Positions 1-64,000 of a stretch of DNA of 64,000 nucleotides are shown one piece after another. This DNA is from a virus. How positions within the stretch are numbered: position 1 is the stretch's first letter; each line of letters begins with the position of its first letter. The stretch lies in IMG/VR virus record IMGVR_UViG_3300023301_001182, positions 1 through 64,000 of that record; one strand, given 5' to 3'. Below the pieces are notes generated by a model. It did not search any database and was not told the origin of the DNA. It was given only the letters and a program-made list of their open reading frames with translations. Position numbers and translations under genes: made by a program.

Positions 1-1
1 A

Positions 2-295
2 GCAACATCATTCTTTGAAGGTTCATTAAGAAAACTTAAAAAGAATATATTACCATTCAAACAGTCAGGTTTAGATATTATCAATTCTTTAGATATTGTA
101 ACATACGATATGAAGAAGGGTGATATCACAGATAAGATAGGTATTATAATAGATGAGTCACCTAAAGAGGTTGCTAATAAAGAACAGGATGCAGTAGATT
201 TATACAAAACTATATTTGTACAGGCTAAAGCAATACAAGAACTGTCTGAGATGATAGATAAATTAAATGAAAGATTAATTAAAGTAGGATTATAA
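2..295 (+). CDS. C-terminal fragment of a tail fibre/spike with intramolecular chaperone (peptidase S74) domain; 5'-truncated
   Basis: Frame is open from position 2: ATSFFEGSLRKLKKNILPFKQSGLDIINSLDIVTYD...AVDLYKTIFVQAKAIQEL. This resembles the S-D-x-R-L-K-x-N-I start and the KAIQEL coiled-coil end of S74 chaperones. Confidence 0.75.
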   Translation, partial: ATSFFEGSLRKLKKNILPFKQSGLDIINSLDIVTYDMKKGDITDKIGIIIDESPKEVANKEQDAVDLYKTIFVQAKAIQELSEMIDKLNERLIKVGL

Positions 296-1695
296 TGAGA
301 GCAAATGGACATATGATTACCTACGATGATGCTAACTACATGATTGAATTTGAAGGATTCACTTTGTTAGGCACATTAGATAATGGTGATAGAGTTCTTA
401 CTCGTTCTGTAATAGACACATATATGAATGCAGATAGTTCTTTATATTCTGCCTATGCTTCTAATAGATTAGTACCTTATCAGTTATTAGCTCCTGCTGT
501 AGATTGTACATTACCTATAATTTCAGTTGAGACTTATACCTATGGTGCTAATCCTACTGTTCCAGGTAGCCCTACATTTTCATTATCCACTACTTCAAGT
601 TATAGAGTTAATTTTATAGGTTCTACAGATGATGATGGTATACAACGATATGAAGTCTCTAAAAATGGAGGAGCTGCTATATCAACAGGATTAAATTTAT
701 TTTATAATAATACAGACTCATCGGGTATAACAGCTACTTGGAAAGTACGAGCAGTAGATAACTTAAATAATGTAAGTGCTTGGAGTAGTATTTCATCTTG
801 GGCAACGGTACCAGCAGCGCCAGTATTGACTTTTGATGGTAAATTAACAGATGCAATTAATCTTAGTAGAAATTCAGTTGTAGGAGGTTCTAGTTATTGG
901 CTTACAACATCAGGACAAGTAACAGATTATTATACAGTAACAGGGACTCCATTTACCATTAGTAATTTGTCTTCTGGAACTTATAATTTTAGAATTCAAG
1001 CTAAAGGAGCTTTTGGATTATTATCAGCATATAGTAATACTATAACAGAAACTATAGCAGTATCTATTATCATGCCTAGTTATAAATCACAGGCTGCTGT
1101 AGTTAATAGTACGGGTATAATTATAAATGTATTAATTCCTTTTGGTATTAATGTAAATGATACATTAATCATGAGGGTTCAAGTTAATGGTAATATAGAG
1201 CTTGTAACACCTACTGGGTGGACTCGGATGTCTGTTTGGAACACTGTAAATGGGTATATTTTTTATACCTATTTAAGAAGAGCTGATGGCACAGAGGGAG
1301 GTAGTGTAGCAATACAGAATCAAAATTCATCATCTTTTACTAGTCTAGGTCATATGATTTTATTTCAAGATGTTAATACTGTAGGGCTTTCTACTGAGGG
1401 ATCAGCACAAAATACATCAACAGGAAGTGGATTATCACTTTTGAACACTAATGCTACTCAAGGAGCTCAAAGACTTGCAGTAGGTTTTGGAGCCCATGCT
1501 TCAAGTAACCTCAATAGCACAACTCTTAATGGCTGGACTCAAAGGTCTAACTCAGGTAACGGCAATATTGGGATAATACTGTGTCATACATATCCTATGC
1601 CAACTGCGGGTACAACGACCCCAGCAGGAAGCTTATCGTTTAATGCTAGTACATACGGAGATGAAATAATGTTCTATTTAATTCCAAATCCTTGA
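295..1695 (+). CDS. Virion structural/receptor-binding protein with fibronectin type III-like repeats
   Basis: 466 aa, rich in S/T/G. FN3-like signatures WKVRAVDNLNNVSAWS and LSSGTYNFRIQA. Tail-gene context. Confidence 0.6.
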   Translation: MRANGHMITYDDANYMIEFEGFTLLGTLDNGDRVLTRSVIDTYMNADSSLYSAYASNRLVPYQLLAPAVDCTLPIISVETYTYGANPTVPGSPTFSLSTTSSYRVNFIGSTDDDGIQRYEVSKNGGAAISTGLNLFYNNTDSSGITATWKVRAVDNLNNVSAWSSISSWATVPAAPVLTFDGKLTDAINLSRNSVVGGSSYWLTTSGQVTDYYTVTGTPFTISNLSSGTYNFRIQAKGAFGLLSAYSNTITETIAVSIIMPSYKSQAAVVNSTGIIINVLIPFGINVNDTLIMRVQVNGNIELVTPTGWTRMSVWNTVNGYIFYTYLRRADGTEGGSVAIQNQNSSSFTSLGHMILFQDVNTVGLSTEGSAQNTSTGSGLSLLNTNATQGAQRLAVGFGAHASSNLNSTTLNGWTQRSNSGNGNIGIILCHTYPMPTAGTTTPAGSLSFNASTYGDEIMFYLIPNP

Positions 1696-1700
1696 TAATT

Positions 1701-2972
1701 ATGGCAAATAAATTAATAACAATAACAAAGACAAACTCAGGAGGAGATTCAGATAACTTTGATGTTTTCTGTACCTCTGAAAGCCCTGATGTGTTGTTGG
1801 CAAGCGGTGTATCAAGAGTGGATTTAGAAGCTGGAGTTGATTACATAGTCCCTGCATTTTATACTTCATTCTCTGTAGTAAGTACAGGTGTTTGTACAGG
1901 TACTTCTACTACTACTCCTGACCCTCAAGATATAACTGCACCAACTATACCAACACTATATCAACCCTCTATTGAAGATGGTATAATTAATGTTAATTGG
2001 ACTGCGAGCACAGATTCAGAGAGTGAATTAAGATATTATAAATTATATGAGAAAGTAGGTGCAACTGCCTTTGCATTAGTTTATACAGGAGCATCATTAT
2101 CATTTACTAGGAATCCTGCTACAAACGGAACATCTTATCAATATTATATTACAGCAGAAGATTATGCAGACAATGTTTCAGCAGCTTCAACAACACAATC
2201 AGTAACACCAGAAGCACCAGCAGATGTACTTCAATCTGTTGATTTAGGTAATCCTTACAGTACTGCACAGTTAGCATATGATACTGCAACATCATATACT
2301 ACATATTATCATGATGGTCCACAGACATATCCAAATACATTTGATTATGTATATACTTCCTCTACTGGTACTACAACTTTAACTGGTGGTGGAAATTGGT
2401 ATAAAATTGAAAATACAGATTATGTTATACAAATAGATAATAATGGTTTTGTATTTAACCGATATGACATGAGTCAAACATTATCTATTACACCATCATC
2501 TACCACAGTTAGTGATACAGCAGGAAGCTTTACCGCAACCATTACTTCAAATACAGACTGGATATTATCAGAAGGTTTATCATGGGTATCAATCACAGGA
2601 GCATCGGGAGTTGGAAATGATACCTTTACAGTATCATACACTGCTAATACTGGTGCTGAAAGGTCTGGAACTATTACTGTGAGAACTGGTGATTATGCAT
2701 TCCAAGATACTATAATTCTAACACAAGAAGCTGTGGCTGGTACAGTTTACTCTCACCTTTTAGGTGAGGACTCTTCATCATCAACTGCTTGTAGTGCTAC
2801 TCAACAGACATATTATGCAGATAGTTCAAATTTCGCTACTGCAACTGCATTATATACAGATAGTGCTGGTGCAACGTTTGCAGGGATAGGGTATTATTCT
2901 GATGGTGAATCATGGAGATATTGGAGCGCTAGGGATAATGCGTTCACGGCTGATGGTTTCTGTAGTTTTTAA
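1701..2972 (+). CDS. Structural protein with FN3 and BACON domains
   Basis: ATG at 1701 preferred over TTG at 1692. FN3 segment DITAPTIP..VNWTASTD..YQYYITAEDYADN. BACON-like segment TLSITPSS..ITSNTDW..SWVSIT..GVGNDT..ANTGAERSGTITV. Confidence 0.7.
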   Translation: MANKLITITKTNSGGDSDNFDVFCTSESPDVLLASGVSRVDLEAGVDYIVPAFYTSFSVVSTGVCTGTSTTTPDPQDITAPTIPTLYQPSIEDGIINVNWTASTDSESELRYYKLYEKVGATAFALVYTGASLSFTRNPATNGTSYQYYITAEDYADNVSAASTTQSVTPEAPADVLQSVDLGNPYSTAQLAYDTATSYTTYYHDGPQTYPNTFDYVYTSSTGTTTLTGGGNWYKIENTDYVIQIDNNGFVFNRYDMSQTLSITPSSTTVSDTAGSFTATITSNTDWILSEGLSWVSITGASGVGNDTFTVSYTANTGAERSGTITVRTGDYAFQDTIILTQEAVAGTVYSHLLGEDSSSSTACSATQQTYYADSSNFATATALYTDSAGATFAGIGYYSDGESWRYWSARDNAFTADGFCSF

Positions 2973-3097
2973 CTAAAATAAAGATAATATGAAATACTTA
3001 GAGACAAGGAAACGATACTCTTTCTTTAAATATTTTTAACGTAACTTTACATCGAGGAAATAAATACAATATAAATGATATATAAATCTACAACTAA

Positions 3098-3412
3098 ATG
3101 AAACAACAAATGCAATATTATATAATAGCGGGTGCATTTCTATTCCTAACAGCAATAGGTAGAACGCTAGATAAACTAAGTAAAGGAGAAATATCAGGAA
3201 AATTAGCATTTACAGTTTCATTTCTTTTTTCAATAATAGGTGGTATAATAGCTGGAATGATAGCAAGTGTATATATAGAAACTATACAGCTACAATGGAT
3301 TTTTATTGCCGCAGGTGCTTGGATGGGGGAGAGAGTACTTGATGTAGTTGCTGATGCATTAGAAGATAAGATTACTTTAATATTTAAAAAACAAAATAAA
3401 GATGAAAAATAA
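3098..3412 (+). CDS. Putative holin
   Basis: 104 aa with three hydrophobic segments and a charged C-terminus; upstream of the endolysin. Confidence 0.65.
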   Translation: MKQQMQYYIIAGAFLFLTAIGRTLDKLSKGEISGKLAFTVSFLFSIIGGIIAGMIASVYIETIQLQWIFIAAGAWMGERVLDVVADALEDKITLIFKKQNKDEK

Positions 3413-3761
3413 ACTAATTATTGTAGGATTTATAATAGTTCTACTAACCCTTGCAACATTAGGTATTGTAAAAAGTAGAAAGACAATGAGTGTTATGAAG
3501 GAAAGAACTGACCCAGAGACATTAGATAGTATTATACAACAAAAAGTTGATTACAGCTATATGAGTTATGATACTCATTTTATGTATAATAACTTAGTTA
3601 TTATTGATTCTAGTAACACCATTATAGGTAGATTGATTTTATATACAAATGATAAGGAAATTGATAGTTTTTATAACTCAAGTAAAGATTGGGAAAAAAC
3701 TCGATTATACCATAATTTGAAAAATGGAACATTACGAATTTTAGATAAACCTAACAACTAA
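3402..3761 (+). CDS. Membrane-anchored protein in lysis cassette
   Basis: Single N-terminal TM segment; lies between holin and amidase and overlaps both. Confidence 0.45.
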   Translation: MKNKLIIVGFIIVLLTLATLGIVKSRKTMSVMKERTDPETLDSIIQQKVDYSYMSYDTHFMYNNLVIIDSSNTIIGRLILYTNDKEIDSFYNSSKDWEKTRLYHNLKNGTLRILDKPNN

Positions 3762-4198
3762 TGAGAACTATAACACAAATAGTAGTACACGCATCAGCAA
3801 CTCCTAAAGGAGAGCATTTCGATGTTGAAGATATTCGTGCTTGGCATAAAGCAAAGGGGTGGTCTGATATAGGCTATCATTTTGTTATCTTACTTAACGG
3901 GACTATTCAGTACGGAAGGGACATAAATACTATAGGTGCTCACGTATTAGGTCATAATACTAACAGCGTAGGGATATGTTATATTGGTGGTAAATATGGA
4001 GAGGATACTAGAACAATCCTACAAAAAGTAAGTTTAGTTTACTTGATAGGAACATTAAAAAGACTTTACCCAGCTGCTGAGGTTTTAGGGCATAGGGATT
4101 TTAGCCCTGATTTAGATGGAGATGGTACAATAGAACCACACGAATGGATGAAACTATGTCCTTCATTCGATGCTAAAAACGCTTATAAAAACCTTTAA
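3761..4198 (+). CDS. Endolysin, N-acetylmuramoyl-L-alanine amidase (Amidase_2, T7 lysozyme-like)
   Basis: Motifs IVVHASAT, GWSDIGYHF, GAHVLGHN, SVGICYIGG, GHRD...K.CPSF supply the Zn ligands H/H/C. Confidence 0.92.
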   Translation: MRTITQIVVHASATPKGEHFDVEDIRAWHKAKGWSDIGYHFVILLNGTIQYGRDINTIGAHVLGHNTNSVGICYIGGKYGEDTRTILQKVSLVYLIGTLKRLYPAAEVLGHRDFSPDLDGDGTIEPHEWMKLCPSFDAKNAYKNL

Positions 4199-4200
4199 TC

Positions 4201-4836
4201 ATGATAACTACGATAGTAACTTCAATAGTAACTTTTTTTACAAGTATTAATTGGACAAAGTTTAAGATTTCTCTTCTATTAAATATAGCATTAGTAGGAG
4301 CTATATTCTTTTTGTTAAAAAAACCTGATCAAGATCCTATAATTAAAATAGTAACTAAAACTATAACTATCCCAGGGAAAGATGGTAAATTAGATACTAT
4401 TTATATGCCTCAACCTCATTATGTAACAAATCCAGTTAATAGTAAATTAGTAGAGGAATATGATGCGTTAAGAGACTCATTAGGTAAAAAGCAGGCTTAT
4501 ATAGATGCAATAACCCAAAGAGAGTATAATGAGGTATATGAGGATTCTTTAGTTAAAATAGATGTTTATACCAAAGTACAGGGAAAGATGCTTAAACAAG
4601 CTCCTAAGTACTATGTGAAGCCTGTTACTGTAACTTATACAGATACAATTAAGATTCCTGCACCTAAATTAAGAAATAAATTACTGACTGGTATTGAAAT
4701 TGGAGCACCTATTAAATTAGATAGTAACCCCATATTTAAAGGCAATATCCTACTACAGAATAAAAAAGATAATATATTATCTGTTGGTTATGATAGTAAT
4801 AACTATGGTTGGATAGGTTATATTATATCCTTCTAA
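4201..4836 (+). CDS. Membrane-anchored lysis accessory (spanin-like) protein
   Basis: N-terminal TM segment, short helical region, beta-rich C-terminus ending in aromatic F; directly after the endolysin. Confidence 0.4.
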   Translation: MITTIVTSIVTFFTSINWTKFKISLLLNIALVGAIFFLLKKPDQDPIIKIVTKTITIPGKDGKLDTIYMPQPHYVTNPVNSKLVEEYDALRDSLGKKQAYIDAITQREYNEVYEDSLVKIDVYTKVQGKMLKQAPKYYVKPVTVTYTDTIKIPAPKLRNKLLTGIEIGAPIKLDSNPIFKGNILLQNKKDNILSVGYDSNNYGWIGYIISF

Positions 4837-4867
4837 TAAAAATAATTACAAATTAATAGTAGAATTA

Positions 4868-4899
4868 TTAGGATATATCAATAATATTTTGTACCTTTG
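4868..4899 (+). promoter_or_regulatory. Bacteroidota primary-sigma-type promoter
   Basis: TTAG(4868-4871)-N20-TACCTTTG(4892-4899), matching the -33/-7 consensus TTTG..TAnnTTTG. Confidence 0.7.
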
Positions 4900-4923
4900 T
4901 AGTTATAATATAAAATATAAAAT

Positions 4924-5841
4924 ATGATAGTAATGGAATTGAATGAAATTAAAGATTTCTTGAGATTAAAAAGTGGGTATATGAAGGAGGGGTCTAAGAG
5001 ATTAAAAAATCATTTATATAACAAAGGTTATAATACAACAATAAGAGATTGTAAATTAGCATTAAGAGATTGTAGAAGAGAATTAATAACTAAAGACTTA
5101 GATGTTAAGTCATCTAATGATATATTTGCAGAAGCTTTCTTAAATAATGTTAAAATAAAAGAAGACCTACCTAGAATTATAAACATAAAAAATAAGAAAA
5201 ATGTACTTATAATTGGTGATTTACATTTACCATTTTCTTTAGATGGATATTTAGAACATTGTATTAATACTTATAAAAAATATAATTGTAATGAAGTTAT
5301 ATTTATTGGTGATATTATAGATAACCATGCTAGTTCATATCATGAAACAAATCCTGATGGTTTAAATGCAGGACAAGAATTAGCTAAAGCAATTAAAGAA
5401 GTATTAAAATGGTATAAAGCTTTTCCTAAAGCTAGTATAATCATAGGAAATCACGATAGAATTATAATGAGAAAAGCTTTTTCAAGTGGATTATCAAGAC
5501 ATTGGATTAGAGATTATAATGAAGTATTAAACACACCAGACTGGAATTTTATAGAATCTATTGAAATAGATGATGTTAAATATATTCATGGTGAAGGTGG
5601 TACAGCAAAATCGAGAGTAAAAGGTGATTTACAATCTGTAGTACAAGGTCATTTACATACACAATGTTATGTAGAATGGTTTGTAGGTAATAAATTTAAA
5701 TTATTTAGTATGCAAGTAGGTTGTGGAATAGATCATAAGTCTTATGCTATGGCATATGCAAAAGAAAATAAAAAACCAGCTATAGCATGTGGAGTAGTAT
5801 TAGAAGGTATTACTGCTATAAATGTTATGATGGATTTATAA
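4924..5841 (+). CDS. Calcineurin-like metallophosphoesterase
   Basis: GDLH, GDIID, GNHD, HG and GHLH motifs. Confidence 0.9.
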   Translation: MIVMELNEIKDFLRLKSGYMKEGSKRLKNHLYNKGYNTTIRDCKLALRDCRRELITKDLDVKSSNDIFAEAFLNNVKIKEDLPRIINIKNKKNVLIIGDLHLPFSLDGYLEHCINTYKKYNCNEVIFIGDIIDNHASSYHETNPDGLNAGQELAKAIKEVLKWYKAFPKASIIIGNHDRIIMRKAFSSGLSRHWIRDYNEVLNTPDWNFIESIEIDDVKYIHGEGGTAKSRVKGDLQSVVQGHLHTQCYVEWFVGNKFKLFSMQVGCGIDHKSYAMAYAKENKKPAIACGVVLEGITAINVMMDL

Positions 5842-5856
5842 TATATATAATTTATA

Positions 5857-6489
5857 ATGAATAATACATATGTATACCTACATAGACGTTTAGATAATAA
5901 TCAAGTGTTCTATGTAGGTATTGGTAGTAAATACAGAGCTTATAATTCAAAACAACGAACTTTATTCTGGAAAAGAATTGTAAATAAATATGGATATAAA
6001 GTAGAATTATTATATGATAAATTAAATTTTAAAGATGCTATAAAAATAGAAATAGAATTAATAGCAAAATATGGTAGAAGAGATTTAGGTACAGGATATT
6101 TATGTAATATGACAGATGGTGGTGAAGGTACTTTAGGTAGAATTATATCTGAAAATCATAGAAAAATTCTTAAAAATAGTAATATTGGAAAAAAAGCAAA
6201 TAAAGAAACTATAGAAAAACTTAGAACATCTCATCTAGGATTAGTATTGACTAAAGAATCTATTGATAAAAGGACTCTTACTATGATAGATTCTGATAAA
6301 TATAAGAAAGGGACTAGTAAATATAAAGGTGTATCTTGGTGTAAGAAAAAACTAAAATGGAGAGCAACTATTCATATGAATAATAAATGTCAACATTTAG
6401 GTTACTTTGACGAAGAAGATGACGCATATAATAAATATAAAGAAGTCTTAGATATAAAAAAGAATAATTTAATTGAAATATTAAAGTAA
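5857..6489 (+). CDS. Free-standing GIY-YIG-like homing endonuclease with NUMOD3-like and AP2 DNA-binding regions
   Basis: YVYLHRR..VFYVGIG..R, E..LI..YGR, LCNMTDGGEG; C-terminal AP2-like SKYKGVSW..KWRATI..HLGYF. Confidence 0.8.
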   Translation: MNNTYVYLHRRLDNNQVFYVGIGSKYRAYNSKQRTLFWKRIVNKYGYKVELLYDKLNFKDAIKIEIELIAKYGRRDLGTGYLCNMTDGGEGTLGRIISENHRKILKNSNIGKKANKETIEKLRTSHLGLVLTKESIDKRTLTMIDSDKYKKGTSKYKGVSWCKKKLKWRATIHMNNKCQHLGYFDEEDDAYNKYKEVLDIKKNNLIEILK

Positions 6490-7175
6490 TGGCAAAGTTT
6501 GAAGAATTAGCATATGATATACGTGAAGCTGTAAAAGCATTCTCAGATGACACAGAGTTAGATAATAGGTATATTTTATATTTATATAATATAAAACGTG
6601 CTAAGTATCTAAAGCAAGACTTAAATAACTACCAAAAAACTATAGATAATTCTATTAAACAAACTTTTTGTTTAGATTTAGAAGTAGTATCTGCCAATGA
6701 ATGTAGTCTAGATTATGATTGTGGTACTATATTAAGAAGTACTAAGAAGATTCCTACACCTATAGAAATGCACACTAAAGTAGCTATTACAAGCATTAAA
6801 CCATCTAATAAGATAAGTACACCATTTAACTTTATTAGTAAAGATAAAGCAGCTTATGTAGCTAATGCACCATATGCTAGATCTTTATATGCTTTTCTAG
6901 ATACTGATGGGTATATTTATGTCTATAGTGGATCAGAATCTTATCAATTATTAGATTGCATTAGTGTAACAGGAGTATTTGAAGACCCTATTAGTTTGAA
7001 GGATTATGCTACTTGTTGTGGATGTGACCCAGATACTAATAGTTGTTTTGATATTGATACTTTTAATTACCCTCTACAGCCTAATTATATTGATTTAATT
7101 AGAGAAGAAATTGTTAGAGAAGTATTAAGAAAAATACAAGTACCAGAAGATAAAATAAATGATAGTACAGATTAA
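6489..7175 (+). CDS. crAss-like virion ring/structural protein
   Basis: Position before the HU-like and tail-tube genes; ends ..GVFEDP..YPL.., as recalled for crAss-like ring proteins. Confidence 0.55.
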   Translation: MAKFEELAYDIREAVKAFSDDTELDNRYILYLYNIKRAKYLKQDLNNYQKTIDNSIKQTFCLDLEVVSANECSLDYDCGTILRSTKKIPTPIEMHTKVAITSIKPSNKISTPFNFISKDKAAYVANAPYARSLYAFLDTDGYIYVYSGSESYQLLDCISVTGVFEDPISLKDYATCCGCDPDTNSCFDIDTFNYPLQPNYIDLIREEIVREVLRKIQVPEDKINDSTD

Positions 7176-7684
7176 TGAAAGAAAGAATACATAAAAATAA
7201 AAGTGATTATGGTATATCTGACTATTATAAATTCTATTTTAATATTAAAGATATAGATAAGAAGTTATATAATACTATTATTACAGACTTTAATAAAGAA
7301 ATTGTCAATCTTATTATAGAAGATAATCTAATTTATTATATACCATATCTAGGTTTTGAAATTATAATTAAGAAAGATAAGAGAAGACCTAAAATAGTAG
7401 ATGGTAAACTAATAAATAATATACCTATAGATTGGAAGGAAACAAATCTTTTATGGGGCAGAGATGTGGAAGCTAAAGAAAAAAAGTTACTAGTAAGATA
7501 TAATAATTCACATAGTTCTGGATATGTATTTAGAATATACTTTAAAAAATTTAAGACTAATATAAAAAATAGGAATCTTTTTAGATTCAAACCAAATAGA
7601 ACATTTCAAAGGGCTTTAAGTGCAAGGATAAAAGATCCTGATAAAGATAACTTTGATGCTTTTTTACTTTATAAAACTAAATAA
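7175..7684 (+). CDS. HU/IHF-like DNA-binding protein (crAss-like)
   Basis: Basic protein with a helix followed by IPYLGFEIIIKK (HU-like strand pattern); conserved position before the tail tubular gene. Confidence 0.6.
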   Translation: MKERIHKNKSDYGISDYYKFYFNIKDIDKKLYNTIITDFNKEIVNLIIEDNLIYYIPYLGFEIIIKKDKRRPKIVDGKLINNIPIDWKETNLLWGRDVEAKEKKLLVRYNNSHSSGYVFRIYFKKFKTNIKNRNLFRFKPNRTFQRALSARIKDPDKDNFDAFLLYKTK

Positions 7685-7686
7685 TC

Positions 7687-8415
7687 ATGTACAACGGTAT
7701 AACCATCTCATTAAAAACAATATTATGGAAAGTATTAAGATTTCCATTAGCTGCAGAATTAACTTATGAAGAAGCAGCAGAGCATGCTGTAGAAGCACTT
7801 AGGTTATTAGGAGCTCCTTTATCTCTTGTAGATGAAGTTACTAACCCTCCTTTACAAATAGTTAATCATAAAGCAGCTTTACCTTCTAATCTATTACAAA
7901 TTAGAGGGATTAGACTTATAAATAATACAGAAAATTATGATAATGGAGGAATAGCATTAAGATATGCTACTGATATATATCATCAAAATGGTAGTTGTGA
8001 TATTGATGGTAATGAATCCCCTTATGAATATACATATACTGTACAAAAAGGTATTATATTTACATCTGTACCTGATGGTTATGTGCAAGTAAGTTATAAG
8101 GCTTTACCTGTAGATGAAGAAGGTTATCCATTAATACCAGATGATGCTAAAACTATAATGGCTATGGAGTATTATATTCTACATAGATATTTAGAACCTT
8201 TATGGATAATGGGTAAGATTACAGATAAAGCATTTAATTATGTTGACCAAAAAAGAAGCTTCTATATGGGTGGAGCAGGCACTTCATTACAGTTAAGAGG
8301 TACAGATCACTTTGAAAGTATAATGAATACTATAAATAGATTGATTATAAATGATGGTGCATTTAAAGCCTTTTATAAAGGTACGGGAGAGCAGGAACGT
8401 ATTAAAAGATATTAA
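7687..8415 (+). CDS. Tail tubular (ring) protein, P22 gp4-like
   Basis: Motifs AALPSNL and SYKALPVDEEGYPLIPDD; synteny with crAss-like tail genes. Confidence 0.7.
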   Translation: MYNGITISLKTILWKVLRFPLAAELTYEEAAEHAVEALRLLGAPLSLVDEVTNPPLQIVNHKAALPSNLLQIRGIRLINNTENYDNGGIALRYATDIYHQNGSCDIDGNESPYEYTYTVQKGIIFTSVPDGYVQVSYKALPVDEEGYPLIPDDAKTIMAMEYYILHRYLEPLWIMGKITDKAFNYVDQKRSFYMGGAGTSLQLRGTDHFESIMNTINRLIINDGAFKAFYKGTGEQERIKRY

Positions 8416-8417
8416 TA

Positions 8418-9164
8418 ATGAATAAACAAGTTAAATATACTTACGAGGGAGCTAATCAAGATATTACTAAAAGTAAACATCCTTTTCAATTCTATTTTGA
8501 AGGACAGCATATTAAAATATTAGCTACTGATACACAATCTACTGGTTCTGTTACTAATGAAAAAGGTAATGAATTAGTAATTACACTTCCAACTATAAGA
8601 ATTATTGGTAAGCAGGACATACCAATCCAAGCTACAGATGAATCTATAAATGTAATATCTGGGACTAATATTACTATACCTATACTAAATAATGATATAT
8701 TTTTATATCCTGTTACTATTACAATAATATCTCAGCCAACTAAGGGAACTGTAGTAATTAATAATACTAATACTATAACTTATACTAATACTAACAATAC
8801 AATAGGAATAGATAATATTACATACCAAATAGATGATGGTACTACTACTGATACAGCTACTGTTACAATCACTATAAGAGAAACTAAAATTCCTACTAAA
8901 ATTGATGATGAACTTATTATATTAAATAATTTTGATGGGCAATTTTATTATTATAGATTTAAACCATGTGATGTGTCAAGACCATTAATAAATGCTAAAA
9001 GTGTTAAAAGAATCTCAGATTATGATGTATATCCAATATTACAACAGTGGGGTGTAGGCTTGGAAGGAAAGGTAGCATTTAGAATTGAACCAATATCAAC
9101 ACACTATAATATTGGTTATAAACTTGGTACAACTTGTCCATCAAGTACAATTGTTAAATTATAA
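8418..9164 (+). CDS. N-terminal fragment of the muzzle/tail-stabilization protein fused to an Ig-like (cadherin/Big_9-like) domain
   Basis: First ~60 aa (TYEGANQDITKSK..YFEGQHIKI..GSVTNEKGN) resemble crAss-like muzzle N-termini. Followed by ATDE..IPILNND..SQPTKGTV..ITYT..DNITYQIDDG..TATVTI. Confidence 0.6.
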   Translation: MNKQVKYTYEGANQDITKSKHPFQFYFEGQHIKILATDTQSTGSVTNEKGNELVITLPTIRIIGKQDIPIQATDESINVISGTNITIPILNNDIFLYPVTITIISQPTKGTVVINNTNTITYTNTNNTIGIDNITYQIDDGTTTDTATVTITIRETKIPTKIDDELIILNNFDGQFYYYRFKPCDVSRPLINAKSVKRISDYDVYPILQQWGVGLEGKVAFRIEPISTHYNIGYKLGTTCPSSTIVKL

Positions 9165-9171
9165 ATAAATT

Positions 9172-12100
9172 ATGAGTACAGAACTTGCAGGAACTATAGT
9201 ATATGGTAATAGTGAATTATCATTTGTTAATGATAATGAAATACAGGAACAATTAGATTCTGATATATTACCAAATACATCTAGTACACAACAAATTATT
9301 GGACATACTACTACTAGAGATGGTATTGTAATATTTTCTACTGATGATCTAGGTATGGATTGTATATGGTATATTACAGATGTATTACGTAATGCTTATG
9401 AGATGAAATTATTATATGTAAGAAATTTAGGTTTCTCTACAGAATTTCCTATACAAGCAATATTTAATTATGAGAATGAAAACATACAAAAGGTTTATTG
9501 GGTAGATGGAAAGCATCAGATTAGATTTATAAATCTTACACATGATAATATTGAAGGTAATGAGCCTCTAATAGAACTACCGTCAACAAGTATAGATTTT
9601 GTAGGGACTATTGATTTCTCACAGCCTTATGTCACTGATAGAGTAGGTGGTGGAATACATACTGCAGGTATGATTCAATATGCATATAACTTATATAGAT
9701 TAAATTCATCTCAAACTAAATTAAGCCCACTATCAGAATTAGTACCTTTAGATAAAGGAGTAAATGGCGGAGGAGGAGAATTAAATGAAGTAGTAGGACT
9801 TACACCTATAGTTAGGATAGATGATATAGATTTATCATATACTCATATTAAAGTATATGCAATTAAATATACATCTTATAATGAATTACCAAGTATTAAT
9901 CTTATAGAAGATAGAGAAATAGATTCAAGTACTATTACATTATATGATGATGGAACTACTATTGCTTCATTAAGTTTAGAAGAATTTTTATTCTTAGGTT
10001 CAAGTCCTACTACACCAAAACATATTGAAACTAAAGATAATAGATTATTTTTATCTAATATACAAACTAAAGAATTTATATTACCTGATGAGTTAGATAT
10101 GAGGGCATATAGCTTTCCTATCAATTCCTCTACTACAAATGTATATAATAATATATCATCTGTATCTGATGATGTAATGACTGGTGATAAATTAGTTGTT
10201 AGTAATACTACATATGCTGTACCTTTATCCCATGATACTATAAACTTAAATTATAATATAAATAAATATACTTCAAACTCAACTCAGTTAGGAGGGGAAG
10301 GTAAATATATTAAATTTAAAATAGTACAAAAAGATATAACTGATTCTGAAGATTATAGGTTTTTAAAGGATAGAGAAATATATAGATTTGGTATTGAATT
10401 TTATAATAGCCTAGGACAAACATCTTTACCTGAATGGGTTATAGATTATAAAGCTCCTAGTGGTAATTTATTAGGTTCTTATAATACAGTTAATATAGAA
10501 TTAAAAGCAGAATTTTATACTTGGTTAAATAGTACTACATTTGAATCTGGAGATGATAAACCTGTTGGATACAGAATTATAAGAGCTGAAAGAACCTCAA
10601 ATGATAGAACTATATTATGCCAAGGAGTATTAGGTAGTATGATGGTTAATTCTGTCAGAGATAGTGAAAGTGCTGATTTATATACTACTCAACAAAAAAG
10701 AGATGATAGTAAATTAAAACCCAAATTACCAAACTTCTTATTAAGGACTTTTCAAGAACTAGTACCATTAAAAGCTAATAGTCATTTACAAGCTATGCAA
10801 TGGGATTCAACTGGTCAAAGAGCTTTTAATCCATTAAATGAAGTACAATATAAGGATAGTGAGAGAAAAGCTGACACATACCAATACAGTGCTATGTACC
10901 AGATGTACTCACCTGAAATATTATTTAGTACAGTAGGTGTAAATTCATCTACTAAATTTAGTATAGTAGGTGGTGCTGTCAATAATAATAATGCTTGGTG
11001 GGGACAAAAGAGAAACTTTACAACTAAAATTACTGATAATGAAGGCAAGGCTACTGGTAAATTAACACCTCATGCATCAGGTGGTCAAAATTTTGATATT
11101 AATGGTAGAGCTACTGATATGATGCATAGAGGTTTAATTGCTGATCCCCATGGTAGTGATGCAGATAAATTTGTGCAATTTAACCAATTTTATAGGGAGT
11201 TTAGTACTTTTATACCTGCTAATTATAGAGAATACTTTATATTTGGTAAACCAGAACTAACTGTTAGGGGGCAAGGTAATACAAACTATAATAATAATCC
11301 AAATTATGTTTATAGTAATAACTTAGAAGGATTTTTAAGTGATGGTTCAGATGGATGGGACCAGCCTGGGGATCTTGCTAGATCAGTAATTAGTTTAAAT
11401 TCTTATGGTAATAAATGTATAACATTTGTAGGAGATAATGGAACTAACAGTAATACTGTAGCACCACATAATAGACCTTTAATGGAGACACTTTATACTG
11501 CATCAGGTATAAACAACACAAATACCATTTTAATATCAGAATTTATTAGGCCTAAAAATGATACATATTTAGGAGGAATTTATAATGGTAATAGTTATGA
11601 GGATAAAAAAAGAACTACTTATATAAGCATTGGTAGCTATAATGATATAGCTACTACATCTGTACAAATAGATAGTCCTGGTGATACATATGTTCAAGAC
11701 TTTAAATTTGTAAGAATAGGTAAAACTGACAAAGAGGTGTACTCTAATGGTACTAATCAACATACTGAAATAGTATCTGTTAAATTAGAAACTACTGTTG
11801 ACTTAAAAAATAGGAATGACATATCAATATCACAATGGGATTCAAGATTTCAACCAACAAATATTGAATATCATCAATATAATAAAGTATATAGCCAACA
11901 GCCAACTTTAATTAAATCTACTGATGTTGCTTTTACCTTCAAAAGGATAAATAATTTTGATACTAGACTTCAATCTACTAAATTAAAAATACCAAATGAA
12001 AGTATTGATAGTTGGACTGATTTATTAGAGAATGAGATTATGGACTTAAATGGTAAATATGGTCCTATCAATGGATTAGCTTCTTTTGCTGATAATATAT

Positions 12101-13005
12101 ATACATTTCAAGATGAAGCCATAGCAGCTATCTCTATTAACCCTAGAGTACAAATACAAGGAAGTGATGGAGTTGGGTTAGAATTAGGTAAAGGTGGTAT
12201 ATTATATGATTTTGATTATATATCTACTAAATCAGGCTCAGTAAATAAATGGGGTATTATAACAACTAAGAAAGGTATATACTATTATGACATCCTAAAC
12301 AAGGCAATAGGTAGAGTTCCTGATGCAACAAAAACAATGTTAAGTGATGTTAAGGGAATGCATACATATTTTAATACTCATTATAATTATGACTCTCTTA
12401 AAAAGGATAATCCTATATTAAGAGAAGGAGCTTTATTTGGTTATGATAATTTTAATAATGATGTATACTTTACTTTATTACAAGGTGATGAGTCATTTAC
12501 TTGGTGTTTTAATGAATTAAAAGATAATTTTATTGATTTGAAGACATATAAACCATCTATGTATATATATAAAGGTGAGAGATTTATAATTGTCCCAAGC
12601 AATAATAGAGATTTATATGAACAATATAGAGGTGAGTATAATAAGTTCTTTGGACAATATCAACCAAGTTATATTACTTTACAAATAAATCCTGAAAGTG
12701 ATCTAGATTGTGTATTTGATAATATATACTTTAACTCTGAGTTATATTTAGATGATATAGACCAACCTGATAAAACATTAACTCATATACAAGCATTTAA
12801 TGAGTATCAAGATTCAGGTAGGATTCCATTAATATTTGGTAGAGATAAGAATTTAAGACGTAAATTTAGACAATGGAAAGCAAATATTCCAAGATCAGGT
12901 AGGAATAGGGTTAGAAATCCTTGGATATTTCTTAAATTAGAATTAGATAATACATCTAACTATAAATTTATACTTCATGATGTTATAATATCTTATAGTA
13001 TATAA
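9172..13005 (+). CDS. Tail stabilization/muzzle protein (P22 gp10-like), main body
   Basis: 1277 aa with KVYWVDG, EIYRFGIEFY, GDTYV, LNGKYGPIN and a C-terminal RRKFRQW..R.RNPWIFLKL; follows the tail tubular gene. Confidence 0.75.
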   Translation: MSTELAGTIVYGNSELSFVNDNEIQEQLDSDILPNTSSTQQIIGHTTTRDGIVIFSTDDLGMDCIWYITDVLRNAYEMKLLYVRNLGFSTEFPIQAIFNYENENIQKVYWVDGKHQIRFINLTHDNIEGNEPLIELPSTSIDFVGTIDFSQPYVTDRVGGGIHTAGMIQYAYNLYRLNSSQTKLSPLSELVPLDKGVNGGGGELNEVVGLTPIVRIDDIDLSYTHIKVYAIKYTSYNELPSINLIEDREIDSSTITLYDDGTTIASLSLEEFLFLGSSPTTPKHIETKDNRLFLSNIQTKEFILPDELDMRAYSFPINSSTTNVYNNISSVSDDVMTGDKLVVSNTTYAVPLSHDTINLNYNINKYTSNSTQLGGEGKYIKFKIVQKDITDSEDYRFLKDREIYRFGIEFYNSLGQTSLPEWVIDYKAPSGNLLGSYNTVNIELKAEFYTWLNSTTFESGDDKPVGYRIIRAERTSNDRTILCQGVLGSMMVNSVRDSESADLYTTQQKRDDSKLKPKLPNFLLRTFQELVPLKANSHLQAMQWDSTGQRAFNPLNEVQYKDSERKADTYQYSAMYQMYSPEILFSTVGVNSSTKFSIVGGAVNNNNAWWGQKRNFTTKITDNEGKATGKLTPHASGGQNFDINGRATDMMHRGLIADPHGSDADKFVQFNQFYREFSTFIPANYREYFIFGKPELTVRGQGNTNYNNNPNYVYSNNLEGFLSDGSDGWDQPGDLARSVISLNSYGNKCITFVGDNGTNSNTVAPHNRPLMETLYTASGINNTNTILISEFIRPKNDTYLGGIYNGNSYEDKKRTTYISIGSYNDIATTSVQIDSPGDTYVQDFKFVRIGKTDKEVYSNGTNQHTEIVSVKLETTVDLKNRNDISISQWDSRFQPTNIEYHQYNKVYSQQPTLIKSTDVAFTFKRINNFDTRLQSTKLKIPNESIDSWTDLLENEIMDLNGKYGPINGLASFADNIYTFQDEAIAAISINPRVQIQGSDGVGLELGKGGILYDFDYISTKSGSVNKWGIITTKKGIYYYDILNKAIGRVPDATKTMLSDVKGMHTYFNTHYNYDSLKKDNPILREGALFGYDNFNNDVYFTLLQGDESFTWCFNELKDNFIDLKTYKPSMYIYKGERFIIVPSNNRDLYEQYRGEYNKFFGQYQPSYITLQINPESDLDCVFDNIYFNSELYLDDIDQPDKTLTHIQAFNEYQDSGRIPLIFGRDKNLRRKFRQWKANIPRSGRNRVRNPWIFLKLELDNTSNYKFILHDVIISYSI

Positions 13006-13006
13006 T

Positions 13007-13579
13007 ATGGCATTTGTATATCAACATATAAGATTGGACAATAATGAGGTTTTTTATATAGGAATAGGTATTAATAAATATAGACCTCTTAGTAAATATA
13101 GAAGAAATAAGTACTGGCATAATATAGTAAATAAATGTGGGTATAAATCAGAAATTATTTATAATAATTTAACTTGGAAAGATGCAATAGAGTTTGAAAA
13201 GTTTTTAATTAAATTATATGGTAGAAAAGATCTAGGGTAAGGTACATTATCTAATATGACAGATGGTGGTGAGGGTAGTATAAATAGAAAACAAACACAA
13301 CTAGCTAAAGATAAGATAAGTATGGCTAATAAAGGTAATGTATCTGCTAGAAAAGGAATTAAATTAAGTAAAGAGATTATTGATAAGATGTCAAATACTA
13401 AAACAGGTAAACCCAATTTAAAAATTAGAAAAGTTATTATAGATACTAAAACTAATAAATTGTATAGTGGGGTAAAAGAAGCTCATAAAGATTTCCCTGA
13501 ATATTCATTATCTACATTATATTCGTATTTAAATGGTAATAAAAAAAATAGAAGTTCTTTATTGACTTATACTCTATAA
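13007..13579 (+). pseudogene. GIY-YIG-like homing endonuclease with one in-frame nonsense codon
   Basis: ORFs 13007-13240 and 13256-13579 share a frame and read YGRKDLG*GTLSNMTDGGEG (TAA at 13238-13240). The intact paralog at 5857 reads YGRRDLGTGYLCNMTDGGEG. Confidence 0.85.
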
Positions 13580-13610
13580 TAAATTTAATTATAAAAAATG
13601 TATAAAATAA

Positions 13611-13642
13611 TTTGTATTTATAACAATAATTCTGTATCTTTG
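13611..13642 (+). promoter_or_regulatory. Bacteroidota-type promoter for the cargo-protein operon
   Basis: TTTG(13611-13614)-N20-TATCTTTG(13635-13642), 8 nt before ATG 13651, which suggests a near-leaderless mRNA. Confidence 0.75.
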
Positions 13643-13650
13643 CTAAACTT

Positions 13651-15327
13651 ATGAACGAAAGAGAAAGACTCATAGAAAGATTAATTAGTGAAAAAGGGGG
13701 TACTAGACAACAGTACCTCCATTTACTTAAAAGTATTACCAAGCATGAAAGTGGTGGTGATTATAGTATACATCAAAAAAGTGGTGGTCCTGGAAGAGGT
13801 GGTTATCAATTTGAAGAAGGAAAGAATAAAGGAGCTATTACTGCTGCTAGACGTACAAAACAATATTATAGAGAATTAGATCAACCAGTAGAAAAATGGT
13901 TAGAAAAGGCTGTTAAAGGTGATAGTTTAGATGCTAGTACTTTAACTTCTGAACAGCAAGATATATTGTTTTTAGGTAATATGAAGATGCATCCTCGTGC
14001 AGACCTAAATAAAGTAATGACAGGTAAAGAGTCTGTTCCAGACTTCTGGGCTAATTATCATTGGGCTGGTAAGAATAGAGATAGGAAAGCAAGAATAGAT
14101 AATTTTAAGGAAACTTATACACCATATAAAGCTCCTGAAATTACAGAAGAAGGGTTTCAAAAAGAACCATTACCTACACAAGCACAAGATAATACATATA
14201 TAGCTCCTGTAAGACAAATTACAGAAGTTACACAACCACATCAAAGAATAACACAACAAACTGTACAGCCACAGGATGAACCTAATTCTGGAAACTTTAA
14301 TGACTTGATTAGTTATATGAAAGGTATGGGGGTTAATAAACAAGCTTATGGTGGTAATGCTAGTCCTGACTACTCTACAAATGTAAATACATTTGGTAAT
14401 GGTGGTAGTCATGAATCTAATCCTTTAGGTGGTATACCAATGGGAATGGGTAGTAATGGTAAACAGAATAGTGTAGAGCAAGGTGAAACATCATTTAATT
14501 TAAAAGATGGTAAGTATATTTTTTCTAATAGAATTTCACTAGATGGAAAAGTACAATCATCTTCACCTACTGATAATAAGTTTGCAGAAGGTGGTAATAT
14601 AGGTGATCCAATTACACCTAATCAAAAAGCTGATAAAACAGGTAAAGATTTTGTAACTAATTGGATGTCTCATCCTGAAACAAGAAAGAGGTATAGAACT
14701 AATATGAATGAATTAGAAGGTACTAATAATAATAGATTAGCTACTGATAATACAACGTTTCAGAAAGGGTTAACAGATTTAAAGCAAACTACTTCTAAGT
14801 TTAATCCTACTACTAAAAACATTAAAGGCTCATATCAAGATAAGAATATAAATTATTATGGTGATGTAACACCAGGTACAGCAACACATGAACAAACTCA
14901 TGCAACAGGAGATATTAGTAATAATCTTTCTAAATATGCAATGAAGAAATATGGTCTATTAGGTTCCCTAAGAGATAAATTTCCTGGTAGTTCTACTAAT
15001 GAAGCTGTACAACAAGAATTTAATCCTGCTACATCATTTGGTGTAGAGGATCAGATTAAACAAGCGTCTTATATGGGCAGTAATGGTGAACTATATCCTA
15101 GATTTATGGAGATGAGACAATTACTTAATGTAACTCCAGGTCAACCTATTACAGATGATATGGTTAATAAACTAATCAAAGATCCAAAAACAAATCAAAC
15201 TGCTAGATTTTATACTCCTAAGAGATTAAAAGAGATATTAAATACAATAGCAGATAATAATACAAATAAATATCAGAATGTTGCTGCATATGGTGGTAAT
15301 TTTTTAAATACTAAATCTAAAAGATAA
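13651..15327 (+). CDS. Virion cargo protein with N-terminal lysozyme/transglycosylase-like domain and zincin-like HExxH domain
   Basis: ITKHESGG..GRGGYQF (lysozyme-like fold motif), GGSHESNPLGG..VEQGET, THEQTH..GELYPRFMEMR; several aromatic-x-x-GG motifs. Confidence 0.55.
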   Translation: MNERERLIERLISEKGGTRQQYLHLLKSITKHESGGDYSIHQKSGGPGRGGYQFEEGKNKGAITAARRTKQYYRELDQPVEKWLEKAVKGDSLDASTLTSEQQDILFLGNMKMHPRADLNKVMTGKESVPDFWANYHWAGKNRDRKARIDNFKETYTPYKAPEITEEGFQKEPLPTQAQDNTYIAPVRQITEVTQPHQRITQQTVQPQDEPNSGNFNDLISYMKGMGVNKQAYGGNASPDYSTNVNTFGNGGSHESNPLGGIPMGMGSNGKQNSVEQGETSFNLKDGKYIFSNRISLDGKVQSSSPTDNKFAEGGNIGDPITPNQKADKTGKDFVTNWMSHPETRKRYRTNMNELEGTNNNRLATDNTTFQKGLTDLKQTTSKFNPTTKNIKGSYQDKNINYYGDVTPGTATHEQTHATGDISNNLSKYAMKKYGLLGSLRDKFPGSSTNEAVQQEFNPATSFGVEDQIKQASYMGSNGELYPRFMEMRQLLNVTPGQPITDDMVNKLIKDPKTNQTARFYTPKRLKEILNTIADNNTNKYQNVAAYGGNFLNTKSKR

Positions 15328-17138
15328 TGAAACAAGATTTAATTAGCCAATTCTCATTACCTCCATATATAAAAGGTAAAAGCTTTTCAGAGGCAAGTAA
15401 AGCTATTGAAAATAAATTCAAGGACAGAAATGATAATGCTGCAAAGGAAACTAAAAATGCTTTGTTGGAAAGATTATCTCAAGCTCAAGAATTTGTTAAG
15501 ATGCAAGAATCTGTAAAGAATGAATCTCAACAAATTCCTGACCAAATGGATGGTCAAGTTCCTGAAGGTATGGAAGAGTATATGGCACAACAAGGTGGTC
15601 AACCACAACAAGAGATTCCTATGCAACCCCAACAAGGTATGCAACCTCAGCAAGGACAACCAGCAGATCCAAATGTAGCTGCTTATGGTGGACTATTTGG
15701 TAAACAGAATAAATATAATGTAGGTGGTTCTATGGGACAAGCTGTTACAGGTATACCAACACAACAAATAGGAGTTAACACAGTTCCTGGTGGAGGTATA
15801 GACCCTACATTAGCTGCTGGAGCACCAATGGGTGTTGAAGTCCCTGGTGGAGGAGGTGGTGCAAGTGCTGCTGGAACTGCTGGAACTGCTGGAACTGCTG
15901 GAGCTGCTGGAACTGCATTAGAGTTAGGAAAAACTGCTTTTGGTCCTACAGGAATAGATATGTCAGGAGCACAAAAAGCACCAGAAACACAAAGTAAAGG
16001 TATGGGAGCTGCTAGTAGTGCTATAAAAGGTGCAGGAGCAGGTGCTGCTTTTGGGCCTATTGGAATGGGAGTAGGCGCAGTAATAGGTGGAGCTGCTGGA
16101 TTTATTGGTGCAGGTAAAGCCCAAAAAGAAGCTAATGAGGCTAGAAATAATTATACATATACTCAAAACTCTGATATAAGACAAAGTGATTTTGCTATGG
16201 GTGGTAAAATGAATAAATATGGTGATGGTGGTAGACCTTTTCAAAGAGATCCTAATGCTCCTAATTATAGTGATTTAAGTAAACCTTTAGATAGAAATAT
16301 AAATCCTGGAGCACCATCATTAACTAGTCCGTCTATATATGGTCAAGCACCTAAAAATATGGGTAATTATGCTGAAAGAACAGCACCTGATACAAGTAAT
16401 TTAGATTTTGGTAGTAAAAATCCTACTAATCCTAATTTTGATAATGGTACAGTAGCAGGTAGAGGTTTAGATTGGTTAGGTAAAAATGCAGGTAATATAG
16501 CACAATATGCTCCTGTTGCAGGTAATCTTATGTCATTAAAGAATTTAAAACAAGGAGCTACTGAAAGAGGTAGTAGAGTAGATAATGTATATCAACCACA
16601 ATTATATGATGAAGCACGTCTACAAAATATATTAGGTCAAAGAAATACTGAAAGAGCTCTTACAGAAGCATCTGGAGGTGATTTAGGAGCATTAAGAAGT
16701 AATTTAGTTGCAAGTGGCGCAGGTAAGACAAAGGCTCAATCTGAAGCTATGGCACAAGCTGATTCAGTTAATAGAGGTGAAAAAGGTAAACAGTTTCAAT
16801 CTGAAGTAGCTAGAGATAGAACTAATATTCAATTAGATCAAAATTTCTTAGAAAGAAAAGCTGCAGATAAAGGAGCATACGAAACTACTAAAGAAAACTT
16901 GAAAAGACAATTAGCTCAAGATGTTGGTGCTATTGGTAAAGAAGAAGTTGATAAAAAGTTAGTTAAAGAGATGTTTGGTTATACATGGAATGGTAAATAT
17001 TGGGTAGATGATGAAGGTAATACTTATTCAAATAAAGATGTTAATACTAAACTTAAAACTGAAAAAGAAACTAAATCAGAGAAAGATAAGAAAGATTATG
17101 AAGACTATCTTACTTATAAAAAATCTAAAAAAGAATAA
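15327..17138 (+). CDS. Virion cargo/ejection protein with glycine-zipper membrane segment
   Basis: Q/P-rich linker and the glycine zipper GAGAGAAFGPIGMGVGAVIGGAAGFIG; no Cys. Confidence 0.55.
   Translation: MKQDLISQFSLPPYIKGKSFSEASKAIENKFKDRNDNAAKETKNALLERLSQAQEFVKMQESVKNESQQIPDQMDGQVPEGMEEYMAQQGGQPQQEIPMQPQQGMQPQQGQPADPNVAAYGGLFGKQNKYNVGGSMGQAVTGIPTQQIGVNTVPGGGIDPTLAAGAPMGVEVPGGGGGASAAGTAGTAGTAGAAGTALELGKTAFGPTGIDMSGAQKAPETQSKGMGAASSAIKGAGAGAAFGPIGMGVGAVIGGAAGFIGAGKAQKEANEARNNYTYTQNSDIRQSDFAMGGKMNKYGDGGRPFQRDPNAPNYSDLSKPLDRNINPGAPSLTSPSIYGQAPKNMGNYAERTAPDTSNLDFGSKNPTNPNFDNGTVAGRGLDWLGKNAGNIAQYAPVAGNLMSLKNLKQGATERGSRVDNVYQPQLYDEARLQNILGQRNTERALTEASGGDLGALRSNLVASGAGKTKAQSEAMAQADSVNRGEKGKQFQSEVARDRTNIQLDQNFLERKAADKGAYETTKENLKRQLAQDVGAIGKEEVDKKLVKEMFGYTWNGKYWVDDEGNTYSNKDVNTKLKTEKETKSEKDKKDYEDYLTYKKSKKE
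15870..15914 (+). repeat. In-frame 9-bp tandem repeat (GCTGGAACT x5, one variant) encoding AGT repeats
   Basis: gctggaact gctggaact gctggaact gctggagct gctggaact. Confidence 0.9.
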
Positions 17139-17140
17139 CA

Positions 17141-18958
17141 ATGGCTCAGATTAATCGTTACACAAATTTACAACCAGCAAAATATACTCCTAGGACATTA
17201 CAGGAGCAAATGTTGGTTCCAGCATATAAGAGACAACAACATAATGCATTGGATACAGCAGCTTCAGAATTAGGAGCTATAGAATCCAATAGATTAAAAA
17301 CAGATGAAGAGGCTGTATCAGGAGCTATTTCTGAGTTTGATAAGGAGTTATCTGATTATAGAGATAAATTAAATAAAGAAGGTTTTTCTCAATCCAATAA
17401 ATCATATATAAATACTTTAACTAAAAAACGACAAGATTTACTATCTAATACAGGTGTGGTTGGGAAAGCAACTAAATCATATGAAGCCTATAAACAAAAT
17501 GAGGAAGAACTAAAAAAGTTATATACTTCTGGTAAGATAAGTCCAGAAAAATATCAATTAGGAATACAAGAAGCATTATCACAATATGATCAGTCAGGTG
17601 GTGTAGTTAATAATGGTGAATATAATTCATTTATGGCTTCTCCTGATCAAGATATAATGAAGAGAGCAAGGGAAATAGCACTAGATATACAGAAAAATCC
17701 TTCAACATTAACTAATTTTGGATTAATTAAAAAAGGAAATAGATATTATGACACTAAAACTGAGACAGATTATACAAAAGAGGAAGCTATATCTTATGCA
17801 ATTCAAAGTATCTTAGGACAAGACCAAGAGATTAGTTCTGACCTAATGCAAAGAGAAGAGTTGGGGATGTTTGGAGATAAGACAGCTAAAGATTACTTAA
17901 AAAGTATAGGAGATACCCATGAAGTATTTTATTCAAAAAATAACACTAGTAAAACACAATCTGGTTTTTATGATCCAGATGAAACATATTTAAGACATAA
18001 AGCATTAGATAAACAACTTAAAGAAGATGCCGTTGATTTTGAAAATTATACAACTACAGTTACCCAGTTAAATAATAGTGATGATATCGCTAAATTAAAA
18101 GATGTTAGAAATGGTATAATAGGAATTGATGCTAAACAGTATATGAACCGTGGTGATGTATCTTTCCTTGAAGCTATAAAAGATGTTATATTAGGAAAAG
18201 CACCACTATTACCTGAAACATTTGAAAAATTAGAAGGAAATCTTAAAAATAAGGTAGAGAATGTATTTGAAGGTCTTAAACGAAATGGAACATTATCACA
18301 AGATGCAGAAATAGGAAGCAAAGAAAGTTTAGGGGCAGTAATTAATCATATGGAAAATACTAAAGATATATCATTAACTCCTAAAGTAATAAAACCCTCT
18401 CTAAAAAAGCAGGACGAAGAAAGAAAAAATATTATTAAAAATGCAAGAAGTCGAGAATTTTACGTTGTAAAAGATAAAACAGCTTATTCATATGAACAAA
18501 TGATTGATGAAGATTATCTCACAGAAAATTATAATGAGAATTTAAAAAATTCAATTTATAATGGTCAATTATCTTCAGATAATGATTATTCGATGAAATT
18601 ACCTATTGATTATGGGAATACTTGGAATATACCACATGTAATGACAATTGGGGGAAATGAAGTTTTAGTGTCACCTAGTGCATCTGAATTAGCTAGCCCT
18701 TATAATAGGACTGAAGATAATTTACATAAAGAGTTCATAAAACTACAATATAGTGCATTACCAGAATTATATACTTGGAGGTATCAAGATGGAGATGGTG
18801 TAGATATAACCAGAGACGTTGAAGCTGAAATTACTACTGGAGGGAGATATATAGTTAGAGCTCCGTCTTTAAAAGATCCTAATTTTATACAGGAAGATAC
18901 CCTTAGTGCAGATGAATTTAGAGAAGTTTTATTAGATTTTACTCCAAGAAATAAATAA
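17141..18958 (+). CDS. Virion cargo protein (helical)
   Basis: 605 aa; N-terminal NRY...YTP..LQE...P motif; no Cys; within the cargo block. Confidence 0.5.
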   Translation: MAQINRYTNLQPAKYTPRTLQEQMLVPAYKRQQHNALDTAASELGAIESNRLKTDEEAVSGAISEFDKELSDYRDKLNKEGFSQSNKSYINTLTKKRQDLLSNTGVVGKATKSYEAYKQNEEELKKLYTSGKISPEKYQLGIQEALSQYDQSGGVVNNGEYNSFMASPDQDIMKRAREIALDIQKNPSTLTNFGLIKKGNRYYDTKTETDYTKEEAISYAIQSILGQDQEISSDLMQREELGMFGDKTAKDYLKSIGDTHEVFYSKNNTSKTQSGFYDPDETYLRHKALDKQLKEDAVDFENYTTTVTQLNNSDDIAKLKDVRNGIIGIDAKQYMNRGDVSFLEAIKDVILGKAPLLPETFEKLEGNLKNKVENVFEGLKRNGTLSQDAEIGSKESLGAVINHMENTKDISLTPKVIKPSLKKQDEERKNIIKNARSREFYVVKDKTAYSYEQMIDEDYLTENYNENLKNSIYNGQLSSDNDYSMKLPIDYGNTWNIPHVMTIGGNEVLVSPSASELASPYNRTEDNLHKEFIKLQYSALPELYTWRYQDGDGVDITRDVEAEITTGGRYIVRAPSLKDPNFIQEDTLSADEFREVLLDFTPRNK

Positions 18959-18970
18959 AAATAAGATTAC

Positions 18971-21900
18971 ATGGAAGACGAAGTTATAGAAGATAATGGA
19001 TTACTTAATGAGTATTTAAGTAAAAAATATGCACCAAAAGATAGGTCTATATATGCTAAACCAAGTGATGTCAGTTCTTTTACTGGATTTAATACAGGTA
19101 TAGGAACTGCTGGTAAGTATGATGAAGGGTTTGAGGCTAAACTTCATATGGGTGATAGTTCTTTTGATAATGCCTTAAATACATACAGAGCTAAAAGTCA
19201 ATCTGGATTACAACAATTTGGTAATGCACTTGTAAGATTAACTAATATTATACCAGAAGCAGTTGGAAGTATTGGTTCTGCATTAGATTTTGAAGATTAC
19301 TTTAATTCCGATAAAGAAGTTGGTAATTGGTTAACATCTATGATGGAAGAGTGGAAAGCTGCTACTGCTGAGGCTCTACCTATATATAGAGAAACCCCAG
19401 GTAAAACCTTTGATATAGGTGATTCTGGATGGTGGTTTGATAATGGTTCGTCTTTAGTTAATTCTATAGGAGGTTTTGCACTTGGTGGAGGTATATTATC
19501 TAAAGGTCTTGTAGGGTTAAGTAAACTTTCTAAAATAGGAATATTAACAGAAAGTATTATAGGAGCTAATAAAGCTAAACAAGTTGGAAGAATAGCTCAT
19601 AATGTTGCAACATCTACAATGTTAAATCAGGCTGAAAGTATATTAGATGCTACAGATGTATATGACGAAACATATGCTAGAACATTGTCACAACTAAAAG
19701 CTAAAGGTGATATAAATGTTGAAGATAAAGCTAGACAAAAAGCAGCAGATGCAGCTAGTGTCACAATTAATACTAACCGTATTAATATATTATTAAATTT
19801 AACATCTGCTAATCGATTTTTAAAATCCCCTACATTAACTAGAAGGCTCTTAGAAAAACAAACTCTTAAAAGAAGTATGGACCGAGCTTTTATGGAAGGT
19901 GGGCAGGAGTATGCAGAAGAGGTTATAAATTATGTTGCTGGACAAAAAGGTAGAGCATTTGGTAAAGATGAAGATTATACATTTAACTCTCTAATTAAAG
20001 ATGTAAGTTCACCTGAAGCTGCAGAGGCAGGTGTAATGGGTTTTATTGGCGGTATGGGTCAGACAGCTCTTACTAAAGAAGGGTTCCAAAGAATAGCTAA
20101 AACAACAGATCCTAAAACAGGTAAAAAAATAAGTATTAAACAATATGATAGAAATAGATATGATGAACAAAGGTCTATTATAGAAGAATATGAAAATAAT
20201 GCTAAAGTTTCAGATGTAAAATTTTTTACAGATCAGTTTGAAAGTATTGGTGATAAAATAAAAATACAAGAATCTTATAAAAAAGCATTAGAGGATGGTA
20301 ATGATGAAGAAGCCTCTAGAATAGCAAATTTATCATTAGATCTACAAGCTTATAGTTCTTTCCAAAATGGTACTACAGAGTCATTAATTAAACTTTATGA
20401 GGAGTTAAAAGAAGGTGAACAAAAAGAGGGTATGCCAGATAATTATAAGGAAAAGGCACAAGAAGGTATTGATAAGATAAAAAAATTAGAAAAAATATAT
20501 AATAGTTCTTCTAAATTTGCTAATGTAAAAGAAGTATTTTTAAATAGGACTAGTAATGTAGAATTAGAAAATAAATATAATGAAAGTACTACTATATTAA
20601 ATAATAATAAAGCAGAGTTACAAAAAGAAATTGATAGATTAGTAGAACATTCTAAATATAAAAATATAGAAGATAATGTAGATATAGATATAAATGATTT
20701 AGGAAAATTAAAGAAAACTGCTCCTAAATTATATGATGCAATACAAGGTCTACCTCACTATAATCCAGAATTAAAGAAATTACAAGAAGATGATTATAAA
20801 GCTATTGCAAATAATGACAAGTCTTATAAAAAAATAACAAGTAAAGATTTTCAAGATAGATATAAAAATGCAAAGGAAGAGGCTTATAATACTGTTATAA
20901 AGGAATTAGAAAAACAAGATGTAATAGATAAAGAACTTGAGATAATTAATAATATAGATAATAAGGATGATTTAGATAGCTATAAATTATCTACATCATC
21001 AGATACAACTATACAGGATGCCTATAATGCTAAATTAAATGAATTAAAAGATATTTCTGATGAGGTTATAAATAAACAAGCAGATACTCAAACAACCAAA
21101 ACTGAAGAAATTAATCAGGAAAAAGAAGTCGAAGTAGAAGATGATATAGAGGCTAGTAATAATATTATTAATAATTCCAATGTAGGAGAGATTCTTCCTA
21201 TTACACCAGAACTTATTAAACTTGCCAAACTAGATCCTAATTTGTTAGAAGATGCAGGCGGAGCTTTAATTGAAAGTATTGATGGTAATAAGATTAAAAT
21301 TAATATAATAGCAACTGGTGAAAGTAAAATTATAACTTTAGATAAACCTTTACAAACTATACAAGACCCAGAGTTAGATTATAGTACAGATGGTTCTTTA
21401 AATCATGATACTTTAATACCAAAAACAAATGAAAATAAAGGCTCTAGTAAAGCCACTGATGCAGGATCTGGTACATCTTTATTAAGTACTAATATGAGTA
21501 CAGGAGAGAGGCTTGATTTCGTTTCTGAAGCCTATTTAGACTATGAGAGAGAACCTATTGATAAGAAAGGTAAAGGTGTTAACTTTGAAATAAACTTTAA
21601 AGCTGGTAAAAATATTAGTTGGGATAATGCTATAGGTATTTATGATAAATTTAAAAAAGGTAAAGTTCTTAATGCAAAAGAAGTAGAAATATTAATTAAA
21701 GATTTACCTATTAATGCAGTCCTTGCAGAGGATGTATTTACACCTATTCATACATCCTATAAATCTAATGGTAATACAGACACTTTTGATAATAGTTCTA
21801 GAATTTTAAGAACTAAAGTTATAAACGCATTACTTAGTGGTGTAGATATAAAAGATATAACATCTATTATAGAAGGTCAATACAAAGGATTCTTACAGAT

Positions 21901-23647
21901 ATCTCCTAGAATAGATGATAGAGTACAAGAAAATAGTCTTTTAGGTTTACACTTTTTAAAAGGAATGTCTAAAGCAGATAAGATTAAAACCATCAAAAAG
22001 AATATAGGATATATAGATAGTGAAGGTAATATTGTTACTAATAGTAAAACAATACCTTTTAATAAACCTAATGCTAGAGGAGAGATGTATTTAATGATTC
22101 CTCAAGCTAATGGTGCATTGTTTCCTTTAAAATTAAACATTAAAAAAATACAGGAATATGATGCTGAGTTATTATCTAAAATAATAAAAATTAGATTAGA
22201 TAACCAACAGATCGGACAATTAACTACATTATCAGAGATAAAAGATAAAGATTTAAAAGCTCAAATAAGTGAAAAGTTTAAAAGTATAGTACCATTAATT
22301 GGTAAGTCATATAAGGATACTAGTATTAAAGACTTAATAGACCTTATTATATTTCAATATGCAGGTATTTCTGGAGAATTTAGCCCTAAGACACAAGTAA
22401 GGTTCTCTGGGACTGGTATAAAGGGTGAACGAGTATTATTATATGGTAATCCTGAACTTAATGGTAAGTCCGTTAATAATGCTGAAGAGTTTGATGTTGA
22501 CCATTTTAAAAATTGGTTATCTGAAAATAAAAGATATAATATTAATGTTCAGCCTAAAAATAATCAGGATAGTAAAGCTAATATTTGGGAGAACACTAAA
22601 TATTTAGAATACTTAGTTGATAATGATATATTAAATACAAATGCTAAAACTAGTGTAGATAATTCTGTACCAACATTTCAGGGTTATAGTAATATCTTTT
22701 TAGATTCTCATAATGTAAAATATCCCTCTTCTCCTACAAAACAAGAAGTAGTTAATGATGATGGAAAAACAGTTGCAACAAGTGAACAAGATTCATCTTA
22801 CTCTAAAAAAGTAGATGGTTCTTTATCATCTAATGAATATAATGGTAAAGCATACTTAGTTACAGGAGTTAGTGGTAAAGTATTTGAAACAACTAATAAA
22901 ATTGATACCTCTAAAGCAATGTCTAACTTAGAACAATTAAGAGGTAATTTAGTTACTGATTCTGATTTAATTTTTGAAATAGAGAAATTACATATAGAAA
23001 GTACTTGGTTTGGTGATGCTGTTTTATTAAAAAGATACGATAATATTAGGAAATCTCAGAAAAATGTTGTACCTTTGCAAAAACCAGCAACTAAAACAGT
23101 TCAACCAGTTGTTTCTAAAACTATAATATCTGAATTAGTTGAATTAAAAGAAACAGTTCAACCAACTACTAAAACAATAAATAAAGAGGAAGCAATAATA
23201 AAACTTGGTGAACTTTTAGATAAAAAAAATCCTGGAAGGGCTATTTCTAAAAGGTTACAAGGTGATCCTGATTTCTATATAGGTGAAATACAAAATGATA
23301 TTTCCAAAGTAGGAACTAATAATTACTGGATAGCTTCTGAGGATATGGGTAAAGCTAATGATTATATGAATATAATTAAAGGTCATACTCCAATAGTTAC
23401 TAAAGAGGCACCTAAAATAGAACCTAAAGTAAAAATTAAAGTAGACCAAACATTGAAAGTAACAACAAAAACAGTTCAAGAATTAACTATGCTTATAGCT
23501 AAAGCAAAATTATTACCTAAAACAGGTAGTAAAGCTTATAATGATATAATCAAAAATGGTACTAACTTGGATAAATTCAATAATTTAAAAGCAATAGCTG
23601 ATAAACATAAATTAGATATATCAACTATAATCAAAAATTGTAAATAA
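18971..23647 (+). CDS. Giant virion cargo/ejection protein
   Basis: 1558 aa with hydrophobic Gly-rich segments and an EGGQEYAEE motif; immediately upstream of the vRNAP. Confidence 0.6.
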   Translation: MEDEVIEDNGLLNEYLSKKYAPKDRSIYAKPSDVSSFTGFNTGIGTAGKYDEGFEAKLHMGDSSFDNALNTYRAKSQSGLQQFGNALVRLTNIIPEAVGSIGSALDFEDYFNSDKEVGNWLTSMMEEWKAATAEALPIYRETPGKTFDIGDSGWWFDNGSSLVNSIGGFALGGGILSKGLVGLSKLSKIGILTESIIGANKAKQVGRIAHNVATSTMLNQAESILDATDVYDETYARTLSQLKAKGDINVEDKARQKAADAASVTINTNRINILLNLTSANRFLKSPTLTRRLLEKQTLKRSMDRAFMEGGQEYAEEVINYVAGQKGRAFGKDEDYTFNSLIKDVSSPEAAEAGVMGFIGGMGQTALTKEGFQRIAKTTDPKTGKKISIKQYDRNRYDEQRSIIEEYENNAKVSDVKFFTDQFESIGDKIKIQESYKKALEDGNDEEASRIANLSLDLQAYSSFQNGTTESLIKLYEELKEGEQKEGMPDNYKEKAQEGIDKIKKLEKIYNSSSKFANVKEVFLNRTSNVELENKYNESTTILNNNKAELQKEIDRLVEHSKYKNIEDNVDIDINDLGKLKKTAPKLYDAIQGLPHYNPELKKLQEDDYKAIANNDKSYKKITSKDFQDRYKNAKEEAYNTVIKELEKQDVIDKELEIINNIDNKDDLDSYKLSTSSDTTIQDAYNAKLNELKDISDEVINKQADTQTTKTEEINQEKEVEVEDDIEASNNIINNSNVGEILPITPELIKLAKLDPNLLEDAGGALIESIDGNKIKINIIATGESKIITLDKPLQTIQDPELDYSTDGSLNHDTLIPKTNENKGSSKATDAGSGTSLLSTNMSTGERLDFVSEAYLDYEREPIDKKGKGVNFEINFKAGKNISWDNAIGIYDKFKKGKVLNAKEVEILIKDLPINAVLAEDVFTPIHTSYKSNGNTDTFDNSSRILRTKVINALLSGVDIKDITSIIEGQYKGFLQISPRIDDRVQENSLLGLHFLKGMSKADKIKTIKKNIGYIDSEGNIVTNSKTIPFNKPNARGEMYLMIPQANGALFPLKLNIKKIQEYDAELLSKIIKIRLDNQQIGQLTTLSEIKDKDLKAQISEKFKSIVPLIGKSYKDTSIKDLIDLIIFQYAGISGEFSPKTQVRFSGTGIKGERVLLYGNPELNGKSVNNAEEFDVDHFKNWLSENKRYNINVQPKNNQDSKANIWENTKYLEYLVDNDILNTNAKTSVDNSVPTFQGYSNIFLDSHNVKYPSSPTKQEVVNDDGKTVATSEQDSSYSKKVDGSLSSNEYNGKAYLVTGVSGKVFETTNKIDTSKAMSNLEQLRGNLVTDSDLIFEIEKLHIESTWFGDAVLLKRYDNIRKSQKNVVPLQKPATKTVQPVVSKTIISELVELKETVQPTTKTINKEEAIIKLGELLDKKNPGRAISKRLQGDPDFYIGEIQNDISKVGTNNYWIASEDMGKANDYMNIIKGHTPIVTKEAPKIEPKVKIKVDQTLKVTTKTVQELTMLIAKAKLLPKTGSKAYNDIIKNGTNLDKFNNLKAIADKHKLDISTIIKNCK
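23046..23077 (+). promoter_or_regulatory. Intragenic Bacteroidota-type promoter upstream of vRNAP
   Basis: TTAG(23046-23049)-N20-TACCTTTG(23070-23077); same elements as the 4868 promoter, but inside a CDS. Confidence 0.5.
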
Positions 23648-23648
23648 T

Positions 23649-26600
23649 ATGGCTTGTACAAGACAAACTAAGATTAATAAACAACCTTCAATATTATTTG
23701 ATACTTTATTTAGTATATCTAATGATGAGTCACTAGCAGAAGAACAATTAGCACATTTTGAAAGTGATGCTTTTAAGGAAGATTTTGCTAAAGATACATC
23801 TACAGGAAAAGTTATTGATTGGGTAGAAGACTCTAGAAAACCTATTCATAGGAGAGAAATAAATCAGAATAGAGTAGATGAAAATGGAGAACCTTTACTA
23901 ATTTTTGACAATAAATATGGAAAATATTATTATTTAAATAAAGATAATAGTAAAATATATTACCCAAAAGCTGTATCAGAATTAAATAGTAGTTATACTA
24001 ATCAAGCTATTAGAGATATAACTAAAAAACTAGCTTTGAATTTTGTAAAAGATAGACTTAGTGATAATTTTAATGAATTTGATTTTTCTAAAAAAGAAGG
24101 AACTATTAGAAAAAGTATTAATGGTAAGATTAGAGAAAGAAGTACTGAATTAGTAAACAGTGGAGATTTTGAACAATTTATAAAAGGTAATCAATTATTA
24201 GAAAGTTTAGATAATATTGATGAATGGGTTAGAAATGTTGAAGATTACTTTAGGGAAATAAAATTAGTTTACAAAGAAACTACTGATATAGAAGACCAAG
24301 ATGCTGAAGAAACTGAAGAGAGAGGTCAATCTTGGGGTACAGCATCATTTGAAAAAAGTACTAAAAATAATATAACAGCTAATATTAAATTATCATTATC
24401 ATTATTACAAAATGAAGGCACTAAAGATGATTTATTCTTTGAAAATGAATTTAGAGACTTCAGTGAAGTATATTCTACATTATCAGGAGTATTAACAAAT
24501 AGAACAGCTAAAACTGGGGAAGATTTATTTGAAACTTATTTAAATGAAGTATTTAAACTTATTCCTAAAAAACCATATTTAGCCCAACTACATGAGCAGT
24601 TAAAAAAAATGAATGATTATAAAAAGGCTGAATTTGTTTCAGCATTTAATCTTCATAAAAATTTATACTATGGTACTGTTTTTAATATTACATCAGAAGA
24701 GGTATATAATGATAATAAAGATAAAATAGGAGATAAATTTACTATTAAACACGATGTATTAAATTTATCAAATGTAGGTGCTAAAGATAGGTTTGTTAAA
24801 AATGGTTGGTATCATAACTTTATAAAGATATTTTCTAATAAGAATAATATAATTGATGCTGAATCTTATGTTAATTTAACTAAGGGCTCTGTAGATTTTA
24901 CTAAATTTAATAATAATTTAAAATTAACTATAAGTGAATATGATAGTTTTGATGATTTAGATCCAATTGTTACAGAATTATTTTCATATTTAGAAAAGAT
25001 TGGTGTTGTAACTACTAAAGAAGGTGTTCAACATTATTTAGATGGGTTAAATTCTGAAAAAGTCGACATAGATACTTATAAAGCTAATATAATAAAATTA
25101 AGCTCAGATACAAAATTTTTACTTACAAGATTAGCTGATAAAACTATTAATTTAAATAGAGTTAATCCTTTTGATGACCAAGATGAACTTAAAAATCTTG
25201 CAAAAGCAGAAGCATTCTATATATCAGAGATGTCAGATGCCTCTATATTTGCAGGAGGTAAATCAAGATGGTTATATTCTTATCCATCATACTTGTCTTC
25301 TAAAATACAAAGTTGGAGAAATGATAGAAGCTTATTATTAGCACATTATGAATTAGATAAACTTAGTAGTTCATCTCATTATATGCATAATTTATTAGCT
25401 CTTGATATTGAAGATATAACTGAAAGATTAAGAACCTCTCAAGAAAGATTAGATGAATTTCAATTAGCTATATTCAATACATTACAAGAAGAAGAAAAAA
25501 CATCCGATGTAGTGGATAATAAAACTATTACTAAAAATGATTTCTTTGCTGATACCTATAATAAATTATTAAGCTTTAAGAAATCAACTTCTAATGGTGT
25601 TATAAATACTACAACTCCTGCAGATAAAGGTACTCAATATCAATTCAAAGCTTCTAAAGGGATGTTATTTACATCTAATGCTAGATATGTAAATGAGAAA
25701 GTTATAATAGATGATAAGGGGTTAAATATCTTATTTGATCATGTAAAAGGTGAGTTTGAAAGAATTAAATCTACACAAAGAGAATTAAATTTTGCAGAAG
25801 AAACTGGTGATAGAAGTAATTTGAAAATGTATAAACATATACAAGAAGATGAAAGTAGACCAAATGGTTTAAACTTTGCATCATTTCCTAGTTTAAATTT
25901 TAATACATTTAATCACGAGAAATCTGGGTTTTCTTTATACAAAGCTGATGGTAAACCAATAGACTTTGATTTGGAAACTGTAAAGGATTTAATAATGCCT
26001 ATTATAGAAGATGTTATAAGTAAAGATATAGAGGCTACTAATAAACACTTACGTGATGCAGGTATAACTGCATTTGATGAGAATGGTATAACAATTAATA
26101 GAGCTATAGATAATCAAATATGGGAATCATATGGAGATATTAATACAGGTTTAAAAGTTGCAGGAGATATATATATTAATGGTTTAATTTCACAACTTGA
26201 ATATTCTAAAATGTTTGCAGGAGATGTTGCATATTATAAGAATATGATGGATTATAAAAAAAGAATTCCAGCTACATATTCAGATGGATTGCAGTTATAT
26301 TTAAGAGCAGGAAAAGAATTTTTTAATGTAGCAGTAATAGAAGGTGTGGAAGTTTCTGTACCATATATGGCTGAACTTATAGAACTTGTAGGTGAAGAAA
26401 TTGCAAGTAATTATACTAAAGTTAATTCAACAGATGCACAAGCTTGGATTACTCCAGAAAGATGGAGATTCTTAAAGCAAAGATTAGGTAAATGGAGTGA
26501 AATTGATGATATAGTTTATGATAAATTAACTGAAGTAAATGAAGAACCATTTACATTAGAAGAATTAAAGCATGCAGCACAGCCATTAAAAGGTGTATAC

Positions 26601-29600
26601 TTTGAAATAAATAATGGTGCACCTGTATATTTAAAATACTCTCAAGCAGTATTACTGCCACAGATAGTTAAAAATAATCCTGAATTACAAAAATTTAAGG
26701 ATAAAATGGATGTTAAAAATATAGATGAGTTAATTACTATTGATGGTATTAAAGTTGGGGCTAATATACCAGTTAAAACTCATGATATCAATGGTAATGT
26801 ATTAAATGATTTTGAATTAACAACTATTCAACTTAAAAATAGTGGATGGAAATTACAACAAGATTTACCTACAAAAGGATTTAAAGATACAGCAGTAGGT
26901 AGTCAAATTCAAAAGAATATATTTACAGGATTAGCTTTTAATAAAGAAGAATTATTTCTAGTAGATGATGAGGAACTCACTGGTGGTGAATTAATTGACC
27001 ATATTAATGATATTGTAGGGTTATTATCTAATAAAGGTGTTGCTAATTTAAAGAAAGAATTTGGTATTGGTTCAGATAATAAAATAACAAATATAAATAA
27101 ACTAAATAAAGTATTAATAGACGAACTTAAATCGAGAGGCTCATCTCAAAATGTAATAAATGCTTTAGAAAGTGGTTTAAGTCCTTTTGGAATTCCAGGA
27201 TCTCAACAAAAATTACAAAATATATTTGCATCAATTGCTACAAAGAGGATAGTTAAAATAAAGACAAATGGTGGCTCTTTTATACAAATAGCTAATTATG
27301 GATATACTAATGATCAAGCTAACTCTAAGGGCGTTATATGGACTCCTTGGGCTAAGGATAAGACTCATGAGCCAGAGTTTTTAAAAAATGAAGATGGTAG
27401 TTTCAAATTATCTGAATCAGGTAAGAAAATAGTAAGACCTGGTGGTATCTTAATTAGTGGTTCTTTTATTGCCAAGTATGTTCCAGGGTATGAGAAAATG
27501 TCTCATGAAGAATTATTTGGTACAAAAGAAAGTAATTACACAGATGGATTAATTGATAGAAAAATACTTGATAATATAGTTGGATATAGAATACCAAATC
27601 AAGCTTTAGCATCTAACGATGCATTAGAAATTGTTGGTATTTTACCTCCAGGTGTTGGTGATTCTGTTGTTGCTTATACAGGTATTACTAAAAAAACTGG
27701 TAGTGACTTTGATATTGATAAAATGTATTTAATGATGGGTTCTTTTAAAGCTACCTTTAAGAATGCCAAGAAAATTAGAGATTATGCAAATAATCAATTA
27801 AGAGGAGACACTATATTAAAGACCGCTGAAAACATAGCAGATTTATTAGATCAATTAGATAGTGAAATAGAAACAGATATCAATGCTGATGATATAGCAT
27901 CTATGATGTTTAGTAAGTCTGATAAAGATTTAAAAAACCAAGAAATAAATAATTTAATAAATATCCTACTAAAGAATAAAATAGAAAATCCTTTTATAAC
28001 AGAATTAAAAACTAAGATTCCAGGTTTTAATAAGATAGGTAGATTAGTATATTCAACACCTAGATCAAATAATCTAGGGGAAATGTCTAAAGATGAATTA
28101 CAGAATAAATTAATAGAGGCTTATAAATCAGTCTTAACAAATTCTTCAGTAATTCAAAATGTAATGACACCTATTGATTATGATTTTATAAAAGATGATA
28201 TATTACAATTGTTTCCAAGACAGGAAGAAAAGGATTTATTTCATTTTAATATTACAGAGGATATAAACTTAAAATATCAATTCTCTGCAGGTAAAGCTGG
28301 TGTAGGACAGACTGCTAATACTATGATGGATCATATAAGAGGTAGTATGGCAGATTTATCTTTTCATAAGTACTATTTAGGTATTGGTGAATTTAGAATA
28401 AAAGATGGTATAAAAGAAACTATATTTGATACAAAAGAGACCTCTAAAGATATAAAAGAAAAAGGCAATAATCAAAAAAGGATAAAAATAACTGATTCAC
28501 TTTCTGCAATACTTAATGCATTTGTTGATATTGCAAAAGATCCTTATATTACTAGAGGAAATTGGAATACTCAAACTGCTAATGTAGGATTTATGCTACT
28601 TAGAGCTGGTGTTCATCCTTTTCATGTAAATGCTTTATTAGGTCAACCTATTTTAAAGGAATATGTAGAATTTGTAACCAATTCAGAATCTAAAATTAAT
28701 AATGATACTGGTAATTTATCTAAGAAATTCTTAAAAGAAAAATTTGGTGAAGAAAAACCATCTTTAAAAATAGATCCTTTATTTGATATAGGTGATTTTA
28801 CTTTAAAAGAATTAAGATCTCAAATTGCTAATACAGAAAGTGATGAATTTATTCAAAAAAATATATTTAAAACCTTTATTGAGTGGCAAAACCAATCTAA
28901 GAAAGTAGGAGAAAATAATAAAGCTTCTAAATTTGATGTAGAAGGGTATGGTAAAAATGTTACATCTCTAATTGTATATAAAAACTTAATTAATAAATTA
29001 CTAATTACTGGGGAATATGAAGCTGGTAATTTTAAAGGTTTTGCTAGTAAATTAAAAAAAGATGGTAAGAATACTTTCTTAGCACATTATAAGGAAGGTA
29101 TCATTGATTTTATAGGGGATGTTATGGTAGCAAATCCAGGTACATTTTTAGTTGCACAACCTGATATTATAGATACATTTAATGAAATATCTAAAGGTGT
29201 TACAGGGGATGTATTAACAAACGATGAATTAGCAACTAAATTGGAAACTGCATATTATTCATACTTAATGTCTGGATTTAAGCCTTTTGATGTTACTAAT
29301 GAAGATAAAGCTGTTTTACTAGAAAGTATTATTAAAGACTTATCTAATTATAAAAAGGGAAGTAAAAATATATTAATTCAAGAATTAGATATTAAATTAG
29401 CTGAACGAGTTGATGGTAAAGAAACTTTCTTTATTGGGATGAACAATAGAAAGAAATCTGTAACTTATGAGACAGATTTAATTGCCGCTTGGTTAGATTT
29501 AATTGAAGATAATCCAAAATTAGCAGAGGATTTAATTAAATATTCATACATTACATCTGGATTTCAGATGAATATGAATCAATTTTATAATCTAATACCT

Positions 29601-31019
29601 TATCAATGGTTTGTTAGAAATGGTTTAAATGATCACATTAGAGCTCATGTAAGTAACTTAGAGGGCGTAGATACCATATTTATGAAAAACTTCTTTAAAC
29701 ATAGCTTAAAAGACGATCAGATAGTATCAAAGGTCTTCAACAGTATGAAAGATAGAAATTATATTCGTGATGTATTCGGATTTGTTTTAAAGGATAAAGA
29801 TAATGTTAAGAGTTATGTTAAACAAGACGTAGAGGTTAGTAAAGATATGCTTGGAGAACCAATTTATAAAGCTAGATTATATGAATTAGTTGGATATACT
29901 AAGGATAATAAACCTGTATATATGGCTACATCTTCTAAAGGGAGTGTAGATAAAAAAGGTTTTAAAGTTTATGAATATTCACCTATTGAATCAGATAATA
30001 GTATCTTTAGTAAAAATAATGTAAAAGTACCTATAAAGAGACAAGATGAAATTAATAGATATATAGCTCCTAAACAAGATATAGTTAATAGTAGTCCAGT
30101 GGCTAATGTAGAAATAGATATTGTGAATGATAATGATGTAGTAGTTGAGAAGGAAATAGAGGATTTAATAGAACCTAAGACTTTAAAAGAATATGCAGAT
30201 AAATATAATATTAGATTTTATCAAAATAGAGAAATTGTTACACAAGAAGATATTGATTATTATGATGGTCAATTAAAAAGGTTACTGGATGGTGGCTCAT
30301 TTAAATATGCAATGTTTGAATTTTTTGAAAATACTACAAATTTGAGAAATAAATCTTCTTTTAAACGTTACTATGATAAACTAATAGAAAAAGGATTTAA
30401 ACCAGTAGAAGGGAAAGAATATATATTATCTAAAGGGGGTGTAAACCCTATAGATGAATTTAATAAAGAATATAGAATAGGGAAAGTAAGTAATATAGTA
30501 GATACTTCTGAAATATATCAAAAAAGAAATATATTTACAGTAAAACCTATACAAGCAGTAGATAAAAAAGCTATATCTAAAGCAAGTATAGCTACACAAT
30601 ATATAGGATTTGCTGAAGGAATTGAAGGTAGTTCTACAGCTTTATATGCTAAACAAGCAGGTGATGTTGCTAATACAGGAGTTTATAACTTTAATGATGT
30701 AATATTTGTATCTGTAGGTGGAAAAAGAGGTACTGAAGTTATAAGACAAAAACAACAGGATAAGACTATTATAGAAGCTATTAAAGCATTAGAAAAGGGT
30801 GCTACTCTACTTACTGATAATAAAGAATATGTAGACAATAATCCTTATAATGAGGGAGAAAAGAAACTTAAATCTAAACTAGAAAGTGAAAGATATAACT
30901 ATTCTGAAATTATAGTAGATGAAAATAAAATAGGAGTTTGGAATAAAGTAAATAATAAAAAAATAAAACCAATAGATCCAAATCAACTGGATATATTTAA
31001 TAACGAAGATAACTGTTAA
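23649..31019 (+). CDS. Virion-packaged double-psi-beta-barrel RNA polymerase (crAss-like)
   Basis: 2456 aa; catalytic TGSDFDIDK (DFDID at 27705-27719), GYRIPNQ, TDAQAWIT, KRIPA, AFVDIAKDP. Confidence 0.92.
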   Translation: MACTRQTKINKQPSILFDTLFSISNDESLAEEQLAHFESDAFKEDFAKDTSTGKVIDWVEDSRKPIHRREINQNRVDENGEPLLIFDNKYGKYYYLNKDNSKIYYPKAVSELNSSYTNQAIRDITKKLALNFVKDRLSDNFNEFDFSKKEGTIRKSINGKIRERSTELVNSGDFEQFIKGNQLLESLDNIDEWVRNVEDYFREIKLVYKETTDIEDQDAEETEERGQSWGTASFEKSTKNNITANIKLSLSLLQNEGTKDDLFFENEFRDFSEVYSTLSGVLTNRTAKTGEDLFETYLNEVFKLIPKKPYLAQLHEQLKKMNDYKKAEFVSAFNLHKNLYYGTVFNITSEEVYNDNKDKIGDKFTIKHDVLNLSNVGAKDRFVKNGWYHNFIKIFSNKNNIIDAESYVNLTKGSVDFTKFNNNLKLTISEYDSFDDLDPIVTELFSYLEKIGVVTTKEGVQHYLDGLNSEKVDIDTYKANIIKLSSDTKFLLTRLADKTINLNRVNPFDDQDELKNLAKAEAFYISEMSDASIFAGGKSRWLYSYPSYLSSKIQSWRNDRSLLLAHYELDKLSSSSHYMHNLLALDIEDITERLRTSQERLDEFQLAIFNTLQEEEKTSDVVDNKTITKNDFFADTYNKLLSFKKSTSNGVINTTTPADKGTQYQFKASKGMLFTSNARYVNEKVIIDDKGLNILFDHVKGEFERIKSTQRELNFAEETGDRSNLKMYKHIQEDESRPNGLNFASFPSLNFNTFNHEKSGFSLYKADGKPIDFDLETVKDLIMPIIEDVISKDIEATNKHLRDAGITAFDENGITINRAIDNQIWESYGDINTGLKVAGDIYINGLISQLEYSKMFAGDVAYYKNMMDYKKRIPATYSDGLQLYLRAGKEFFNVAVIEGVEVSVPYMAELIELVGEEIASNYTKVNSTDAQAWITPERWRFLKQRLGKWSEIDDIVYDKLTEVNEEPFTLEELKHAAQPLKGVYFEINNGAPVYLKYSQAVLLPQIVKNNPELQKFKDKMDVKNIDELITIDGIKVGANIPVKTHDINGNVLNDFELTTIQLKNSGWKLQQDLPTKGFKDTAVGSQIQKNIFTGLAFNKEELFLVDDEELTGGELIDHINDIVGLLSNKGVANLKKEFGIGSDNKITNINKLNKVLIDELKSRGSSQNVINALESGLSPFGIPGSQQKLQNIFASIATKRIVKIKTNGGSFIQIANYGYTNDQANSKGVIWTPWAKDKTHEPEFLKNEDGSFKLSESGKKIVRPGGILISGSFIAKYVPGYEKMSHEELFGTKESNYTDGLIDRKILDNIVGYRIPNQALASNDALEIVGILPPGVGDSVVAYTGITKKTGSDFDIDKMYLMMGSFKATFKNAKKIRDYANNQLRGDTILKTAENIADLLDQLDSEIETDINADDIASMMFSKSDKDLKNQEINNLINILLKNKIENPFITELKTKIPGFNKIGRLVYSTPRSNNLGEMSKDELQNKLIEAYKSVLTNSSVIQNVMTPIDYDFIKDDILQLFPRQEEKDLFHFNITEDINLKYQFSAGKAGVGQTANTMMDHIRGSMADLSFHKYYLGIGEFRIKDGIKETIFDTKETSKDIKEKGNNQKRIKITDSLSAILNAFVDIAKDPYITRGNWNTQTANVGFMLLRAGVHPFHVNALLGQPILKEYVEFVTNSESKINNDTGNLSKKFLKEKFGEEKPSLKIDPLFDIGDFTLKELRSQIANTESDEFIQKNIFKTFIEWQNQSKKVGENNKASKFDVEGYGKNVTSLIVYKNLINKLLITGEYEAGNFKGFASKLKKDGKNTFLAHYKEGIIDFIGDVMVANPGTFLVAQPDIIDTFNEISKGVTGDVLTNDELATKLETAYYSYLMSGFKPFDVTNEDKAVLLESIIKDLSNYKKGSKNILIQELDIKLAERVDGKETFFIGMNNRKKSVTYETDLIAAWLDLIEDNPKLAEDLIKYSYITSGFQMNMNQFYNLIPYQWFVRNGLNDHIRAHVSNLEGVDTIFMKNFFKHSLKDDQIVSKVFNSMKDRNYIRDVFGFVLKDKDNVKSYVKQDVEVSKDMLGEPIYKARLYELVGYTKDNKPVYMATSSKGSVDKKGFKVYEYSPIESDNSIFSKNNVKVPIKRQDEINRYIAPKQDIVNSSPVANVEIDIVNDNDVVVEKEIEDLIEPKTLKEYADKYNIRFYQNREIVTQEDIDYYDGQLKRLLDGGSFKYAMFEFFENTTNLRNKSSFKRYYDKLIEKGFKPVEGKEYILSKGGVNPIDEFNKEYRIGKVSNIVDTSEIYQKRNIFTVKPIQAVDKKAISKASIATQYIGFAEGIEGSSTALYAKQAGDVANTGVYNFNDVIFVSVGGKRGTEVIRQKQQDKTIIEAIKALEKGATLLTDNKEYVDNNPYNEGEKKLKSKLESERYNYSEIIVDENKIGVWNKVNNKKIKPIDPNQLDIFNNEDNC

Positions 31020-31022
31020 AAA

Positions 31023-34000
31023 ATGGGATGTCCAATAAAAGTAAAATTAATCAACGACTTAATAGATAAGGGAGCTATTAATAGTAAAGAAGAGGTTATT
31101 AATTTAGCCAAATTTAAAGATTTAAATGAATCATATACCAAATTAGCTAATGGAGAGTATGATGTAAATACCTATGGTAAAGATTTATTTACTGTAGAAG
31201 ATATATCTGTTAAAGGTAGGTCTATTACTAAAATTATCCCTAATACTACAGTTTTAGATTTAATGACAGATGTTGTTGAAGATAGTAAAGTAGAAGAGAC
31301 TGTTAATGAAGAAGTTATTATTGATAAAAAAAATATAACAGATTTACTTGATGAAAGTGCAGATAACTTCTTATATACTGTAGAAGAATCAGTACAAACT
31401 GAAACCACTGATCCTAATATAAATAGTAAAATATTATTTGATAATCAAGATAGAACTTTTACAGCTAAAGAAGTGTTAGATAATATTAAACTAAATTATT
31501 CTGGATTGAATGAAGGTGTTATTGCTTTAATTGATAAATTATTACCAAAGTTATATACTACTAATTCTAAGATTAAATTTGTATCAGAAGCAACATTATC
31601 TAACACTAATGATGTAATGGAGTATAATCCTATTACAAATGAAGTTTTAATATCAAAAGATAGATTAGAAAAGTATAATACAGAAACTGTAATAGCTTCT
31701 TTTTTACACGAAGTAATTCATAGTACTGTTATTAAAGCCTATAAGAATCCTGTTACTATGGAAGAAAAGATGTTTAAATCTTTCATAGATGATATATTTG
31801 CAAAGTATAAGGATACTGCAGATTTCAAAGAACAAGGGTTTGATAATGAAATGGAATTCATGGCTAAGATAATGACTGATTCTGAGTTTCAAGATAAAAT
31901 TAAGAACACTGAAAGTCTTTGGGATAGAATAGTAGATTATATTAGAACACTTATAGGGTTACCTAAAAATAGTGAATATAATAATATTATAGAGGAGATA
32001 ACTAAAGTTATAGAAGAGAGTAATTATGTAGGTGGTATAAATGATATGTTATATCAAAGCAGAGCTGAACGTAATTATTATGATATATCATCTACAGAAA
32101 AAAGACAGAAGAAAGTATTAGATGGTATTAAAGATAATTTAGAAGAGAGTGTTAGAAGATATGACAATCTTATTAAAAAATTAAAAGACCCAAGTAAATT
32201 ATCTAAATATTCAGATAAATTAAAAGACATTTTTGATAATTTAGAAAATTTTGATGATACACAAGAATGGTTAGCAATTAGTACATTTGTTGGTCAATTA
32301 AGTAGAAATATTAATAATTTAAAAGAAAGTTTTAATAAAGTAGATATTACAGCAGATGATATAGAGAAAACTGTTAATTTATACGATAAATATTTAACAT
32401 CACATTCTTTAATAGAAGAAATATCTGATTTTGTATCTAAAGCTAAAGCTGATGAACATTTTTCAATTAGTAGGGAAGATATAATAAAACTACAAAATGA
32501 CCTATCTATTGCTAAAGGAGAATATGATGCTTTGAAAAAAGATATTCAAAGTATGAAAGAAAAATTTGCAACAAATCTTTTAAATAATAGAAAATATGCT
32601 TCAGAAGTATTACATAAATGGGAAATTAAATTAGGTAAAAAATATAATACTTTAGGACTTAAAGAAAATAAAACTAATTGGGTAGGTAGACAAATGAATA
32701 CTATCTATAAAGAAGAAATTGATGCAGATGTTAAAGAAAATGCTAATAAATTAGTTAATAATGTAGATTATGATATTACTAAGTTAACAGGATTATTTGT
32801 ATCTGGGATTAGCACTAATTCCAAGTTAATTAAAATCATGCAAAATCTTGTAAATGAAGTTAGGGGAAATATTATTAAAACAATTAGAAATAAAGACTTT
32901 GAATTAAAACCTATCTTTGATAAATTTGTAAAAGCTAAAGGAAATAGTTCTCCATCTGTAATGAATAAAAATATTTTAGAATATGATAAAGATGGTACTG
33001 CTTATTTAAAAGGTGATTATAAATTAGAATTTAGAGAATTATATCAAACTAAATTAAAGGATTATAATGCTGAAAAAATAGCAGTTGAATCTAAATTTGG
33101 AATTGCTTCCTCTGAGTATCAAAAATTATATATTGATTCTGAGTTTAAAAATTGGGTTGATAATAATACTATTACTATATCAGATGAAATGGGTAATGAA
33201 TATAAAAGACCTATTGATAAGTGGAAGAATGATTTATCAAAATTACCTATAGAAGATAGAGAGGTTATTGAGGCATTTAGAAAGATTTCACAAGATAGCA
33301 ATAAGTCTACATTTAAAATACAATCTTTAATTAGTAAACCTTTATTTGGTGGTAGATACTATAGTTTACCTGTAGCTACTAAAACCGATTTAGAAAGAGT
33401 ATTAGAGAAACAAGTTGTTGGTACTATAAAAGATAAATGGTATGATTTAACTAAGGTTAGACCTGATGATATAGGTTATGAAATTATTAATACAGATTTA
33501 GCTGGAAAACCTATTTATAATGTTAAAATACATTATAGGGGTAAGTTAGATCCGTCTCAACAATCCTTAGATGTATTTACTTTATATAGGCTAGAAGCTA
33601 GAAATGGTATAAGCTTTGAAGAGAAGCACAATGCTGAAACTAATGTTAATATGTTAGTAGATATTTCTAAACATAAAGAATACTATCGTAGTACTGGTAC
33701 TAGAGTACCATTTTTAAATATAAATATTAATAGAAATAAAGAAGCTACTAAAAAAGGAGAAGAGTCTAATACATATAAAAGAATGATATCATTGATGGAA
33801 TCAAATATTTATGATATATTATATAAAGATGCTGGAAAGACTGGTAAAATAGATAATAATAAAGCTGTTGCATTAGCTATAGGGTGGACAGCTAAAGTTG
33901 GTTTATGGATGGCTGGCGTAGCTGGTTCTGTTAATGTATTAAATGGTAAAGCTCAGTTATTTTTAGAAACTATTGCTGGTACAAGTATTACTAGAAGATC

Positions 34001-35174
34001 GTTAGGAGTAGCTGAGAAAAACTACTTTAAAGATATAAAAGCAAATATGCAAGATTTGACTAACCCAATTAAAACATCTTTTACCAATCAAGTAAATGAA
34101 ATGTTTGATACTTTTGGTACAATAAGTGTTAAAGTAGAGCAAGCATTTATAAGAAATACATTGGCCAAATCAGTATTAGATACACAATCTTTACAATTTG
34201 TACAAGAAAGTGGAGAACATTGGATGCAATCTACTTTAACTCAAGGTGTTTTAGAAGATATAAAAGTTATGGATAAAAATAATAACTTCTTAACTAAAAC
34301 TGGAGAAATAACTACAGAGGAAAACGGAGCATCTATGTTGGATATGCTGTTTAAAAATCCTATTACTGAGCAATTAGAATTAAACCCAAAAGTAGTTTAT
34401 ACCACTAGAAGCATTGGGGTGAAATATAATGAAGGCGGTAAAGAAATAGTTACTAGTCTTATAAAATTAAAGATATTACAAACAATGGGTAATTATGATA
34501 AAAATATGCAACCCGAGGCTATGCGGCATGCTCAATATAAAATGCTTATGACATTTAGAAGATACTTTGTAGAATTAGGGATAAATAGATTTAGAGGTTT
34601 TTCTCGTGTAGATATAGCAAGTAAAGATTTATTTGATGAAGAGAAATTTTATTCAGAAGAAGAACAAGAGTATATAGAGGGAATGTATACTACAACTATA
34701 CGATATATAATTCCAATTATAAAATCTTTAAATTATAAATTAGTCTCTACAAATTGGAAAGAATTATCAGATTATGAAAAAAGTAATATTCATAAAACTA
34801 TTGTAGAAGTAGCTATAACTAGTGCTGTATTACCAGCTATTGGTGCATTATTAGCAGCTTTAAAAGGAGATGATGATGATGAACGTATTTGGTTTTTAAT
34901 GTTAATTAATAGAAGATTACAATCTGAATTATCTTCTTTTAGGAGTTTAAGTGAACAATATAAAATACTTGAATCCCCTATACCATCTATGAGGATGTTA
35001 GAAAATGCTACTAGGGTGATAGGTGATATAGCACAACCTTTGAATTGGAATGAAAGGGATAGTAAAGATAGATTAAAAATTATAAAAGATTTTAAGAAAA
35101 TAACTCCAATCATAAATTCTACTAATTCTACATATAAACAAAAATATCAATATTTAATATATATGACAAATTAA
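31023..35174 (+). CDS. Giant virion cargo protein with zincin-like HExxH domain
   Basis: 1383 aa; FLHEVIHS..NEMEFMAKIMTD..F zincin-like signature; hydrophobic C-terminal helices. Confidence 0.65.
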   Translation: MGCPIKVKLINDLIDKGAINSKEEVINLAKFKDLNESYTKLANGEYDVNTYGKDLFTVEDISVKGRSITKIIPNTTVLDLMTDVVEDSKVEETVNEEVIIDKKNITDLLDESADNFLYTVEESVQTETTDPNINSKILFDNQDRTFTAKEVLDNIKLNYSGLNEGVIALIDKLLPKLYTTNSKIKFVSEATLSNTNDVMEYNPITNEVLISKDRLEKYNTETVIASFLHEVIHSTVIKAYKNPVTMEEKMFKSFIDDIFAKYKDTADFKEQGFDNEMEFMAKIMTDSEFQDKIKNTESLWDRIVDYIRTLIGLPKNSEYNNIIEEITKVIEESNYVGGINDMLYQSRAERNYYDISSTEKRQKKVLDGIKDNLEESVRRYDNLIKKLKDPSKLSKYSDKLKDIFDNLENFDDTQEWLAISTFVGQLSRNINNLKESFNKVDITADDIEKTVNLYDKYLTSHSLIEEISDFVSKAKADEHFSISREDIIKLQNDLSIAKGEYDALKKDIQSMKEKFATNLLNNRKYASEVLHKWEIKLGKKYNTLGLKENKTNWVGRQMNTIYKEEIDADVKENANKLVNNVDYDITKLTGLFVSGISTNSKLIKIMQNLVNEVRGNIIKTIRNKDFELKPIFDKFVKAKGNSSPSVMNKNILEYDKDGTAYLKGDYKLEFRELYQTKLKDYNAEKIAVESKFGIASSEYQKLYIDSEFKNWVDNNTITISDEMGNEYKRPIDKWKNDLSKLPIEDREVIEAFRKISQDSNKSTFKIQSLISKPLFGGRYYSLPVATKTDLERVLEKQVVGTIKDKWYDLTKVRPDDIGYEIINTDLAGKPIYNVKIHYRGKLDPSQQSLDVFTLYRLEARNGISFEEKHNAETNVNMLVDISKHKEYYRSTGTRVPFLNININRNKEATKKGEESNTYKRMISLMESNIYDILYKDAGKTGKIDNNKAVALAIGWTAKVGLWMAGVAGSVNVLNGKAQLFLETIAGTSITRRSLGVAEKNYFKDIKANMQDLTNPIKTSFTNQVNEMFDTFGTISVKVEQAFIRNTLAKSVLDTQSLQFVQESGEHWMQSTLTQGVLEDIKVMDKNNNFLTKTGEITTEENGASMLDMLFKNPITEQLELNPKVVYTTRSIGVKYNEGGKEIVTSLIKLKILQTMGNYDKNMQPEAMRHAQYKMLMTFRRYFVELGINRFRGFSRVDIASKDLFDEEKFYSEEEQEYIEGMYTTTIRYIIPIIKSLNYKLVSTNWKELSDYEKSNIHKTIVEVAITSAVLPAIGALLAALKGDDDDERIWFLMLINRRLQSELSSFRSLSEQYKILESPIPSMRMLENATRVIGDIAQPLNWNERDSKDRLKIIKDFKKITPIINSTNSTYKQKYQYLIYMTN

Positions 35175-35204
35175 AGAAAAGGTCAAAAATTTTAGAAAAA
35201 GTCT

Positions 35205-35254
35205 AAAAAAAGAAAGGGAATTCCAAATTGATGGTTTTCCCTTTTCTTATTTCT
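35205..35254. terminator. Bidirectional intrinsic terminator between convergent gene blocks
   Basis: AAAAAAAGAAAGGGAA-ttccaaattgatggtt-TTCCCTTTTCTTATTTCT inverted repeat at the strand switch. Confidence 0.7.
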
Positions 35255-35256
35255 AT

Positions 35257-35886
35257 TTACCACATAAATGAGCCGTCACTACAAATATTACTATTTCCAG
35301 TATTAGAAACAGCATTACCTCTTACAGAAGTAGTATTTCCAGTCCTAATTTGTTCCCAAATTCCTGGTCCACCTGTACCATTATTACTGATAGTAATAGG
35401 CTGTGTGACTGCAGCTCTTTGTTGAGCTGGTGTATTAAATATATCTCTTACAGCATCTTCAATCTCGTCAATATCTGTTTCATATTTACCACAATTACCT
35501 TTCCATTTAAGTAACATCATAGTCATTTCTGAACCATTAGTGCTTTTATATGGTTGTTTAAAAACCACATCTAGATAAGGTTCTAGTACCTTATTAAGTT
35601 CCCTCATATAACGATTATGAACATCTACTAAGATTTGACTACAAGTGTTTCTTTGTAGAACTTCTATAAACTTTTTAATATCTTCATTAATGATAAGTCT
35701 TATATTTTGTGCTAACCCAATAGAGGATATTTGACAGTTTTGTGTAGGATGTCTTATTATCATTATATTCATACTATAATTATTAGGAGTTTTAAATCTT
35801 ATTTTAGTATCATAACCTTCTCCTTTATAACTTTCTACTACCACTGTAGTTGTTACCTTTTCTTTTTCAACTTCTTTTATCTCCAT
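35257..35886 (-). CDS. Hypothetical protein; weak similarity to intron-borne ORFs 60587/60930
   Basis: 209 aa; HPTQNCQISSIG motif. Confidence 0.5.
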   Translation of the reverse strand: MEIKEVEKEKVTTTVVVESYKGEGYDTKIRFKTPNNYSMNIMIIRHPTQNCQISSIGLAQNIRLIINEDIKKFIEVLQRNTCSQILVDVHNRYMRELNKVLEPYLDVVFKQPYKSTNGSEMTMMLLKWKGNCGKYETDIDEIEDAVRDIFNTPAQQRAAVTQPITISNNGTGGPGIWEQIRTGNTTSVRGNAVSNTGNSNICSDGSFMW

Positions 35887-35887
35887 A

Positions 35888-36808
35888 CTAATATATTCTA
35901 TTTACTTTAGTTCTTGTTAATAAATTCCATTGTATAGCATCAGCCAAATAATCTGGAAAATATTCATCGAAAGAACTCATTATTAATTTAAAATGTGTTA
36001 ACATATAAGTAGTTAACCATGGATTATTAGGTTGTGAACATCTAAACATTATAGCTTTCTTAAATAATCTAACTATATCCTGTGCAGTAGCATCAAACTC
36101 TACTAATTCATCTATAAGAAATTCATTAGCACAGTCAACATATAATCTTTCCATAATTAATTCTAATTTATTCTCATCAGAAAGACATTTCCATAACGCT
36201 TGTGATGGTTGTGTTTTACCTGATGTTAAACATAATAAACTATCTTGCCATAATGAAGAAGGTCTATCAAATTTAAAAAGGTCAAATAATGAATCTTCAG
36301 TAAATAAATCATAAGATTTATATTGATGTGGTATATAGCTTTGTTTATACCCCATTGCACCAAAGAATATTAAATACCTTGACCAAAGTTCTGTTCTCCT
36401 ATGCCATTTGTTTGGTACATCTTTCATATAGGTTTCATATATATGAGAATGTGTTTTAATGTTATCTTCCCAATCTTCAAGATTGCTACTTAAATATGTA
36501 GCTTTAGCTCTAGTCCAAGAGTATACAAATGACAATGGTGCAAGTGTAACTTTTGCCGTAGTATAAGCATGTTTTTTAAAACTTTCAAATACTGCAACTT
36601 TTGTAGCGTCATGTATTGTATAATACTTACCCTCTGTATGGTAAGTTACACTTGCATTATTTGTATGACAAACATCTTTTTCTTTTACTTTTAATTTTTC
36701 TTTTATATTTTTTAATTCTTCGTTGTTCCAACATATAAATTCATTAGGTGGAAGTTCGTCCTCTAACCCTAAATATATATTGTTGGCTGTTCGCCCTACT
36801 ATCATCAT
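35888..36808 (-). CDS. Hypothetical protein
   Basis: 306-aa ORF, tightly packed in the - strand operon. Confidence 0.6.
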   Translation of the reverse strand: MMIVGRTANNIYLGLEDELPPNEFICWNNEELKNIKEKLKVKEKDVCHTNNASVTYHTEGKYYTIHDATKVAVFESFKKHAYTTAKVTLAPLSFVYSWTRAKATYLSSNLEDWEDNIKTHSHIYETYMKDVPNKWHRRTELWSRYLIFFGAMGYKQSYIPHQYKSYDLFTEDSLFDLFKFDRPSSLWQDSLLCLTSGKTQPSQALWKCLSDENKLELIMERLYVDCANEFLIDELVEFDATAQDIVRLFKKAIMFRCSQPNNPWLTTYMLTHFKLIMSSFDEYFPDYLADAIQWNLLTRTKVNRIY

Positions 36809-36815
36809 AATGTTT

Positions 36816-38012
36816 CTATATTTTTAATGATGTTAAACATTCATTTATATTATTAAAATAGATAGGTTTTAGATTTTGTATTCCTTCTGTCATTTTAGAA
36901 AACCACACTTCTTCTTGTGTATCTTCTGTTAACAAAATAAATACATAACCTACTGTCCCATCATCTCTAAGTCTACCAATTCGTTGTATAAAATCTTTAT
37001 CTGTACTATAATATGACATTATTATACAGTTATCTAATCCTACTAAATTAGCACCTTGTTTAAGTTTTTTAAAACTTCCTATTATATTGATTTTTCCTGT
37101 ATCAAAAGCATATCTAATCCTATCATTAATTACTTCAGTATTCTTTGAACTAACTACATTAGGTGTTATTTTTAATAAACTTTCTAAACTATTACCAAAT
37201 ACAATAGTCTTTGTTGTTAGATGTTCTAGTAGTTTTTTAATAACTACTACTTTAGATTCTAAATTATAAAGAATACTACTACGTTTATAAGCAGATATTC
37301 TAATCTTTAGTCTTTTATCATCTTCATCTAATATATACCAAGCTCTCTTATGAATCTTATCCCAATAATCATAAGCTGCTTTTTCTGTTTGATAAAATCT
37401 CTTACTTTTACTTCCTGCTACTATATTCTTAGTATCACTATCCAATTTATGTAATATTACATATAATTGCAAAGAACGTGCAGTACCTTCTTTTTGTCCC
37501 TGATCAATCGAATATTTGAAACAAATAGGGGCTATACTTTTCAGTATCTCCCCTTTTGTCACCAATTTATCACTAATCATATATTTTACTGTCTTATTCA
37601 CTGTTGCGGATAATCCAATAATAGCATCATAACTATTATTTTTATAAAACTGCGAATAAGCTGGACTTAAAGAATCATGAACCTCATCGCATATCACTAA
37701 ACCATACTTATTACCTTTCAGTCTATAAGCAGATTGATAACATAGGAATTGTAAGTTATAATCATTTGTCACATCTCTATTGAATATTTTATTAAACTTT
37801 TTGATGTCAGCGATTAAATCTTTTTTTCTTCCTACTGTTTCTGCCAAAAAGAGATGTATTTTATTATCTCTAGGCATAGTATATAGGGCATGCAAACTAA
37901 TGAAGGTTTTACCAAGACCTGTGATTATCTCACAAGTCCCGATTTTACCTGCATCTTGCCAAGCTTGCAAAGCCTTTTGTTGAATTTCATCTTTTTGTTT
38001 GTTAATCATCAT
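36816..38012 (-). CDS. Superfamily 2 helicase (ResIII/DExH type)
   Basis: Q motif IQQKAL, TGLGKT, DEVH, GLSAT, QRIGR. Confidence 0.9.
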   Translation of the reverse strand: MMINKQKDEIQQKALQAWQDAGKIGTCEIITGLGKTFISLHALYTMPRDNKIHLFLAETVGRKKDLIADIKKFNKIFNRDVTNDYNLQFLCYQSAYRLKGNKYGLVICDEVHDSLSPAYSQFYKNNSYDAIIGLSATVNKTVKYMISDKLVTKGEILKSIAPICFKYSIDQGQKEGTARSLQLYVILHKLDSDTKNIVAGSKSKRFYQTEKAAYDYWDKIHKRAWYILDEDDKRLKIRISAYKRSSILYNLESKVVVIKKLLEHLTTKTIVFGNSLESLLKITPNVVSSKNTEVINDRIRYAFDTGKINIIGSFKKLKQGANLVGLDNCIIMSYYSTDKDFIQRIGRLRDDGTVGYVFILLTEDTQEEVWFSKMTEGIQNLKPIYFNNINECLTSLKI

Positions 38013-38262
38013 CTATTAACTTCTTCAAACTATAAGTACTATTTTTAGTTTTAAAAGTATTCTTGTCTATTAATTTAGTAACTATTGATGTATATAAATG
38101 TTCTCTAGGATGATCTTTTCCCGTACCAAAACGAAACCTTTCTCCTACTTTAGGAGAAGATATATATCTTCCAACCCAATACATACCTTCCAATATGAAA
38201 TTAGGATGATGATCATTAAATACATCATCAGTTAATTTTTCTAATTTATACATAATTTTCAT
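38002..38262 (-). CDS. Small hypothetical protein
   Basis: 86 aa; P.VGERF..TS.V..F.T.NS.Y pattern recalled from small phage proteins. Confidence 0.55.
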   Translation of the reverse strand: MKIMYKLEKLTDDVFNDHHPNFILEGMYWVGRYISSPKVGERFRFGTGKDHPREHLYTSIVTKLIDKNTFKTKNSTYSLKKLIDDD

Positions 38263-38936
38263 AGTTTTAATATATTACCATTACTACTAAGTACACCAAA
38301 TTTACCATCAGTTACTACACTTCCATTACTAAAAATAGTATCTTGAATTGATAATTTCATTGTACCAGCATTAATAATATCTTTATTATTATGAATATGA
38401 CCAAATAACATAAGTTTAGGTTGTACCACTAACATTCTTTTCATTAATGCACTACAACCACATCTTTCAATATAATTATTAAAATCATGAGAGTTATCAA
38501 GTATTCCTTTAGGTGGACCATGTACTACTACTATATCAGAATCATCTGGTATAGTCTTCCATAGTTTATCTAATTTATCCCTTTTTCTCATAAAAGACCA
38601 ATTACCAAAAGTAGGAGTATATGGACTTCCCCATATTTTAATACCTTCTATTGTTATATCTTCATTTTCTAAATATATTATATTTAATTCTTTACATAGT
38701 TCTCTAAATTTCTTTGACCATTTATAAGCCAAAGTATCATGATTACCTGAAATAAGAACTTTATATTTAATATCTAATTTAGAATACCAATATAGAAAAT
38801 TATGAGATTCACCTTCATTTTTATATACATCAAATGAATGACTATAATCTCCTGAATGTATTATCATATCTATATCATTAGGTATTTTTAGTAATTCATG
38901 ATATCCATGAGTGTCAGAAATATGATAAATTATCAT
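38259..38936 (-). CDS. Metallophosphoesterase (MPPED/239FB-like)
   Basis: SDTH, HSGD, GNHD, HGPP and FGHIH motifs. Confidence 0.9.
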   Translation of the reverse strand: MIIYHISDTHGYHELLKIPNDIDMIIHSGDYSHSFDVYKNEGESHNFLYWYSKLDIKYKVLISGNHDTLAYKWSKKFRELCKELNIIYLENEDITIEGIKIWGSPYTPTFGNWSFMRKRDKLDKLWKTIPDDSDIVVVHGPPKGILDNSHDFNNYIERCGCSALMKRMLVVQPKLMLFGHIHNNKDIINAGTMKLSIQDTIFSNGSVVTDGKFGVLSSNGNILKL

Positions 38937-39538
38937 GGTATATATAAATTTGTTGGGTTATTTTTATGAATCTCTATATTTGGAAAATGTTCATGAAAAT
39001 CTCTAATATCAAATGGGGATGTTATAATATGTTCACCATTTTTGCTTGGTATTCTACATATAATATTATGATTCCCTTTATTTGGATTAACCTCATAAGT
39101 AAAATCTTTTATTAAGTTATATAACTTATCATTTACTTCACCATCTATATCTAAAATCCATTTTTTATCAATATCATCATTATGTAAACCTACAACAGAA
39201 TTATAAGCTTTATGTGCTTTATTATGTGTTCCGTCTACTAATTGTAAAACAAGTTTACTAATATGTTTCAATTGCATTTTTTTAAAACTTCTTCTATTAA
39301 GATTAATCCCAGCCCTAGCTTGAAATATTTCACAAAGTTGTATAATTTCTGGCATAACAAATTCAAAATGTTCTAAAGATTTAATATAATAACCTTTTAC
39401 TAATCTTGAATTATTATTTGTACTATTAACTTTGCCTATTTTATGATCTTTCTTTCTTTGAAGAATTTGTATAAAATAAAAATCATCATCTGATCTAAAA
39501 TCTAATAGTTCTTTTATTTGTTTATAATTATTTATCAT
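38933..39538 (-). CDS. Conserved phage protein, possible AEP (prim-pol) fold
   Basis: WILDID (DxD) and PSKNGEHII (SxxGxH) match AEP motifs I and II. Confidence 0.45.
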   Translation of the reverse strand: MINNYKQIKELLDFRSDDDFYFIQILQRKKDHKIGKVNSTNNNSRLVKGYYIKSLEHFEFVMPEIIQLCEIFQARAGINLNRRSFKKMQLKHISKLVLQLVDGTHNKAHKAYNSVVGLHNDDIDKKWILDIDGEVNDKLYNLIKDFTYEVNPNKGNHNIICRIPSKNGEHIITSPFDIRDFHEHFPNIEIHKNNPTNLYIP

Positions 39539-40128
39539 TTCTTTAACATTTGTTTAGTAATTTGCTCCTTAATATCTTGATAAGAATAAGGATAAAAATT
39601 GTTTGTATCAACACCTACATCCATTTGTGCAGGGTTATGATTCATAATACCTTTATTACTTAATCCACCATGAACATGTCCAAATAATTGCCAAGAACCT
39701 CTATGAGACCCATTCCAACTATTCATTGGATAATGACACATTACTAAATGTTGTTCACCATATGTAATTTCATCATCTTTAACAAATATTTCAGCTATAT
39801 CAAATATATCTTCCCATAAAGATATGGTATATTCTTTAGCTAAAGCACATTTTTCATGATTACCAATAATTAAATATTTCTTACCATTTAAAGAATTTAT
39901 GATATGTTGAGTATCTCTACTATTAAGACCTAATGCAAAATCACCTAAATGAAAGACTATAGCATCTTTTGGAATTTTTTCATTCCAATTTTTTACTAAT
40001 GTTTGATTCATTTCAATTGAATTTTCAAAAGGTCTATCACAAAATTTAATTATATTAGTATGTCCAAAATGTGTATCTGATGTAAAAAATAATTTATCTT
40101 TATCAAATTTTATTCCTTTTATCTTCAT
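39535..40128 (-). CDS. Calcineurin-like phosphoesterase
   Basis: FTSDTHFGH, HLGDF, GNHE, CHYP, GHVH and DVGVD motifs. Confidence 0.9.
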   Translation of the reverse strand: MKIKGIKFDKDKLFFTSDTHFGHTNIIKFCDRPFENSIEMNQTLVKNWNEKIPKDAIVFHLGDFALGLNSRDTQHIINSLNGKKYLIIGNHEKCALAKEYTISLWEDIFDIAEIFVKDDEITYGEQHLVMCHYPMNSWNGSHRGSWQLFGHVHGGLSNKGIMNHNPAQMDVGVDTNNFYPYSYQDIKEQITKQMLKK

Positions 40129-40144
40129 ATTTATTATTTTTTAA

Positions 40145-43100
40145 CTATCCACATTTACTTGAACCACAATCTAGGCATCTTGAACACCCTTCTTCAAATA
40201 TTACATTATTACTGCCACATGAGCTACATGTAGTAGAAGATTTTGAACCATTTGGAATAAATGTTTTTAATACCTTTGCTATTGCAAAATTAAATGAGAA
40301 TAAACTACCACTAGTTTTATTTAGGTCATCTACTATATAATTAATACCTCGTCCATGTCTTAATGAACCTGATATTAATCTAGTAATTATTTCTTGCTCT
40401 TCGTTCATTTTACCAGTAATAATACGATGTCTACTATTATCACCTTCTCCAAGAAATACATAATTACCACTACCTTCTTTTAATATAGAACCTTTACCTA
40501 CTTTAGTGCCACCTAAATAAGCAAAGACTTCATAAGGTTTATCATCCATTAATCCAACAAATACACTATACTTTTTATCACCAGCAGCAGTAATAAACGC
40601 TTCACCTGTTACTTCTTTAGGGCGTTTTATACTATTATTAGTTGAAAATGTATCATTTTTAGAATTATCAGTTATTAGAACTCCACTTCTAGAACCATCT
40701 CTGTAAACAGTGATTCCTTTAGTTCCTTTTTCCCAAGCCATTTTATAGATTTGAGAAACAGTTTCTTCTGATATATCTTTTGGTAAATTTATTGTAGATG
40801 AAATACTATGTGAAATATACTTTTGAATAGTAGATTGCACATTTACTCTATCTTCCCATTTAATATCATTTGCTGTACATCCATACCAAGGAGACGTTTT
40901 AAAGAAATTATCTGTATCTATTTTTGAATACCATGATTCAAAAGATTCATTTGGATATTTATTTTTATATTTAATAAATAACCAATCTTGAAATTTAGGA
41001 TGTAATACTTGAAATTCTTGCCAAGTATCTCCCATTTCATCAGTAAAATCTACCTTAACACCTTCATTATTAGCATTAATCTTTTTTCTACGTGTATAAA
41101 ATGGTTGAAATAATGGTTCAATTCCAGATGTAGTTTGTGTCATTAAACTTACTGTACCAGTCGGAGCGCATTTGTTATGTATAAGTTCTTTATCTTATAC
41201 TCTCCTCTTTTCAAAGGAGTATCGGACTATATCATCATCCTTAGTAGGATGCTGGATTTTCGTGGGAGAGATTATTGTTAGGCTCACTCTCCTAGTCTCT
41301 GAACCTTCTAAACTCTTTTAACCTAAGTTTAGCTTGGCTGCTGATTAACATGTTTTACCACATTATTACAAAATTGTATAAATTCTTTGTTATTTAAAAT
41401 GTTTTTCATAATATTAACTTTTTTATCTAACCATTGAATATTACCTTCAATATAACCTTTAGAAGAGTCTATTCTATCTAATGATGCATTAAATATATTA
41501 TAATTAATATTTCTATTTCCATTTTTAATATTTGTTATTGGTATTGTTTTATCTTCTGGTCTTAATATAATTTTTTTACCAGATAATGCACATTTATTAT
41601 TTTGTTTATTAAATATATTCCATGCGTAATCTAAAGATATATCAAAAACTATATTTCTTCTTTTAGCACTATATTTATAATGATTAAATAACATCTTAGA
41701 TAAATCACCTATTCCCTGATGTGAAGGAGAAAAGTCTTTTGAATGCATTTTATTTAATTTAATATTATTTAAATATTTTTCTTTATTAGAACATACTTTA
41801 CATTGTCCTACTTGATTTGATTTTAATATATCAGCCCTAATAAATTTTTCATTTCCACATTTACATTTAACTAACCAATAAGACTTTCTGTCTTTTGTAG
41901 TAGCTATATTAGTAGAAATTACTGTATAATTTTTAAATATTTTACCAATAACTGGGATTTCTTTTTTATGTGCCCCACACACAAGAATAAATTTATTATT
42001 TTTCATAAGTGTACCGTTTGGTGCAAATATACGAAAAATAAGTTTAATTACCAAACATTTTAGTAATTATTTTATAATAATTTTTGTGATAAAATTTAGC
42101 TTTCCAGCAATTTATCCAATTTTTCAAAGTATATTACTATACTAAGCCGCCATTGACGGTGCTCCATGATACATTTCTACGTCCAAAAGTCATCATCCTA
42201 AAAGCTTGTTTAGGAAATTCACTTAATATAAAATTATAAAAATCATTACCACCTTTATCTTCATATGAACCACCTTCATTTGGATACTCTAACTTGTTAT
42301 CCCATCCTTCAAATGTTCCTCTTAAAATAGCTAGGTCGATAGTACAATCTAGCTCAGATTCCATTTTAGTGTACATTATAGAGTCTATAATCTTATTTGC
42401 TTCCTCTGAACCATACTTTAAACCTAATGCTGCTAGAACGTCTCCTAGAGCTGTAAAACCTAAACCAGTTCTTCTACTTGATAAAGCAGTTAATCTTATT
42501 TTCTTCCATAATGCCATTTCTGTAAACTTCAGCATCATTGGTTCTGGGTCCATTTCAATCTTTGCAATGATTCTATCAATATGTTCAATGTCTAAATCAA
42601 TAAGATTATCACTAAGTCTCATTGCTTCATAGTTGATTTCATAAAAATCATCAAGATTAAATTGTGCCTCTTTAGTAAATGGTTTCTCTACAAAGTTATA
42701 CAAGTTCACTGCTATTAATCTACATGCGTCATAAGGTTGCATTCCTATTTCACTGCATGGATTTGTAGTAACTTGTTTAAATTGTGGATAAACTCCATCT
42801 GGACTGTAATTAACCATCTTATCCCAGTACATAAGTCCTGGTTCTGCTACACTATGTGCAGATTTAATGATTTCATCCCAATATTCCTTAGCTTTAATCT
42901 TTTTAATATATACAGAATTACCTGTATCTCCATCATAAACACTATATGATGTATTATATTTAAATGAGTCCCATCTTGGTTGCTTACTGGCTTCTTCTGT
43001 AGTAGCCCAATAAGCATTATCAATATTAACAGTTGTAGGAAATCTTAAAATATAATCTTCATCAGCTTCTACAGCTTTCATAAACTCATCATTAAGTTTA

Positions 43101-43759
43101 ATAGAGATATTAGCACCTGTTACTTGTGACAAATCTCTTTTCATCTTAATAAAGTCCATAATATCAGGATGTCTTACATCCATTGATATCATAAGAGCTC
43201 CTCTTCTACCATTCTGTGCAACTTCTCTAGTAGTATTACTAAATCTATGCATAAATGATACAGCTCCTGTAGAAGTCTTTGCAGCATTACTAGTTGGAGC
43301 CATATTAGGACGAAGTGTAGATATATCAATACCTACACCACCTCTTCTTTTTTCTAACTGTGCAATCTCCTCATCTTTTTGAAATATTCCTCCATATGAA
43401 TCTTCAGGTTGACCTACAACAAAACAGTTGGAAAGACTGCCTATTGATGAACTACCTAATTGAGACATTATTGAACCTTGAGGTACTATATACTTAAAAT
43501 CTTTAAATAGATTATAAATTATACCTTCAATATGTTCTTCTTTAAAGTCTCTATTTACTCCATATTCTGATAAAAATTCTATATTCTTGGAACTTTCTTC
43601 ACTTTTGTTTTTTAATTCAATCCTAGCAAATTCTTTTGCTAATCTTTTGTGCATATCATCAGGAGTTTTCTCTCCTTGTAAAGCGTATTTATCTAACCAC
43701 ACTTGAGCAGCTAAATCATCACCTTTAAAATACTCTAATAATTCATCATTCATCTTCAT
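40145..43759 (-). CDS. nrdJ: Class II (AdoCbl) ribonucleotide reductase, spliced: exon 1 43759-42156, exon 2 41168-40145 (~875 aa)
   Basis: SNCF, RRGGVG, GRRGA, TNPCSE, RRTGLG. The spliced junction gives RNVSWSTV-APTGTVS..TSGIEP. C-terminal Zn ribbon CSSC..EEGC..C..CG.SKCG. Confidence 0.92.
41329..42006 (-). CDS. Intron-encoded HNH-like homing endonuclease
   Basis: YWLVKCKCG, CALSG and ASLDRIDSSKGYIEGNIQW..N.MK motifs. Likely ATG at 42006, downstream of its own promoter; the C-terminus overlaps the intron Q element. Confidence 0.85.
   Translation of the reverse strand: MKNNKFILVCGAHKKEIPVIGKIFKNYTVISTNIATTKDRKSYWLVKCKCGNEKFIRADILKSNQVGQCKVCSNKEKYLNNIKLNKMHSKDFSPSHQGIGDLSKMLFNHYKYSAKRRNIVFDISLDYAWNIFNKQNNKCALSGKKIILRPEDKTIPITNIKNGNRNINYNIFNASLDRIDSSKGYIEGNIQWLDKKVNIMKNILNNKEFIQFCNNVVKHVNQQPS
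42024..42055 (-). promoter_or_regulatory. Intron-internal Bacteroidota-type promoter for the HNH gene
   Basis: - strand TTTG-N20-TATATTTG. Confidence 0.75.
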
Positions 43760-43811
43760 TCGTGTTTTTTACAAAACATTTACATATCACTCATCATTAT
43801 TACAAATAATC

Positions 43812-44357
43812 TTATTTTATAATATTTGTTACCTCAAATGTCTCTCTTACCAGACAGGTTATATCTGATAATTCAGCGCCTTCTGGTAGAGTTACATTTA
43901 ATTTTTTTTCTAATTCTTGTTTTAATTTATTGTCTTGATATAATACTTGTTTTAAAGTCATTAAAAATTTTACTGCGTTTAAGTTACCTGCATAAATATT
44001 ACCAAAGAAATTTATTATTGTATCTTTGGCATCTTTCCCATACTTAGAATACTTACCTTGTTTAAAAAGGTTATATTCTCTTATATATTCTTCTGGAAAT
44101 TCAAATATATATAACACTTGGTTATCTATATCTACGGAATCTATAAAATACGGATTCTCTACTAATTTATGTTCATAAGCTGTAAACTCAGGGTTCTTAA
44201 ATGAAAAATTGTATAATAAAAACATACAATTTTCATACTTTTCATTTGGATCCATTATATATGTATCTACCAAACTACTAAAGAACTTAATTTCAACTAC
44301 TTCAGCTAATAATGGTAATAAGTAAGTTTTAGATTTATTATATCTAATATTACTCAT
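43812..44357 (-). CDS. Conserved crAss-like hypothetical protein
   Basis: 181 aa; YLLPLL and F..GKYSK motifs. Confidence 0.55.
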   Translation of the reverse strand: MSNIRYNKSKTYLLPLLAEVVEIKFFSSLVDTYIMDPNEKYENCMFLLYNFSFKNPEFTAYEHKLVENPYFIDSVDIDNQVLYIFEFPEEYIREYNLFKQGKYSKYGKDAKDTIINFFGNIYAGNLNAVKFLMTLKQVLYQDNKLKQELEKKLNVTLPEGAELSDITCLVRETFEVTNIIK

Positions 44358-44362
44358 TTCTA

Positions 44363-45373
44363 TTATGTTTTAATATTAAAAAACTTATCGTTCAAGTCTA
44401 TAGTACCTTTACCTTCTATAATATTTCTAGGAAATGTAAATTCCTTATTTGCAAAATGCCATACTATTTCATCTAGGGTTTCATCTAATCCTTTATAAAG
44501 GTAACCACTAGTTGTAGTAAATCCATCGCAAGCTGCATCATGCCATTTTTGTGTTATATCAAACACTAATGGTATTTGTTCAGTTCTTCCAATATATAGA
44601 AATTGAAATGGTAATACAGCGTAATCTTCTACACCAAGTTCTTTCATAATAGTAGGCACTGCTTTCATATAAATTGCTTCTTGAAAGTAATATCTATATT
44701 TTAAAAAACTTGTTAAAAATTCACTGGATTTTGATTGACCAGTTTTCAAATCAATTAATCTTATTGTTTTTTGTTCATGGTCCAATATAACCATATCAAT
44801 AATTCCTCTAAATTTAACATTTCTATATGTTATTTCAAATTTATATTGATCTTTCCTTTCAAATCTATCTGAAAAGATATAACTTGAATGAGTATGCGTT
44901 TGTAGCACTAATGCTAAATCCATACCCAAATTCATTTGAGAGGTAGTAATAATAGTTTTCCCATCTGTATTGTAGTGGGATTTAAGATAATCCCAAAACT
45001 CTGGAATATCAAAATTTGCAATCAAAGTTTCATCTTTACTTCTTTTCCAAAACTCATTCTTTTTAACTATACTTAATACTTCTTCTTTTGTTGGTATAGT
45101 AACATAATTTTTTAATATTATATCTACTACCTTACCTAATGTTGCTGTTGGTTTTTCACCATCAAATATTTCATATATACTATGAAATTTATCTCTACTA
45201 AATAGCCAATCATCAGTAATAGAACCTATCCTAACTCCTTCTGAGTTAAGTTCTCTTCTTGCTATTAAAGCTCTAGGCCCATTTCTACTAAAATCAGATG
45301 TTCTACTATAACTTAAATAAATATCAACATCTACATTTGAGCCATACAGCTCGTCCAATCCTTCATCTTTCAT
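44363..45373 (-). CDS. PD-(D/E)XK nuclease (exonuclease VIII-like)
   Basis: LSYS, FRGIIDMV..IRLIDLKT..YRYYFQEAIY. Confidence 0.8.
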   Translation of the reverse strand: MKDEGLDELYGSNVDVDIYLSYSRTSDFSRNGPRALIARRELNSEGVRIGSITDDWLFSRDKFHSIYEIFDGEKPTATLGKVVDIILKNYVTIPTKEEVLSIVKKNEFWKRSKDETLIANFDIPEFWDYLKSHYNTDGKTIITTSQMNLGMDLALVLQTHTHSSYIFSDRFERKDQYKFEITYRNVKFRGIIDMVILDHEQKTIRLIDLKTGQSKSSEFLTSFLKYRYYFQEAIYMKAVPTIMKELGVEDYAVLPFQFLYIGRTEQIPLVFDITQKWHDAACDGFTTTSGYLYKGLDETLDEIVWHFANKEFTFPRNIIEGKGTIDLNDKFFNIKT

Positions 45374-45383
45374 AATTTGTTTA

Positions 45384-45632
45384 CTATGTTGCGTCTATTA
45401 AAACATCTAATACAAGATTTTCTAATTCTTGACAATATAATAATTGTTTTACATCAACTTCATCTGTTGTAAAAGAAGCTGTAATATCTAAAAACTCACA
45501 CTTTTCATCTACTAATAATCTAAGGTCGGTTAATTTATTAGTTTGTAAATAGTTTATTGCTTTAATATATTCTTTATCTTCAAAAACAAATTTAAATAAA
45601 TTGATAATTTCTAGTCTTGTTTCTCTAGTCAT
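45384..45632 (-). CDS. Hypothetical protein
   Basis: 82-aa ORF, tightly packed. Confidence 0.5.
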   Translation of the reverse strand: MTRETRLEIINLFKFVFEDKEYIKAINYLQTNKLTDLRLLVDEKCEFLDITASFTTDEVDVKQLLYCQELENLVLDVLIDAT

Positions 45633-45633
45633 T

Positions 45634-46116
45634 TTAAAATATTTTTATAAATACTCCTGGGTTTACTGAATCTACAGTAAACCATCTTGTTGTTCTTAGA
45701 TTTTTTGTAGTTGGTAATTCACCATCTATACTCATAGGAATAGGGAAGACAAATTCTACATTGTCATCCTCTATAAAATTATGTGCAGTAAATAAATCTT
45801 GAATAATCTCAACACTATTGCTGAAATCAAACAATCTTTTACTACCTCTCACATGGTGATAACCTATAAATAATGGGTTTTCTTTACCAATCTTCATTTC
45901 TTCAAATTGAACTCTAAGATTTTCAATTTGATTAGGACGTGTAATATCTACATATCCTTTCACTTCCTTCTTTCTAGAATTAAAGGACTGAATACCCAGC
46001 TTCCTAATGTATTTGTTTACAGTAGGAGAGCTGAATATGCCTTTACTAGTTTTTACTTTTGAGTTTTTTAAACTCGGTACATTATTTGGTATCCAAATCA
46101 TTTCTTTCTTTTTCAT
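45634..46116 (-). CDS. RusA-like Holliday junction resolvase
   Basis: VPSLKNSK and KRLFDFSN..IIQDLF..IEDDN resemble the RusA pattern D.DN..K...D......DD. Confidence 0.55.
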   Translation of the reverse strand: MKKKEMIWIPNNVPSLKNSKVKTSKGIFSSPTVNKYIRKLGIQSFNSRKKEVKGYVDITRPNQIENLRVQFEEMKIGKENPLFIGYHHVRGSKRLFDFSNSVEIIQDLFTAHNFIEDDNVEFVFPIPMSIDGELPTTKNLRTTRWFTVDSVNPGVFIKIF

Positions 46117-46432
46117 TGTAATATTTAATAAAGCCTATTATTTGGTCATAAACATGATTAATATTAATACTTAGCTTAATTTCTTTAGAAAATTGCCCTG
46201 ATGTAAGAATATAATCATAATAATCATCTAAATTATATATTCTTCCAACAACTGGCATTAACCAATCCCAAGAAACATTATAAGCTAATTCATACCTATC
46301 AGATTCATATGAAATATCCGACCAATACGGAACTTTTCTTGATTTATCTTTATTAATTACATAGTCTTTACCATATATAGGATGAGTTTTCCATCCCATA
46401 AATTCTGCAATAAGTTTATTATTTTCTACCAT
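46082..46432 (-). CDS. Hypothetical phage protein
   Basis: NKLIAEFMG...SWDWLMPVV pattern recalled from Bacteroidota phage proteins. Confidence 0.6.
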   Translation of the reverse strand: MVENNKLIAEFMGWKTHPIYGKDYVINKDKSRKVPYWSDISYESDRYELAYNVSWDWLMPVVGRIYNLDDYYDYILTSGQFSKEIKLSININHVYDQIIGFIKYYNEKERNDLDTK

Positions 46433-47154
46433 ATTATTTTATTTGATTCTCCTCCTAACTGCTCTAAAATATCATTAGCCTCTTTAGTAAATGAAGCGTC
46501 AAATTTTCTTTTATTTGCTATAGATTCAGCAGGGTGTTCAGCACATACTATATGATTATTTCCTGTAATATAAGGTTTAAAAGCCTGTGCTTCATCACCT
46601 AATAGAATAAATACAGTATTTTGATGCCATGAACAAATTGTTTTAATTACCTCTCTAGTAAAGTTTTTCCAATATAACTTATGTTGCATTGGTTCTTTTG
46701 CTAAACTAGAAGTTAAAGCAACATCCATAAAGAATACGCCTTGGTTAATAATATCTTTAAATGTAGGATCTTGATGCATTTTAAATCCATCATACTCACT
46801 TTTCTCAATACCTTTAATAAAAGCTATTAATTCTTGTGAGAAAACATGACCATACGCATCGTTATTACCTAATGGTATACCCATACTTCTAAAATTTGTG
46901 TAAGGTTCTCTACATAGTATTACAGTTTTAATAGTTGCAAAACTAGTGTCTTTAAAACATTTAAAAATATCTTCTTTTTTGGGATACATATTCCCTCCTT
47001 TATACTTTTCATGAAGAAATAACATAAGATTTTCCATATATGGAGTATCGAGCAGACTATCTTTCAATACGTCTGCCCAATCTTGTTCCATAAGTTTGTC
47101 ATGATCTATGTTTAAATCATAGTCAATGTTAACTATACTCATTATCCTCTCCAT
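46426..47154 (-). CDS. Family-1 uracil-DNA glycosylase homolog with altered active-site motifs
   Basis: Colinear with E. coli Ung: YP..EDIFKCF, VILCREPY (vs VILGQDPY), QGVFFMD (vs QGVLLLN), W..FT, VFILLG..AQ, HPAESI (vs HPSPLS), AN..L, I.W. Confidence 0.8.
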   Translation of the reverse strand: MERIMSIVNIDYDLNIDHDKLMEQDWADVLKDSLLDTPYMENLMLFLHEKYKGGNMYPKKEDIFKCFKDTSFATIKTVILCREPYTNFRSMGIPLGNNDAYGHVFSQELIAFIKGIEKSEYDGFKMHQDPTFKDIINQGVFFMDVALTSSLAKEPMQHKLYWKNFTREVIKTICSWHQNTVFILLGDEAQAFKPYITGNNHIVCAEHPAESIANKRKFDASFTKEANDILEQLGGESNKIIW

Positions 47155-48887
47155 ATAACTTGACCAGGTGCTACAACCTCAGGCATAGGTGCAACATCCT
47201 CATCTATCATACCTCTAATTTGAGCAGCCATACCACGCCCACCATCAATAAAATTAGGATTAAAATCTCCACCAATTCTTTCATCGAACCCATAGTTAAC
47301 TATATAATCCTTATCATTACCACGTTTACTAACACGAGTTTTAGATAATTCTATATCATCATCTGTAGCTTTACTCCAAACAATACGTTTTCTATTTTTA
47401 AAATTATCCTCATCCCCATTAATAATACCTTGTCTTGCATCACCATAAAAATGATCTTTTCTATATCTAAGATACTCATAAAGATATCCAGCATAGATAT
47501 TTATGTCATTATTTCCATATTTAGTATATCCAGCCATTTTATAACCTATATCTGAAATACTTAAACCGTTTAAGATTTCAGGTTTTTCAAGAATAGCTTT
47601 TTCATTCTCTATTACAAAATTTATAATAGATGCACATAGCATTAGGTAATACATAATTTTTTCATGGTCATATGTTGGAGTATGTAATCTAAACTCCACG
47701 GTCTGCTTATTTCCAAATAATAATGGAATAAGATTAACCCAATGATAACGACTTCTAATATTCCATTTACTGTTCCCACGAGGGTCAGATGGATGATATT
47801 CTACATTACTTAAATCATATCCTACATTTTTATACTTTTGGCCCATTGATAAATAACTATAAAGTATACTAAAATTATCTTTTAATTTACTTTTAGTAAT
47901 TACTTTATCAAATTGAAACATTGTCTCATTAAAAGGATAAGGTCTAGTATAATGTTTTCTTTTCACACCATAATTAAATTGTTTATATAGTGGGAAAATT
48001 TCATACATTTGGTTTTCAAGTGTACACAATGTTTTAAACAATGCTAACATAAAACCTTCAGTTCTAGGAACATTACCTATATGATAATGAATAGAACAAG
48101 ACTTATCATATGTAGTATACTTTTTTAATGCGTCTACACTATTAATAAGAGTTTGTAATCCTTTTTCTCCTTGTAAAGGTATGGTTGCATATTCTAACCC
48201 GCCTATACTACCATCTCTTAAAGCTATCATACCTACTTCATTAGTCAACGATTGAGGTACTTGCCCTTTAATGGTTTCAAATTCTACACCAAATGTTAAA
48301 TCTCCTAATAACTTACCATATTTTGAAACATTAGAACTAATAGTTGGTTTATAAACATCTTGATGATATTTAATTAAACTACTCATTTGTCCTCTTGAAT
48401 CATATGGTAAACCATTTTTAATATTACTATTAACTTGCCCTGGGTTTATAAATTCCTCAACACGATGTTTTAATCTATGAGCATAAGCATTAAAACGAAG
48501 ATTCATTAAATATCCTCCACCTTTTATTACTTCATTACTTACACATGCATATTGGTCTCCTTCTGGTGTAACTAATTTTGGTAAATCAATACCAGCTTCA
48601 TTACTAAAGAAACCTTTAATTAGTTTATCACCATGTAAACCTACAACTCCTTCAATAAGGTTAGTAGCATTCTTAATAACATACTGTTTTAAAGTATGAT
48701 CAAATATTATATAACCAGTATTACTTTTATAATACTTTTCGTTAATAATATAACATTGTCCTGAGTCTTCTATTGAAATATCGCCAATTTTATAAAAAAT
48801 GCCGTTAATTCTTCTGCAATCAGACCGTTTTTCAGTAGTATCATTTATTGTTACTACCATTTCATTGTCTTTTATGAGTTGTGCCAT
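47142..48887 (-). CDS. Putative amidoligase (Amidoligase_2 / COOH-NH2 ligase fold)
   Basis: TFGVEFET, DGSI..LEY, SCSIHYHIG, RYHWVNL and TVEFRLH motifs. Confidence 0.8.
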   Translation of the reverse strand: MAQLIKDNEMVVTINDTTEKRSDCRRINGIFYKIGDISIEDSGQCYIINEKYYKSNTGYIIFDHTLKQYVIKNATNLIEGVVGLHGDKLIKGFFSNEAGIDLPKLVTPEGDQYACVSNEVIKGGGYLMNLRFNAYAHRLKHRVEEFINPGQVNSNIKNGLPYDSRGQMSSLIKYHQDVYKPTISSNVSKYGKLLGDLTFGVEFETIKGQVPQSLTNEVGMIALRDGSIGGLEYATIPLQGEKGLQTLINSVDALKKYTTYDKSCSIHYHIGNVPRTEGFMLALFKTLCTLENQMYEIFPLYKQFNYGVKRKHYTRPYPFNETMFQFDKVITKSKLKDNFSILYSYLSMGQKYKNVGYDLSNVEYHPSDPRGNSKWNIRSRYHWVNLIPLLFGNKQTVEFRLHTPTYDHEKIMYYLMLCASIINFVIENEKAILEKPEILNGLSISDIGYKMAGYTKYGNNDINIYAGYLYEYLRYRKDHFYGDARQGIINGDEDNFKNRKRIVWSKATDDDIELSKTRVSKRGNDKDYIVNYGFDERIGGDFNPNFIDGGRGMAAQIRGMIDEDVAPMPEVVAPGQVIWRG

Positions 48888-48889
48888 AA

Positions 48890-50905
48890 TTATTCTTTTA
48901 ATTCTATTGCAATTAATACTGTAGCGTCTTTTACTAATTTATTCAAAATAGCAGAAGCTATATTTGCTCTACTATTTTTATATTTTTCTAACCTTTTCAT
49001 ATAGGCTGGAAACTTTTGCAAGGCATCCTTAAACATATCATTAATATCATCATCAAGCTCATCTTCACTAGAAGTATCTAGTGCAATAACTTTGGTTTCT
49101 TTTTTTATGATATTATTTTCAAGTTCCTCTAAATTACCAACTATTAAATTTAGTTTTGTTTGATCAACCTTACCAGATTCAATAATCTTTTTAGTATCCT
49201 TCTCACAGTTAATTCTACTATCTCTAATAACTGATCTACTAATACAATTACCTGCCTCTACTACATATACTTTTTCTGAGCCTAATGGGCAGAATGTATC
49301 TGTAACTAGATTACCATTATACATAATCTCTTGACTTGCATGATTTTTAAACATAGAAGTAAGGTCAACAATAGGATGAGCAGCACAATATGATAATTGT
49401 TCTGCCGTAAGTTCTTGTAAATTCTTTTCACCCATAGACGTACAAGCAGTATAATCAGATTTGCTTCTTAACCTAATACCATTATGAAAATAATGAAAAG
49501 GCATAATAGTTATTGGATGTTCATCATTACTAATAAACGGATAAAATGCAGCATCTCTATCTTTAAATTGTATATCTTCTATACTAGAAAATTCATACTT
49601 AAAGAATAACTGATTAGTTATTGTTTTAAATTTACGTTTAGCTTCTTTTTCATCAAACCCTAAAAAGTAAAACCCAAAGCCTTCTACAAATGTAAAAATA
49701 CCATTTATTTTATGACCATTTCTCCAATAACGTAACATATTCATATAGATACGATTACCATAGAAATTAAGTTTCTCAGCAGGTGTTTCTGTATAAATAT
49801 TATTATTTATCTGTATTTGTAACAAATTAGTGTTAGTTGCAGCATTATGAGCATTATTAACTTCAGCATCTCTTTTATCTTTCTTGTCTTTTCTCATCTG
49901 CCAAGTTTCAATTGGTAGTTGACAAGTTGATGCATCATTGTCATCATTAGGATTATAATCATTCATTTCAAACCTACTATTATGTCTTGCATAATCATTA
50001 TGAACAACTGTTTTGGTCATAGCTGGACCAGTTTGAAAACTAGTAGCTCTACTAATTTTAGTTCTTTTAGCATTTTTTACATCACCATCAGTAATTTCAT
50101 AAATTACATTAGGTGCAAATGACCAAGAATTCTTAGTAGTTGCACCAATACCTAGTAAGCTAGAGAAAATTGATGAAATATATACACTATTTTTAGATTC
50201 TTGATAGAAATACAAAGGTCTTTCTATTTCCACGTCAGAATCTTTCCAATCACGTTTTCTTGATTCACCATGAAAACAATACATTACATTAGGTTTATCT
50301 GTATCTGTCCACACTAAAGCAGCAGCACCAGTATATTCACTTAAAACTTTATAATTTTTAGTTTTAGAAATAATCTCTAAAATTATTTCACTATCAATTT
50401 TAGTTCTAGTTAATGGAAATCTACTAGCTGATTCTCCATTAGGAGCTTCTGTATCAATTCCATATTGTTTTGCTAATGGGGTATGATTTAACAAGGTTCC
50501 ATTATGTACTCCAATCATCTTATACCCTCCACCTCTACTAGTACCATATCCAAAAGGATGGGCATTAGCTATTGTATGAGCTCCGTAGGTACTTTGTCTA
50601 GTATGTCCAAGTACTAAAGGGTATAGTTTTGGATTATCATAACTAGAATTTGCTAAGAAATTTCTAAATAATTTTTGTTCATCAATTCCAATTGATATTT
50701 CTCCATCTTTACTGATACCACAAGAATGTACTCCTCTGGTCTCATTATGTATTCCTAATATATTTAACTTATTTCTATTAAATTTCTTTGGGTCTTTCCC
50801 AGCCCATCCAAAAATTCCACATGTTAATGTGTCTAATTTAGGTTTAAAAATTAATATACTTAATGTATGGATAATTAATAAACCTAATATTATATTTACT
50901 ATCAT
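48890..50905 (-). CDS. Class II (Ntn) glutamine amidotransferase with hydrophobic N-terminal leader
   Basis: CGIFG, RGVHSCG, GHTRQSTYG, NAHPF, HNGTL, DSE motifs; the Cys is residue 29. Confidence 0.85.
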   Translation of the reverse strand: MIVNIILGLLIIHTLSILIFKPKLDTLTCGIFGWAGKDPKKFNRNKLNILGIHNETRGVHSCGISKDGEISIGIDEQKLFRNFLANSSYDNPKLYPLVLGHTRQSTYGAHTIANAHPFGYGTSRGGGYKMIGVHNGTLLNHTPLAKQYGIDTEAPNGESASRFPLTRTKIDSEIILEIISKTKNYKVLSEYTGAAALVWTDTDKPNVMYCFHGESRKRDWKDSDVEIERPLYFYQESKNSVYISSIFSSLLGIGATTKNSWSFAPNVIYEITDGDVKNAKRTKISRATSFQTGPAMTKTVVHNDYARHNSRFEMNDYNPNDDNDASTCQLPIETWQMRKDKKDKRDAEVNNAHNAATNTNLLQIQINNNIYTETPAEKLNFYGNRIYMNMLRYWRNGHKINGIFTFVEGFGFYFLGFDEKEAKRKFKTITNQLFFKYEFSSIEDIQFKDRDAAFYPFISNDEHPITIMPFHYFHNGIRLRSKSDYTACTSMGEKNLQELTAEQLSYCAAHPIVDLTSMFKNHASQEIMYNGNLVTDTFCPLGSEKVYVVEAGNCISRSVIRDSRINCEKDTKKIIESGKVDQTKLNLIVGNLEELENNIIKKETKVIALDTSSEDELDDDINDMFKDALQKFPAYMKRLEKYKNSRANIASAILNKLVKDATVLIAIELKE

Positions 50906-51426
50906 TCGTCTTTGTTTTTAAATTTTTTTATTATGTTTTCTGAAAAAGTTATTAACTCCTCTTTAGTTGCCATTCCTTTCATAGAATTAGCTAATCTTGA
51001 TACTATCCAAACATTACCAGGGATATACCCTTTCGTATTATCTATTCTATCTATACTAGCAGCATTCCAATTAAATACACCTTTAGTTATTTTGTAATCT
51101 AACTTTATATTTAATAATGGGCAATACTCTACTACATCTAGATGTGTCTCTTCTATATTAAATTCTAAATTTCTACCAGAGTACTTTATTTTAGATTTTA
51201 AGGTAGATAATTTATGTTTTAAATAATTTTTATTTACATATTCTACTTTAGAATTTTTATACTCTTCAGATGAATAATAGGATTGCATTTTATCAGATTT
51301 ACGATAACTTATATCATATTCTTTTTTACAATCCTTACACCATCTGTATAACCCATCTTTTGATGTCTTATCTTTGTGAAAATTATTTAATTTAATATCT
51401 TTTTTACATTTACTACAATATTTCAT
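50902..51426 (-). CDS. Free-standing HNH-like endonuclease
   Basis: N-terminal CSKC..DGLYRWCKDC; CPLL..ASIDRIDNTKGYIPGNVWIVS..AN.MK. Confidence 0.8.
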   Translation of the reverse strand: MKYCSKCKKDIKLNNFHKDKTSKDGLYRWCKDCKKEYDISYRKSDKMQSYYSSEEYKNSKVEYVNKNYLKHKLSTLKSKIKYSGRNLEFNIEETHLDVVEYCPLLNIKLDYKITKGVFNWNAASIDRIDNTKGYIPGNVWIVSRLANSMKGMATKEELITFSENIIKKFKNKDE

Positions 51427-51447
51427 ATCTTTATATTTTTATTTATG

Positions 51448-51479
51448 CAAAGATACGATATTTATGTGAGATATCCTAA
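51448..51479 (-). promoter_or_regulatory. Bacteroidota-type promoter upstream of the HNH gene
   Basis: - strand TTAG-N20-TATCTTTG. Confidence 0.75.
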
Positions 51480-51517
51480 TGATTTCTACACATTTTTATA
51501 ATAAATATAATTATTTT

Positions 51518-52318
51518 TTATTTTACTAATTTTTCTTCTTTTACTTTTTTAATCTCCTGTAATAATTCAATAGCACCGCCTTTATCATTTGTATCAATGA
51601 TTTTTTTAGCTTGATCTGAATATTTAGCGATAATTTCAGGAAGAAATCCTGAATTTACTAAATCAATAGCTTCCATTGTTTTATTATATGCCCATTCAAT
51701 TAATTCATCGTTTTGAATCCAAAAATTAGATAAAGTTCTATACTCTACTCCATATTCTTTAAATCTAAAACATCCTGCATTACCATACATTTCTCTTCTT
51801 CTATCATCTGTATCTAGATTAATAGATTCAAGACCTAATGTAAAGTCCATTGCATAGACTATTTGTTCACTAACTTCTTGTTCTGGGTTTTCATATCCAA
51901 TATGAATGTGCCCACCACAAGTACGTAAATTACCACCTGCTTGAGGTGCTATATTAAATTCTTTTAAATGGACATTTAAATCTGGATCACATCCAAATAA
52001 TAAAGCTTGTTCAGTTTGAAGATGTTTAGGATCTAATTCAGCAGAAGCAGAGATGTTTAATTTTCCACCATGTATTGTTGCTAATGCTTCTAAATAATCT
52101 TTTACCTGATTAATATTATTTTTAAAATCAAGTGATGAACCTGAAGGTGGAATGTTAAACTCTATCATAACATTATCTTCTTGTATATAATGACCATCTT
52201 CACTAATAGCTCTTGGTTCTTCTTTAGTCCCTCCTATTAGGCCTTCAGCAGAAATGATTTCTCCATTTACTTCTAAAAATAATTCAGGGTCTGCACCTAG
52301 TGTTACATTTTTTATCAT
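51518..52318 (-). CDS. phiEco32-like COOH-NH2 ligase type 2
   Basis: LGADPELF, IGGTK, QEDNVMIEFNI, FGCDPD, RTCGGHIHIG, RR.MYG.AG..R.K.YGVEYRTLSNFW. Confidence 0.88.
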   Translation of the reverse strand: MIKNVTLGADPELFLEVNGEIISAEGLIGGTKEEPRAISEDGHYIQEDNVMIEFNIPPSGSSLDFKNNINQVKDYLEALATIHGGKLNISASAELDPKHLQTEQALLFGCDPDLNVHLKEFNIAPQAGGNLRTCGGHIHIGYENPEQEVSEQIVYAMDFTLGLESINLDTDDRRREMYGNAGCFRFKEYGVEYRTLSNFWIQNDELIEWAYNKTMEAIDLVNSGFLPEIIAKYSDQAKKIIDTNDKGGAIELLQEIKKVKEEKLVK

Positions 52319-52329
52319 TTGTTAAATTT

Positions 52330-53016
52330 TTAAATTAAATAGTCTTCAATTAGGTTTAAGCACATTTCTTTTGTACGTTTATCACAACTATCAAATTCAG
52401 GGTGACCTTGAATAGCCAAACTTCTTGTCATAGGATAGTATACAATTTCTGATTCTACAAATTTTTCTGGTAATTCTATTTGTGTATCATTACCATCTAA
52501 ATAAACCAAACTTCTATGTTTAGTTGACCAAGCTAAAATATTGTATTTATGTTTAGGGAGGTTAAAAGGAAACATCATTTGATGATGTGTAGATGTTATT
52601 TTATATATACTAGGTTGAGAATTTCCTTCAAAATGCATAGTAATATCATGTGTATTACCATGTCCTTCAACATGTTGAATTAACTTACCACCTGACATAG
52701 CAGTTACAAATTGAGAGCCTCTACATATACCTAATTTTGGTGTAGTTACATAGATTTCAAATATCTCTTTACATAAAGAATCTCTCTCTGCACTAATCAT
52801 AGTTCTTGAGCCTTTATTTCCTTCTCCATATAAGATAGGTGATACATCTGCACCTCCACTAAAATAGATAAAATTCAATGATTGCCTTTTTTTCAATAAA
52901 TCACTAAATAAGATTTGTTTTACAGAAAACCTACTACTAAAGAAATCTAATTCATTAGGTGAAAGTTCATTTTCTACACCTATATATAGGCTTCTTTTTT
53001 TATTATTATCGCTCAT
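52330..53016 (-). CDS. Class I glutamine amidotransferase / gamma-glutamyl hydrolase (peptidase C26-like)
   Basis: GGADVSP..YGE, GICRGSQ, STHHQ and QGHPE motifs. Confidence 0.88.
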   Translation of the reverse strand: MSDNNKKRSLYIGVENELSPNELDFFSSRFSVKQILFSDLLKKRQSLNFIYFSGGADVSPILYGEGNKGSRTMISAERDSLCKEIFEIYVTTPKLGICRGSQFVTAMSGGKLIQHVEGHGNTHDITMHFEGNSQPSIYKITSTHHQMMFPFNLPKHKYNILAWSTKHRSLVYLDGNDTQIELPEKFVESEIVYYPMTRSLAIQGHPEFDSCDKRTKEMCLNLIEDYLI

Positions 53017-53842
53017 GTTTTTCTAAAATTAATTTTGTTAATTCTGTTTTATATTTTTCAATTGTAATATCTCCAAAAGATGGAGCTGAATTAATCTCTA
53101 CAATAATAAAATTTGGATCATTACGAACCACACCTTTATTATTAGTAGATGATTGTATTCTTAAATCAACTGCACCAATATCTAATCCTACTGCATTTAA
53201 TGCTTTAACAGATTCTTCAAGTACTTTATCCCAATTACTTGGTTTATCAAATAATTCATTTTCTTCAAGAATCCAAACACAATGTTCATCATTACGATAC
53301 CATTTGTCTTTATCTTCTGTGTCTTGTTTTAACATCTTTCTACAAGTATAAAAACAACCACTATTTGTGATGTGTAATCTATATTCTCTAGAATAGTTAT
53401 AATACTTTTCAAATATATAATGTGAAGTATTTTTACCTACTAACCAAGCTGCTAATGCTTCAGCAGAGTCATGCTTTGCATTTCCTTGGTTTCTACTTCC
53501 AAAATAACTTTTAGAAATAATAGGATAAGGTAAATTTTCTAATGTATTATTTACATCTTTACCTACAAATCCTCCATTACGGTATGTCCACCAATCAGCT
53601 GTTTTTACATTACCATCTGCAAAACATTGTTTCATTAGCATTTTACTAGATGAATTCTTAATAGCTTGTACTGTATTTATCTCTAACCTATTTCCACCAT
53701 TTGATACAGCATCATCATATTCAGTAGTTGAACCGAAACGAATTACTGATTTAAATGGGAACATAGGAAATGTTCCTCTTACTCTTAAAGGTGCGTGAGA
53801 AGGATGTCTACTTCTAACTCTAGTTCTAAAATATTTAAGCAT
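53006..53842 (-). CDS. ATP-grasp ligase (RimK/YheC-like, phiEco32 type)
   Basis: IRFGST, IN..AI.NSSSK, YPIISK, EYRLH, A..AVGLDIGAVD, EINSAPS. Confidence 0.85.
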   Translation of the reverse strand: MLKYFRTRVRSRHPSHAPLRVRGTFPMFPFKSVIRFGSTTEYDDAVSNGGNRLEINTVQAIKNSSSKMLMKQCFADGNVKTADWWTYRNGGFVGKDVNNTLENLPYPIISKSYFGSRNQGNAKHDSAEALAAWLVGKNTSHYIFEKYYNYSREYRLHITNSGCFYTCRKMLKQDTEDKDKWYRNDEHCVWILEENELFDKPSNWDKVLEESVKALNAVGLDIGAVDLRIQSSTNNKGVVRNDPNFIIVEINSAPSFGDITIEKYKTELTKLILEKHER

Positions 53843-54236
53843 ATTGATTTATCTTTTTTTGTTCCACATATTCTTTCCAATCTCCTGTTGTACAAGTTTC
53901 ATAATGTGCTGCGCGACCTTCATCTGCATAAAAATAAACTGATGCTTCTCCATAAGGAGTTTTAATAGTTTCTTTATTATACATATTAAGTTCATGGCCT
54001 GGTCCTGAATAACCTTCTAATGTATCAATTCTATTTGCTACTTCTTGTGTCACTCTATAAACCTCCATAACTACAGAGGTATGACCATGTTTTAAAAGAC
54101 CTGGAAATGCACTTAATGATTTTAATACATAAATAGGTGCTGTTTCAAACATACCCATATATGTTGCTTCTTTTGTGTCTAATAATCTGTGGTTTCCAAA
54201 ACCTTTTCTAAGTGATCCGTATACTGCTACTAACAT
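53835..54236 (-). CDS. Gamma-glutamylcyclotransferase (AIG2-like)
   Basis: VAVYGSLRKG..NH, FPGL, EVY.V, D.LEGY, GDW motifs. Confidence 0.9.
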   Translation of the reverse strand: MLVAVYGSLRKGFGNHRLLDTKEATYMGMFETAPIYVLKSLSAFPGLLKHGHTSVVMEVYRVTQEVANRIDTLEGYSGPGHELNMYNKETIKTPYGEASVYFYADEGRAAHYETCTTGDWKEYVEQKKINQYA

Positions 54237-54256
54237 ATTTATTTTTTGTTTTAATT

Positions 54257-55309
54257 TTAAAATGGTGCTCCTGTGAAGTCTTTATCATGTTGATGCATTA
54301 ATACATCTAACAATAATATTGCCGTCTCAGTGTCTTTGTGTTTAATTAAATCACTATAATCTTTTGATTTATATAATGATGGTATTTCGATATTGGGTAT
54401 ATTAAGTAAATCTGCTAAATTTTCAGCATATTCTCTTCCCCAATTAGTTTCTTTATCATAATCATTATCATATAAAATCCAGATTCTTTTGAATCTACCT
54501 CTTAATTCTTGGATTATGTGTAATTTAGGTGTTGTAGTCTCTGATTGTAATGACACACTTGGAATACCTGTAGTTGAATAAATAGCCATAACATCTTTCA
54601 ATGATTTAGTTATTATTAACTCCTTACCAATAGTTGGTAATTGACTCCAACCTTGCCAAATTGAACTATCATGATTATTTAACCATTTATATTTTTCACT
54701 ATATGGTTGATAAATCTTATAAGTTTCTTGTCTACCTTTATGTTCAGTAAATGCATAGGCATACTTATCAGCTTTAATAGGTGATTCATTTATAAAAATA
54801 TAATCAATAGGCTGAACTCTATATTTTAATAACGTTTCAGAGTCTATTCCAAACTGTAGCCAAAATGCATAATCATATGCCATCCATCTTCTACCTCTTT
54901 TACCTAAGTTCATTTGTCCTTTTTCTTTAATTAGGTTTTCTCTTGTCATTACTTTAGTACTTGGTTTATAATTAGATGAAGTTTGTTCAATTCTTTTTAC
55001 TATAAATTTGTCAGCAATTCCAAAATCAAGTGCTATTTTACTCATAGCTTCAAAGAAATTCAAACTAAAAAATTTTTGTACAAATTTAATACAATCTCCT
55101 GAACCTAGTACAAAATCATTATAACATATTTCTCCTGATTCACCAACGAAAAATCCAAATGATGGATCCTCTTCATCTCTTAATGGTGATAATATCTTGT
55201 GAGACATATCAATTTCTTTACCTATATAAAATCTATAAATATCTATGTCTTGGATATGCTTTAATAGTTCTCCTTTAGTTATGTGTTTTCTGTTTAAATC
55301 TATTACCAT
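54257..55309 (-). CDS. DnaG-family primase (crAss-like)
   Basis: SPLR.E.DPSF..DF..GD, YKIYQP, IITKSLKDVM, SE, LYDND (TOPRIM), KDYSD. Confidence 0.85.
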   Translation of the reverse strand: MVIDLNRKHITKGELLKHIQDIDIYRFYIGKEIDMSHKILSPLRDEEDPSFGFFVGESGEICYNDFVLGSGDCIKFVQKFFSLNFFEAMSKIALDFGIADKFIVKRIEQTSSNYKPSTKVMTRENLIKEKGQMNLGKRGRRWMAYDYAFWLQFGIDSETLLKYRVQPIDYIFINESPIKADKYAYAFTEHKGRQETYKIYQPYSEKYKWLNNHDSSIWQGWSQLPTIGKELIITKSLKDVMAIYSTTGIPSVSLQSETTTPKLHIIQELRGRFKRIWILYDNDYDKETNWGREYAENLADLLNIPNIEIPSLYKSKDYSDLIKHKDTETAILLLDVLMHQHDKDFTGAPF

Positions 55310-55322
55310 ATTTTTAGAAATG

Positions 55323-55350
55323 AAAAATAAGGGGAAATTAATCCCCTTAT
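55323..55350 (-). terminator. Intrinsic terminator
   Basis: - strand ATAAGGGGA-ttaat-TTCCCCTTAT followed by a T tract. Confidence 0.7.
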
Positions 55351-55361
55351 CTTAGTTTATA

Positions 55362-55925
55362 TTATACCCAACTTTCTTTTTTAGAGTCTGTTGCAGAGTC
55401 CGCTGGTGCATCTTGTGCAATTCTTTCTAATAAGTCATTAGGTGTTGCTTTTAATCTAGATGGGTCAGTTCCTGCTGGCTCAATAAAATTAAAATAACGT
55501 AATCCAAGAAACTTACCTGGATAACCTGTTGTTCCATAAGAAGCAAATACATTTACTTTTATATTAGGAGCTTTTTCTCCTATTAAAGCAAATAATGTAT
55601 CATATGCTTCTTTTGCATTACTTACAGTAGGGAAAGTATAATCATTTCCTACTACAGCTTTTGCAACGTGTATTACTCTCCCAACTTCTCTAACTGCAGC
55701 TTGGGCATTCTGGTCTTCTGTTTTAGCAGAATTAGCTTTAGGATAATAAAACCCTTGATTAATCTGGGCTGTACCATCACTTACTATTAGTTTATAATCA
55801 GGGTGATTATCTGGTTCATCTTGTTTTCTCTTCTCCACAGAAATATCAACATTTTTCACTACTCCACCTTGTCCGTTATTAAATATAACAGATCCTCCAA
55901 ATTTCTTCTCATTCAAATCAAACAT
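55362..55925 (-). CDS. Putative single-stranded DNA-binding protein
   Basis: Between the AAA ATPase and primase; beta-rich with a flexible acidic tail ending in an aromatic (ESWV); followed by a terminator. Confidence 0.4.
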   Translation of the reverse strand: MFDLNEKKFGGSVIFNNGQGGVVKNVDISVEKRKQDEPDNHPDYKLIVSDGTAQINQGFYYPKANSAKTEDQNAQAAVREVGRVIHVAKAVVGNDYTFPTVSNAKEAYDTLFALIGEKAPNIKVNVFASYGTTGYPGKFLGLRYFNFIEPAGTDPSRLKATPNDLLERIAQDAPADSATDSKKESWV

Positions 55926-55940
55926 AATCTTTCTTTCGTT

Positions 55941-56708
55941 TTATTTATTTATAAATATTTGAGACCAATCTACTTTTAGTTGTCCTGCCTCATCAGACTT
56001 AGCCACTACAATTTCTTTACCTTTTAGATGATCACATCTAGACCCTGATAATAAATTCTCAGAGGCAATAAAGTTAATTATAGTTTCTTTTTCTTTTCTA
56101 TAAAGGTATCCTACTGCATCTACTTGAGAACATAAGATTGATGACTGTCTTCCTGTTAGGGCTAAACCACGTTCATTCATTTCTTTACCTTCTTTTTCAA
56201 CTAGTTTATCCTTAACATGTCCTAGTAATATTAATGTATCACATACATCTTCTAACTCACTTAGAACCATACTTAATGCTTTTCTAGTATATCCATATCC
56301 TGCTCCATTTGGTAGAGATATAACATCGTCTCCTTGCCAATTACGACCAACACTAGTTTCACGATACATTTTACCAGCTAAAGGTAATACAATTTCTTCT
56401 AAAGCAGTTACAGTATCTATTGCTAGATATTTATATGTGTAACCTTTTTTAGCTTGATTGCTTTCCTCTATATCATTAATTAATTCTTTAAGGACTACTA
56501 TTGGTAGTTTATTTTCCTCTTTAGAAACTTTTAAAACATCGTATTTTAGGGCATCTACAAAATGACTCCCACTCTCTAAATCTATAATCAAACAATTATC
56601 TAATTCAGACACTACACTGGTTTTACCCATCTTAGGTTGACTAAAAATAACCATTGATTTTGGATTTACTCTTGATGCTTTACTCTTTTTACTCGGTAAT
56701 TCACTCAT
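55941..56708 (-). CDS. AAA-family ATPase (Sak4/AAA_24-like)
   Basis: SQPKMGKT, IIDLESG, AIDTVT, LPNGAGY, LLGH, DAVGYL. Confidence 0.85.
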   Translation of the reverse strand: MSELPSKKSKASRVNPKSMVIFSQPKMGKTSVVSELDNCLIIDLESGSHFVDALKYDVLKVSKEENKLPIVVLKELINDIEESNQAKKGYTYKYLAIDTVTALEEIVLPLAGKMYRETSVGRNWQGDDVISLPNGAGYGYTRKALSMVLSELEDVCDTLILLGHVKDKLVEKEGKEMNERGLALTGRQSSILCSQVDAVGYLYRKEKETIINFIASENLLSGSRCDHLKGKEIVVAKSDEAGQLKVDWSQIFINK

Positions 56709-56747
56709 TCATTCTATCTCCGTCCTCTTCATCCACTATTAAGTTAA

Positions 56748-56870
56748 TTAATAATCAGATATATACCTATGTTTAGCACGAACTAATAATTTATAACTCG
56801 CACTACCAGGCCCAACCTGATTAATCAAATTATTTAGGTATTCTATACCTTTTGTAAATTTTGTTACCAT
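56748..56870 (-). CDS. Possible 40-aa ORF (MVTKFTKGIEYL...)
   Basis: Fills the intergenic gap; its ATG overlaps the end of the upstream gene. Confidence 0.3.
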   Translation of the reverse strand: MVTKFTKGIEYLNNLINQVGPGSASYKLLVRAKHRYISDY

Positions 56871-57250
56871 TTTACGTTAATTTTCTCAAATAGTTTTCCA
56901 TTTCTAACCTCTACAAATTGTACAGGTCTATTATGTAATTTTGCATACTCTATTTCTGCACATACTCCAGTTGACTTACGTAAACGGTCTATACCCTCAT
57001 CAGGTATTAATACCCATAATTCATCCGCCCAATCAATAAATTGATAATCTATATGTTGCCAGTAATCCCAAGTATGGGGTACTTCAAATTTATCAATTAA
57101 TGTTAGTGGGTGAGAATGGGTTATTGGACTATACACATTAAATCCTTTATTTAGTATTAAAACAGAAGCTATATTAGCTTGTTTAAAACTACTTTCAGTC
57201 ATTCCTGTATATGATATAGCCAAATAAATTTTTCTTAGTTTTTTATCCAT
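56864..57250 (-). CDS. Nucleoside 2-deoxyribosyltransferase-like protein (DUF1937-like)
   Basis: IYLAISY, VYSPITHSH, W...D..FI..AD, S.GV.AEI..A motifs. Confidence 0.7.
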   Translation of the reverse strand: MDKKLRKIYLAISYTGMTESSFKQANIASVLILNKGFNVYSPITHSHPLTLIDKFEVPHTWDYWQHIDYQFIDWADELWVLIPDEGIDRLRKSTGVCAEIEYAKLHNRPVQFVEVRNGKLFEKINVKW

Positions 57251-57881
57251 ATTTATTATCTGTTAAAAACTTATTCATTGAAGTTCCTCTAAATTTTAAC
57301 AAAGAATCTACATTCTTTGGTATAATATCACATATAACTAAAGAATGGTTTCCCCAAGAATTATAAGTTGTATCTATAGGCATAACTATATTCTTGTTTA
57401 CAAGTTCCATTAAAAAATACAGAGGGTCAGTTATAATTCTATCTTTAGCTCTTAAATCTATAAAAAATTGTTTATGATTAAAAACACATGGTTTATACCA
57501 AATCATTCTTAAAAAGTTTAATAATACTAAATTATTATAATATTTACTTTCACTTATTAAATCATATCTAATATATGTTTCTTTAAATTTAGTTACAATT
57601 TTACATGGTGTTATCATATTAATAATATCTACCATAGCTTTTGTAGCTGCTAAAGAGTTAATATTGGTTCTAAAATCACTAATATAAATTTGCTTAATTG
57701 ATGGTCCTTTATAAGTATAGTGTATTAAACAATTATATTTATTTATCGTTCCATCAGTATAATTAACTATAGTTGGGTACATTAAGCTATACCAACAAGC
57801 ACTATTTTTAACCTTTACTAACTGTTTTTCTCTGCCAATATCTATATGATAATGACAACTATAATGACTCTCTGTTCTCAT
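57243..57881 (-). CDS. Hypothetical protein
   Basis: 212-aa ORF in the operon. Confidence 0.55.
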   Translation of the reverse strand: MRTESHYSCHYHIDIGREKQLVKVKNSACWYSLMYPTIVNYTDGTINKYNCLIHYTYKGPSIKQIYISDFRTNINSLAATKAMVDIINMITPCKIVTKFKETYIRYDLISESKYYNNLVLLNFLRMIWYKPCVFNHKQFFIDLRAKDRIITDPLYFLMELVNKNIVMPIDTTYNSWGNHSLVICDIIPKNVDSLLKFRGTSMNKFLTDNKYG

Positions 57882-57895
57882 TTTTTAAATTTTAA

Positions 57896-58225
57896 TTATT
57901 CTTCTTTTGTAAAGTTTTTATCTTTAAACCTATCATCTAGGTCTTTTCTAAATAAATACATATAAGATAAGAACATTGCATTACACATTATATGTCCTAC
58001 GTGGTCTAAACCACTTTCCTTATCTTTATCTACTCCATCTGAAAAGGAATTTATATGTCGTTGCATGCTATCTAAAGTTTCAGAATATTTTAGACCTTTT
58101 CTCCAATTATGGTCATCATATTTTTTAGCACCAAACATTAGTACTCTAACTAAAGGTTCTAATGCTTTCCAACTAACTAACCCCCATCTTAATTTCCCTT
58201 CATTCTTTCTTTCTCCTAATTCCAT
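57896..58225 (-). CDS. dATP/dGTP diphosphohydrolase-domain protein (DUF5664-like)
   Basis: K..GK.RW.L..VL.FGAKKY...NWRKG..RH..D.ESGL.H..H..CN. Confidence 0.8.
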   Translation of the reverse strand: MELGERKNEGKLRWGLVSWKALEPLVRVLMFGAKKYDDHNWRKGLKYSETLDSMQRHINSFSDGVDKDKESGLDHVGHIMCNAMFLSYMYLFRKDLDDRFKDKNFTKEE

Positions 58226-58227
58226 AT

Positions 58228-61200
58228 TTACCTTCCTGTTGTAGACTCAATGAAATTATAAACCTCTTTTATGTTAGCATTATCATAAGGTAAAGGTAGT
58301 TCTCTAAAAAAGTTTACAGCTCCATCAAAGAATAGTGGACAAACTGTGCCACCACCACCACTTCTACCACCAAGTATTTCTAAAAACCTTATATTATCTC
58401 TAAAAAAGGTTATATCATATCCTTGGTACTCTCTTATCTCGTGTCTAAACGGACTAAATAGTCCTATTATAACATTAGCATCCCGTTGAGTTAATTTGCA
58501 ATCGCCAAGACCATCTAATGAAGGTTTTAATCGACCTACCTTCATATTCTCGACTGATTCTTGTGCACTTGCTTGTTGTTGAATAACAACTGGAATGTAG
58601 TTATATTTATTCCTGAGTCTTAAAAGATAATCTGAAGACAATTTAACAATAGAAGCATGTAAGCTCATTTTGTGTCCATTTTCTTCTTCTGTAGAAATTA
58701 AACCTACATGGTCAATAAAGACCATAACATACTCTTCTGGATCATTAGGTTCATAATAATCATCAATCTCTGTTAATGTACCTTTGATATTGATAGTTTT
58801 TTTGTACTGTGTCCCATTGGCTTGTGCATAGGAACGGACAAATTTATAAATACCTGTAGGATTTCTAATATCATCAATGAACTCTACTATTTCTTCAATC
58901 TTCTTGAAATATGGTTCATATTTTGCTATTAACTCTAAAATTTTAATATCTAATATTTTATCTGCTTTAGTACTTCTAAGGTCAGTAGGAGGAATTCTTA
59001 CCCCTTCTTTAACATATATAATGTTAGAGAATGCTGATAACATTTTCTCCTCCTTAGACATCTCTAAAGTAAAATAAAATATCTTCAATCTAATGTTTAA
59101 AGATTTATCAATTACTTGTTGAATAGTATTATACAAAAATAGCCAATCAGCTATTTGAGTTTTCAATTTTGTTATTTCTAACGATTACTAAAATATTTCT
59201 TATTTTCAAAAAATTTTTTAAGTTCTATACCAAATTCATCAACTCCTCTACGTGGAGCATATAAACGCCAGTAACTTCCTGTGTAATTAGTAGTAGAATC
59301 TCTAACTCTATATACTTGTTTGTTTATATCATTACAAAACATACCAACTAAATTATCAAGTGACATTACAGTATTAAAAAACTCTTCATATGTGGCTTTA
59401 GGATAATAATTTAAACAGATCCTGTATAAATCTCCCATAGATCTATTGCAATCCTTTCCACATTGTTTTCTGTTACTTTTAAGATGATATGTTTTATTAC
59501 TGTATATATATCTTGATAATAATAATCTTACAAAATTCTTAAAAACTTTAGAATAAATTTTATGTTTTGTAATGCCAGCTTTTGAAAGGTATAATATTCC
59601 TCTTCCTCTTAATTTTATTTCTATTTTATTAAATTTTTGTTTCATATTTTAGAAATTTAGAAAGTTAAGTCATTTCTACTTAACTCTATAATTTAATATC
59701 AATTTTTAATGAATCAAATAGTTTATCAATATAAGCAGCATCATATTTAGTATCCTTTGTACTTCTACCATAGTTAAATGTAACAGAATTTACATGACCT
59801 GGTATAATTTTACTAGCCCATATAGATATAGATGGCTTTTGACATTTCTCATAAAAGCTATAAAATATTACTTTATTAATACCACCACATACTCTTGCTC
59901 TGAATTTAGTTTCATATAAAGCTTGTAATACCATCTTTTCAGTTGCTCCTTTTTGTTTATAATATTTAAACAAATCATCAAAGCTTCTTCTATCATAGAT
60001 CCCTTTGTCTTTTTTAAATAGAGTACTTCTAAAATACCTCTTATGATTTACTTTATTTAATAAATCTTTTTTTAACTCCTTTAAATTCATCTTTAATTAA
60101 TTTTTATTTTTATAGTTCGGACTATCTCATCAACCTATCTATGTATTACACATTTACAGTCATAATCATGATGTCCTTTTAATGCATCATTATAACATTC
60201 TGTACAACATTGTATACCTTCTGTTATAATTGTTGCAATATTATCACAATCTGTACATAGTATAGGTTGCCCATTGTTAGTCTCTACGTCCTTTTGAATT
60301 TTTGATATTGTATTATCTATAGTTGATTGAAATCTATCATCACAACTATATCCAGCTTTATAATAAGCTAAACCTTTCATAATATTTTCAATATTTCTTT
60401 TATTCAACTGTGACACGGGATTGCCTTCTTTTTTTTCAGTTTCTACACCGTTTTGTAAAGCAAGTCTAACTCCTACTGAAACTCCTAGTTTATAATCATC
60501 CCACCATTTAGGACTTCCTAAAAATTTAGTTAATCGTTTTACTTCTTTCTCAAGTGATAGCATAGGATTGCTTTCTGTTTTTTCCATTATAAATCATCTC
60601 TAGTTAAGTTCTTAATATACATCTGTAAATCTCCATTAGGATAACCTACCCTTCTTGCAAAGGTATGTTTGTATTCAAATCCTAATGTTTTTAGATTGGA
60701 TCTTAATAAGTGCTCATTTGGAGATACTATTACAAAGACAGCTGTCTGGCCTCTACCATATGTATAATCTACTTCTTTATTAATAAGCATTTCCATAGTA
60801 AGCCGTTTTAACTTAGCTTTAAATTCATCTAAAGTTGTGTCATCTCCTACATTATTTAATTGACATAATGCACAGCATGCTGTTGTTGTTTTTTCCATTA
60901 TAATGTTTTTTTAAAAAAGGGTTTCCCCGTTAGCTAATTATTTTTAACAAATACTTTTTTAACCAAGACTTAGAAGTAAATTCTCCAAGTTTAATTAATT
61001 GTTCAATTGTTAAAATTCCTTTTTTCTTTCTTTTTAATATTATTTCTTTTGCTATTCCATCTTGTTTAAATCTTGCAACATAGCCATCTCTATTTCTGAT
61101 TTGATATTTAGTAAAATATGTTGCAAAATATTGGAAGCCATAACCATAACCTGTTGGTATTGCTACACAAGATATTAATATAAAATATTTTGCTAAATTT

Positions 61201-62938
61201 TCAACATATAATTTGGATGTTACATTTATTGAAAATGTTACTTTCTGAGCTGCATGTAATACTTTAGCCACTCTTTCTATAGCTTTAGGTGTACACAGTG
61301 ATGCAAAACTTGATACTTGATCTAAGTAACAATGTTTACAATTACCAATTGCGTCTTGGTAAAAAATTGTACTATAATCTGAAAGATACACTTTATATAC
61401 ATCTGTGTCACACATATTTGGAATACAGTCTTCTAGTCTTATATTTATCATTTTTTCTTAATTAACCCCCATTTCTGGGATTCTGAGTTCAATTACATAT
61501 TACTATGCAAAGGGGCAAAATCTACCTACTTTCGTTTATATTCCACATAAGACGTAACTCTTATATGCGTTTATGATAAATAGTATATATGGTAGGTCTA
61601 TCCTCAATAACTTTTAAGATATTGGTTATTTTCCACGAGTACTGTACCTGCTTATACTTCTTAATACTATTTACTTTAACTGCTATATATTTCTATATAG
61701 ACTGGACTATATCTTCATCTACTTGAGATGGCTTCCATTTCCAATACCATTAACTTGTATTGTACGTGCTCTATTGCACTAGTCTCTGAACGTTACTATT
61801 TCTAGTCTTCGCTGCTGATTGTCTTATATAAAAAAGACACTATATTAGTGTCTTAATTATACTTAGAGTTTCCAGCAATTAAAAAGCTAATCATCTAGAT
61901 GTCACCATCTAGCGTAGCAATTAAATTGTTATTAATAAATATTGTTTTTTAAATTTTTGTTGTACTTTTATTGCATAACTTATACTAGGTCTGTGTGTTT
62001 TAAAATATTCAGCACATTCTTTTAAAGAATTAAATTCCATAATTAATTCTCTTGTACTATAATCTAATACTTGGACTTTCTTATATAAATATTCCATATT
62101 TTTAGTATCTTTTTTATAAGGAGATAATATTTCTTTATAATCATATGACCATAAATAATTACCTGCTTTTTTATAAGTACCATTAATATATCTACATATA
62201 GATGATTTAGAAATATCACACTCAGATGAAGCTTCATTAAGGCTATTATATTTACATATATATTCTCCATTTAAAGAGTACTTATATATAACTTTAGTAG
62301 CTAATATTATTTCACCTATTTTAATTTTGTATTTCCTTGTATTAGATTGTTTAAGTCTAGACTCTTTAGGAAGGATATTTCTATCTACTTCTAAAGTAAT
62401 ATTATATAAAGGTTTTAATATATCTATATAAAATTGTTCTCTACTTATTAACTTATTTTCTTCACATTTTTCTAATATATAAAAATTAAAGTCATTCTCT
62501 GTATTATTATTCCAAGAATTTTGTAATAATATATTACAATGCTTTAATTTTTTTAATGTATAAAAATGATTATATAACCTAGTTCTAATGTTTTTAGAAC
62601 TACCTATATATTGTTTACCATTTTTAATATTTATTATGCAGTAAATACCACTGCAGTTATAATCTTTTGTTATTTTCTTCATAATTTATATATTTATACA
62701 AATATACGAAATTAAATTCAATAATCCTAATTTATAACTGCTAATTTTATAACTTTATTTATTATAACTAATTACTATTCGCTGTAATTAAATAATATTT
62801 ACCTTGCTCAATGCCAGGTAATTCATTTTCAAACCGAGGTAACCCCCATGGTATACAATTAATTTGCCCATTAAGTAACCTCTGTCTCTTTTCTATGATA
62901 TTGTCATAGACTCTTGTATATAAACTTGTTTCTTTCAT
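58228..62938 (-). CDS. DnaB-like replicative helicase, spliced from three exons (62938-62774, 61532-61524, 59163-58228; ~369 aa)
   Basis: Spliced product reads IPWGLPRF..GIEQGKYYLITANS|KVG|KTQIAD..YFTLEMS..FIDHVGL..QQQ..DAN..GLF. Exons of 165, 9 and 936 nt keep the frame. Confidence 0.88.
59178..59645 (-). CDS. Intron-borne basic hypothetical protein (paralog of 59686-60090)
   Basis: RSMGDLY..Y.KAT..FCNDINKQVY motif. Confidence 0.6.
   Translation of the reverse strand: MKQKFNKIEIKLRGRGILYLSKAGITKHKIYSKVFKNFVRLLLSRYIYSNKTYHLKSNRKQCGKDCNRSMGDLYRICLNYYPKATYEEFFNTVMSLDNLVGMFCNDINKQVYRVRDSTTNYTGSYWRLYAPRRGVDEFGIELKKFFENKKYFSNR
59686..60090 (-). CDS. Intron-borne basic hypothetical protein
   Basis: RRSFDDLF..Y..GAT..VCGGINKVIF motif. 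Confidence 0.6.
   Translation of the reverse strand: MNLKELKKDLLNKVNHKRYFRSTLFKKDKGIYDRRSFDDLFKYYKQKGATEKMVLQALYETKFRARVCGGINKVIFYSFYEKCQKPSISIWASKIIPGHVNSVTFNYGRSTKDTKYDAAYIDKLFDSLKIDIKL
60135..60587 (-). CDS. Intron-borne ORF overlapping the ribozyme core; C-terminal Cys-rich (CxxC..CxxC) region
   Basis: EGNPV is encoded by the Q element and DVET by the R element; CTDC..CCTEC lies in the P8 loop. Confidence 0.5.
   Translation of the reverse strand: MEKTESNPMLSLEKEVKRLTKFLGSPKWWDDYKLGVSVGVRLALQNGVETEKKEGNPVSQLNKRNIENIMKGLAYYKAGYSCDDRFQSTIDNTISKIQKDVETNNGQPILCTDCDNIATIITEGIQCCTECYNDALKGHHDYDCKCVIHR
60587..60898 (-). CDS. Intron-borne small protein, possibly GNAT-like fold
   Basis: ACCALCQL; AVFVIVSPNE....LKTLGF resembles the GNAT C-terminal motif. 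Confidence 0.5.
   Translation of the reverse strand: MEKTTTACCALCQLNNVGDDTTLDEFKAKLKRLTMEMLINKEVDYTYGRGQTAVFVIVSPNEHLLRSNLKTLGFEYKHTFARRVGYPNGDLQMYIKNLTRDDL
60930..61451 (-). CDS. Intron-borne hypothetical protein
   Basis: 173 aa; GNCKHCYL; the stop TAA abuts the intron P4 element (AGC TAA CGGGGAA). Confidence 0.55.
   Translation of the reverse strand: MINIRLEDCIPNMCDTDVYKVYLSDYSTIFYQDAIGNCKHCYLDQVSSFASLCTPKAIERVAKVLHAAQKVTFSINVTSKLYVENLAKYFILISCVAIPTGYGYGFQYFATYFTKYQIRNRDGYVARFKQDGIAKEIILKRKKKGILTIEQLIKLGEFTSKSWLKKYLLKIIS
61524..61532 (-). other. 9-nt micro-exon (AAA GTA GGT = K-V-G) of the helicase Walker A motif
   Basis: Preceded by the terminal G of intron 1 (61533), ends in U, and supplies exactly the residues missing between ANS and KT. 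Confidence 0.85.
61921..62682 (-). CDS. Intron-encoded GIY-YIG homing endonuclease with NUMOD1-like repeats
   Basis: SGIYCI.N..NGKQYIGSS....R, REQFYID, YN; C-terminal Y.SL.EA / FNSLKECAEYF repeats. Confidence 0.9.
   Translation of the reverse strand: MKKITKDYNCSGIYCIINIKNGKQYIGSSKNIRTRLYNHFYTLKKLKHCNILLQNSWNNNTENDFNFYILEKCEENKLISREQFYIDILKPLYNITLEVDRNILPKESRLKQSNTRKYKIKIGEIILATKVIYKYSLNGEYICKYNSLNEASSECDISKSSICRYINGTYKKAGNYLWSYDYKEILSPYKKDTKNMEYLYKKVQVLDYSTRELIMEFNSLKECAEYFKTHRPSISYAIKVQQKFKKQYLLITI
62699..62730 (-). promoter_or_regulatory. Intron-internal Bacteroidota-type promoter for the GIY-YIG gene
   Basis: - strand TTAG-N20-TATATTTG. Confidence 0.75.
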
Positions 62939-62940
62939 AT

Positions 62941-63549
62941 TTAATTTAATTTTGAAGTCCATTCATCTCTACTAGGTAATCCTATCTCCTCTATATAAGC
63001 AGATAATCTGGATGACTCTTCACGATTGTTCTCTTGTTTAAATATAAAATAATCAGCACGTTGTAAGAATCTATAATCTCCATGTAAGCTGTCAATATAA
63101 ATATCAACTGCTTTTAGGATATCATCGAATGTATATTTAGAGTTTTCTTTCATCCATCTTGTAAGTTTAATTTCACATGACTTTGGACTACCCATAGAAC
63201 CAGCTTTTAACCCTTTCCATTTGTCTCTAAATAATTCAATTCTACCATCAATCTCTTGATTAATAGTTCTTTGTGATCTTTTAGTAGTCTTCTTAGAAGG
63301 CTCTAAAGCATCAGGTATTTCTACTGTTAAAAACTCTAATAGTTCTACAGATTTCTCCCTTAATATATATTTTGTCTTTTCTTCATCTGTTATAATTTTT
63401 ATTAGTTTTTCTCTTTGTAATTTTTGTAAGTCTATATTAGCTATATTAACTTCTTTCTCTTCAAATAAGTTATATAGAAATAAGAGATCTTCTACAGAAA
63501 TATTGAAATCATTTAGTACAGTAAAATTTAGTACTAAGTTTTTTCTCAT
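62941..63549 (-). CDS. Hypothetical protein, possible replication initiator/helicase loader
   Basis: Directly upstream of the helicase; winged-helix-like N-terminus and helical C-terminal domain (F...W..; FLQRADYFIFK). Confidence 0.4.
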   Translation of the reverse strand: MRKNLVLNFTVLNDFNISVEDLLFLYNLFEEKEVNIANIDLQKLQREKLIKIITDEEKTKYILREKSVELLEFLTVEIPDALEPSKKTTKRSQRTINQEIDGRIELFRDKWKGLKAGSMGSPKSCEIKLTRWMKENSKYTFDDILKAVDIYIDSLHGDYRFLQRADYFIFKQENNREESSRLSAYIEEIGLPSRDEWTSKLN

Positions 63550-63558
63550 TCAATATAT

Positions 63559-63714
63559 TTAAAATTCATTTAATTTTTCGTCTATTAATGATTCAGATAA
63601 TTCTTTATCGATCATACCATCACCTTTACAAAATCTGCATAGTTTAAGATACTTTCCTTTAATTACTTCTTCACCAACCCCTAGACAATTGGGGCATTCT
63701 ACTAGTTTACTCAT
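63559..63714 (-). CDS. Small DnaJ-type zinc-finger protein (51 aa)
   Basis: MSKLVECPNCLGVG..LCRFCKGDG contains two CxxCxGxG repeats. Confidence 0.65.
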   Translation of the reverse strand: MSKLVECPNCLGVGEEVIKGKYLKLCRFCKGDGMIDKELSESLIDEKLNEF

Positions 63715-64000
63715 TATTTAATATTTCTAAAGATTCATATAAAGCACTCTCTAATGCAGATTCATAATTAAGAAACTTTCTCATAGGATTATCAGTAATA
63801 TCAAATGAAATTAAAGGTACATATGTACCATCTAATTCAACATCTGTACCTATATAATGTATTTCATAATCCCATTCAATACCTTCTTCATCATCAATAA
63901 AATCATCTATTTTGATATGAATATTATGAACTTTTCTTAACCATCTTTGTAATAATGATTGACTATGTCTTAATAACCATGTATCTGGGCTTAATAATAA
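63707..64000 (-). CDS. Hypothetical phage protein, 5'-truncated
   Basis: Open frame ..SQSLLQRWLRKVHNIHI..YESALESAL.., a pattern recalled from Bacteroidota phage proteins. Confidence 0.55.
   Translation of the reverse strand, partial: LLLSPDTWLLRHSQSLLQRWLRKVHNIHIKIDDFIDDEEGIEWDYEIHYIGTDVELDGTYVPLISFDITDNPMRKFLNYESALESALYESLEILNNE

Follow-up and report, generated by a model that had tools for sequence, protein, structure and literature searches.

Cysteines in the three giant proteins of the RNA polymerase block of a crAss-like phage are confined to the ends at which one protein faces the next. The phage is marine and uncultured, with 32% identity to phi14:2, and the window analysed here is a 64,000-nt stretch of its DNA (positions 1 to 64,000 of IMG/VR record IMGVR_UViG_3300023301_001182); a megablast search with a 9 kb query found no near-identical DNA in the phage collection. 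The best explanation, which we hold with rather more confidence than doubt from sequence conservation and from analogy with a cyanopodophage, is that protein A, the virion RNA polymerase (vRNAP, protein B) and protein C represent a split polyprotein that would be joined head-to-tail, A-B-C, by disulfides.

The six ORFs concerned (Table 1) have exactly the lengths given in a first-pass annotation of the window. Residues 56-2110 of the vRNAP match residues 64-2113 of the phi14:2 vRNAP (6vr4_A, E 1e-253), and the catalytic DFDxD motif of Crassvirales vRNAP is present as DFDID. The vRNAP is flanked by both conserved giant partners, for which homologs of A and C were found, and the gene order is that of phi14:2. 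The HExxH domain of protein C resembles the PhiM1 ejectosome chain 8vb2_A (Z 10.4). Cargo-block proteins of phi14:2 and crAss001 have been detected in virions by mass spectrometry, and in both phages the vRNAP is packed in the virion and delivered to the host (crAss001: PMC10172136). Protein A, the vRNAP and protein C are probably packed and injected by the phage. All six proteins had been called cargo, which stands for the 558-aa protein at 59.5 bits against the PF25725 gathering cut-off of 27, but no other protein of the six passes: the 603-aa protein reaches 23.9 bits for crAss_CARG1, and the 605-aa protein is placed like the Cys-free proteins that precede the RNAP block in related phages. 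From homology we infer a cargo role for all six.

Table 1. Features of the cargo and RNA polymerase block, in window coordinates.
Feature	Position	Strand	Basis
Cargo protein 1 homolog, 558 aa, 0 Cys	13651..15327	+	Pfam PF25725 crAss_CARG1; PHROG tail protein
Probable cargo protein, 603 aa, 0 Cys	15327..17138	+	Weak crAss_CARG1 match
Probable cargo protein, 605 aa, 0 Cys	17141..18958	+	Position
Protein A, 1558 aa, first of RNAP block	18971..23647	+	Counterpart of phi14:2 GenBank gp78, crAss001 gp47
Cys1557 codon TGT, second-last residue of protein A (..KNCK*)	23639..23641	+	
Virion RNA polymerase (vRNAP), 2456 aa	23649..31019	+	PDB 6VR4 match, DFDID
Cys3 codon TGT of vRNAP (MAC..)	23655..23657	+	
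Catalytic DFDID motif of vRNAP, residues 1353-1357	27705..27719	+	
Cys2456 codon TGT, last residue of vRNAP (..EDNC*)	31014..31016	+	
Protein C, 1383 aa, zincin-type HExxH protein	31023..35174	+	Counterpart of phi14:2 GenBank gp76, crAss001 gp49
Cys3 codon TGT of protein C (MGC..)	31029..31031	+	
HEVIH (HExxH) metalloprotease motif of protein C	31707..31721	+	Invariant in alignment

The first-pass annotation had found by eye four Cys in the six proteins, each C-terminal Cys being matched by an N-terminal Cys in the next gene product and the two outer ends having none. The computed count agrees on every point. The six proteins, 7,163 aa in total, contain four Cys (0, 0, 0, 1, 2 and 1 in gene order) and no additional internal Cys; the N-terminus of the 1558-aa protein and the C-terminus of the 1383-aa protein are Cys-free. 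The Cys content of the block is 0.056%, compared to 1.26% in the other ORFs of the window, a rate at which ~90 Cys would be expected (Poisson P~2e-33). For four Cys placed by chance, the probability that each of the four facing termini receives one within a stretch of 3 residues is ~2e-12. Both junctions are tight (1 and 3 nt), and each ATG has a TGT codon ~8-10 nt ahead of it and another 7-9 nt beyond it.

To follow the terminal Cys across Crassvirales, ~260 vRNAP homologs were cross-tabulated, counting a terminal Cys within 12 residues of the end. Conservation was strong and followed protein breaks rather than gene junctions. Cys was present at the free vRNAP N-terminus in 221/223 proteins (2 without) and at the free C-terminus in 231/236 (5 without), and 24 internal Cys were found in 499,912 aa; internal Cys made up 0.005% of the 208 complete vRNAPs. 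In a closer set of 120 vRNAP homologs at 34-55% identity, a Cys lay among the last 7 residues in all 120 and among the first 8 in 116, and nearly all had exactly two Cys in 2,000-3,400 aa. The partners showed one end each. All 14 protein A homologs had exactly one Cys, inside the last 6 residues, which is among only three invariant columns at a mean identity of 18%. Protein C homologs carried Cys at positions 3-6 in 19 of 22, the remaining three being truncated, and a C-terminal Cys in 0/22; their invariant columns are C3, H229, E230, H233 and P783. In the alignments of A and C, the terminal Cys is as strictly conserved as the HExxH site.

The pattern is present in the cultured phages phi14:2, crAss001 and DAC15, in FpV4 and in an uncultured p-crAssphage-type LMMB genome; phi14:2 and crAss001 (gp47/gp50/gp49) encode direct homologs with the same terminal Cys. 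Weak cases were a Cys at -50 in cr273_1, at -11 in cr10_1, at -12 in L019 protein A and at -173 in P0269, and about four free ends lacked Cys in genes that are possibly incomplete. Gut crassviruses tolerate internal Cys at 0.1-0.4%, and in gut phages certain small cargo proteins have one terminal Cys for which no partner is obvious. We found no literature report of facing terminal Cys in crassviruses, and neither the phi14:2 vRNAP paper nor the crAss001 paper mentions these Cys or a covalent link between cargo proteins.

Fused polyprotein forms have previously been noted in the crassvirus literature, and they allow the Cys to be compared with the breaks. Where the vRNAP is fused at its N-end, Cys was found at that end in 0/17 proteins; where it is fused at its C-end, in 0/7. 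Fully fused proteins of ~4,700 aa have zero Cys. All four fusion states follow the rule of Cys at free facing ends and none at fusions, as do 7/7 independent contrasts on the tree. In the P0207 fusion, ~33 aa are gone on each side of the junction, including both Cys, and its relatives at 50-56% are split and carry the Cys pairs. A sequencing artefact was rejected for P0207, since an artefact would retain the junction Cys, yet ~67 aa including both are gone. The A-B junction in fused forms could not be located by BLAST, the region being too diverged; nine N-side-fused proteins have no internal Cys, and therefore none of them can have a junction Cys. A further protein-level split, considered for cr116_1, was also rejected: the ORF is broken inside DFD|xD, between the halves of a group I intron. 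This RNA-level break has no Cys pair, and the Cys ending the 2507-aa ORF of cr116_1 is intron read-through. Loss of terminal Cys on fusion is to be expected wherever terminal Cys matter, so the fusion comparison mainly excludes domain-bound roles.

The tight junctions in the window, with TGT regularly placed around each ATG, could suggest that the codons form a nucleotide-level junction signal for translational coupling. This is contradicted by relatives in which gene A is not adjacent. Genes A and B converge in crAss001 and DAC15, and in cr116_1 gene A lies on the strand opposite to gene B, yet the product of gene A retains its C-terminal Cys in all three, as the single Cys in crAss001 and DAC15. 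The rule holds with genes on opposite strands and therefore acts at the protein level. Among relatives, moreover, the gaps at the junctions extend from -1 to 751 nt, the Cys are not at fixed positions (3-8 and -1 to -9), and TGC is used as well as TGT. The nucleotide-level signal is refuted by these arrangements and gaps, a chance pattern is opposed by the probability calculated from the window alone, and to the two together we attach almost no credence.

A disulfide of the proposed geometry is known from a cyanopodophage. In phage A4 (Anabaena phage A-4L), cryo-EM of the packed pre-ejectosome revealed a disulfide between gp27 Cys1715 and gp26 Cys5 (PNAS 2025, PMC12002296, PDB 9K3A). A-4L gp27 (1717 aa) has a single Cys at -3 and gp26 a single Cys at +5. 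As in the crassvirus trio, a lone Cys at a C-terminal end is followed by a lone Cys at the N-terminal end of the next giant, in ejection proteins otherwise free of Cys. The A4 relatives Pf-WMP3, Pf-WMP4 and TR020 (Saffermanviridae; 23-27% identity) keep the gp27/gp26 Cys pair, so that in Saffermanviridae and crassviruses alike the facing pair is kept in distant relatives. Unlike the trio, A4, a T7-like cyanophage, has two proteins and no RNA polymerase. In the A4 paper the bond is taken to stabilise locally, with no rule stated and no tie drawn to gene fusion (PMC12002296). No homology of gp27/gp26 to the crassvirus proteins was detected (blastp E>0.5; no hit with A and C HMMs), and therefore the resemblance is functional and not one of membership. 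AF2 models of the N-terminal 800 aa of C (pLDDT 72.6) and the C-terminal 799 aa of A (pLDDT 65), which are large and multi-domain, gave no match to 9K3A by Foldseek or VIA-align. The first-pass annotation had proposed that the three proteins are linked in gene order by disulfides or metal. The conserved facing termini and the A4 precedent of the same geometry favour this proposal; the S-S bond has been physically seen in the A4 particle alone, whereas the crassvirus pattern is known from sequences.

A disulfide is the most likely form of the link between facing Cys. The thiols might instead share a metal ion or be joined by some other reversible link, given that what the sequences establish is conserved facing thiols and that metal could bridge them in the reducing cytoplasm at assembly or in anoxic gut contents. 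We consider this distinctly unlikely: there is one Cys per terminus, its neighbours are mostly Lys with no conserved His or second Cys alongside, zinc is poorly held by two thiolates alone, and the identical signature in A4 is a disulfide.

The assignment of facing ends to each other rests on polarity and analogy. The same Cys could in principle bond other partners, forming A-A or C-C dimers, attaching to a portal, capsid or tail protein, or closing the vRNAP on itself from N-end to C-end with A bound to C. In favour of such partners, a virion probably holds several copies, the structural proteins of crAss001 virions have disulfides between subunits (PMC10172136), and the unpartnered Cys of small gut-phage cargo proteins would fit as well. 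Such strict polarity would be unexpected, however, if any end could dimerise or anchor: the N-end of A is Cys-free in 14/14 homologs and in 17/17 A+B fusions, and the C-end of C in 22/22 homologs and in 7/7 B+C fusions. Self-closure of the vRNAP is further opposed by the two-Cys systems (A+B with C; A with B+C), which leave the facing pair only, and in A4 the facing pair is heterotypic. Other partners are an unlikely reading.

It would be more improbable again that the terminal Cys link nothing and serve as redox sensors or as processing or recognition signals, for example in switching on a self-inhibited vRNAP. In its crystals the phi14:2 vRNAP is self-inhibited, and how it is activated is unexplained; Lys beside Cys would give reactive thiolates, but a sensor or signal does not account for the confinement of Cys to partner-facing ends, for their presence in A and C, neither of which is a polymerase, or for the paired loss of Cys on fusion.

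We infer the following arrangement for the split polyprotein joined by disulfides. The three genes would encode, in split form, a giant RNA-polymerase polyprotein that is a single chain in some relatives. Once the particle is assembled, the Cys close to the C-terminal end of protein A may bond Cys3 of the vRNAP, and the last residue of the vRNAP, Cys2456, may bond Cys3 of protein C, making the trio one covalent, nearly linear chain with overhangs of only 1-9 residues at each end-to-end bond. All other Cys would be avoided because an internal disulfide gives a loop or branch that is unable to unfold and pass the tail. Such a chain would probably serve to pack the three proteins together at a fixed ratio, to stabilise the packed cargo and to let the proteins pass through the tail one behind another; the bonds would then be broken by the reducing cytoplasm of the host and the proteins would separate. 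The cargo is invisible in crAss001 maps (PMC10172136). Two further points speak against a disulfide: gut hosts live without oxygen, and virions were purified in air. Thioredoxin, as a phage-encoded oxidoreductase, was not found in the 92-kb genome.

More tentatively, and with less than even confidence, end-to-end disulfides may be a general, convergent phage route for injecting very large cargo, with host redox gating the first transcription of crassviruses. On this broader proposal, the need of injected proteins to unfold into one thread would restrict Cys to the chain ends. A re-joined split polyprotein would be threadable and would hold together both outside the cell and in the periplasm, host cytoplasmic reductases would cut the chain into working enzymes, and gene fusion and the Cys pair would be interchangeable in evolution.

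Other phages that inject giant proteins show the scarcity of Cys. Like the crassvirus vRNAP, gp50 of Schitoviridae (N4-like) is a giant packaged and injected RNA polymerase almost without Cys, and the window block, with a Cys frequency far under that of the other ORFs of the window, resembles such Cys-depleted ejection proteins. Passage through the periplasm had been given in the annotation as the established reason; N4-like ejection proteins are reported to lack Cys, but transit of the oxidising periplasm 'has been suggested' as the reason rather than established (PMC11445570). Unlike in crassviruses, the Schitoviridae vRNAP is one unsplit chain of ~3,400-3,500 aa from an unrelated single-subunit family (PMC11445570). 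No terminal Cys is reported in it, as expected if Cys are needed only at chain breaks. The T7 core proteins gp14, gp15 and gp16 are likewise ejected via the tail after unfolding, and gp15 and gp16 are Cys-free; T7 has no facing Cys pair among them, the only Cys being gp14 Cys2, which has no C-terminal partner.

The A4 disulfide was already known; for the facing-Cys rule in crassviruses we found no earlier paper. Crassviruses, the most abundant human gut viruses, have to pass ~700 kDa of protein associated with the polymerase down a narrow tail. The rule, a Cys pair at each protein break and none at fusions, gives a cheap, concrete test, helps to place the real start and end of each of these giant genes and separates protein-level splits from intron interruptions. 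If the explanation is true, the near-absence of Cys in injected proteins would be explained by topology and not by periplasmic chemistry alone, the stoichiometry, and probably also the sequence in which the proteins are ejected, would be set by the bonds, and two phage groups without detectable homology would have arrived at the same solution.

The plus strand of the window carries a run of six consecutive ORFs encoding proteins of 558, 603, 605, 1558, 2456 and 1383 aa. The first-pass annotation had claimed that Cys occurs in them only at the facing termini of the last three (proteins A, B and C), which was borne out in every detail of ORF length, translation and Cys count: the 7,163 translated residues contain exactly four Cys (see the table). 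Since the remaining ORFs of the window have a Cys content of 1.26%, ~90 Cys would be expected in this block compared to the four observed (P~2e-33). The chance of finding one Cys at each of the four facing termini is ~2e-12. A Pfam crassvirus cargo domain is present in the 558-aa protein. The cargo proteins of the window are devoid of Cys, whereas in the cargo-module proteins crAss001 Gp45 and phi14:2 gp80 the sole Cys are an internal CX7-8C pair. Small cargo proteins of crAss002, FpV4 and the p-crAssphage-type LMMB have a single terminal Cys with no obvious facing partner.

Features in the window and in loci of relatives (negative positions are counted from the C-terminus)
Locus	Positions	Feature	Cys
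Window	18971-23647 (+)	protein A, 1558 aa	Cys1557 (..KNCK*)
Window	23649-31019 (+)	protein B, 2456 aa	Cys3 (MAC..), Cys2456 (..EDNC*)
Window	31023-35174 (+)	protein C, 1383 aa	Cys3 (MGC..)
Window	31707-31721	HExxH motif of protein C	
L009	2563-3825	phi14:2 gp80	369/378
L011	2045-3841	FpV4 gp30	Cys5
L012	3988-6516	crAss001 Gp45	390/398
L016	15850-16830	cr116_1 group I intron	
L017	2809-26343	cr273_1 late genes	-50 (fused protein)
L018	4589-9991	protein A gene, early stop, 1556 aa	none
L026	11322-14498	A-4L gp28	CxxC, 20-23 residues from C-terminus
L027	2108-4693	LMMB cargo protein, 861 aa	-2
L028	1662-3335	crAss002 cargo protein, 557 aa	-8
L028	12357-12460	crAss002 gp33	Cys35 (Met33-Ser-Cys35)
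L029	1229-1819	T7 gp14	position 2

By sequence, protein B is identified as the virion RNA polymerase (vRNAP) of crassviruses: it matches PDB 6VR4 (E 1e-253), and its residues 1353-1357 read DFDID. The HExxH domain of protein C (predicted model m8678cdd7fbee, residues 141-333) resembles chain 8vb2_A of the solved PhiM1 pre-infection ejectosome (Z 10.4, rmsd 3.6 over 144 aligned residues); its resemblance to other zincin proteases is weak. The genome is that of an uncultured crAss-like phage of 92 kb, with Cellulophaga phage phi14:2 as its closest cultured relative (32% identity).

The terminal Cys, whose conservation the first-pass annotation had left to be checked, are conserved across relatives. 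Among 120 vRNAP homologs (34-55% identity), all have a Cys ≤7 residues from the C-end and 116 have one in the first 8 residues. Nearly all have exactly two Cys in 2,000-3,400 aa, despite inserted helicase, AlkB or NADAR domains; many homologs (P0004, P0057, P0064-P0071, P0106 and others) carry these, PF25176 or acetyltransferase domains, still without internal Cys. Every protein A homolog (14/14) carries a single Cys, which falls within the C-terminal 6 residues, and none carries one at the N-terminus. Protein C homologs have a Cys at positions 3-6 in 19 of 22 cases, the other three being N-terminally truncated, and none of the 22 has a C-terminal Cys. The terminal Cys is among the 3 invariant columns of the protein A alignment (18% mean identity), and with the three invariant HExxH residues and one more it makes up the 5 invariant columns of protein C. 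A frameshift or sequencing error likely explains the short protein A gene of one locus (L018), as an otherwise identical locus (L019) has an ORF of 1796 aa in which a Cys lies at -12.

The rule is obeyed in Steigviridae (phi14:2, crAss001, DAC15), Suoliviridae (cr50_1, cr55_1, cr118_1), Intestiviridae (cr8_1, LMMB, and crAss002, given a likely correction of its start), as well as in Flavobacterium phage FpV4 and numerous marine contigs. The start of crAss002 gp33 is probably annotated 32 codons too far upstream, and the internal Met would restore the usual 'MSC' N-terminus. Gut phages have more internal Cys (0.1-0.4%) and retain the terminal ones. Weaker cases are cr10_1 (Cys at -11) and cr273_1. 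In-frame TAG codons are numerous in the late genes of cr273_1 (one 5,794-codon ORF contains 36), which would fit a reassignment of TAG.

An exhaustive search with the vRNAP catalytic core, with A- and C-homologous regions mapped by HMMs, recovered all four fusion states. B alone has both terminal Cys, A+B fusions only the C-terminal one, B+C fusions only the N-terminal one, and A+B+C fusions (4,536-4,726 aa) are entirely Cys-free. Across about 260 vRNAP proteins, a Cys within 12 residues of the end was present at 221 free N-ends and absent from 2, and present at 231 free C-ends and absent from 5; fused ends had none (0 of 17 N-ends, 0 of 7 C-ends). The apparent exceptions were mostly miscalled starts or Cys slightly past the cut-off, and internal Cys numbered 24 in 499,912 residues. 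A tree built from the 540-aa core places at least 3 changes of fusion state on the N side and at least 4 on the C side, and in 7/7 independent contrasts the Cys change was opposite to the fusion change. In the B+C fusion P0207, ~33 residues have been lost on either side of the junction and both Cys with them, while relatives at 50-56% are split and have Cys pairs. The Cys pattern, as read from these sequences, tracks the breaks between proteins.

A nucleotide signal at the gene junctions was ruled out by convergent A genes and variable gaps (-1 to 751 nt). In crAss001, DAC15 and cr116_1, gene A lies on the opposite strand, convergent to gene B, and yet the sole Cys of protein A is C-terminal (-3, -3 and -2). 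In cr116_1, a group I intron holding a 215-aa endonuclease-like ORF splits the vRNAP gene within the catalytic DFDxD motif, and no Cys pair is present at this break. Several metagenomic ORFs end '..KTGSDFD' or start 'MFDIDKM' (proteins listed with this observation: P0239, P0248, P0226, P0230, P0242, P0262), suggesting that the vRNAP active site is a repeated target of intron insertion.

The pattern is best read as facing Cys that are joined by disulfides between the proteins in the particle. Such bonds would turn a split polyprotein back into one nearly linear chain, threadable only if they run end to end, so that internal Cys would be avoided and Cys kept near the chain ends; they lie at positions 3-8 and -1 to -9. 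In AF2 models, Cys3 of protein C is on a flexible three-residue tip ahead of a confident small domain, and the Cys of protein A is at the end of a terminal helix. Lys adjoining the terminal Cys is enriched (~40% vs 9.6%), and neighbouring Lys would favour reactive thiolates. In crAss001 virions, inter-subunit disulfides occur elsewhere than in this trio, and the authors argued that cargo must partially unfold for tail passage (PMC10172136). For crassviruses we infer the disulfide itself, the ejection order and reductive release. The first-pass annotation took ejected proteins to be Cys-free because they cross the periplasm; the lack of Cys is published for N4-like ejection proteins, but the periplasm is given there as a suggestion only, not an established cause (PMC11445570).

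In the packed pre-ejectosome of cyanopodophage A4, gp27 Cys1715 is disulfide-bonded to gp26 Cys5 (PMC12002296; gp27 is PDB 9K3A chain B). The A-4L genome encodes a gp27 of 1717 aa whose only Cys is at -3, and gp26 (1114 aa), the product of the next gene, likewise has one Cys, at position 5; the pair is kept in Pf-WMP3, Pf-WMP4 and TR020 (23-27% identity). These facing single terminal Cys are like those of the crassvirus trio, with the bond observed in A4. Neither sequence homology nor, with AF2 models of proteins A and C, a structural match to the crassvirus proteins was found, which makes A4 an analogy rather than a shared family. The only two Cys of A-4L gp28 are a CxxC. T7 gp15 and gp16 lack Cys, but T7 has no facing pair; its gp14 has a single Cys.

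Neither the crAss001 atlas (PMC10172136) nor the phi14:2 polymerase paper mentions these Cys, and our literature search found no report of the terminal pattern in crassviruses. A disulfide between ejection proteins is already known from A4. What is new is an order-wide Cys rule in crassviruses, a chain of three proteins with the polymerase among them, and a Cys pair that is interchangeable with gene fusion.

Follow-up and report, generated by a model that had tools for sequence, protein, structure and literature searches.

A probable group I intron family with several passenger ORFs at the helicase P-loop of marine crAss-like phages

Phage group I introns are usually taught as a ribozyme accompanied by zero or one homing-endonuclease gene. 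The window analysed here, a 64,000-nt stretch from a marine crAss-like phage (IMG/VR record IMGVR_UViG_3300023301_001182, positions 1 to 64,000), contains a DnaB-like replicative helicase gene that is interrupted at its ATP-binding motif (P-loop, or Walker A) by a segment holding five ORFs, which raises the question of whether this segment is a single intron and what kind of genes it carries. We conclude with good confidence that 61523-59164 is, as a whole, best explained as one genuine group I intron that occupies a family-specific site and holds the ORFs as passengers. The helicase locus is organized as follows.

62774..62962, minus strand: helicase exon 1, ending ...ITANS
61533..62773, minus strand: group I intron 1, with a GIY-YIG/NUMOD ORF (62682-61921), an R-type motif ending at 61779 and S at 61713-61704
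61524..61532, minus strand: 9-nt micro-exon AAAGTAGGT (K-V-G), which forms the 5' exon strand of P1
59164..61523, minus strand: predicted group I intron 2 (2360 nt); follows the GGT that encodes the P-loop glycine and ends on G 59164
58228..59163, minus strand: helicase exon 3, starting KTQIADW...

At the 5' boundary of intron 2, exon sequence ...GTAGGT gives way to the intron at 61523, and exon 3 opens with AAAACTCAA at 59163, directly after the terminal G. At the insertion site, the sequence of the intact homologue cr108_1 is ANSKIGKTQIAD (protein ANSKIGKTQ, against ANS, KVG and KTQ from the three exons of the window), and 34 related phage loci carry an unbroken P-loop of the form ...AGT AAA GTN GGT AAA ACN CAA... 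(ANS-KVG-KTQ). The coordinates given by the initial annotation are exact, coinciding with the gap relative to cr108_1 and the 34 unbroken loci, and excision restores a conserved frame at a site uninterrupted in homologues, as is characteristic of group I introns. The accompanying claim that removing 61523-59164 completes the helicase is correct in that this excision is needed, but it does not suffice, because intron 1 (62773-61533), with its GIY-YIG ORF, sits 9 nt upstream and must go too. The pre-mRNA would lose both introns, joining ANS, KVG and KTQ, with intron 2 presumably leaving by guanosine-initiated self-splicing. Three insertion sites are clustered within 12 nt at this locus.

Helicase loci of crAss-like relatives comprise, besides the unbroken sites, about 14 further loci, including that of the cultured Cellulophaga phage phi14:2, in which an intron of this family interrupts the gene at the identical nucleotide. 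All family members share a common 5' end, a terminal G and a single ordered set of P, Q, R and S elements, whose spacing varies from about 110 nt to about 1.7 kb. Intron length ranges from 761 to 3574 nt because one to six ORFs occupy the peripheral loops, and related introns hold differing sets of ORFs in the same loops. Judging from the aligned loci, the family's target is the position directly following the P-loop glycine codon in the DnaB-like helicase gene of marine crAss-like phages. At the level of sequence comparison, the precise insertion, the conserved ends, the U.G pair at the 5' splice site, the terminal G, P10 and a covarying P3-P9 core are directly established.

The elements of the ribozyme in intron 2 are listed below.

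61513..61520, minus strand: internal guide, UUUU (P10, with 3' exon AAAA) then GCCC (P1, with exon GGU)
61493..61510, minus strand: P2 hairpin with GUAA loop
61484..61487, minus strand: P3 5' strand CUCA, partner UGGG at 60273-60270
61468..61479, minus strand: extra hairpin CCCA-GAAA-UGGG between P3 and P4
60925..60930, minus strand: P4 5' strand, part of the P element ACGGGGAAAC (60930-60921)
60414..60422, minus strand: Q element, P4 3' strand and start of P6
60277..60287, minus strand: R element, with the P7 5' strand at 60282-60278
60262..60269, minus strand: P8 5' strand; the 3' strand at 60138-60131 holds the ORF150 stop codon
60119..60128, minus strand: S element, with the P7 3' strand at 60124-60120
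59664..59684, minus strand: P9.1 hairpin

The P ACGGGGAAAC, Q AATCCCGTG, R GTAGAGACTAA and S GAGATAGTCC elements occur once each and in order at intron positions 594, 1102, 1237 and 1396, so that the order of core elements read initially stands, here and in the related introns. In P1, exon GGU pairs with GCC to place a U.G at the 5' splice site, although the helix has only 3 bp in the window (U.G, G-C, G-C) against 4 bp in most relatives; P10 joins the guide UUUU to AAAA of the 3' exon, and the terminal guanosine (G 59164 here) is a G in every family member. P3, previously left unassigned, is now placed as CUCA/UGGG, and the attempt to place it in two relatives (L013 and L018) found no position. 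A second extra hairpin between P3 and P4 (stem 61466-61459 / 60940-60933) has ORF173 in its loop; two hairpins at this position are unusual for group I introns. The remaining stems are P5 (60920-60913 / 60431-60424), P9 (60115-60111 / 59690-59686) and P9.2 (59663-59657 / 59181-59175). The ribozyme is thus spread over 2.36 kb because ORFs fill five peripheral loops.

Covariation backs the core helices P3-P8, which follow the canonical order and include the P3/P7 pseudoknot. Specifically, 98.9% of 375 cells pair over 30 base-pair positions, with compensatory changes at 14 positions, in a structure derived from the same sequences in which covariation was counted; pairing fell to 27-46% when the 3' partner was slid, and none of 1000 column shuffles attained the observed values. 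A loop-deleted mini-intron of 307 nt folded to P2, both extra hairpins and P4-P9.2 (-65.5 kcal/mol, z = -4.9). An alternative pairing of the post-R CAACCUA with the 5' GGGGUU was rejected, since covariation in L004 and phi14:2 favours the pre-S strand as P8. The P7.1/P7.2 hairpins that mark subgroup IA2, to which the classical phage introns of the T4 type belong, were not found between P3' and P8, and one relative (L072) packs P7-P3'-P8-P7' into 39 nt between R and S. The Rfam model Intron_gpI (cmscan, at gathering thresholds and at E-value limits of up to 10 for the window and up to 1 for related loci) gave no match in the window or in five related loci. This miss says little, because the model likewise misses intron 1 and the relative L057, both of which are evident introns that encode a GIY-YIG ORF and show canonical R/S elements.

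The five ORFs of intron 2 are as follows.

60930..61451, minus strand: ORF173, in the loop of the second extra P3-P4 hairpin; its stop codon abuts P4
60587..60898, minus strand: ORF103, in the P5 loop (L5); strongly conserved family, model like half a GNAT fold
60135..60587, minus strand: ORF150, core-spanning frame; N-terminal part a degenerate duplicate, then through Q, P6, R, P3' and P8
59686..60090, minus strand: ORF134, in the P9 loop (L9); paralogue of ORF155
59178..59645, minus strand: ORF155, in the P9.2 loop (L9.2); probable winged-helix protein, large uncharacterised family

These placements bear out the initial annotation, with ORF150 lying over Q-P6-R-P8. Its statement that none of the five belongs to the GIY-YIG, HNH or LAGLIDADG families also holds, as Pfam, PHROGs and NCBIfam gave no endonuclease family match for any of them, while the same searches recovered two positive controls, the GIY-YIG gene in intron 1 and the LAGLIDADG gene in L012. 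PADLOC returned a single weak match, to ORF150 (PDC-M02B, 17.8 bits), which we disregarded.

A profile search with ORF155 gathered 1805 clusters, with a Pfam domain in 0 of the 69 scanned; the best 150 matches are nearly all single-domain proteins of 120-200 aa, with a few tandem doubles and no extra catalytic domain. Of the five, fold modelling covered ORF155 and ORF103 and gave matches of middling strength: the ORF155 model matched winged-helix domains only (Z up to 5.8), and the ORF103 model matched the C-terminal halves of GNAT folds only (Z up to 8.2). ORF155 and ORF134 are paralogues, with a probable winged-helix fold. With a mean identity of 66% in its family, ORF103 is under strong purifying selection, and its predicted fold resembles GNAT, not a nuclease. 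Searches against PDB sequences returned nothing for the ORF155 family profile; ORF103 retrieved designed armadillo repeats only, without a significant single stretch, which we took as composition artefacts. The leads from the ESM Atlas, for ORF155 and ORF173, all scored low. No match to ORF155 was found by tblastn against cultured phages; a profile search located a free-standing copy in phi14:2. More broadly, related phages also hold members of the intron ORF families as stand-alone genes, with several copies to a genome.

Might these ORFs instead be unrecognised or decayed homing-endonuclease genes, such as DNA-binding remnants, so that the element is an ordinary mobile intron and its cargo debris? 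Intron loops are classic landing sites of endonuclease genes (PMC3984707), the free-standing and multicopy occurrence of the ORF families recalls the T4 seg and mob genes, the ORF155 model has the look of a DNA-binding winged helix, and two relatives (L012 and L007) have a LAGLIDADG gene inside the same intron family. However, the five ORFs show no nuclease motif or family match across four libraries, the roughly 1800 ORF155 clusters have no catalytic domain among their nearly uniform best 150 matches, and the selection on ORF103 and its GNAT-like model point away from a nuclease; we therefore regard this explanation as improbable. Most likely, the five ORFs are passengers, two of them winged-helix-like and one a small conserved alpha/beta protein, and not endonucleases.

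ORF150 is part of a reading frame that recurs throughout the family. In 10 of 11 expanded introns, the frame of Q contains no stop codon between Q and S, against 4-18 in the other two frames, and all 13 introns of the window's clade keep a Q-to-R distance divisible by 3. A dead relic, in which the ribozyme is inactive and the helicase is a split pseudogene with five ordinary genes between its pieces, would be consistent with the weak P1 of the window and with a core that is scattered across 2.3 kb and traversed by a reading frame. Nevertheless, the core retains its sequences and, with compensatory changes, its pairings across loci whose helicases share only 43-93% identity, the exons are open and conserved across related loci, the 9-nt exon encodes KVG in every tandem-intron locus, this is the only helicase copy found in a search of the whole 92-kb record, and the viable cultured phi14:2 has the same architecture. 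A relic is thus very unlikely.

Within ORF150 lies a degenerate tandem duplicate of the Q-R module (Q' 60569-60561, R' 60446-60436), upstream of the intact one, which could pose a misfolding risk for the ribozyme. That duplicate and the closely packed insertion sites might recall a twintron, that is, two or more introns inserted in one another with an ORF each, but this is scarcely credible, as 61523-59164 holds only one complete P-Q-R-S set and no second complete core, Q'-R' lacks the bases required for P4 and P7, and the single core provides a closing stem for each ORF.

Returning to a single intron with passenger ORFs, the initial annotation had described it as a harbour for accessory genes. 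At the family level this pattern is real, with variable ORF sets in the same loops and free-standing homologues. Set against the zero-or-one-endonuclease picture, intron 2 of the window carries five ORFs with no recognisable endonuclease among them; a GIY-YIG intron lies in tandem, and L012 and L007 carry a LAGLIDADG gene. The ORFs would be expressed from the pre-mRNA or the excised intron. Recombination would swap them from one intron to another, and they would travel with the intron whenever homing is driven by the GIY-YIG enzyme next door (LAGLIDADG in relatives). Translation of ORF150 and folding of the ribozyme would exclude each other on one RNA molecule, and ribosome traffic might then set the amount of helicase mRNA. 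The full model, in which loops are exchangeable accessory-gene slots, conserved ribozyme segments between them act as recombination arms, endonucleases of this or the neighbouring intron spread the package and ribosome traffic sets helicase mRNA, is tentative and, taken in its entirety, rather doubtful.

Comparison with known systems places the intron more precisely. The fungal mitochondrial mL2449 intron houses rps3 and is thereby also a group I intron with a non-endonuclease gene, but it interrupts an rRNA gene and holds one host housekeeping gene, not several exchangeable accessory genes. The Exserohilum turcicum mitochondrial cob intron has five LAGLIDADG genes (PMC11835236), likewise five non-overlapping ORFs in one annotated group I intron; it is fungal and all its ORFs are LAGLIDADG, whereas the window intron is from a phage and has no recognised endonuclease. 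The T4 td, nrdB and nrdD (sunY) introns resemble it as self-splicing-type introns in phage nucleotide- or DNA-metabolism genes, with a peripheral-loop ORF and an in-frame stop codon shortly downstream of the 5' splice site (PMC3984707 and general background). They differ in having one endonuclease ORF each and P7.1/P7.2, in contrast to the window intron, with five ORFs, none an endonuclease by the tests run, no P7.1/P7.2, two hairpins between P3 and P4, and a frame through the catalytic core. Endonuclease ORFs that overlap core sequences are known (Hausner, Hafez & Edgell 2014, PMC3984707, Fig. 2b), and there too the coding frame runs from a loop into core helices; the window frame, however, spans P5', P4', P6, P7, P3' and P8 in one sweep, is kept in 10-11 related introns and is not a recognisable endonuclease. 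In collaborative homing, an ORF-less intron depends on a nearby endonuclease (PMC3984707), and intron 2 similarly lacks a recognisable enzyme of its own and adjoins an endonuclease gene (the GIY-YIG ORF) aimed at the same conserved site, except that the helper here is inside a second intron and the mechanism is read from sequence.

For the Delta and Zeta groups of crAss-like phages, group I introns have been reported in core genes (Yutin et al. 2021, PMC7886860). They were found via endonuclease domains, a route by which the present family cannot be detected, and no intron at the helicase P-loop that carries several non-endonuclease ORFs is described there. We found no description of an intron family of this type in the literature.

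Because cultured phi14:2, which grows on Cellulophaga baltica #14, has the same layout, the intron is testable, with a predicted exon junction of ...GTGGGT to AAATCACAA... The phi14:2 locus spans g024-g029, in which g025-g028 are homologous to the passenger ORFs. The RefSeq annotation of this phage is also corrected here, as it calls the helicase from an internal ATG and lists the intron ORFs as ordinary genes. Overall, the family is set apart by up to six ORFs in relatives and five here, almost none of them recognisable endonucleases, and by a conserved frame over the catalytic core; it lies within the Walker A codons of an essential helicase, beside a second intron. If splicing holds true, intron finding by endonuclease domains or Rfam misses a whole class of introns, the family offers a natural system for the competition between translation and ribozyme folding, and introns may serve as vehicles for accessory genes.

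A DnaB-like helicase gene of crAss-like phage type lies on the window's minus strand, in an IMG/VR virus record of 92 kb; its closest cultured relative is Cellulophaga phage phi14:2 (52% identity across the helicase C-terminal part). We show that the gene is split into three pieces, arranged as follows:

62962-62774, minus strand: helicase exon 1, ending in ...ITANS
62773-61533, minus strand: intron 1, between exon 1 and the 9-nt exon
61532-61524, minus strand: 9-nt exon, sequence AAAGTAGGT, encoding KVG
61523-59164, minus strand: intron 2 (the site-B element), between the 9-nt exon and exon 3
59163-58228, minus strand: helicase exon 3, first residues KTQIADW

At the corresponding point the intact helicase of cr108_1 reads ANSKIGKTQIAD, indicating that the three exons restore the Walker A motif exactly. 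The initial annotation, in which the helicase can be completed only by removing 61523-59164, needs one correction: intron 1 has to be removed as well.

In the helicase, the P-loop codons form a hot spot for introns. Among 70 related loci (numbered L; viral contigs searched with exon 3), 34 have an uninterrupted helicase at ...AGT AAA GTN GGT AAA ACN CAA..., and the others carry insertions at three points inside 12 nt, namely site A (after AGT), site C (after AAGGT) and site B (after GGT). Site C introns lie at L057:4928-6000, L073:4933-6000 and L034:4290-6000, those of L057 and L073 being about 1.07 kb with a GIY-YIG gene as sole ORF. Intron 1 carries a GIY-YIG/NUMOD ORF plus textbook R and S elements; between that ORF and the ribozyme core sits a hairpin with a trailing T run (61834-61854, minus strand), which resembles a terminator. 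The tandem layout of upstream intron, 9-nt KVG exon and intron 2 recurs in L005/L006, L007, L031 and L035, the upstream intron of L005/L006 being ~300 nt without an ORF. Further insertions occur within the C-terminal helicase exon at L064:3140-4213, L066:4876-6000 and L069:2111-3089, at points that follow residues ~222, ~104 and ~200, respectively, in the numbering of window exon 3, with LAGLIDADG-like ORFs in those of L064 and L069. The L028 stretch begins (1-52) with a match to a tmRNA 3' end (30.5 bits, E 1.5e-8, under the family gathering score).

Elsewhere in the window, the ribonucleotide reductase large subunit is split (40145-43759, minus strand), one piece covering profile positions 1-342 of the Pfam barrel domain and the second piece 396-523. 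Between them lie an ORF of 241 aa without a Pfam match (41329-42054) and group I R and S motifs (41300-41292 and 41233-41224). The interruption is probably a third group I intron of the window.

The site-B family comprises the window's 2.36-kb element, 13 loci and phi14:2; its shortest intron, in L016, has 761 nt and one ORF, and its longest, in L011, 3574 nt and six ORFs. In all members the initial A(G/A)AWTTTGCCCC precedes a GNRA-capped hairpin and the last base is G, most introns ending in AACAAAATTG. As initially proposed, the core elements are correctly ordered: P (ACGGGGAAAC), Q (AATCCCGTG), R (GTAGAGACTAA) and S (GAGATAGTCC), or near variants, occur once each and in the same order in every member. 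They span about 110-140 nt in L016 and L072 and lie at intron positions 594, 1102, 1237 and 1396 in the window, indicating that the same core has been stretched by insertions in different loops.

Helices were tabulated with these four motifs as anchors. In P4 (ACGGGG/UCCCGU), L016 and L045 have U-A in place of a G-C pair, and P5 closes the loop containing ORF103. P6 is GCCGU/ACGGU in most members and GUC/GAC in the window, where a 3-nt deletion leaves both pairing and reading frame intact. P7 is GACUA/UAGUC, varying to GACUG/CAGUC (L004, L011, phi14:2) and GACUU/AAGUC (L072); several compensatory variants of P8 (CAACCUA/UAGGUUG) occur. P3, previously unplaced, can now be assigned to the 4 nt preceding the conserved GAAU, paired with 4 nt after R+CAA: CUCA/UGGG in the window, CUCA/UGAG in phi14:2 and L004, CUCU/GGAG in L028, UUCC/GGAA in L066 and L010, and CAUC/GAUG in L072. 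Standard pairs fill 98.9% of 375 cells (30 pair positions, 14 of them changed on both sides), a figure to be read knowing that the structure was derived from the same sequences that were scored; sliding the 3' partner by 1-3 nt left 27-46% paired, and none of 1000 column shuffles reached the observed values. Folded without constraints, a 307-nt construct with GAAA in place of the ORF loops (-65.5 kcal/mol, z = -4.9) gives P2, two extra hairpins, P4, P5, P6, P7, P8, P9, P9.1 and P9.2. The guide UUUUGCCC pairs with 5' exon GGU, placing a U.G pair at the splice site in a P1 of only 3 bp in the window, and with 3' exon AAAA (P10). Two hairpins between P3 and P4 are unusual, as is the absence of P7.1/P7.2, by which intron 2 is not of the T4-type IA2 class.

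The five ORFs occupy peripheral loops and the core as first described. The second extra hairpin (stem GUUAAUUA/UAAUUAGC) holds ORF173 in its loop, and the stop codon of this ORF abuts P4; ORF103 is in L5, ORF134 in L9 (where relatives lacking it have CUAUAUGGUGACAUAUAG) and ORF155 in L9.2 (stem UUUCUAA/UUAGAAA). ORF150 terminates within the 3' strand of P8, ORF134 within that of P9 and ORF155 within that of P9.2. ORF150 begins in L5 and runs across P5', Q, P6, R, P3' and P8. Sequence comparison indicates that such a core-spanning frame is a property of the site-B family beyond the window. Of 11 introns in which P6 and P8 are expanded, 10 keep the frame that reads Q as Asn-Pro-Val free of stops from Q to S, against 4-18 stops in the two remaining frames; in the compact introns (L072, L016, L045) every frame is interrupted. 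Q and R are spaced by a multiple of 3 nt in 13/13 members of the window's clade, which includes L016, the exception being the more distant L045 (37 nt). Conservation of the core-frame proteins falls mainly on stretches that are also conserved as RNA (KDNPVPS, QNGVETN.EQP), and most of these proteins have a Cys-rich tail at the end. In ORF150, the N-terminal third corresponds to a degenerate tandem duplicate of the Q-R module, in which neither Q' (AAUCCUAUG) nor R' (GUAGAAACUGA) can form the P4 and P7 pairings. A perfect 17-nt direct repeat (60576-60592 and 60887-60903, spacing 311 nt) lies over the ORF150 and ORF103 start codons and brackets ORF103 exactly, which suggests cassette gain through recombination at a shared start context.

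The five ORFs could be unrecognised endonucleases or remnants thereof, but sequence and fold evidence points the other way. None matched Pfam, PHROGs or NCBIfam, consistent with the GIY-YIG, HNH and LAGLIDADG motifs reported absent at the outset; the sole PADLOC match (ORF150, 17.8 bits) was weak and disregarded. ORF155 is a paralogue of ORF134 (hhalign probability 91%, E 9e-7). The ORF155 family profile covers 1805 clusters at 50% identity, mostly ~140-aa proteins, with no Pfam or PHROG match in the 69 clusters scanned, and phi14:2 g061 is a free-standing member among early genes. The AlphaFold model of ORF155 (pLDDT 76, pTM 0.75) matched only winged-helix DNA-binding domains, with modest scores (Z up to 5.8, ~68 residues aligned). 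ORF103, from a tight family (66% mean identity, 35 invariant columns), gave a model (pLDDT 80) resembling the acetyl-CoA-binding half of GNATs (Z up to 8.2), which make up almost all of its best 50 matches. These model-based likenesses are resemblances of fold, not of function. Three other introns contain relatives of ORF173, and L050, L051 and L067 have free-standing ones upstream of an uninterrupted helicase. Across site-B introns, about ten ORF families form a mosaic over the same loops, and a recognisable endonuclease is found in two only (L012 and L007; LAGLIDADG_2 between P3' and P8, E 3e-34).

A dead intron relic is unlikely, because selection has preserved the core, the exons and the 9-nt exon across many diverged loci, and the viable phage phi14:2 has the same layout. 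A twintron is unlikely as well, since only one complete core is present. In the most likely mechanism, the replication operon would be transcribed through introns 1 and 2, each of which would fold and splice via the standard two transesterifications to yield ANSKVGKTQ, with the passengers translated from precursor or excised intron. Ribosomes translating ORF150 would open the P4-P8 helices, and the same RNA molecule could therefore not be translated there and spliced simultaneously; this exclusion may be exploited for helicase regulation or merely tolerated. Lacking its own endonuclease, intron 2 would most simply spread by co-conversion, driven by cleavage of intron-less alleles by the GIY-YIG enzyme that intron 1, at a distance of 9 nt, encodes; such collaborative homing has been reviewed (PMC3984707).

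That review also notes that endonuclease ORFs can overlap core sequences. Five LAGLIDADG genes were described in one fungal mitochondrial intron by Sellés Vidal et al. (2025; PMC11835236), who state that several endonucleases per intron had not previously been reported. Our literature searches returned no description of a phage group I intron carrying several non-endonuclease genes, or of the helicase P-loop family at site B. Introns of crAss-like phages were detected by Yutin et al. (2021; PMC7886860) via endonuclease domains, a method that cannot detect the helicase site-B family. The phi14:2 locus (L074; NC_021806.1, 9000-17000) has an intron of 2616 nt, whose ORFs g025-g028 the RefSeq entry annotates as ordinary hypothetical genes. 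The entry also gives helicase exon 1 (g024) as a separate 64-aa protein and starts the helicase (g029) at an internal ATG that lies beyond the Walker A GK(T/S) codons, on their downstream side. Intron_gpI of Rfam release 15 matched neither intron 1 nor intron 2, and gave no match in L004, L016, L028, L034 or L057; this carries little weight, because GIY-YIG introns with canonical R/S elements were missed too. Rfam-based surveys will undercount introns in crAss-like phages of this kind.

Follow-up and report, generated by a model that had tools for sequence, protein, structure and literature searches.

A reading frame kept open through the predicted catalytic core of a group I intron in a crAss-like phage helicase gene

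Can a protein be encoded by the same strands that fold into the core of a self-splicing intron? This question is raised by a crAss-like phage in the window (the whole stretch of DNA analysed, 64,000 nt), where two group I introns, separated by 9 nt, break the P-loop of a DnaB-like replicative helicase gene on the minus strand. The parts of the gene are listed below.

62774..62962, minus strand: helicase exon 1, ending ...ACA GCG AAT AGT (T-A-N-S), the first half of the Walker A loop (from the ORF list and alignment)
61533..62773, minus strand: intron 1, 1241 nt, with a GIY-YIG/NUMOD endonuclease ORF at 62682..61921 and a canonical group I core at 61917..61683
61524..61532, minus strand: micro-exon AAAGTAGGT (K-V-G), 9 nt, between introns 1 and 2
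59164..61523, minus strand: intron 2, a group I intron of 2360 nt with five ORFs and a terminal G at 59164
58228..59163, minus strand: helicase exon 3, beginning AAAACTCAA at 59163, AAA ACT CAA (K-T-Q)

Intron 1 was recognized by Rfam (RF00028, 80.6 bits, E 3e-21) and its ORF by the Pfam families GIY-YIG (E 7.8e-11) and NUMOD1. A tblastn search of exon 3 against crAss-like replicative helicases gave Cellulophaga phage phi14:2 as the top match (52% identity), and the pieces ANS, KVG and KTQIADW, when rejoined, give the ANSK[VI]GKTQIAD of uninterrupted crAss-like helicases. The micro-exon was assigned from relatives without intron 1, which have AATAGTAAAGT[GT]GGT immediately 5' of the conserved intron 2 start; on this homology a different middle exon, ACTCGTGGAAAA (T-R-G-K) just past the intron 1 core, was dropped. 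At the boundaries of intron 2 the U at the 5' exon end faces a G of the IGS and the last intron base is G, and seven orthologous introns have a common 5' end, common core blocks and a common 3' end (UAACAAA(A)UUG before the exon sequence AAA).

The frame in question, ORF150, lies in intron 2, and its meaning depends on whether the blocks that it crosses are ribozyme elements. We assigned the following parts.

61484..61516, minus strand: 5' part of intron 2, with the IGS GCC (61516..61514), the P2 hairpin with its GUAA loop (61510..61493) and the P3 5' strand CTCA (61487..61484)
60913..60930, minus strand: P block, with P4 5' ACGGGG (60930..60925), J4/5 AAA and P5 5' CCTTTTTT (60920..60913)
60412..60431, minus strand: Q block, wholly ORF150 codons (K-E-G-N-P-V-S), with P5 3' AAAGAAGG (60431..60424), P4 3' TCCCGT (60420..60415) and P6 5' GTC (60414..60412)
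60291..60411, minus strand: L6 loop, coding, with a probable P6a read by eye (TTGAAT 60407..60402 with ATTCAA 60299..60294)
60263..60290, minus strand: R block, wholly ORF150 codons (D-V-E-T-N-N-G-Q-P-I), with P6 3' GAC (60290..60288), P7 5' GAGACT (60284..60279), P3 3' TGGG (60273..60270) and P8 5' CAACCTA (60269..60263)
60138..60262, minus strand: L8 loop, coding for the Cys-rich C-terminal module of ORF150
60110..60137, minus strand: S block, with P8 3' TAGGTTG (60137..60131), J8/7 ATGAGAT, P7 3' AGTCC (60123..60119) and P9 5' CTATAA (60115..60110)
59164..60090, minus strand: 3' part of intron 2, with ORF134 in the P9 loop, the P9.1 hairpin (59684..59664), ORF155 in the following loop and the terminal G (59164)

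We observed that nucleotide-level similarity to the intron at the same site in phi14:2 is confined to the P, Q, R and S blocks (the P block is 96% identical over 24 nt and the S block 89% over 35 nt), and that the four blocks are collinear in seven helicase introns, where the distance from P to Q ranges from 46 to 865 nt. P1 is GGU/GCC. Compensatory pairs were found in P3, P5, P6 and P8 as well as in P4, and for P5 and P8 they were seen in a set of about 30 loci. P2 and P3 also covary between loci (for P3, CUCA/UGAG in some and UUCC/GGAA in others), and so does P10 when read from the sequences by eye (AAAUCA/UGAUUU versus AAAAC/GUUUU). P7 is unchanged across loci (GACU/AGUC), J8/7 is AUGAGAY, and in one locus (L012) P3 directly adjoins P4. 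As these blocks are the sole nucleotide-level conservation relative to phi14:2, remain collinear in seven introns and have covarying pairings, the comparison argues that intron 2 is a real group I intron and that its blocks are ribozyme elements, not look-alikes. P6 of intron 2 has 3 bp only and may be rescued by the 6-bp P6a. In Rfam searches no group I match was obtained for 60060..60620 at E<=10. For a compact relative with a 250-nt core (L010) only two local matches were returned, scoring 12.4 and 10.7 bits where the cut-off is 50; the former (E 1) places P..Q on P4-P5-P4'. Even intron 1, with its canonical core, went undetected when the whole window was scanned at the gathering score and when 4.2 kb was scanned by E-value. 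For intron 2 the model alignment is probably split by the long loop insertions. No match was obtained when the L010 core was compared with the phage collection by blastn.

The coding features upstream of and within this core are given next.

60135..60587, minus strand: ORF150, 150 aa, threaded through the ribozyme core of intron 2
60438..60572, minus strand: degenerate duplicate Q'..R' module in L5, forming the N-terminal third of ORF150, with Q' AGCAATCCTATG (60572..60561) and R' GGTGTAGAAACT (60449..60438)
60587..60898, minus strand: ORF103, an L5 cassette (from the ORF list)
60930..61451, minus strand: ORF173, located in the loop of an extra hairpin between P3 and P4

An earlier note on this DNA had described a frame open across Q, the P6 loop, R and the P8 stem-loop, and each item that it listed is present in the sequence. 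Q is read in frame as GGC AAT CCC GTG (G-N-P-V, 60425..60414) and R as GAC GTA GAG ACT (D-V-E-T, 60290..60279), while 60262..60138 between the P8 strands encodes the cysteine cluster CTDC...CCTEC...CKC. The stop, placed by the note shortly before S, is the TAG at 60137..60135, with which the P8 3' strand TAGGTTG begins, and the S block GAGATAGTCC follows 6 nt on. The coupling to the upstream ORF was also found as described, with the ATG of ORF150 overlapping the TAA of the 103-aa ORF (TAATG); the next ORF begins 44 nt past the ORF150 stop. Altogether, ORF150 codons form P5', P4', P6, P6', P7 5', P3', P8 5' and the first 3 nt of P8', and also cross L6 and L8. In the N-terminal duplicate, Q' is unable to form P4 and R' is unable to form P7. 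The same two-unit layout occurs in the metagenome proteins P0003 and P0004, and the peptide encoded between Q' and R' is similar to the L8 module in another intron (L036, E 4e-6). On either side of ORF103 lies a copy of a perfect 17-bp direct repeat, which includes the start codons of both ORF103 and ORF150.

Next, we investigated whether the frame is kept in relatives. Searches of viral contigs with ORF150 peptides as queries found nothing, and related loci were collected by DNA patterns of the core blocks. In all seven orthologous introns Q and R are crossed by an ORF in one and the same frame, and its stop usually lies in P8'. Among IMG/VR loci with both blocks, Q and R lie in one frame in 41 of 41 and the stretch between them is stop-free in 40, the exception (L084) having a TAA within L6; these 41 loci are partly non-independent, as 25 of 34 lie beside a helicase 30-88% identical to that of the ORF150 phage, most of them >70%. 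The sameness of the frame is partly forced, because any ORF crossing R must use its stop-free frame, and the other two frames of the R block, read by eye, contain stops. The L6 lengths of the seven introns are all multiples of 3, and summed over the seven loops there are 0 stops in the ORF frame versus 25 and 48 in the other two, with a chance of 0.2-2.5% per loop of an open L6 after shuffling. In ORF150 itself the L6 stretch is free of in-frame stops, and the other two frames have 4 and 8 (P(open) 0.006). The open frame is far beyond chance.

The ends of the frame are conserved as well. In 16 loci an ATG follows 10-14 nt past the P5 5' strand, after an A/U-rich leader, and in most loci the ORF stops at a fixed position in P8'; the conserved part spans L5 to L8, with start and stop positions fixed in at least 30 loci. 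A few loci have an ORF that closes right after R, which leaves L5-Q-L6-R as the universal part. A profile built from the ORFs matched 269 clusters (E<=1e-3) in a set of 1.84 billion representatives, and a metagenome homologue is 82% identical to ORF150 over its full length. The comparison of relatives that the earlier note had called for thus shows a frame that remains open in 40 of the 41 loci while core pairs covary, as opposed to a frame left unconserved in the manner of a chance ORF or a fusion of fragments. The reading of ORF150 as a chance frame, or as a dead, untranslated fusion of fragments from recombination between intron copies, would find some room in the degenerate Q..R duplicate that makes up the N-terminal third, in the 17-bp repeat, which marks a recombination joint at the ORF150 start, and in the lack of any family match. 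However, the improbability of an open L6 both here and in nearly all relatives, the full-length metagenome homologue and the conserved start and stop positions count against it, and from the sequence comparison we regard it as very improbable. The in-frame arrangement of ORF and ribozyme is instead kept in dozens of related introns, where one stretch of RNA would serve two roles, as ribozyme and as message for a protein.

What the frame encodes was approached through its peptides. At the core strands the family has the motifs [GD]NPVPS[LI] (including NPVPS) and [QE]NGVET..QP (including NGVET). Changes in P4 to ACGAGG/TCTCGT, ACGGCG/CGCCGT and ACGGTG/TACCGT replace the encoded Pro by Leu, Ala and Thr, respectively, and since these compensatory changes alter the amino acid, it is the RNA that determines the seemingly conserved peptides NPVPS and NGVET. 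In sequence the loop peptides are hypervariable, and outside the RNA-dictated motifs there are no residues conserved family-wide. This hypervariability would be expected if the frame were open merely for ribosomes to pass through the intron, with the peptide irrelevant; possible reasons for such passage are coupling from ORF103 through ORF150 to ORF134, protection of a 2.4-kb intron from transcriptional polarity or RNA decay, or keeping the core unfolded until transcription ends. The overlap of the ORF150 start with the ORF103 stop and the short distance to the next ORF fit with passage, too. The substitution pattern of the L6 module points both ways, with a dN/dS near 1 (1.06) in one related pair but 0.25-0.50 in the other five of six, all pairs being short. 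From intron to intron, homologous peptide modules are found in different loops (E 2e-11 to 2e-4), and they keep 38-55% amino-acid identity even in another loop, small Cys4 zinc-ribbon-like patterns recur in L8 of many members, and the compact intron L010, with no other loop genes, retains the ORF. In view of these observations we consider passage as the whole explanation unlikely.

The Cys4 patterns could also indicate an intron-specific helper, either maturase-like or an RNA chaperone, or a DNA-binding specificity module that aids homing by a nuclease encoded elsewhere. Homing endonucleases have modular DNA-binding domains, which the shuffled modules of ~40 aa recall. Pfam and PHROGs gave no family for the five intron 2 ORFs, none of which is a recognisable endonuclease; in ORF150 and 27 relatives the same collections gave no match except weak Pfam zinc-ribbon matches in one member and one unnamed PHROG. 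However, the Cys-rich module is missing in many members (for example L007, L009 and L010), no module is universal, family scans found no LAGLIDADG maturase similarity, and the single-sequence AlphaFold2 model of ORF150 (mean pLDDT 54) is too poor to judge. A dedicated helper of this kind therefore seems a rather doubtful reading, somewhat less probable than ribosome passage. A search of the protein atlas returned only scores <0.8 with TM <0.35. Signatures of homing endonucleases (GIY-YIG, HNH, LAGLIDADG, His-Cys box and PD-(D/E)XK) were sought in ORF150 and 27 relatives and not found, and a hidden HNH nuclease in the Cys/His-rich tail of ORF150 was rejected, as the pattern is unconserved in relatives and no model matches. 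Judged from these searches, the ORF150 product is not a recognisable endonuclease; our best guess is a small nucleic-acid-binding accessory factor.

Taken together, our findings make it probable that ORF150 is a real protein-coding gene, whose translation we infer, overprinted on a genuine group I intron at its catalytic core. In such a gene, translation in the family would start in the P5 loop, and where L5 holds another ORF, as with ORF103 here, the core ORF begins just downstream, 14-30 nt before Q; the ORF150 start lies further upstream, ahead of the duplicated Q'-R' unit added in L5. A single fixed frame then runs along the P5 and P4 3' strands, both P6 strands, P7 5', P3 3' and P8 5' and ends at the UAG in the P8 3' strand. 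The core strands would act as invariant in-frame linkers with a peptide dictated by the RNA, and L5, L6 and L8 as carriers of exchangeable peptide modules of ~30-60 aa, some of them small and Cys4 zinc-knuckle-like. A ribosome on ORF150 codons would have to unpair P4, P6, P7, P3 and P8, and a folded core would bury the first codons after the start, so that translation and catalysis would exclude each other in any one RNA molecule. It is thus reasonable to regard translation and core folding as mutually exclusive, as the earlier note had proposed, and the protein would then be made from not-yet-folded transcripts or from the excised intron. In T4 td/I-TevI, ribosomes occupying core sequences are reported to impair splicing (reviewed in PMC3073962). 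The regulatory splicing switch that the earlier note had also raised is speculation.

A tentative extension, which we hold to be possible at best, is that the core strands are the fixed joints of a cassette gene, in which recombination at Q, R and P8 would swap modules between loops and introns and give rapidly diversifying small intron-borne proteins, their synthesis gated by ribozyme folding and in turn gating the splicing of an essential replication gene. Loop content varies between relatives. Homologues of ORF103 with 99 aa are found at the same place in L005 and L009, and the ORF173 hairpin is without an ORF in L005 and has a 168-aa homologue in L009. In DNA contigs of related lake-water populations exactly L8 is skipped or replaced (joints 60137->60263 and 60137->60264), and in relatives ORF155 or ORF134 is precisely absent (joints 59174->59664 and 59695->60103). 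The stop TAG of ORF134 lies within the P9' strand TTATAG (59691..59686). A target-site duplication around ORF155 was rejected, as the relatives show an ordinary P9.1/P9.2 3' end.

Overlap between an ORF and the core is in itself already known. As 'core creep', homing endonuclease ORFs overlap group I core helices in T4 td/I-TevI, B. thuringiensis nrdF and Synechococcus lividus LSU (Edgell, Chalamcharla & Belfort 2011, PMC3073962). The earlier note had considered the present overlap more extensive than usual; this has to be qualified because predicted overlaps of up to 81 nt, over P6/P7/P3/P8/P9.0/P9, are already tabulated there, with the caution that extensive cases may be mis-annotated ORFs (PMC3073962). 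Both situations have in common that an ORF from peripheral loops reaches core helices and that the same nucleotides are under coding and pairing constraint. However, ORF150 is without a recognisable endonuclease domain, links three loops (L5, L6 and L8) via core strands instead of extending from one loop, belongs to an arrangement that a large intron family has conserved, its start and stop fixed in position relative to the structure, and has loop-encoded parts that are exchangeable modules in its family. What we describe here is thus a conserved, modular, non-endonuclease form. Comparative support, which the ORF150 frame has unlike the extensive cases in PMC3073962, is therefore obtainable for extensive overlap, where the literature holds mainly single, possibly mis-annotated ORFs. 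In crAss-like phages, self-splicing group I introns in core replication genes were found via their endonuclease domains (Yutin et al. 2021, PMC7886860), whereas no such domain is present in intron 2, which Rfam also fails to call.

The ORFs of mitochondrial group I introns, fused in frame to the upstream exon and encoding LAGLIDADG or GIY-YIG proteins, resemble ORF150 as long frames through structured intron RNA. Unlike these, which start in the exon, the core ORF starts inside L5, and the helicase frame of the exon closes 7 codons into intron 2. The locus offers a clean natural case of one RNA under both catalytic pairing and a protein code, in which pairing wins, as compensation in P4 rewrites the amino acid. 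As a homologous intron is present in the cultured phage phi14:2, which infects Cellulophaga baltica #14 and has g027 as its homologue of ORF150, interference between translation and self-splicing is testable in bacteria on an ORF spanning nearly the whole core. In the RefSeq record of phi14:2 the intron is unannotated, the helicase pieces g024 and g029 stand as separate genes and g025-g028 as hypothetical proteins between them; an intron family that escapes standard intron finders accounts for such 'hypothetical genes' between helicase fragments of crAss-like phage genomes. The same combination of intron and ORF was also found in other genes, namely an SF2 helicase (L076) and a ribonucleotide reductase (L081).

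The overlap between ORF150, a 150-aa ORF in intron 2 of the phage helicase gene, and the ribozyme core of that intron is real as judged from sequence comparison: it is a conserved, new form of a known phenomenon and more general than the single case described in the earlier note. Overlap of ORF and core is known as ‘core creep’, with predicted overlaps of 9–81 nt, the largest of which (81 nt) covers P6/P7/P3/P8/P9.0/P9 (PMC3073962). In contrast to core creep, ORF150 is not a recognisable endonuclease and joins three loops through the core, and the ORFs of its large family begin and end at fixed positions and have modular, shuffled loop parts. Group I introns of crAss-like phages are already known, having been detected via endonuclease domains (PMC7886860); we found no published description of an ORF150-type family in a literature search of limited coverage.

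The window comes from a crAss-like phage, and a 312-aa ORF in it (58228..59166, -) matches replicative DnaB-like helicases of Crassvirales, best that of Cellulophaga phage phi14:2 (52% identity); near-identical DNA was found in a hypersaline-lake metagenome and diverged relatives in lake-water metagenomes. The Walker A loop, which reads ...ANSK[VI]GKTQIAD... in uninterrupted relatives, is split as follows:

ends at 62774, minus strand: exon 1, supplying ANS of the Walker A loop
62773..61533, minus strand: intron 1, with a GIY-YIG/NUMOD endonuclease gene and a canonical group I core
61532..61524, minus strand: 9-nt micro-exon (K-V-G), part of the Walker A loop of the helicase and flanked by a group I intron on either side
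61523..59164, minus strand: intron 2, 2360 nt, with five same-strand ORFs of 173, 103, 150, 134 and 155 aa
60587..60135, minus strand: ORF150, its start overlapping the ORF103 stop (TAATG)
from 59163, minus strand: helicase exon 3, beginning KTQIADW

Relatives carry the second intron only; the GIY-YIG intron 1 of the window is inserted 9 nt upstream of it. In the phi14:2 RefSeq record (NC_021806.1 12982-16707) the helicase is split into g024 and g029, g025–g028 are listed as hypothetical proteins, and the PolB gene is annotated as joined. Since the helicase pieces stand as separate genes in a record that joins PolB, the helicase intron is unrecognised in the public record. At several related loci (L005 10420-11546, L060, L066 and L087) tblastn recovered helicase exon 3 in two parts ~0.4–1.8 kb apart, and further introns downstream in the gene are suggested there.

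Five lines of evidence identify intron 2 as a group I intron. The final U of the 5′ exon faces the G of a GCC guide, which also pairs with the start of the 3′ exon, and the last intron base is G. By word-7 blastn, intron 2 and the same-site phi14:2 intron share little beyond the core blocks, namely P (24 nt, 96% identical), Q (18 nt), R (16–19 nt), S (35 nt, 89% identical) and 15 nt at the P9′ strand. Searching with S- and P-block DNA patterns yielded further loci; in seven helicase introns the core blocks are collinear and the spacers variable, P and Q lying 46 nt apart in L010 and 865 nt apart in L005. Covariation was observed in P3 (CUCA/UGAG versus UUCC/GGAA), P4 (ACGAGG/UCUCGU, ACGGCG/CGCCGU, ACGGUG/UACCGU), P5 (CCUUUU/AAAAGG, CCAUUA/UAAUGG, GCAAUU/AGUUGU, UCCUUA/UAAGGA) and P8 (CAACCUA/UAGGUUG, GUACCUG/CAGGUAU, UAUCCUG/UAGGAUA, GAACCUG/UAGGUUC), and also, by eye, in the P2 and P9.1 hairpins; the P7 pairing GACU/AGUC is invariant. 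Rfam places the P..Q stretch of the compact L010 core on P4-P5-P4′, at only 12.4 bits. In L012, which sits at a different exon site, P3 directly adjoins P4, where the window has an inserted hairpin with ORF173. This stretch (60930-61483) holds a short GNRA hairpin and the second, ORF173-bearing one, an unusual group I insertion site.

The canonical core of intron 1 (61917..61683) reached 80.6 bits (E 3e-21) when a 291-nt piece was searched, and was reported neither in the whole-window gathering run nor in a 4.2-kb E-value run. Because it escaped both longer searches, negative Rfam scans over long AT-rich sequence are unreliable here, which bears on those for intron 2. None of the five intron 2 ORFs matched a Pfam or PHROG family, and no recognisable endonuclease was found among them. 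Three of them have homologues in the corresponding loops of relatives (173/168, 103/99 and 134/127–130 aa); other relatives carry different loop genes, e.g. a 204–248-aa family in the P9 loop of phi14:2, L006, L007 and L010.

The earlier note had the 60135-60587 frame crossing Q, R and P8, with a Cys cluster, a TAATG overlap and a stop before S, and this description, drawn from sequence, was right in every detail. Codons 1–52 are a degenerate copy of the Q..R unit within loop L5, whose Q′ (AGCAATCCTATG) and R′ (GGTGTAGAAACT) can form neither P4 nor P7. The frame then passes P5′ (K-E-G), P4′ and P6 (N-P-V-S), the 121-nt L6, and P6′, P7, P3′ and P8 (D-V-E-T-N-N-G-Q-P-I), before the 125-nt L8, which encodes CTDC...CCTEC...CKC; the frame closes on TAG, the first three bases of the P8 3′ strand. 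The start codons of ORF103 and ORF150 lie within the two copies of a perfect 17-bp direct repeat, TTATAATGGAAAAAACA (60887-60903 and 60576-60592), which appears to be the junction through which the ORF103 cassette came into L5.

All seven orthologous introns have an ORF across Q and R in the ORF150 frame, and four (window, L005, L006, phi14:2) stop at the UAG of P8′. Their L6 loops are unrelated in sequence; all are multiples of three in length, and pooled they contain 0 stops in the ORF frame versus 25 and 48 in the other two, the chance of an open L6 after shuffling being 0.2–2.5% per loop. In IMG/VR, 83 loci contain an exact 15-mer of the R block and 74 one of the Q block. Among the 41 with both blocks the frame is kept in all and stop-free in 40, the sole exception (L084) having a TAA. 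Stop codons are present in both alternative frames of the R block, and the ORF150 frame is therefore obligatory for any ORF crossing R. As 25 of 34 distinct loci adjoin a helicase 30–88% identical to that of the window (most >70%), many are orthologous introns; despite this orthology, most loops between blocks are unrelated to one another, and every open one counts as a test of its own. In 16 loci an ATG, preceded by an A/U-rich leader, follows the P5 5′ strand at 10–14 nt; when another ORF fills L5, the ATG of the core ORF lies 14–30 nt before Q. In most loci 6 nt separate the end of the stop codon from the S block. Among 1.84 billion representatives, a profile of 28 core ORFs recovered 269 clusters (E<=1e-3), with lengths of 55–170 aa in nearly every case. 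The intron with its core ORF also occurs in other genes (SF2 helicase, L076; ribonucleotide reductase, L081). In L085 (rc) 10442-11159 the core ORF ends directly after R and is followed by a 239-aa ORF that appears LAGLIDADG-like by eye, so it looks as if a core ORF can coexist with a standard endonuclease.

The exon frame is halted 7 codons into intron 2, and such an early stop also occurs in other phage introns. What the sequences demonstrate is the intron itself, its pairings and the conservation of the coding frame. A ribosome on ORF150 would have to open P4, P6, P7, P3 and P8, and the folded P4-P6 domain would bury codons just past the usual start, so a single RNA molecule would either fold or be translated, a choice that the phage might conceivably use as the splicing switch proposed in the earlier note. 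When the ribosome site of I-TevI is unmasked, ribosomes occupying core sequences are reported to cause a splicing defect (PMC3073962).

Protein and RNA constraint both act, at different places. The comparisons identify the conserved peptide motifs of the core ORFs as RNA-driven; a compensatory P4 substitution turns a Pro codon into Leu, Ala or Thr. The loop modules behave as protein: five related pairs have dN/dS of 0.25–0.50 and a sixth has 1.06. Homologous modules occupy different loops in different introns: the window L5 module resembles an L8 module of L036 (E 4e-6), an L8 module of L044 resembles L5 modules of L040 and L108, and an L6 module of L086 resembles one in L5 of L118 (E 2e-11). 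Small Cys4 units make up many of the L8 modules, one of which gives weak zinc-ribbon Pfam matches, and among the core ORFs compared no module was universal to the family. The AlphaFold2 model of ORF150 was poor (mean pLDDT 54). In L024 (883-1548) the L5 module of ~120 aa resembles an acetyltransferase-type domain by eye, and larger domains may thus be fused into the core ORF.

At the DNA level, related lake-water contigs align to conserved blocks in the region 59100-62800 and skip or replace exactly L8 (60137->60263), L6 (60287->60414), ORF134 and ORF155. Cassette-like turnover, with the core joints staying fixed, is consistent with this, and the 17-bp repeat at the ORF103 and ORF150 starts points the same way. 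The pattern indicates that the intron loops are polymorphic at the cassette level in nature.

Follow-up and report, generated by a model that had tools for sequence, protein, structure and literature searches.

The window (the whole stretch of DNA analysed, 64 kb), from a crAss-like phage, carries a DnaB-like helicase gene on its minus strand, whose Walker A codons are split by two group I introns inserted 9 bases apart. The 9 nucleotides left between the introns encode Lys-Val-Gly, the middle of the motif, and the same layout recurs in other phages. We regard it as very probable that these are two independent IA2-like group I introns, placed one after the other with 9 bp between them, which interrupt the Walker A codons of a single helicase. 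A 9-nt micro-exon between tandem group I introns had been proposed in the initial annotation, and its sequence, its context and the homologous loci all confirm it.

Layout of the split helicase gene

The gene is divided as follows:
62774..62938, minus strand: helicase exon 1, 55 codons, M-K-E-T...I-T-A-N-S
61533..62773, minus strand: intron 1, group I, IA2-like, 1241 nt, last base G 61533
61524..61532, minus strand: micro-exon AAAGTAGGT, Lys-Val-Gly, middle of Walker A
59164..61523, minus strand: intron 2, group I, 2360 nt, last base G 59164
58228..59163, minus strand: helicase exon 3, 311 codons plus stop, begins K-T-Q-I-A-D-W

Exon 1, whose start at 62938 agrees with homologues better than an upstream ATG at 62962, is 81% identical to residues 2–53 of an uninterrupted homologue (P0063). 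It ends in GCG AAT AGT (62782-62774), after which the helicase frame continues AAT TAG, a stop. The micro-exon is preceded by a G at 61533 and its own last base is T; exon 3 opens with AAA ACT CAA from 59163, preceded by a G at 59164. These junction sequences are as first read, whereas the last base of exon 1 (T at 62774) lies one position from that implied earlier. Joining 165, 9 and 936 nt in silico yields an open frame of 369 codons from the ATG at 62938 (368 from 62935), reading ...ITANSKVGKTQIADW... and restoring Walker A as A-N-S-K-V-G-K-T. The assignment of ANS, KVG and KTQ to Walker A is borne out by the same motif in intron-less homologues. Alignment to uninterrupted homologues had been set beforehand as a test, and K-V-G (or K-I-G) is present at this position; against ten of them, the spliced protein is 68–74% identical, with no gap at the junction.

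Although AAAGTAGGT is the sole K-V-G-coding 9-mer on the minus strand between the two large exons, about 0.3–0.5 such 9-mers are expected by chance in the 3.6-kb gap, so its presence alone is not significant. This estimate derives from the pattern AARGTNGG, of which the two strands of the window hold 19 copies, where shuffled sequences predict 11.6. What lends the 9-mer weight is where it lies: one group I intron comes to its conserved 3' end just before it, and the conserved 5' end of another follows. In relatives, the conserved 5' end of intron 2 directly follows the same three codons within an uninterrupted exon.

The uninterrupted homologues (368–374 aa) carry the Pfam domain PF03796 (DnaB_C), a RecA-type ATPase with the Walker A motif [AG]x4GK[ST]. 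Exon 3 by itself gave no match in a Pfam search; it matches PHROG 19 (DnaB-like helicase) and has 2465 homologues, of which the full-length ones carry PF03796. Its frame is intact and 88% identical to the nearest relatives, and exon 1 is intact too. A second DnaB-like gene was looked for in the 92-kb genome (91% complete) and none was found, so splicing would be required for the phage to make its helicase. Gene callers break the helicase into two ‘hypothetical proteins’ of 64 and 312 aa, the cultured phage phi14:2 is affected in the same way in its RefSeq record, and exon fragments of this kind make up hundreds of database entries.

Intron 1 carries a GIY-YIG gene and a conserved core

The boundaries of intron 1 are fixed by comparing filled and empty sites in sister loci (the window against L029, and L036 against L038); in the helicase tree, every locus with both introns is sister to a locus with intron 2 only. 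Homologous introns occupy the same site in six other distinct loci. The features of intron 1 are:
61921..62682, minus strand: predicted GIY-YIG + NUMOD homing endonuclease gene, 253 aa, in the P1 loop
61915..61918, minus strand: internal guide GCUA; its proposed partner is UAGU, the last 4 nt of exon 1 and 5' strand of P1
61683..61944, minus strand: ribozyme core, P2–P9 with P7.1/P7.2
61784-61780 and 61709-61705, minus strand: P7, GACUA/UAGUC, invariant across loci
61544..61567, minus strand: terminal P9.2-like hairpin, 10 nt before the 3' splice site

The endonuclease ORF matches PF01541 (7.8e-11, 42.6 bits) and PF07453 (3.4e-9, 37.1 bits), both above the Pfam cut-offs, and a PHROG annotated as homing endonuclease (6e-20). 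A 302-nt homologue of intron 1, in locus L057, lacks this ORF. A search of the entire 5.6-kb region with Rfam gave no group I match. We take this null to be a filter miss, because a 446-nt sub-region gives 81.5 bits (RF00028, full model, positions 61944-61683, E 2.6e-21), well over the gathering threshold of 50 bits; the ORF-less homologue scores 99.5 bits against the same family.

Across the seven loci, 60 pairs of the core are paired in 96.4% of cells, and 24 pairs show changes on both sides; controls in which the sequences were slid gave 27–43% paired and 1–2 such pairs. The extra helices P7.1 and P7.2 between P7 and P3' are the criterion for subgroup IA. Here, P7.1 is 87.5% paired, and P7.2 is 100% paired with three covarying pairs. 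The terminal hairpin has 9 bp, with 98% of cells paired and four compensatory pairs in the seven loci. P1, P4 and P7 show no variation across loci, so that the support for P1 and P7 comes from conservation and not from covariation.

At the 5' splice site, the terminal U of exon 1 stands opposite a guide G, and the intron closes with a terminal G (61533). The putative GCUA/UAGU guide pairing is invariant: the motif GCTACG directly before P2 is the same in all seven loci, and the P1 fold is recovered in L057. The adjoining AAUU (61922-61919) pairs with the first four bases of the intron. P10 amounts to at most 2 bp.

Intron 2 has a core dispersed by reading frames

The 5' and 3' ends of intron 2 are homologous to those of single introns inserted between GGT and AAA in about 17 relatives, the Cellulophaga phage phi14:2 among them, where the intron follows an unbroken ...AGTAAAGTGGGT (...AGT AAA GTG GGT). 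Its features in the window are:
61514..61520, minus strand: internal guide UUUUGCC; its GCC forms P1 with GGU of the micro-exon, its UUUU forms P10 with AAAA of exon 3
61493..61510, minus strand: P2 hairpin, 7 bp, GUAA loop
61487-61484 and 60273-60270, minus strand: P3, CUCA/UGGG
60120..60930, minus strand: scattered core, in piecewise homology to the cores of relatives
60930-60926 and 60419-60415, minus strand: P4, ACGGG/CCCGU
60282-60278 and 60124-60120, minus strand: P7, GACUA/UAGUC, invariant
60269-60263 and 60137-60131, minus strand: P8, 7 bp, compensatory changes
60930-61451, minus strand: ORF of 173 aa, peripheral loop
60587-60898, minus strand: ORF of 103 aa, peripheral loop
60135-60587, minus strand: ORF of 150 aa, peripheral loop
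59686-60090, minus strand: ORF of 134 aa, peripheral loop
59178-59645, minus strand: ORF of 155 aa, peripheral loop

P1, P2, P3 and P8 covary. The GGU/GCC pairing with its U.G pair is found in seven of seven loci with both introns. P1 has 3 bp in the window, where a GTA codon leaves an A.C mismatch, against 4 bp in most relatives; in one locus the fourth pair is a compensatory U-A. All cells of P2 are paired (100%), with four compensatory pairs. By eye, P3 reads CUCA/UGGG, UUCC/GGAA, UUCA/UGAA or CUCA/UGAG, and the P4 of the window, ACGGG/CCCGU, compares with ACGGU/ACCGU in a sister subfamily. P6 in the window has a 3-nt deletion relative to the relatives, which leaves an alternative pairing of 3–5 bp.

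Rfam found no match for intron 2 in the window, including the fragment 60085-60445, because the ORFs split the core. At the same site, L024 has a compact homologue that reaches 67.1 bits (E 3.7e-17), and the pieces from the window align to it; P7.1 and P7.2 of this group were read by eye in L024 only. Both intervening sequences are thus supported as group I introns. With its core spread over 1.4 kb by ORFs and no Rfam match in the window, intron 2 could fold poorly or need a protein helper.

None of the five ORFs matched Pfam or PHROG. By alignment (13–30% identity), the 134- and 155-aa proteins appear to form one family, and a member of it is also the only ORF of the minimal intron in L024. 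A PDB profile search with the proteins of the intron 2 ORFs found nothing. For the 155-aa protein, AlphaFold produced a model of mediocre quality (pLDDT 67), which gave only weak winged-helix-like matches in Foldseek (E of 0.04 or more). Among ten representatives of the relatives' intron 2 ORFs, the sole LAGLIDADG family is that of L040 and L051.

Recurrence in relatives

At least seven distinct loci, the window included, combine the two introns with a K-[VI]-G micro-exon. The six others hold AAAGTGGGT, AAAGTTGGT or AAAATTGGT at the micro-exon, changes that are synonymous or exchange V and I. Of 24 distinct alleles with intron 2, 7 also have intron 1, against 0 of 58 distinct alleles in which KVG is joined to KTQ, in a count that leaves out 18 protein clusters with exon 1 ending at the first site (after ANS). 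A scan of viral contigs for the 3' end of intron 1 joined to KVGKT returned only 17 unrelated chance matches. With a loose pattern (the 3' end of intron 1 followed by KVG), a scan of metagenome contigs gave at least 120 matches, and none of the 120 loci retrieved among the matches listed is related. A separate search for sequencing runs that contain this sequence listed three DNA metagenomes (hypersaline lake and lake water) and no RNA run. The relatives are environmental, from marine and lake settings. In all, three intron insertion sites fall within 9 nt of P-loop codons.

Splicing and insertion: a proposed scheme

The sequences establish how the gene is laid out, that both elements are group I introns, that the micro-exon keeps its coding and that other phages share the arrangement; the splicing, with its order and efficiency, and the course of insertion are proposed as follows. 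Intron 2, at the site between GGT and AAA, is widespread in the phage group and would most likely have arrived first. Intron 1, with its GIY-YIG gene, would then have entered between AGT and AAA of an allele that already had intron 2, cutting off three codons as a micro-exon. In the transcript, the GCUA of intron 1 would pair with the UAGU of exon 1 and the intron would end at G61533; the GCC of intron 2 would pair with the GGU of the micro-exon and its UUUU with the AAAA of exon 3, and this intron would end at G59164. Removal of both should give an mRNA for a 369-aa helicase with its P-loop intact.

The initial annotation had assigned the micro-exon a dual role, as 3' exon of one intron and P1 5' exon of the next, and this holds: its GGU pairs with the guide GCC of intron 2, and the UU beside the guide of intron 1 is able to pair with the two bases at its start. 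Ordered splicing, also proposed there as a consequence, does not follow, because the two recognition elements lie at opposite ends of the 9 nt without overlapping, so that the pairing demands no order. The order of transcription should nonetheless favour intron 1 first, since the 3' strand of the intron 2 P7 lies ~1.4 kb and its 3' splice site ~2.4 kb downstream of the micro-exon.

The two introns are probably inherited together and spread as one block, as the 9 bp between them hardly lets recombination part them. A stronger proposal, which we put forward tentatively and consider rather unlikely, is that the introns and the micro-exon move as a single composite element, in which intron 1 is a hitch-hiker that depends on intron 2. 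This could come about in two ways: the site of the GIY-YIG enzyme might extend into the start of intron 2, or the homology of 9 bp might be too short for recombination to split the pair. If the composite reading is true, intron 1 exists and spreads only in, or with, intron 2; strict dependence would mean that there is no allele in which intron 1 is followed directly by AAAGTNGGTAAAAC.

Alternatives to tandem introns

The best alternative, although improbable, is that the entire 3.6-kb gap is removed as one unit, always or for the most part, by skipping or by a hybrid ribozyme whose 5' half comes from intron 1 and whose 3' half comes from intron 2. Such removal would give a product with ANS-KTQ and leave the 9-mer as a relic. 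Skipping across short exons has precedents (Twort orf142, 23 nt; Coxiella 23S rRNA, 34 nt; PMC10136302), and by analogy it would be a risk here. In addition, P7 (GACUA/UAGUC) is identical in the two introns, and the weak P10 of intron 1 cannot distinguish the micro-exon from exon 3, both of which start with AAA. A hybrid, however, would have no P3, as the GCUUUUU of intron 1 cannot pair with the UGGG of intron 2; the P4 helices differ too, and the guide GCC of intron 2 matches the AGU of exon 1 at two positions only. The coding of K-[VI]-G is, moreover, kept in the seven distinct loci, with third-position changes. As annotated earlier, loss of the 9 nt keeps the reading frame by simple arithmetic; the skipped protein lacks the P-loop glycine and would presumably be ATPase-dead, in a genome with no other helicase. 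Partial skipping could also serve a purpose, with a P-loop-less subunit poisoning hexamers, perhaps when co-infecting phages compete, but this is less likely than the composite mobile element.

It is more doubtful still that mobile DNA has broken the helicase gene and left it to decay as a pseudogene, with no splicing and a KVG 9-mer left over or present by chance. The chance expectation for the 9-mer is not negligible, and in this phage intron 2 is laden with ORFs and weakened in P1 and P6. Against such decay, exon 1 and exon 3 are both intact (the latter a 311-codon frame close to its nearest relatives), many phages have their gene split in this way with conserved exons, compensatory changes have been maintained in the ribozyme helices, and the gene encodes the sole replicative helicase of a 91%-complete genome. 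A nested twintron or an intein-type element acting at the protein level is hardly credible: the elements are nearly adjacent and the P-loops of DnaB are a known intein site (PMC4760082), but the product requires the intervening 9 nt, which belong to an exon in relatives with intron 2 only, so that neither intron is nested in the other, while the gap is full of stops in the helicase frame, beginning with AAT TAG, and a domain search revealed no Hint/intein domain. On this evidence we rejected all four readings: one large intron, pseudogene, intein and nested twintron.

Comparison with known systems

The group I introns of phage T4 td, nrdB and sunY belong to subgroup IA2 and are associated with GIY-YIG or related endonucleases. 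They share the P7 GACUA/UAGUC, the J8/7 GAUAUAGUC, P7.1/P7.2 and GNRA-capped P2 and P9, and their endonuclease ORF lies in a peripheral loop, as in the helicase introns. The T4 genes have one intron each with a single ORF; the helicase has a GIY-YIG gene in the P1 loop of one intron and five ORFs in its neighbour.

Micro-exons between group I introns are already known in mitochondria. In placozoan cox1, a 1-nt micro-exon between two group IB introns has been verified by RNA-seq (PMC5436844); there, as here, a second group I insertion beside an existing one produced a micro-exon that restores a conserved residue. The helicase micro-exon differs in belonging to a phage rather than an organelle, in having 9 nt rather than 1, and in that intron 1 still has its endonuclease gene.

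The closest phage case is orf142 of Staphylococcus phage Twort, with three group I introns, the second and third of which are separated by an exon of 23 nt (Landthaler & Shub 1999, cited through PMC10136302). Both are phage genes in which tandem IA2-type group I introns flank a very short internal exon. The helicase exon is shorter (9 against 23 nt), lies inside a catalytic motif and recurs in several phage lineages; P3 and P4 are unlike in its two flanking introns, while a high similarity is described for the Twort pair. In the same source, the 23S rRNA gene of Coxiella burnetii contains two group I introns of different subgroups around a 34-nt exon, and RT-PCR saw exon skipping (Hicks et al. 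2011, PMC10136302); this exon is longer and, in an rRNA gene, no reading frame is at stake. The 9-nt exon is thus shorter than the shortest phage and bacterial cases in the literature consulted (23 and 34 nt).

The core genes of crAss-like phages have already been described as densely populated by group I introns (Yutin et al. 2021, PMC7886860). Those phages are of the same virus order, but the relatives here are marine and lacustrine, not from the gut. Inteins of DnaB at insertion point b occupy the P-loop (PMC4760082); they too are self-splicing mobile elements in the same motif and helicase family, acting at the protein rather than the RNA level. Within the incomplete coverage of our literature search, no earlier DnaB intron or micro-exon in crAss-like phages was found.

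Significance

The split P-loop provides a recurrent natural test of the smallest spacing at which two group I ribozymes still pick the correct splice sites, with an exon hardly longer than the two recognition elements that it supplies. A splicing error would be most costly in this motif, because the phage has no second helicase. The P-loop is also a crowded target, with three intron sites in these phages and inteins of bacterial DnaB hitting the same motif. As intron 1 was never seen without intron 2, the pair offers a concrete case of linkage, or dependence, between selfish elements.

A 9-nt micro-exon inside the helicase Walker A motif

The helicase pieces and both introns all lie on the minus strand. 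Re-reading that strand confirmed the coordinates and codons that the initial annotation had given for the micro-exon layout; at the end of exon 1 its codons stood, and the exact last base was corrected to 62774.

62938–62774, minus strand: helicase exon 1, from ATG at 62938 to AGT at 62776–62774; the ORF reads M-K-E-T...G-K-Y-Y-L-I-T-A-N-S, then AAT TAG
62773–61533, minus strand: intron 1, group I, containing a 253-aa GIY-YIG + NUMOD endonuclease gene
61918–61915, minus strand: intron 1 guide GCUA, adjoining the endonuclease stop codon; can pair with exon-1 UAGU
61532–61524, minus strand: micro-exon AAAGTAGGT, 1241 nt downstream of exon 1, preceded by G (61533)
61523–59164, minus strand: intron 2
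59163–58228, minus strand: helicase exon 3, a 311-codon frame starting AAA ACT CAA and ending at the stop at 58228; 2360 nt past the micro-exon, after G (59164)

Taken alone, the 9-mer amounts to no more than chance. AARGTNGG occurs 19 times on both strands of the window, against 11.6 expected, and exactly one copy is present in the 3.6-kb single-stranded gap, where ~0.3–0.5 would be expected by chance, so that the case for a micro-exon rests on its context. Joined in silico, the three pieces form a single open frame that aligns end to end with ten uninterrupted homologues at 68–74% identity, gap-free at the junction. The presence of K-V-G in intron-less homologues was borne out, with 10 of 10 uninterrupted sequences reading G-K-Y-Y-L-x-[TS]-A-N-[SQ]-K-V-G-K-T-Q-I-[AT]-D. 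Crassvirales helicases are the closest annotated relatives, and no second DnaB-like gene was found in the 92,163-bp virus record (91% complete). For exon 3, 2465 homologues were found. Pfam DnaB_C is present in the ones of 368–374 aa; many others, of 311–320 aa and beginning (M/L)KTQ, are exon-3-only gene calls.

Recurrence across phages

A pattern leading from the end of intron 1 through G and K-[VI]-G codons into the start of intron 2 was sought in IMG/VR, and further contigs with this junction were recovered. Seven distinct loci carry both introns (the window and the related helicase loci L020, L032, L036, L056, L057 and L059), and their micro-exons, AAAGTAGGT, AAAGTGGGT, AAAGTTGGT and AAAATTGGT, differ in the third base of the Val codon or carry Ile for Val, a substitution also seen in uninterrupted homologues. 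These twin loci are scattered in the helicase tree, each sister to a locus with intron 2 only (window/L029, L036/L038, L056/L053 and L032/L040), and comparison of filled with empty sister sites locates the intron 1 insertion point precisely at AGT|AAA. Among the best 120 exon-1-like ORFs of a larger protein collection, the last residues are ANS in 18, ANSKV in 9 and ANSKVG in 81; the remaining 12 fall outside the classifying pattern, and visual inspection shows KVG or KIG at the end of ~10 of these.

These 9 nt also contain a third intron site, 4 nt upstream of the intron 2 site, where AAG GT precedes the intron and A GGA AAA is the 3' exon. It is occupied in L044 (~3498), L052 (~2692) and L047 (~4925), and nine protein clusters end at ANSKV. 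The ends of the L044 intron resemble intron 2, as if it had shifted to the nearest GGU once the usual GGT codon became GGA.

Intron 1

Intron 1 matches the full Rfam RF00028 model at 81.5 bits (threshold 50) in the 262 nt downstream of the endonuclease gene, a score obtained with 446 nt alone; a 5.6-kb scan (window 58000–63600, E up to 10) missed it. Six other distinct loci hold homologous introns at the same site, that of L057 being only 302 nt long, ORF-less and scoring 99.5 bits. The structure, comprising P2, P3, P4, P5, P6/6a, P7, P7.1, P7.2, P8, P9 and the P3/P7 pseudoknot, was evaluated on an alignment of seven sequences: pairing in the canonical fold was 96.4%, and both partners had changed in 24 pairs; slid controls reached 27–43% pairing and 1–2 such pairs. 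The four bases following the GCUA guide lengthen its helix by pairing with the first four bases of intron 1, and since guide and extension come directly after the endonuclease stop codon, the endonuclease gene would sit in the P1 loop. The P1 pairs are invariant across loci, and this pairing is therefore a prediction.

In some relatives a 3' loop of intron 1 holds a second small ORF: in L032 (3565–3786) it has 73 aa with CxxC motifs and replaces the GIY-YIG gene, and in L020 (~3257–3400) it is present in addition to that gene. In the window, TATATTTG (62699–62706, minus strand), which precedes the GIY-YIG start codon by 17 nt, fits TAnnTTTG, the Bacteroidota -7 promoter motif. The block TTTCGTAT.TTTGTATA before the endonuclease gene is conserved in L036 and L020, which suggests that the endonuclease may have its own promoter inside intron 1.

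Intron 2

Exon 1 extends without a break through ...AAT AGT AAA GTG GGT in ~17 relatives and is followed there by AGATTTTGCCCC..., the same sequence that directly follows the window micro-exon; the 3' end, ...AACAAAATTG before AAAAC, is likewise alike. The cultured, crAss-like Cellulophaga phage phi14:2 (NC_021806.1; L080, 1717–5442) has intron 2 as a single intron. Its RefSeq record leaves the helicase intron unannotated: g024 is exon 1 with read-through, g025–g028 are intron ORFs, and g029, 'DnaB', is truncated, beginning 33 codons inside exon 3. Rfam gave no match on window intron 2, because five ORFs split its core; the 761-nt relative in L024, with a contiguous core, scores 67.1 bits. The core pieces are all present in the window: P1 GGU/GCC, P2 (7 bp, GUAA loop), P3 CUCA/UGGG, P4 ACGGG/CCCGU, a short P6, P7 GACUA/UAGUC and P8 (7 bp), with compensatory changes among relatives in P1, P2, P3 and P8. 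The junction that ligation would create, GGU|AAAA, is the complement of the guide 5'-UUUUGCC-3', as in the classical P1/P10 arrangement.

Intron 2 is a cargo carrier. None of the five window ORFs (59164–61523, minus strand) has a Pfam or PHROG match; same-site introns in relatives (L008–L059) hold 1–6 ORFs each, a mosaic from ~20 families, of which only one (L040, L051) can be recognised as a LAGLIDADG endonuclease. A 150-aa ORF (60135–60587, minus strand) runs without a stop through P6, the P8 loop, the 3' strands of P4 and P3 and the 5' strand of P7, and its end lies 7 nt short of the P7 3' strand, so that one stretch of RNA serves as both ribozyme core and protein-coding sequence. The 134-aa and 155-aa ORFs (59178–60090, minus strand) share 13–30% identity, an R-S-F-x-D-L motif and one conserved Cys, and appear to belong to one family. 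Its members are often last in the intron, and one is the sole ORF of the minimal L024 intron. The AlphaFold model is mediocre (pLDDT 67), with weak winged-helix-like matches; the family may represent homing or maturase-type proteins that have gone unrecognised.

Predicted splicing of the tandem introns

Of the micro-exon, intron 1 requires no more than the first 2 nt, with which the window could form an AA/UU P10 that some relatives lack, and intron 2 requires the final 3 nt (4 nt in most relatives). Ordered splicing, which the shared micro-exon had been taken to imply, is not imposed by pairing, as the recognition elements do not overlap. Intron 1 and the micro-exon are transcribed first; transcription reaches the P7 3' strand of intron 2 after a further ~1.4 kb and the 3' splice site of intron 2 after ~2.4 kb, and for this reason intron 1 is likely to be removed first. 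Precedents for exon skipping involve 23-nt and 34-nt exons (PMC10136302). A hybrid ribozyme built from both introns seems unlikely because their P3 and P4 helices are not the same, although they share an identical P7. Loss of the micro-exon would preserve the reading frame but take K-V-G, and with it the P-loop glycine, out of the protein.

Association of the two introns and relation to known systems

Of 24 distinct alleles that bear intron 2, 7 also have intron 1; it is absent from all 58 distinct alleles (72 loci) with KVG joined directly to KTQ (Fisher's exact p = 9e-5, alleles counted without correction for phylogeny). Linkage is the simplest reading: with only 9 bp between them, recombination cannot separate the pair, so intron 1 enters intron-2 alleles or travels with intron 2. 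Alternatively, the GIY-YIG target site could include the first bases of intron 2.

Group I introns in crAss-like phages (PMC7886860) and several introns within one phage gene (PMC11878797) are already known, as are short exons between group I introns in Twort and Coxiella (PMC10136302), placozoan mitochondrial micro-exons, as short as 1 nt, that separate group IB introns (PMC5436844) and inteins at the DnaB P-loop (PMC4760082). A literature search of incomplete coverage found no prior account of the features described here. What appears to be new is a 9-nt exon in a phage gene, placed inside Walker A and recurring across lineages, together with the strict co-occurrence of both introns and the crowding of three insertion sites into 9 nt.
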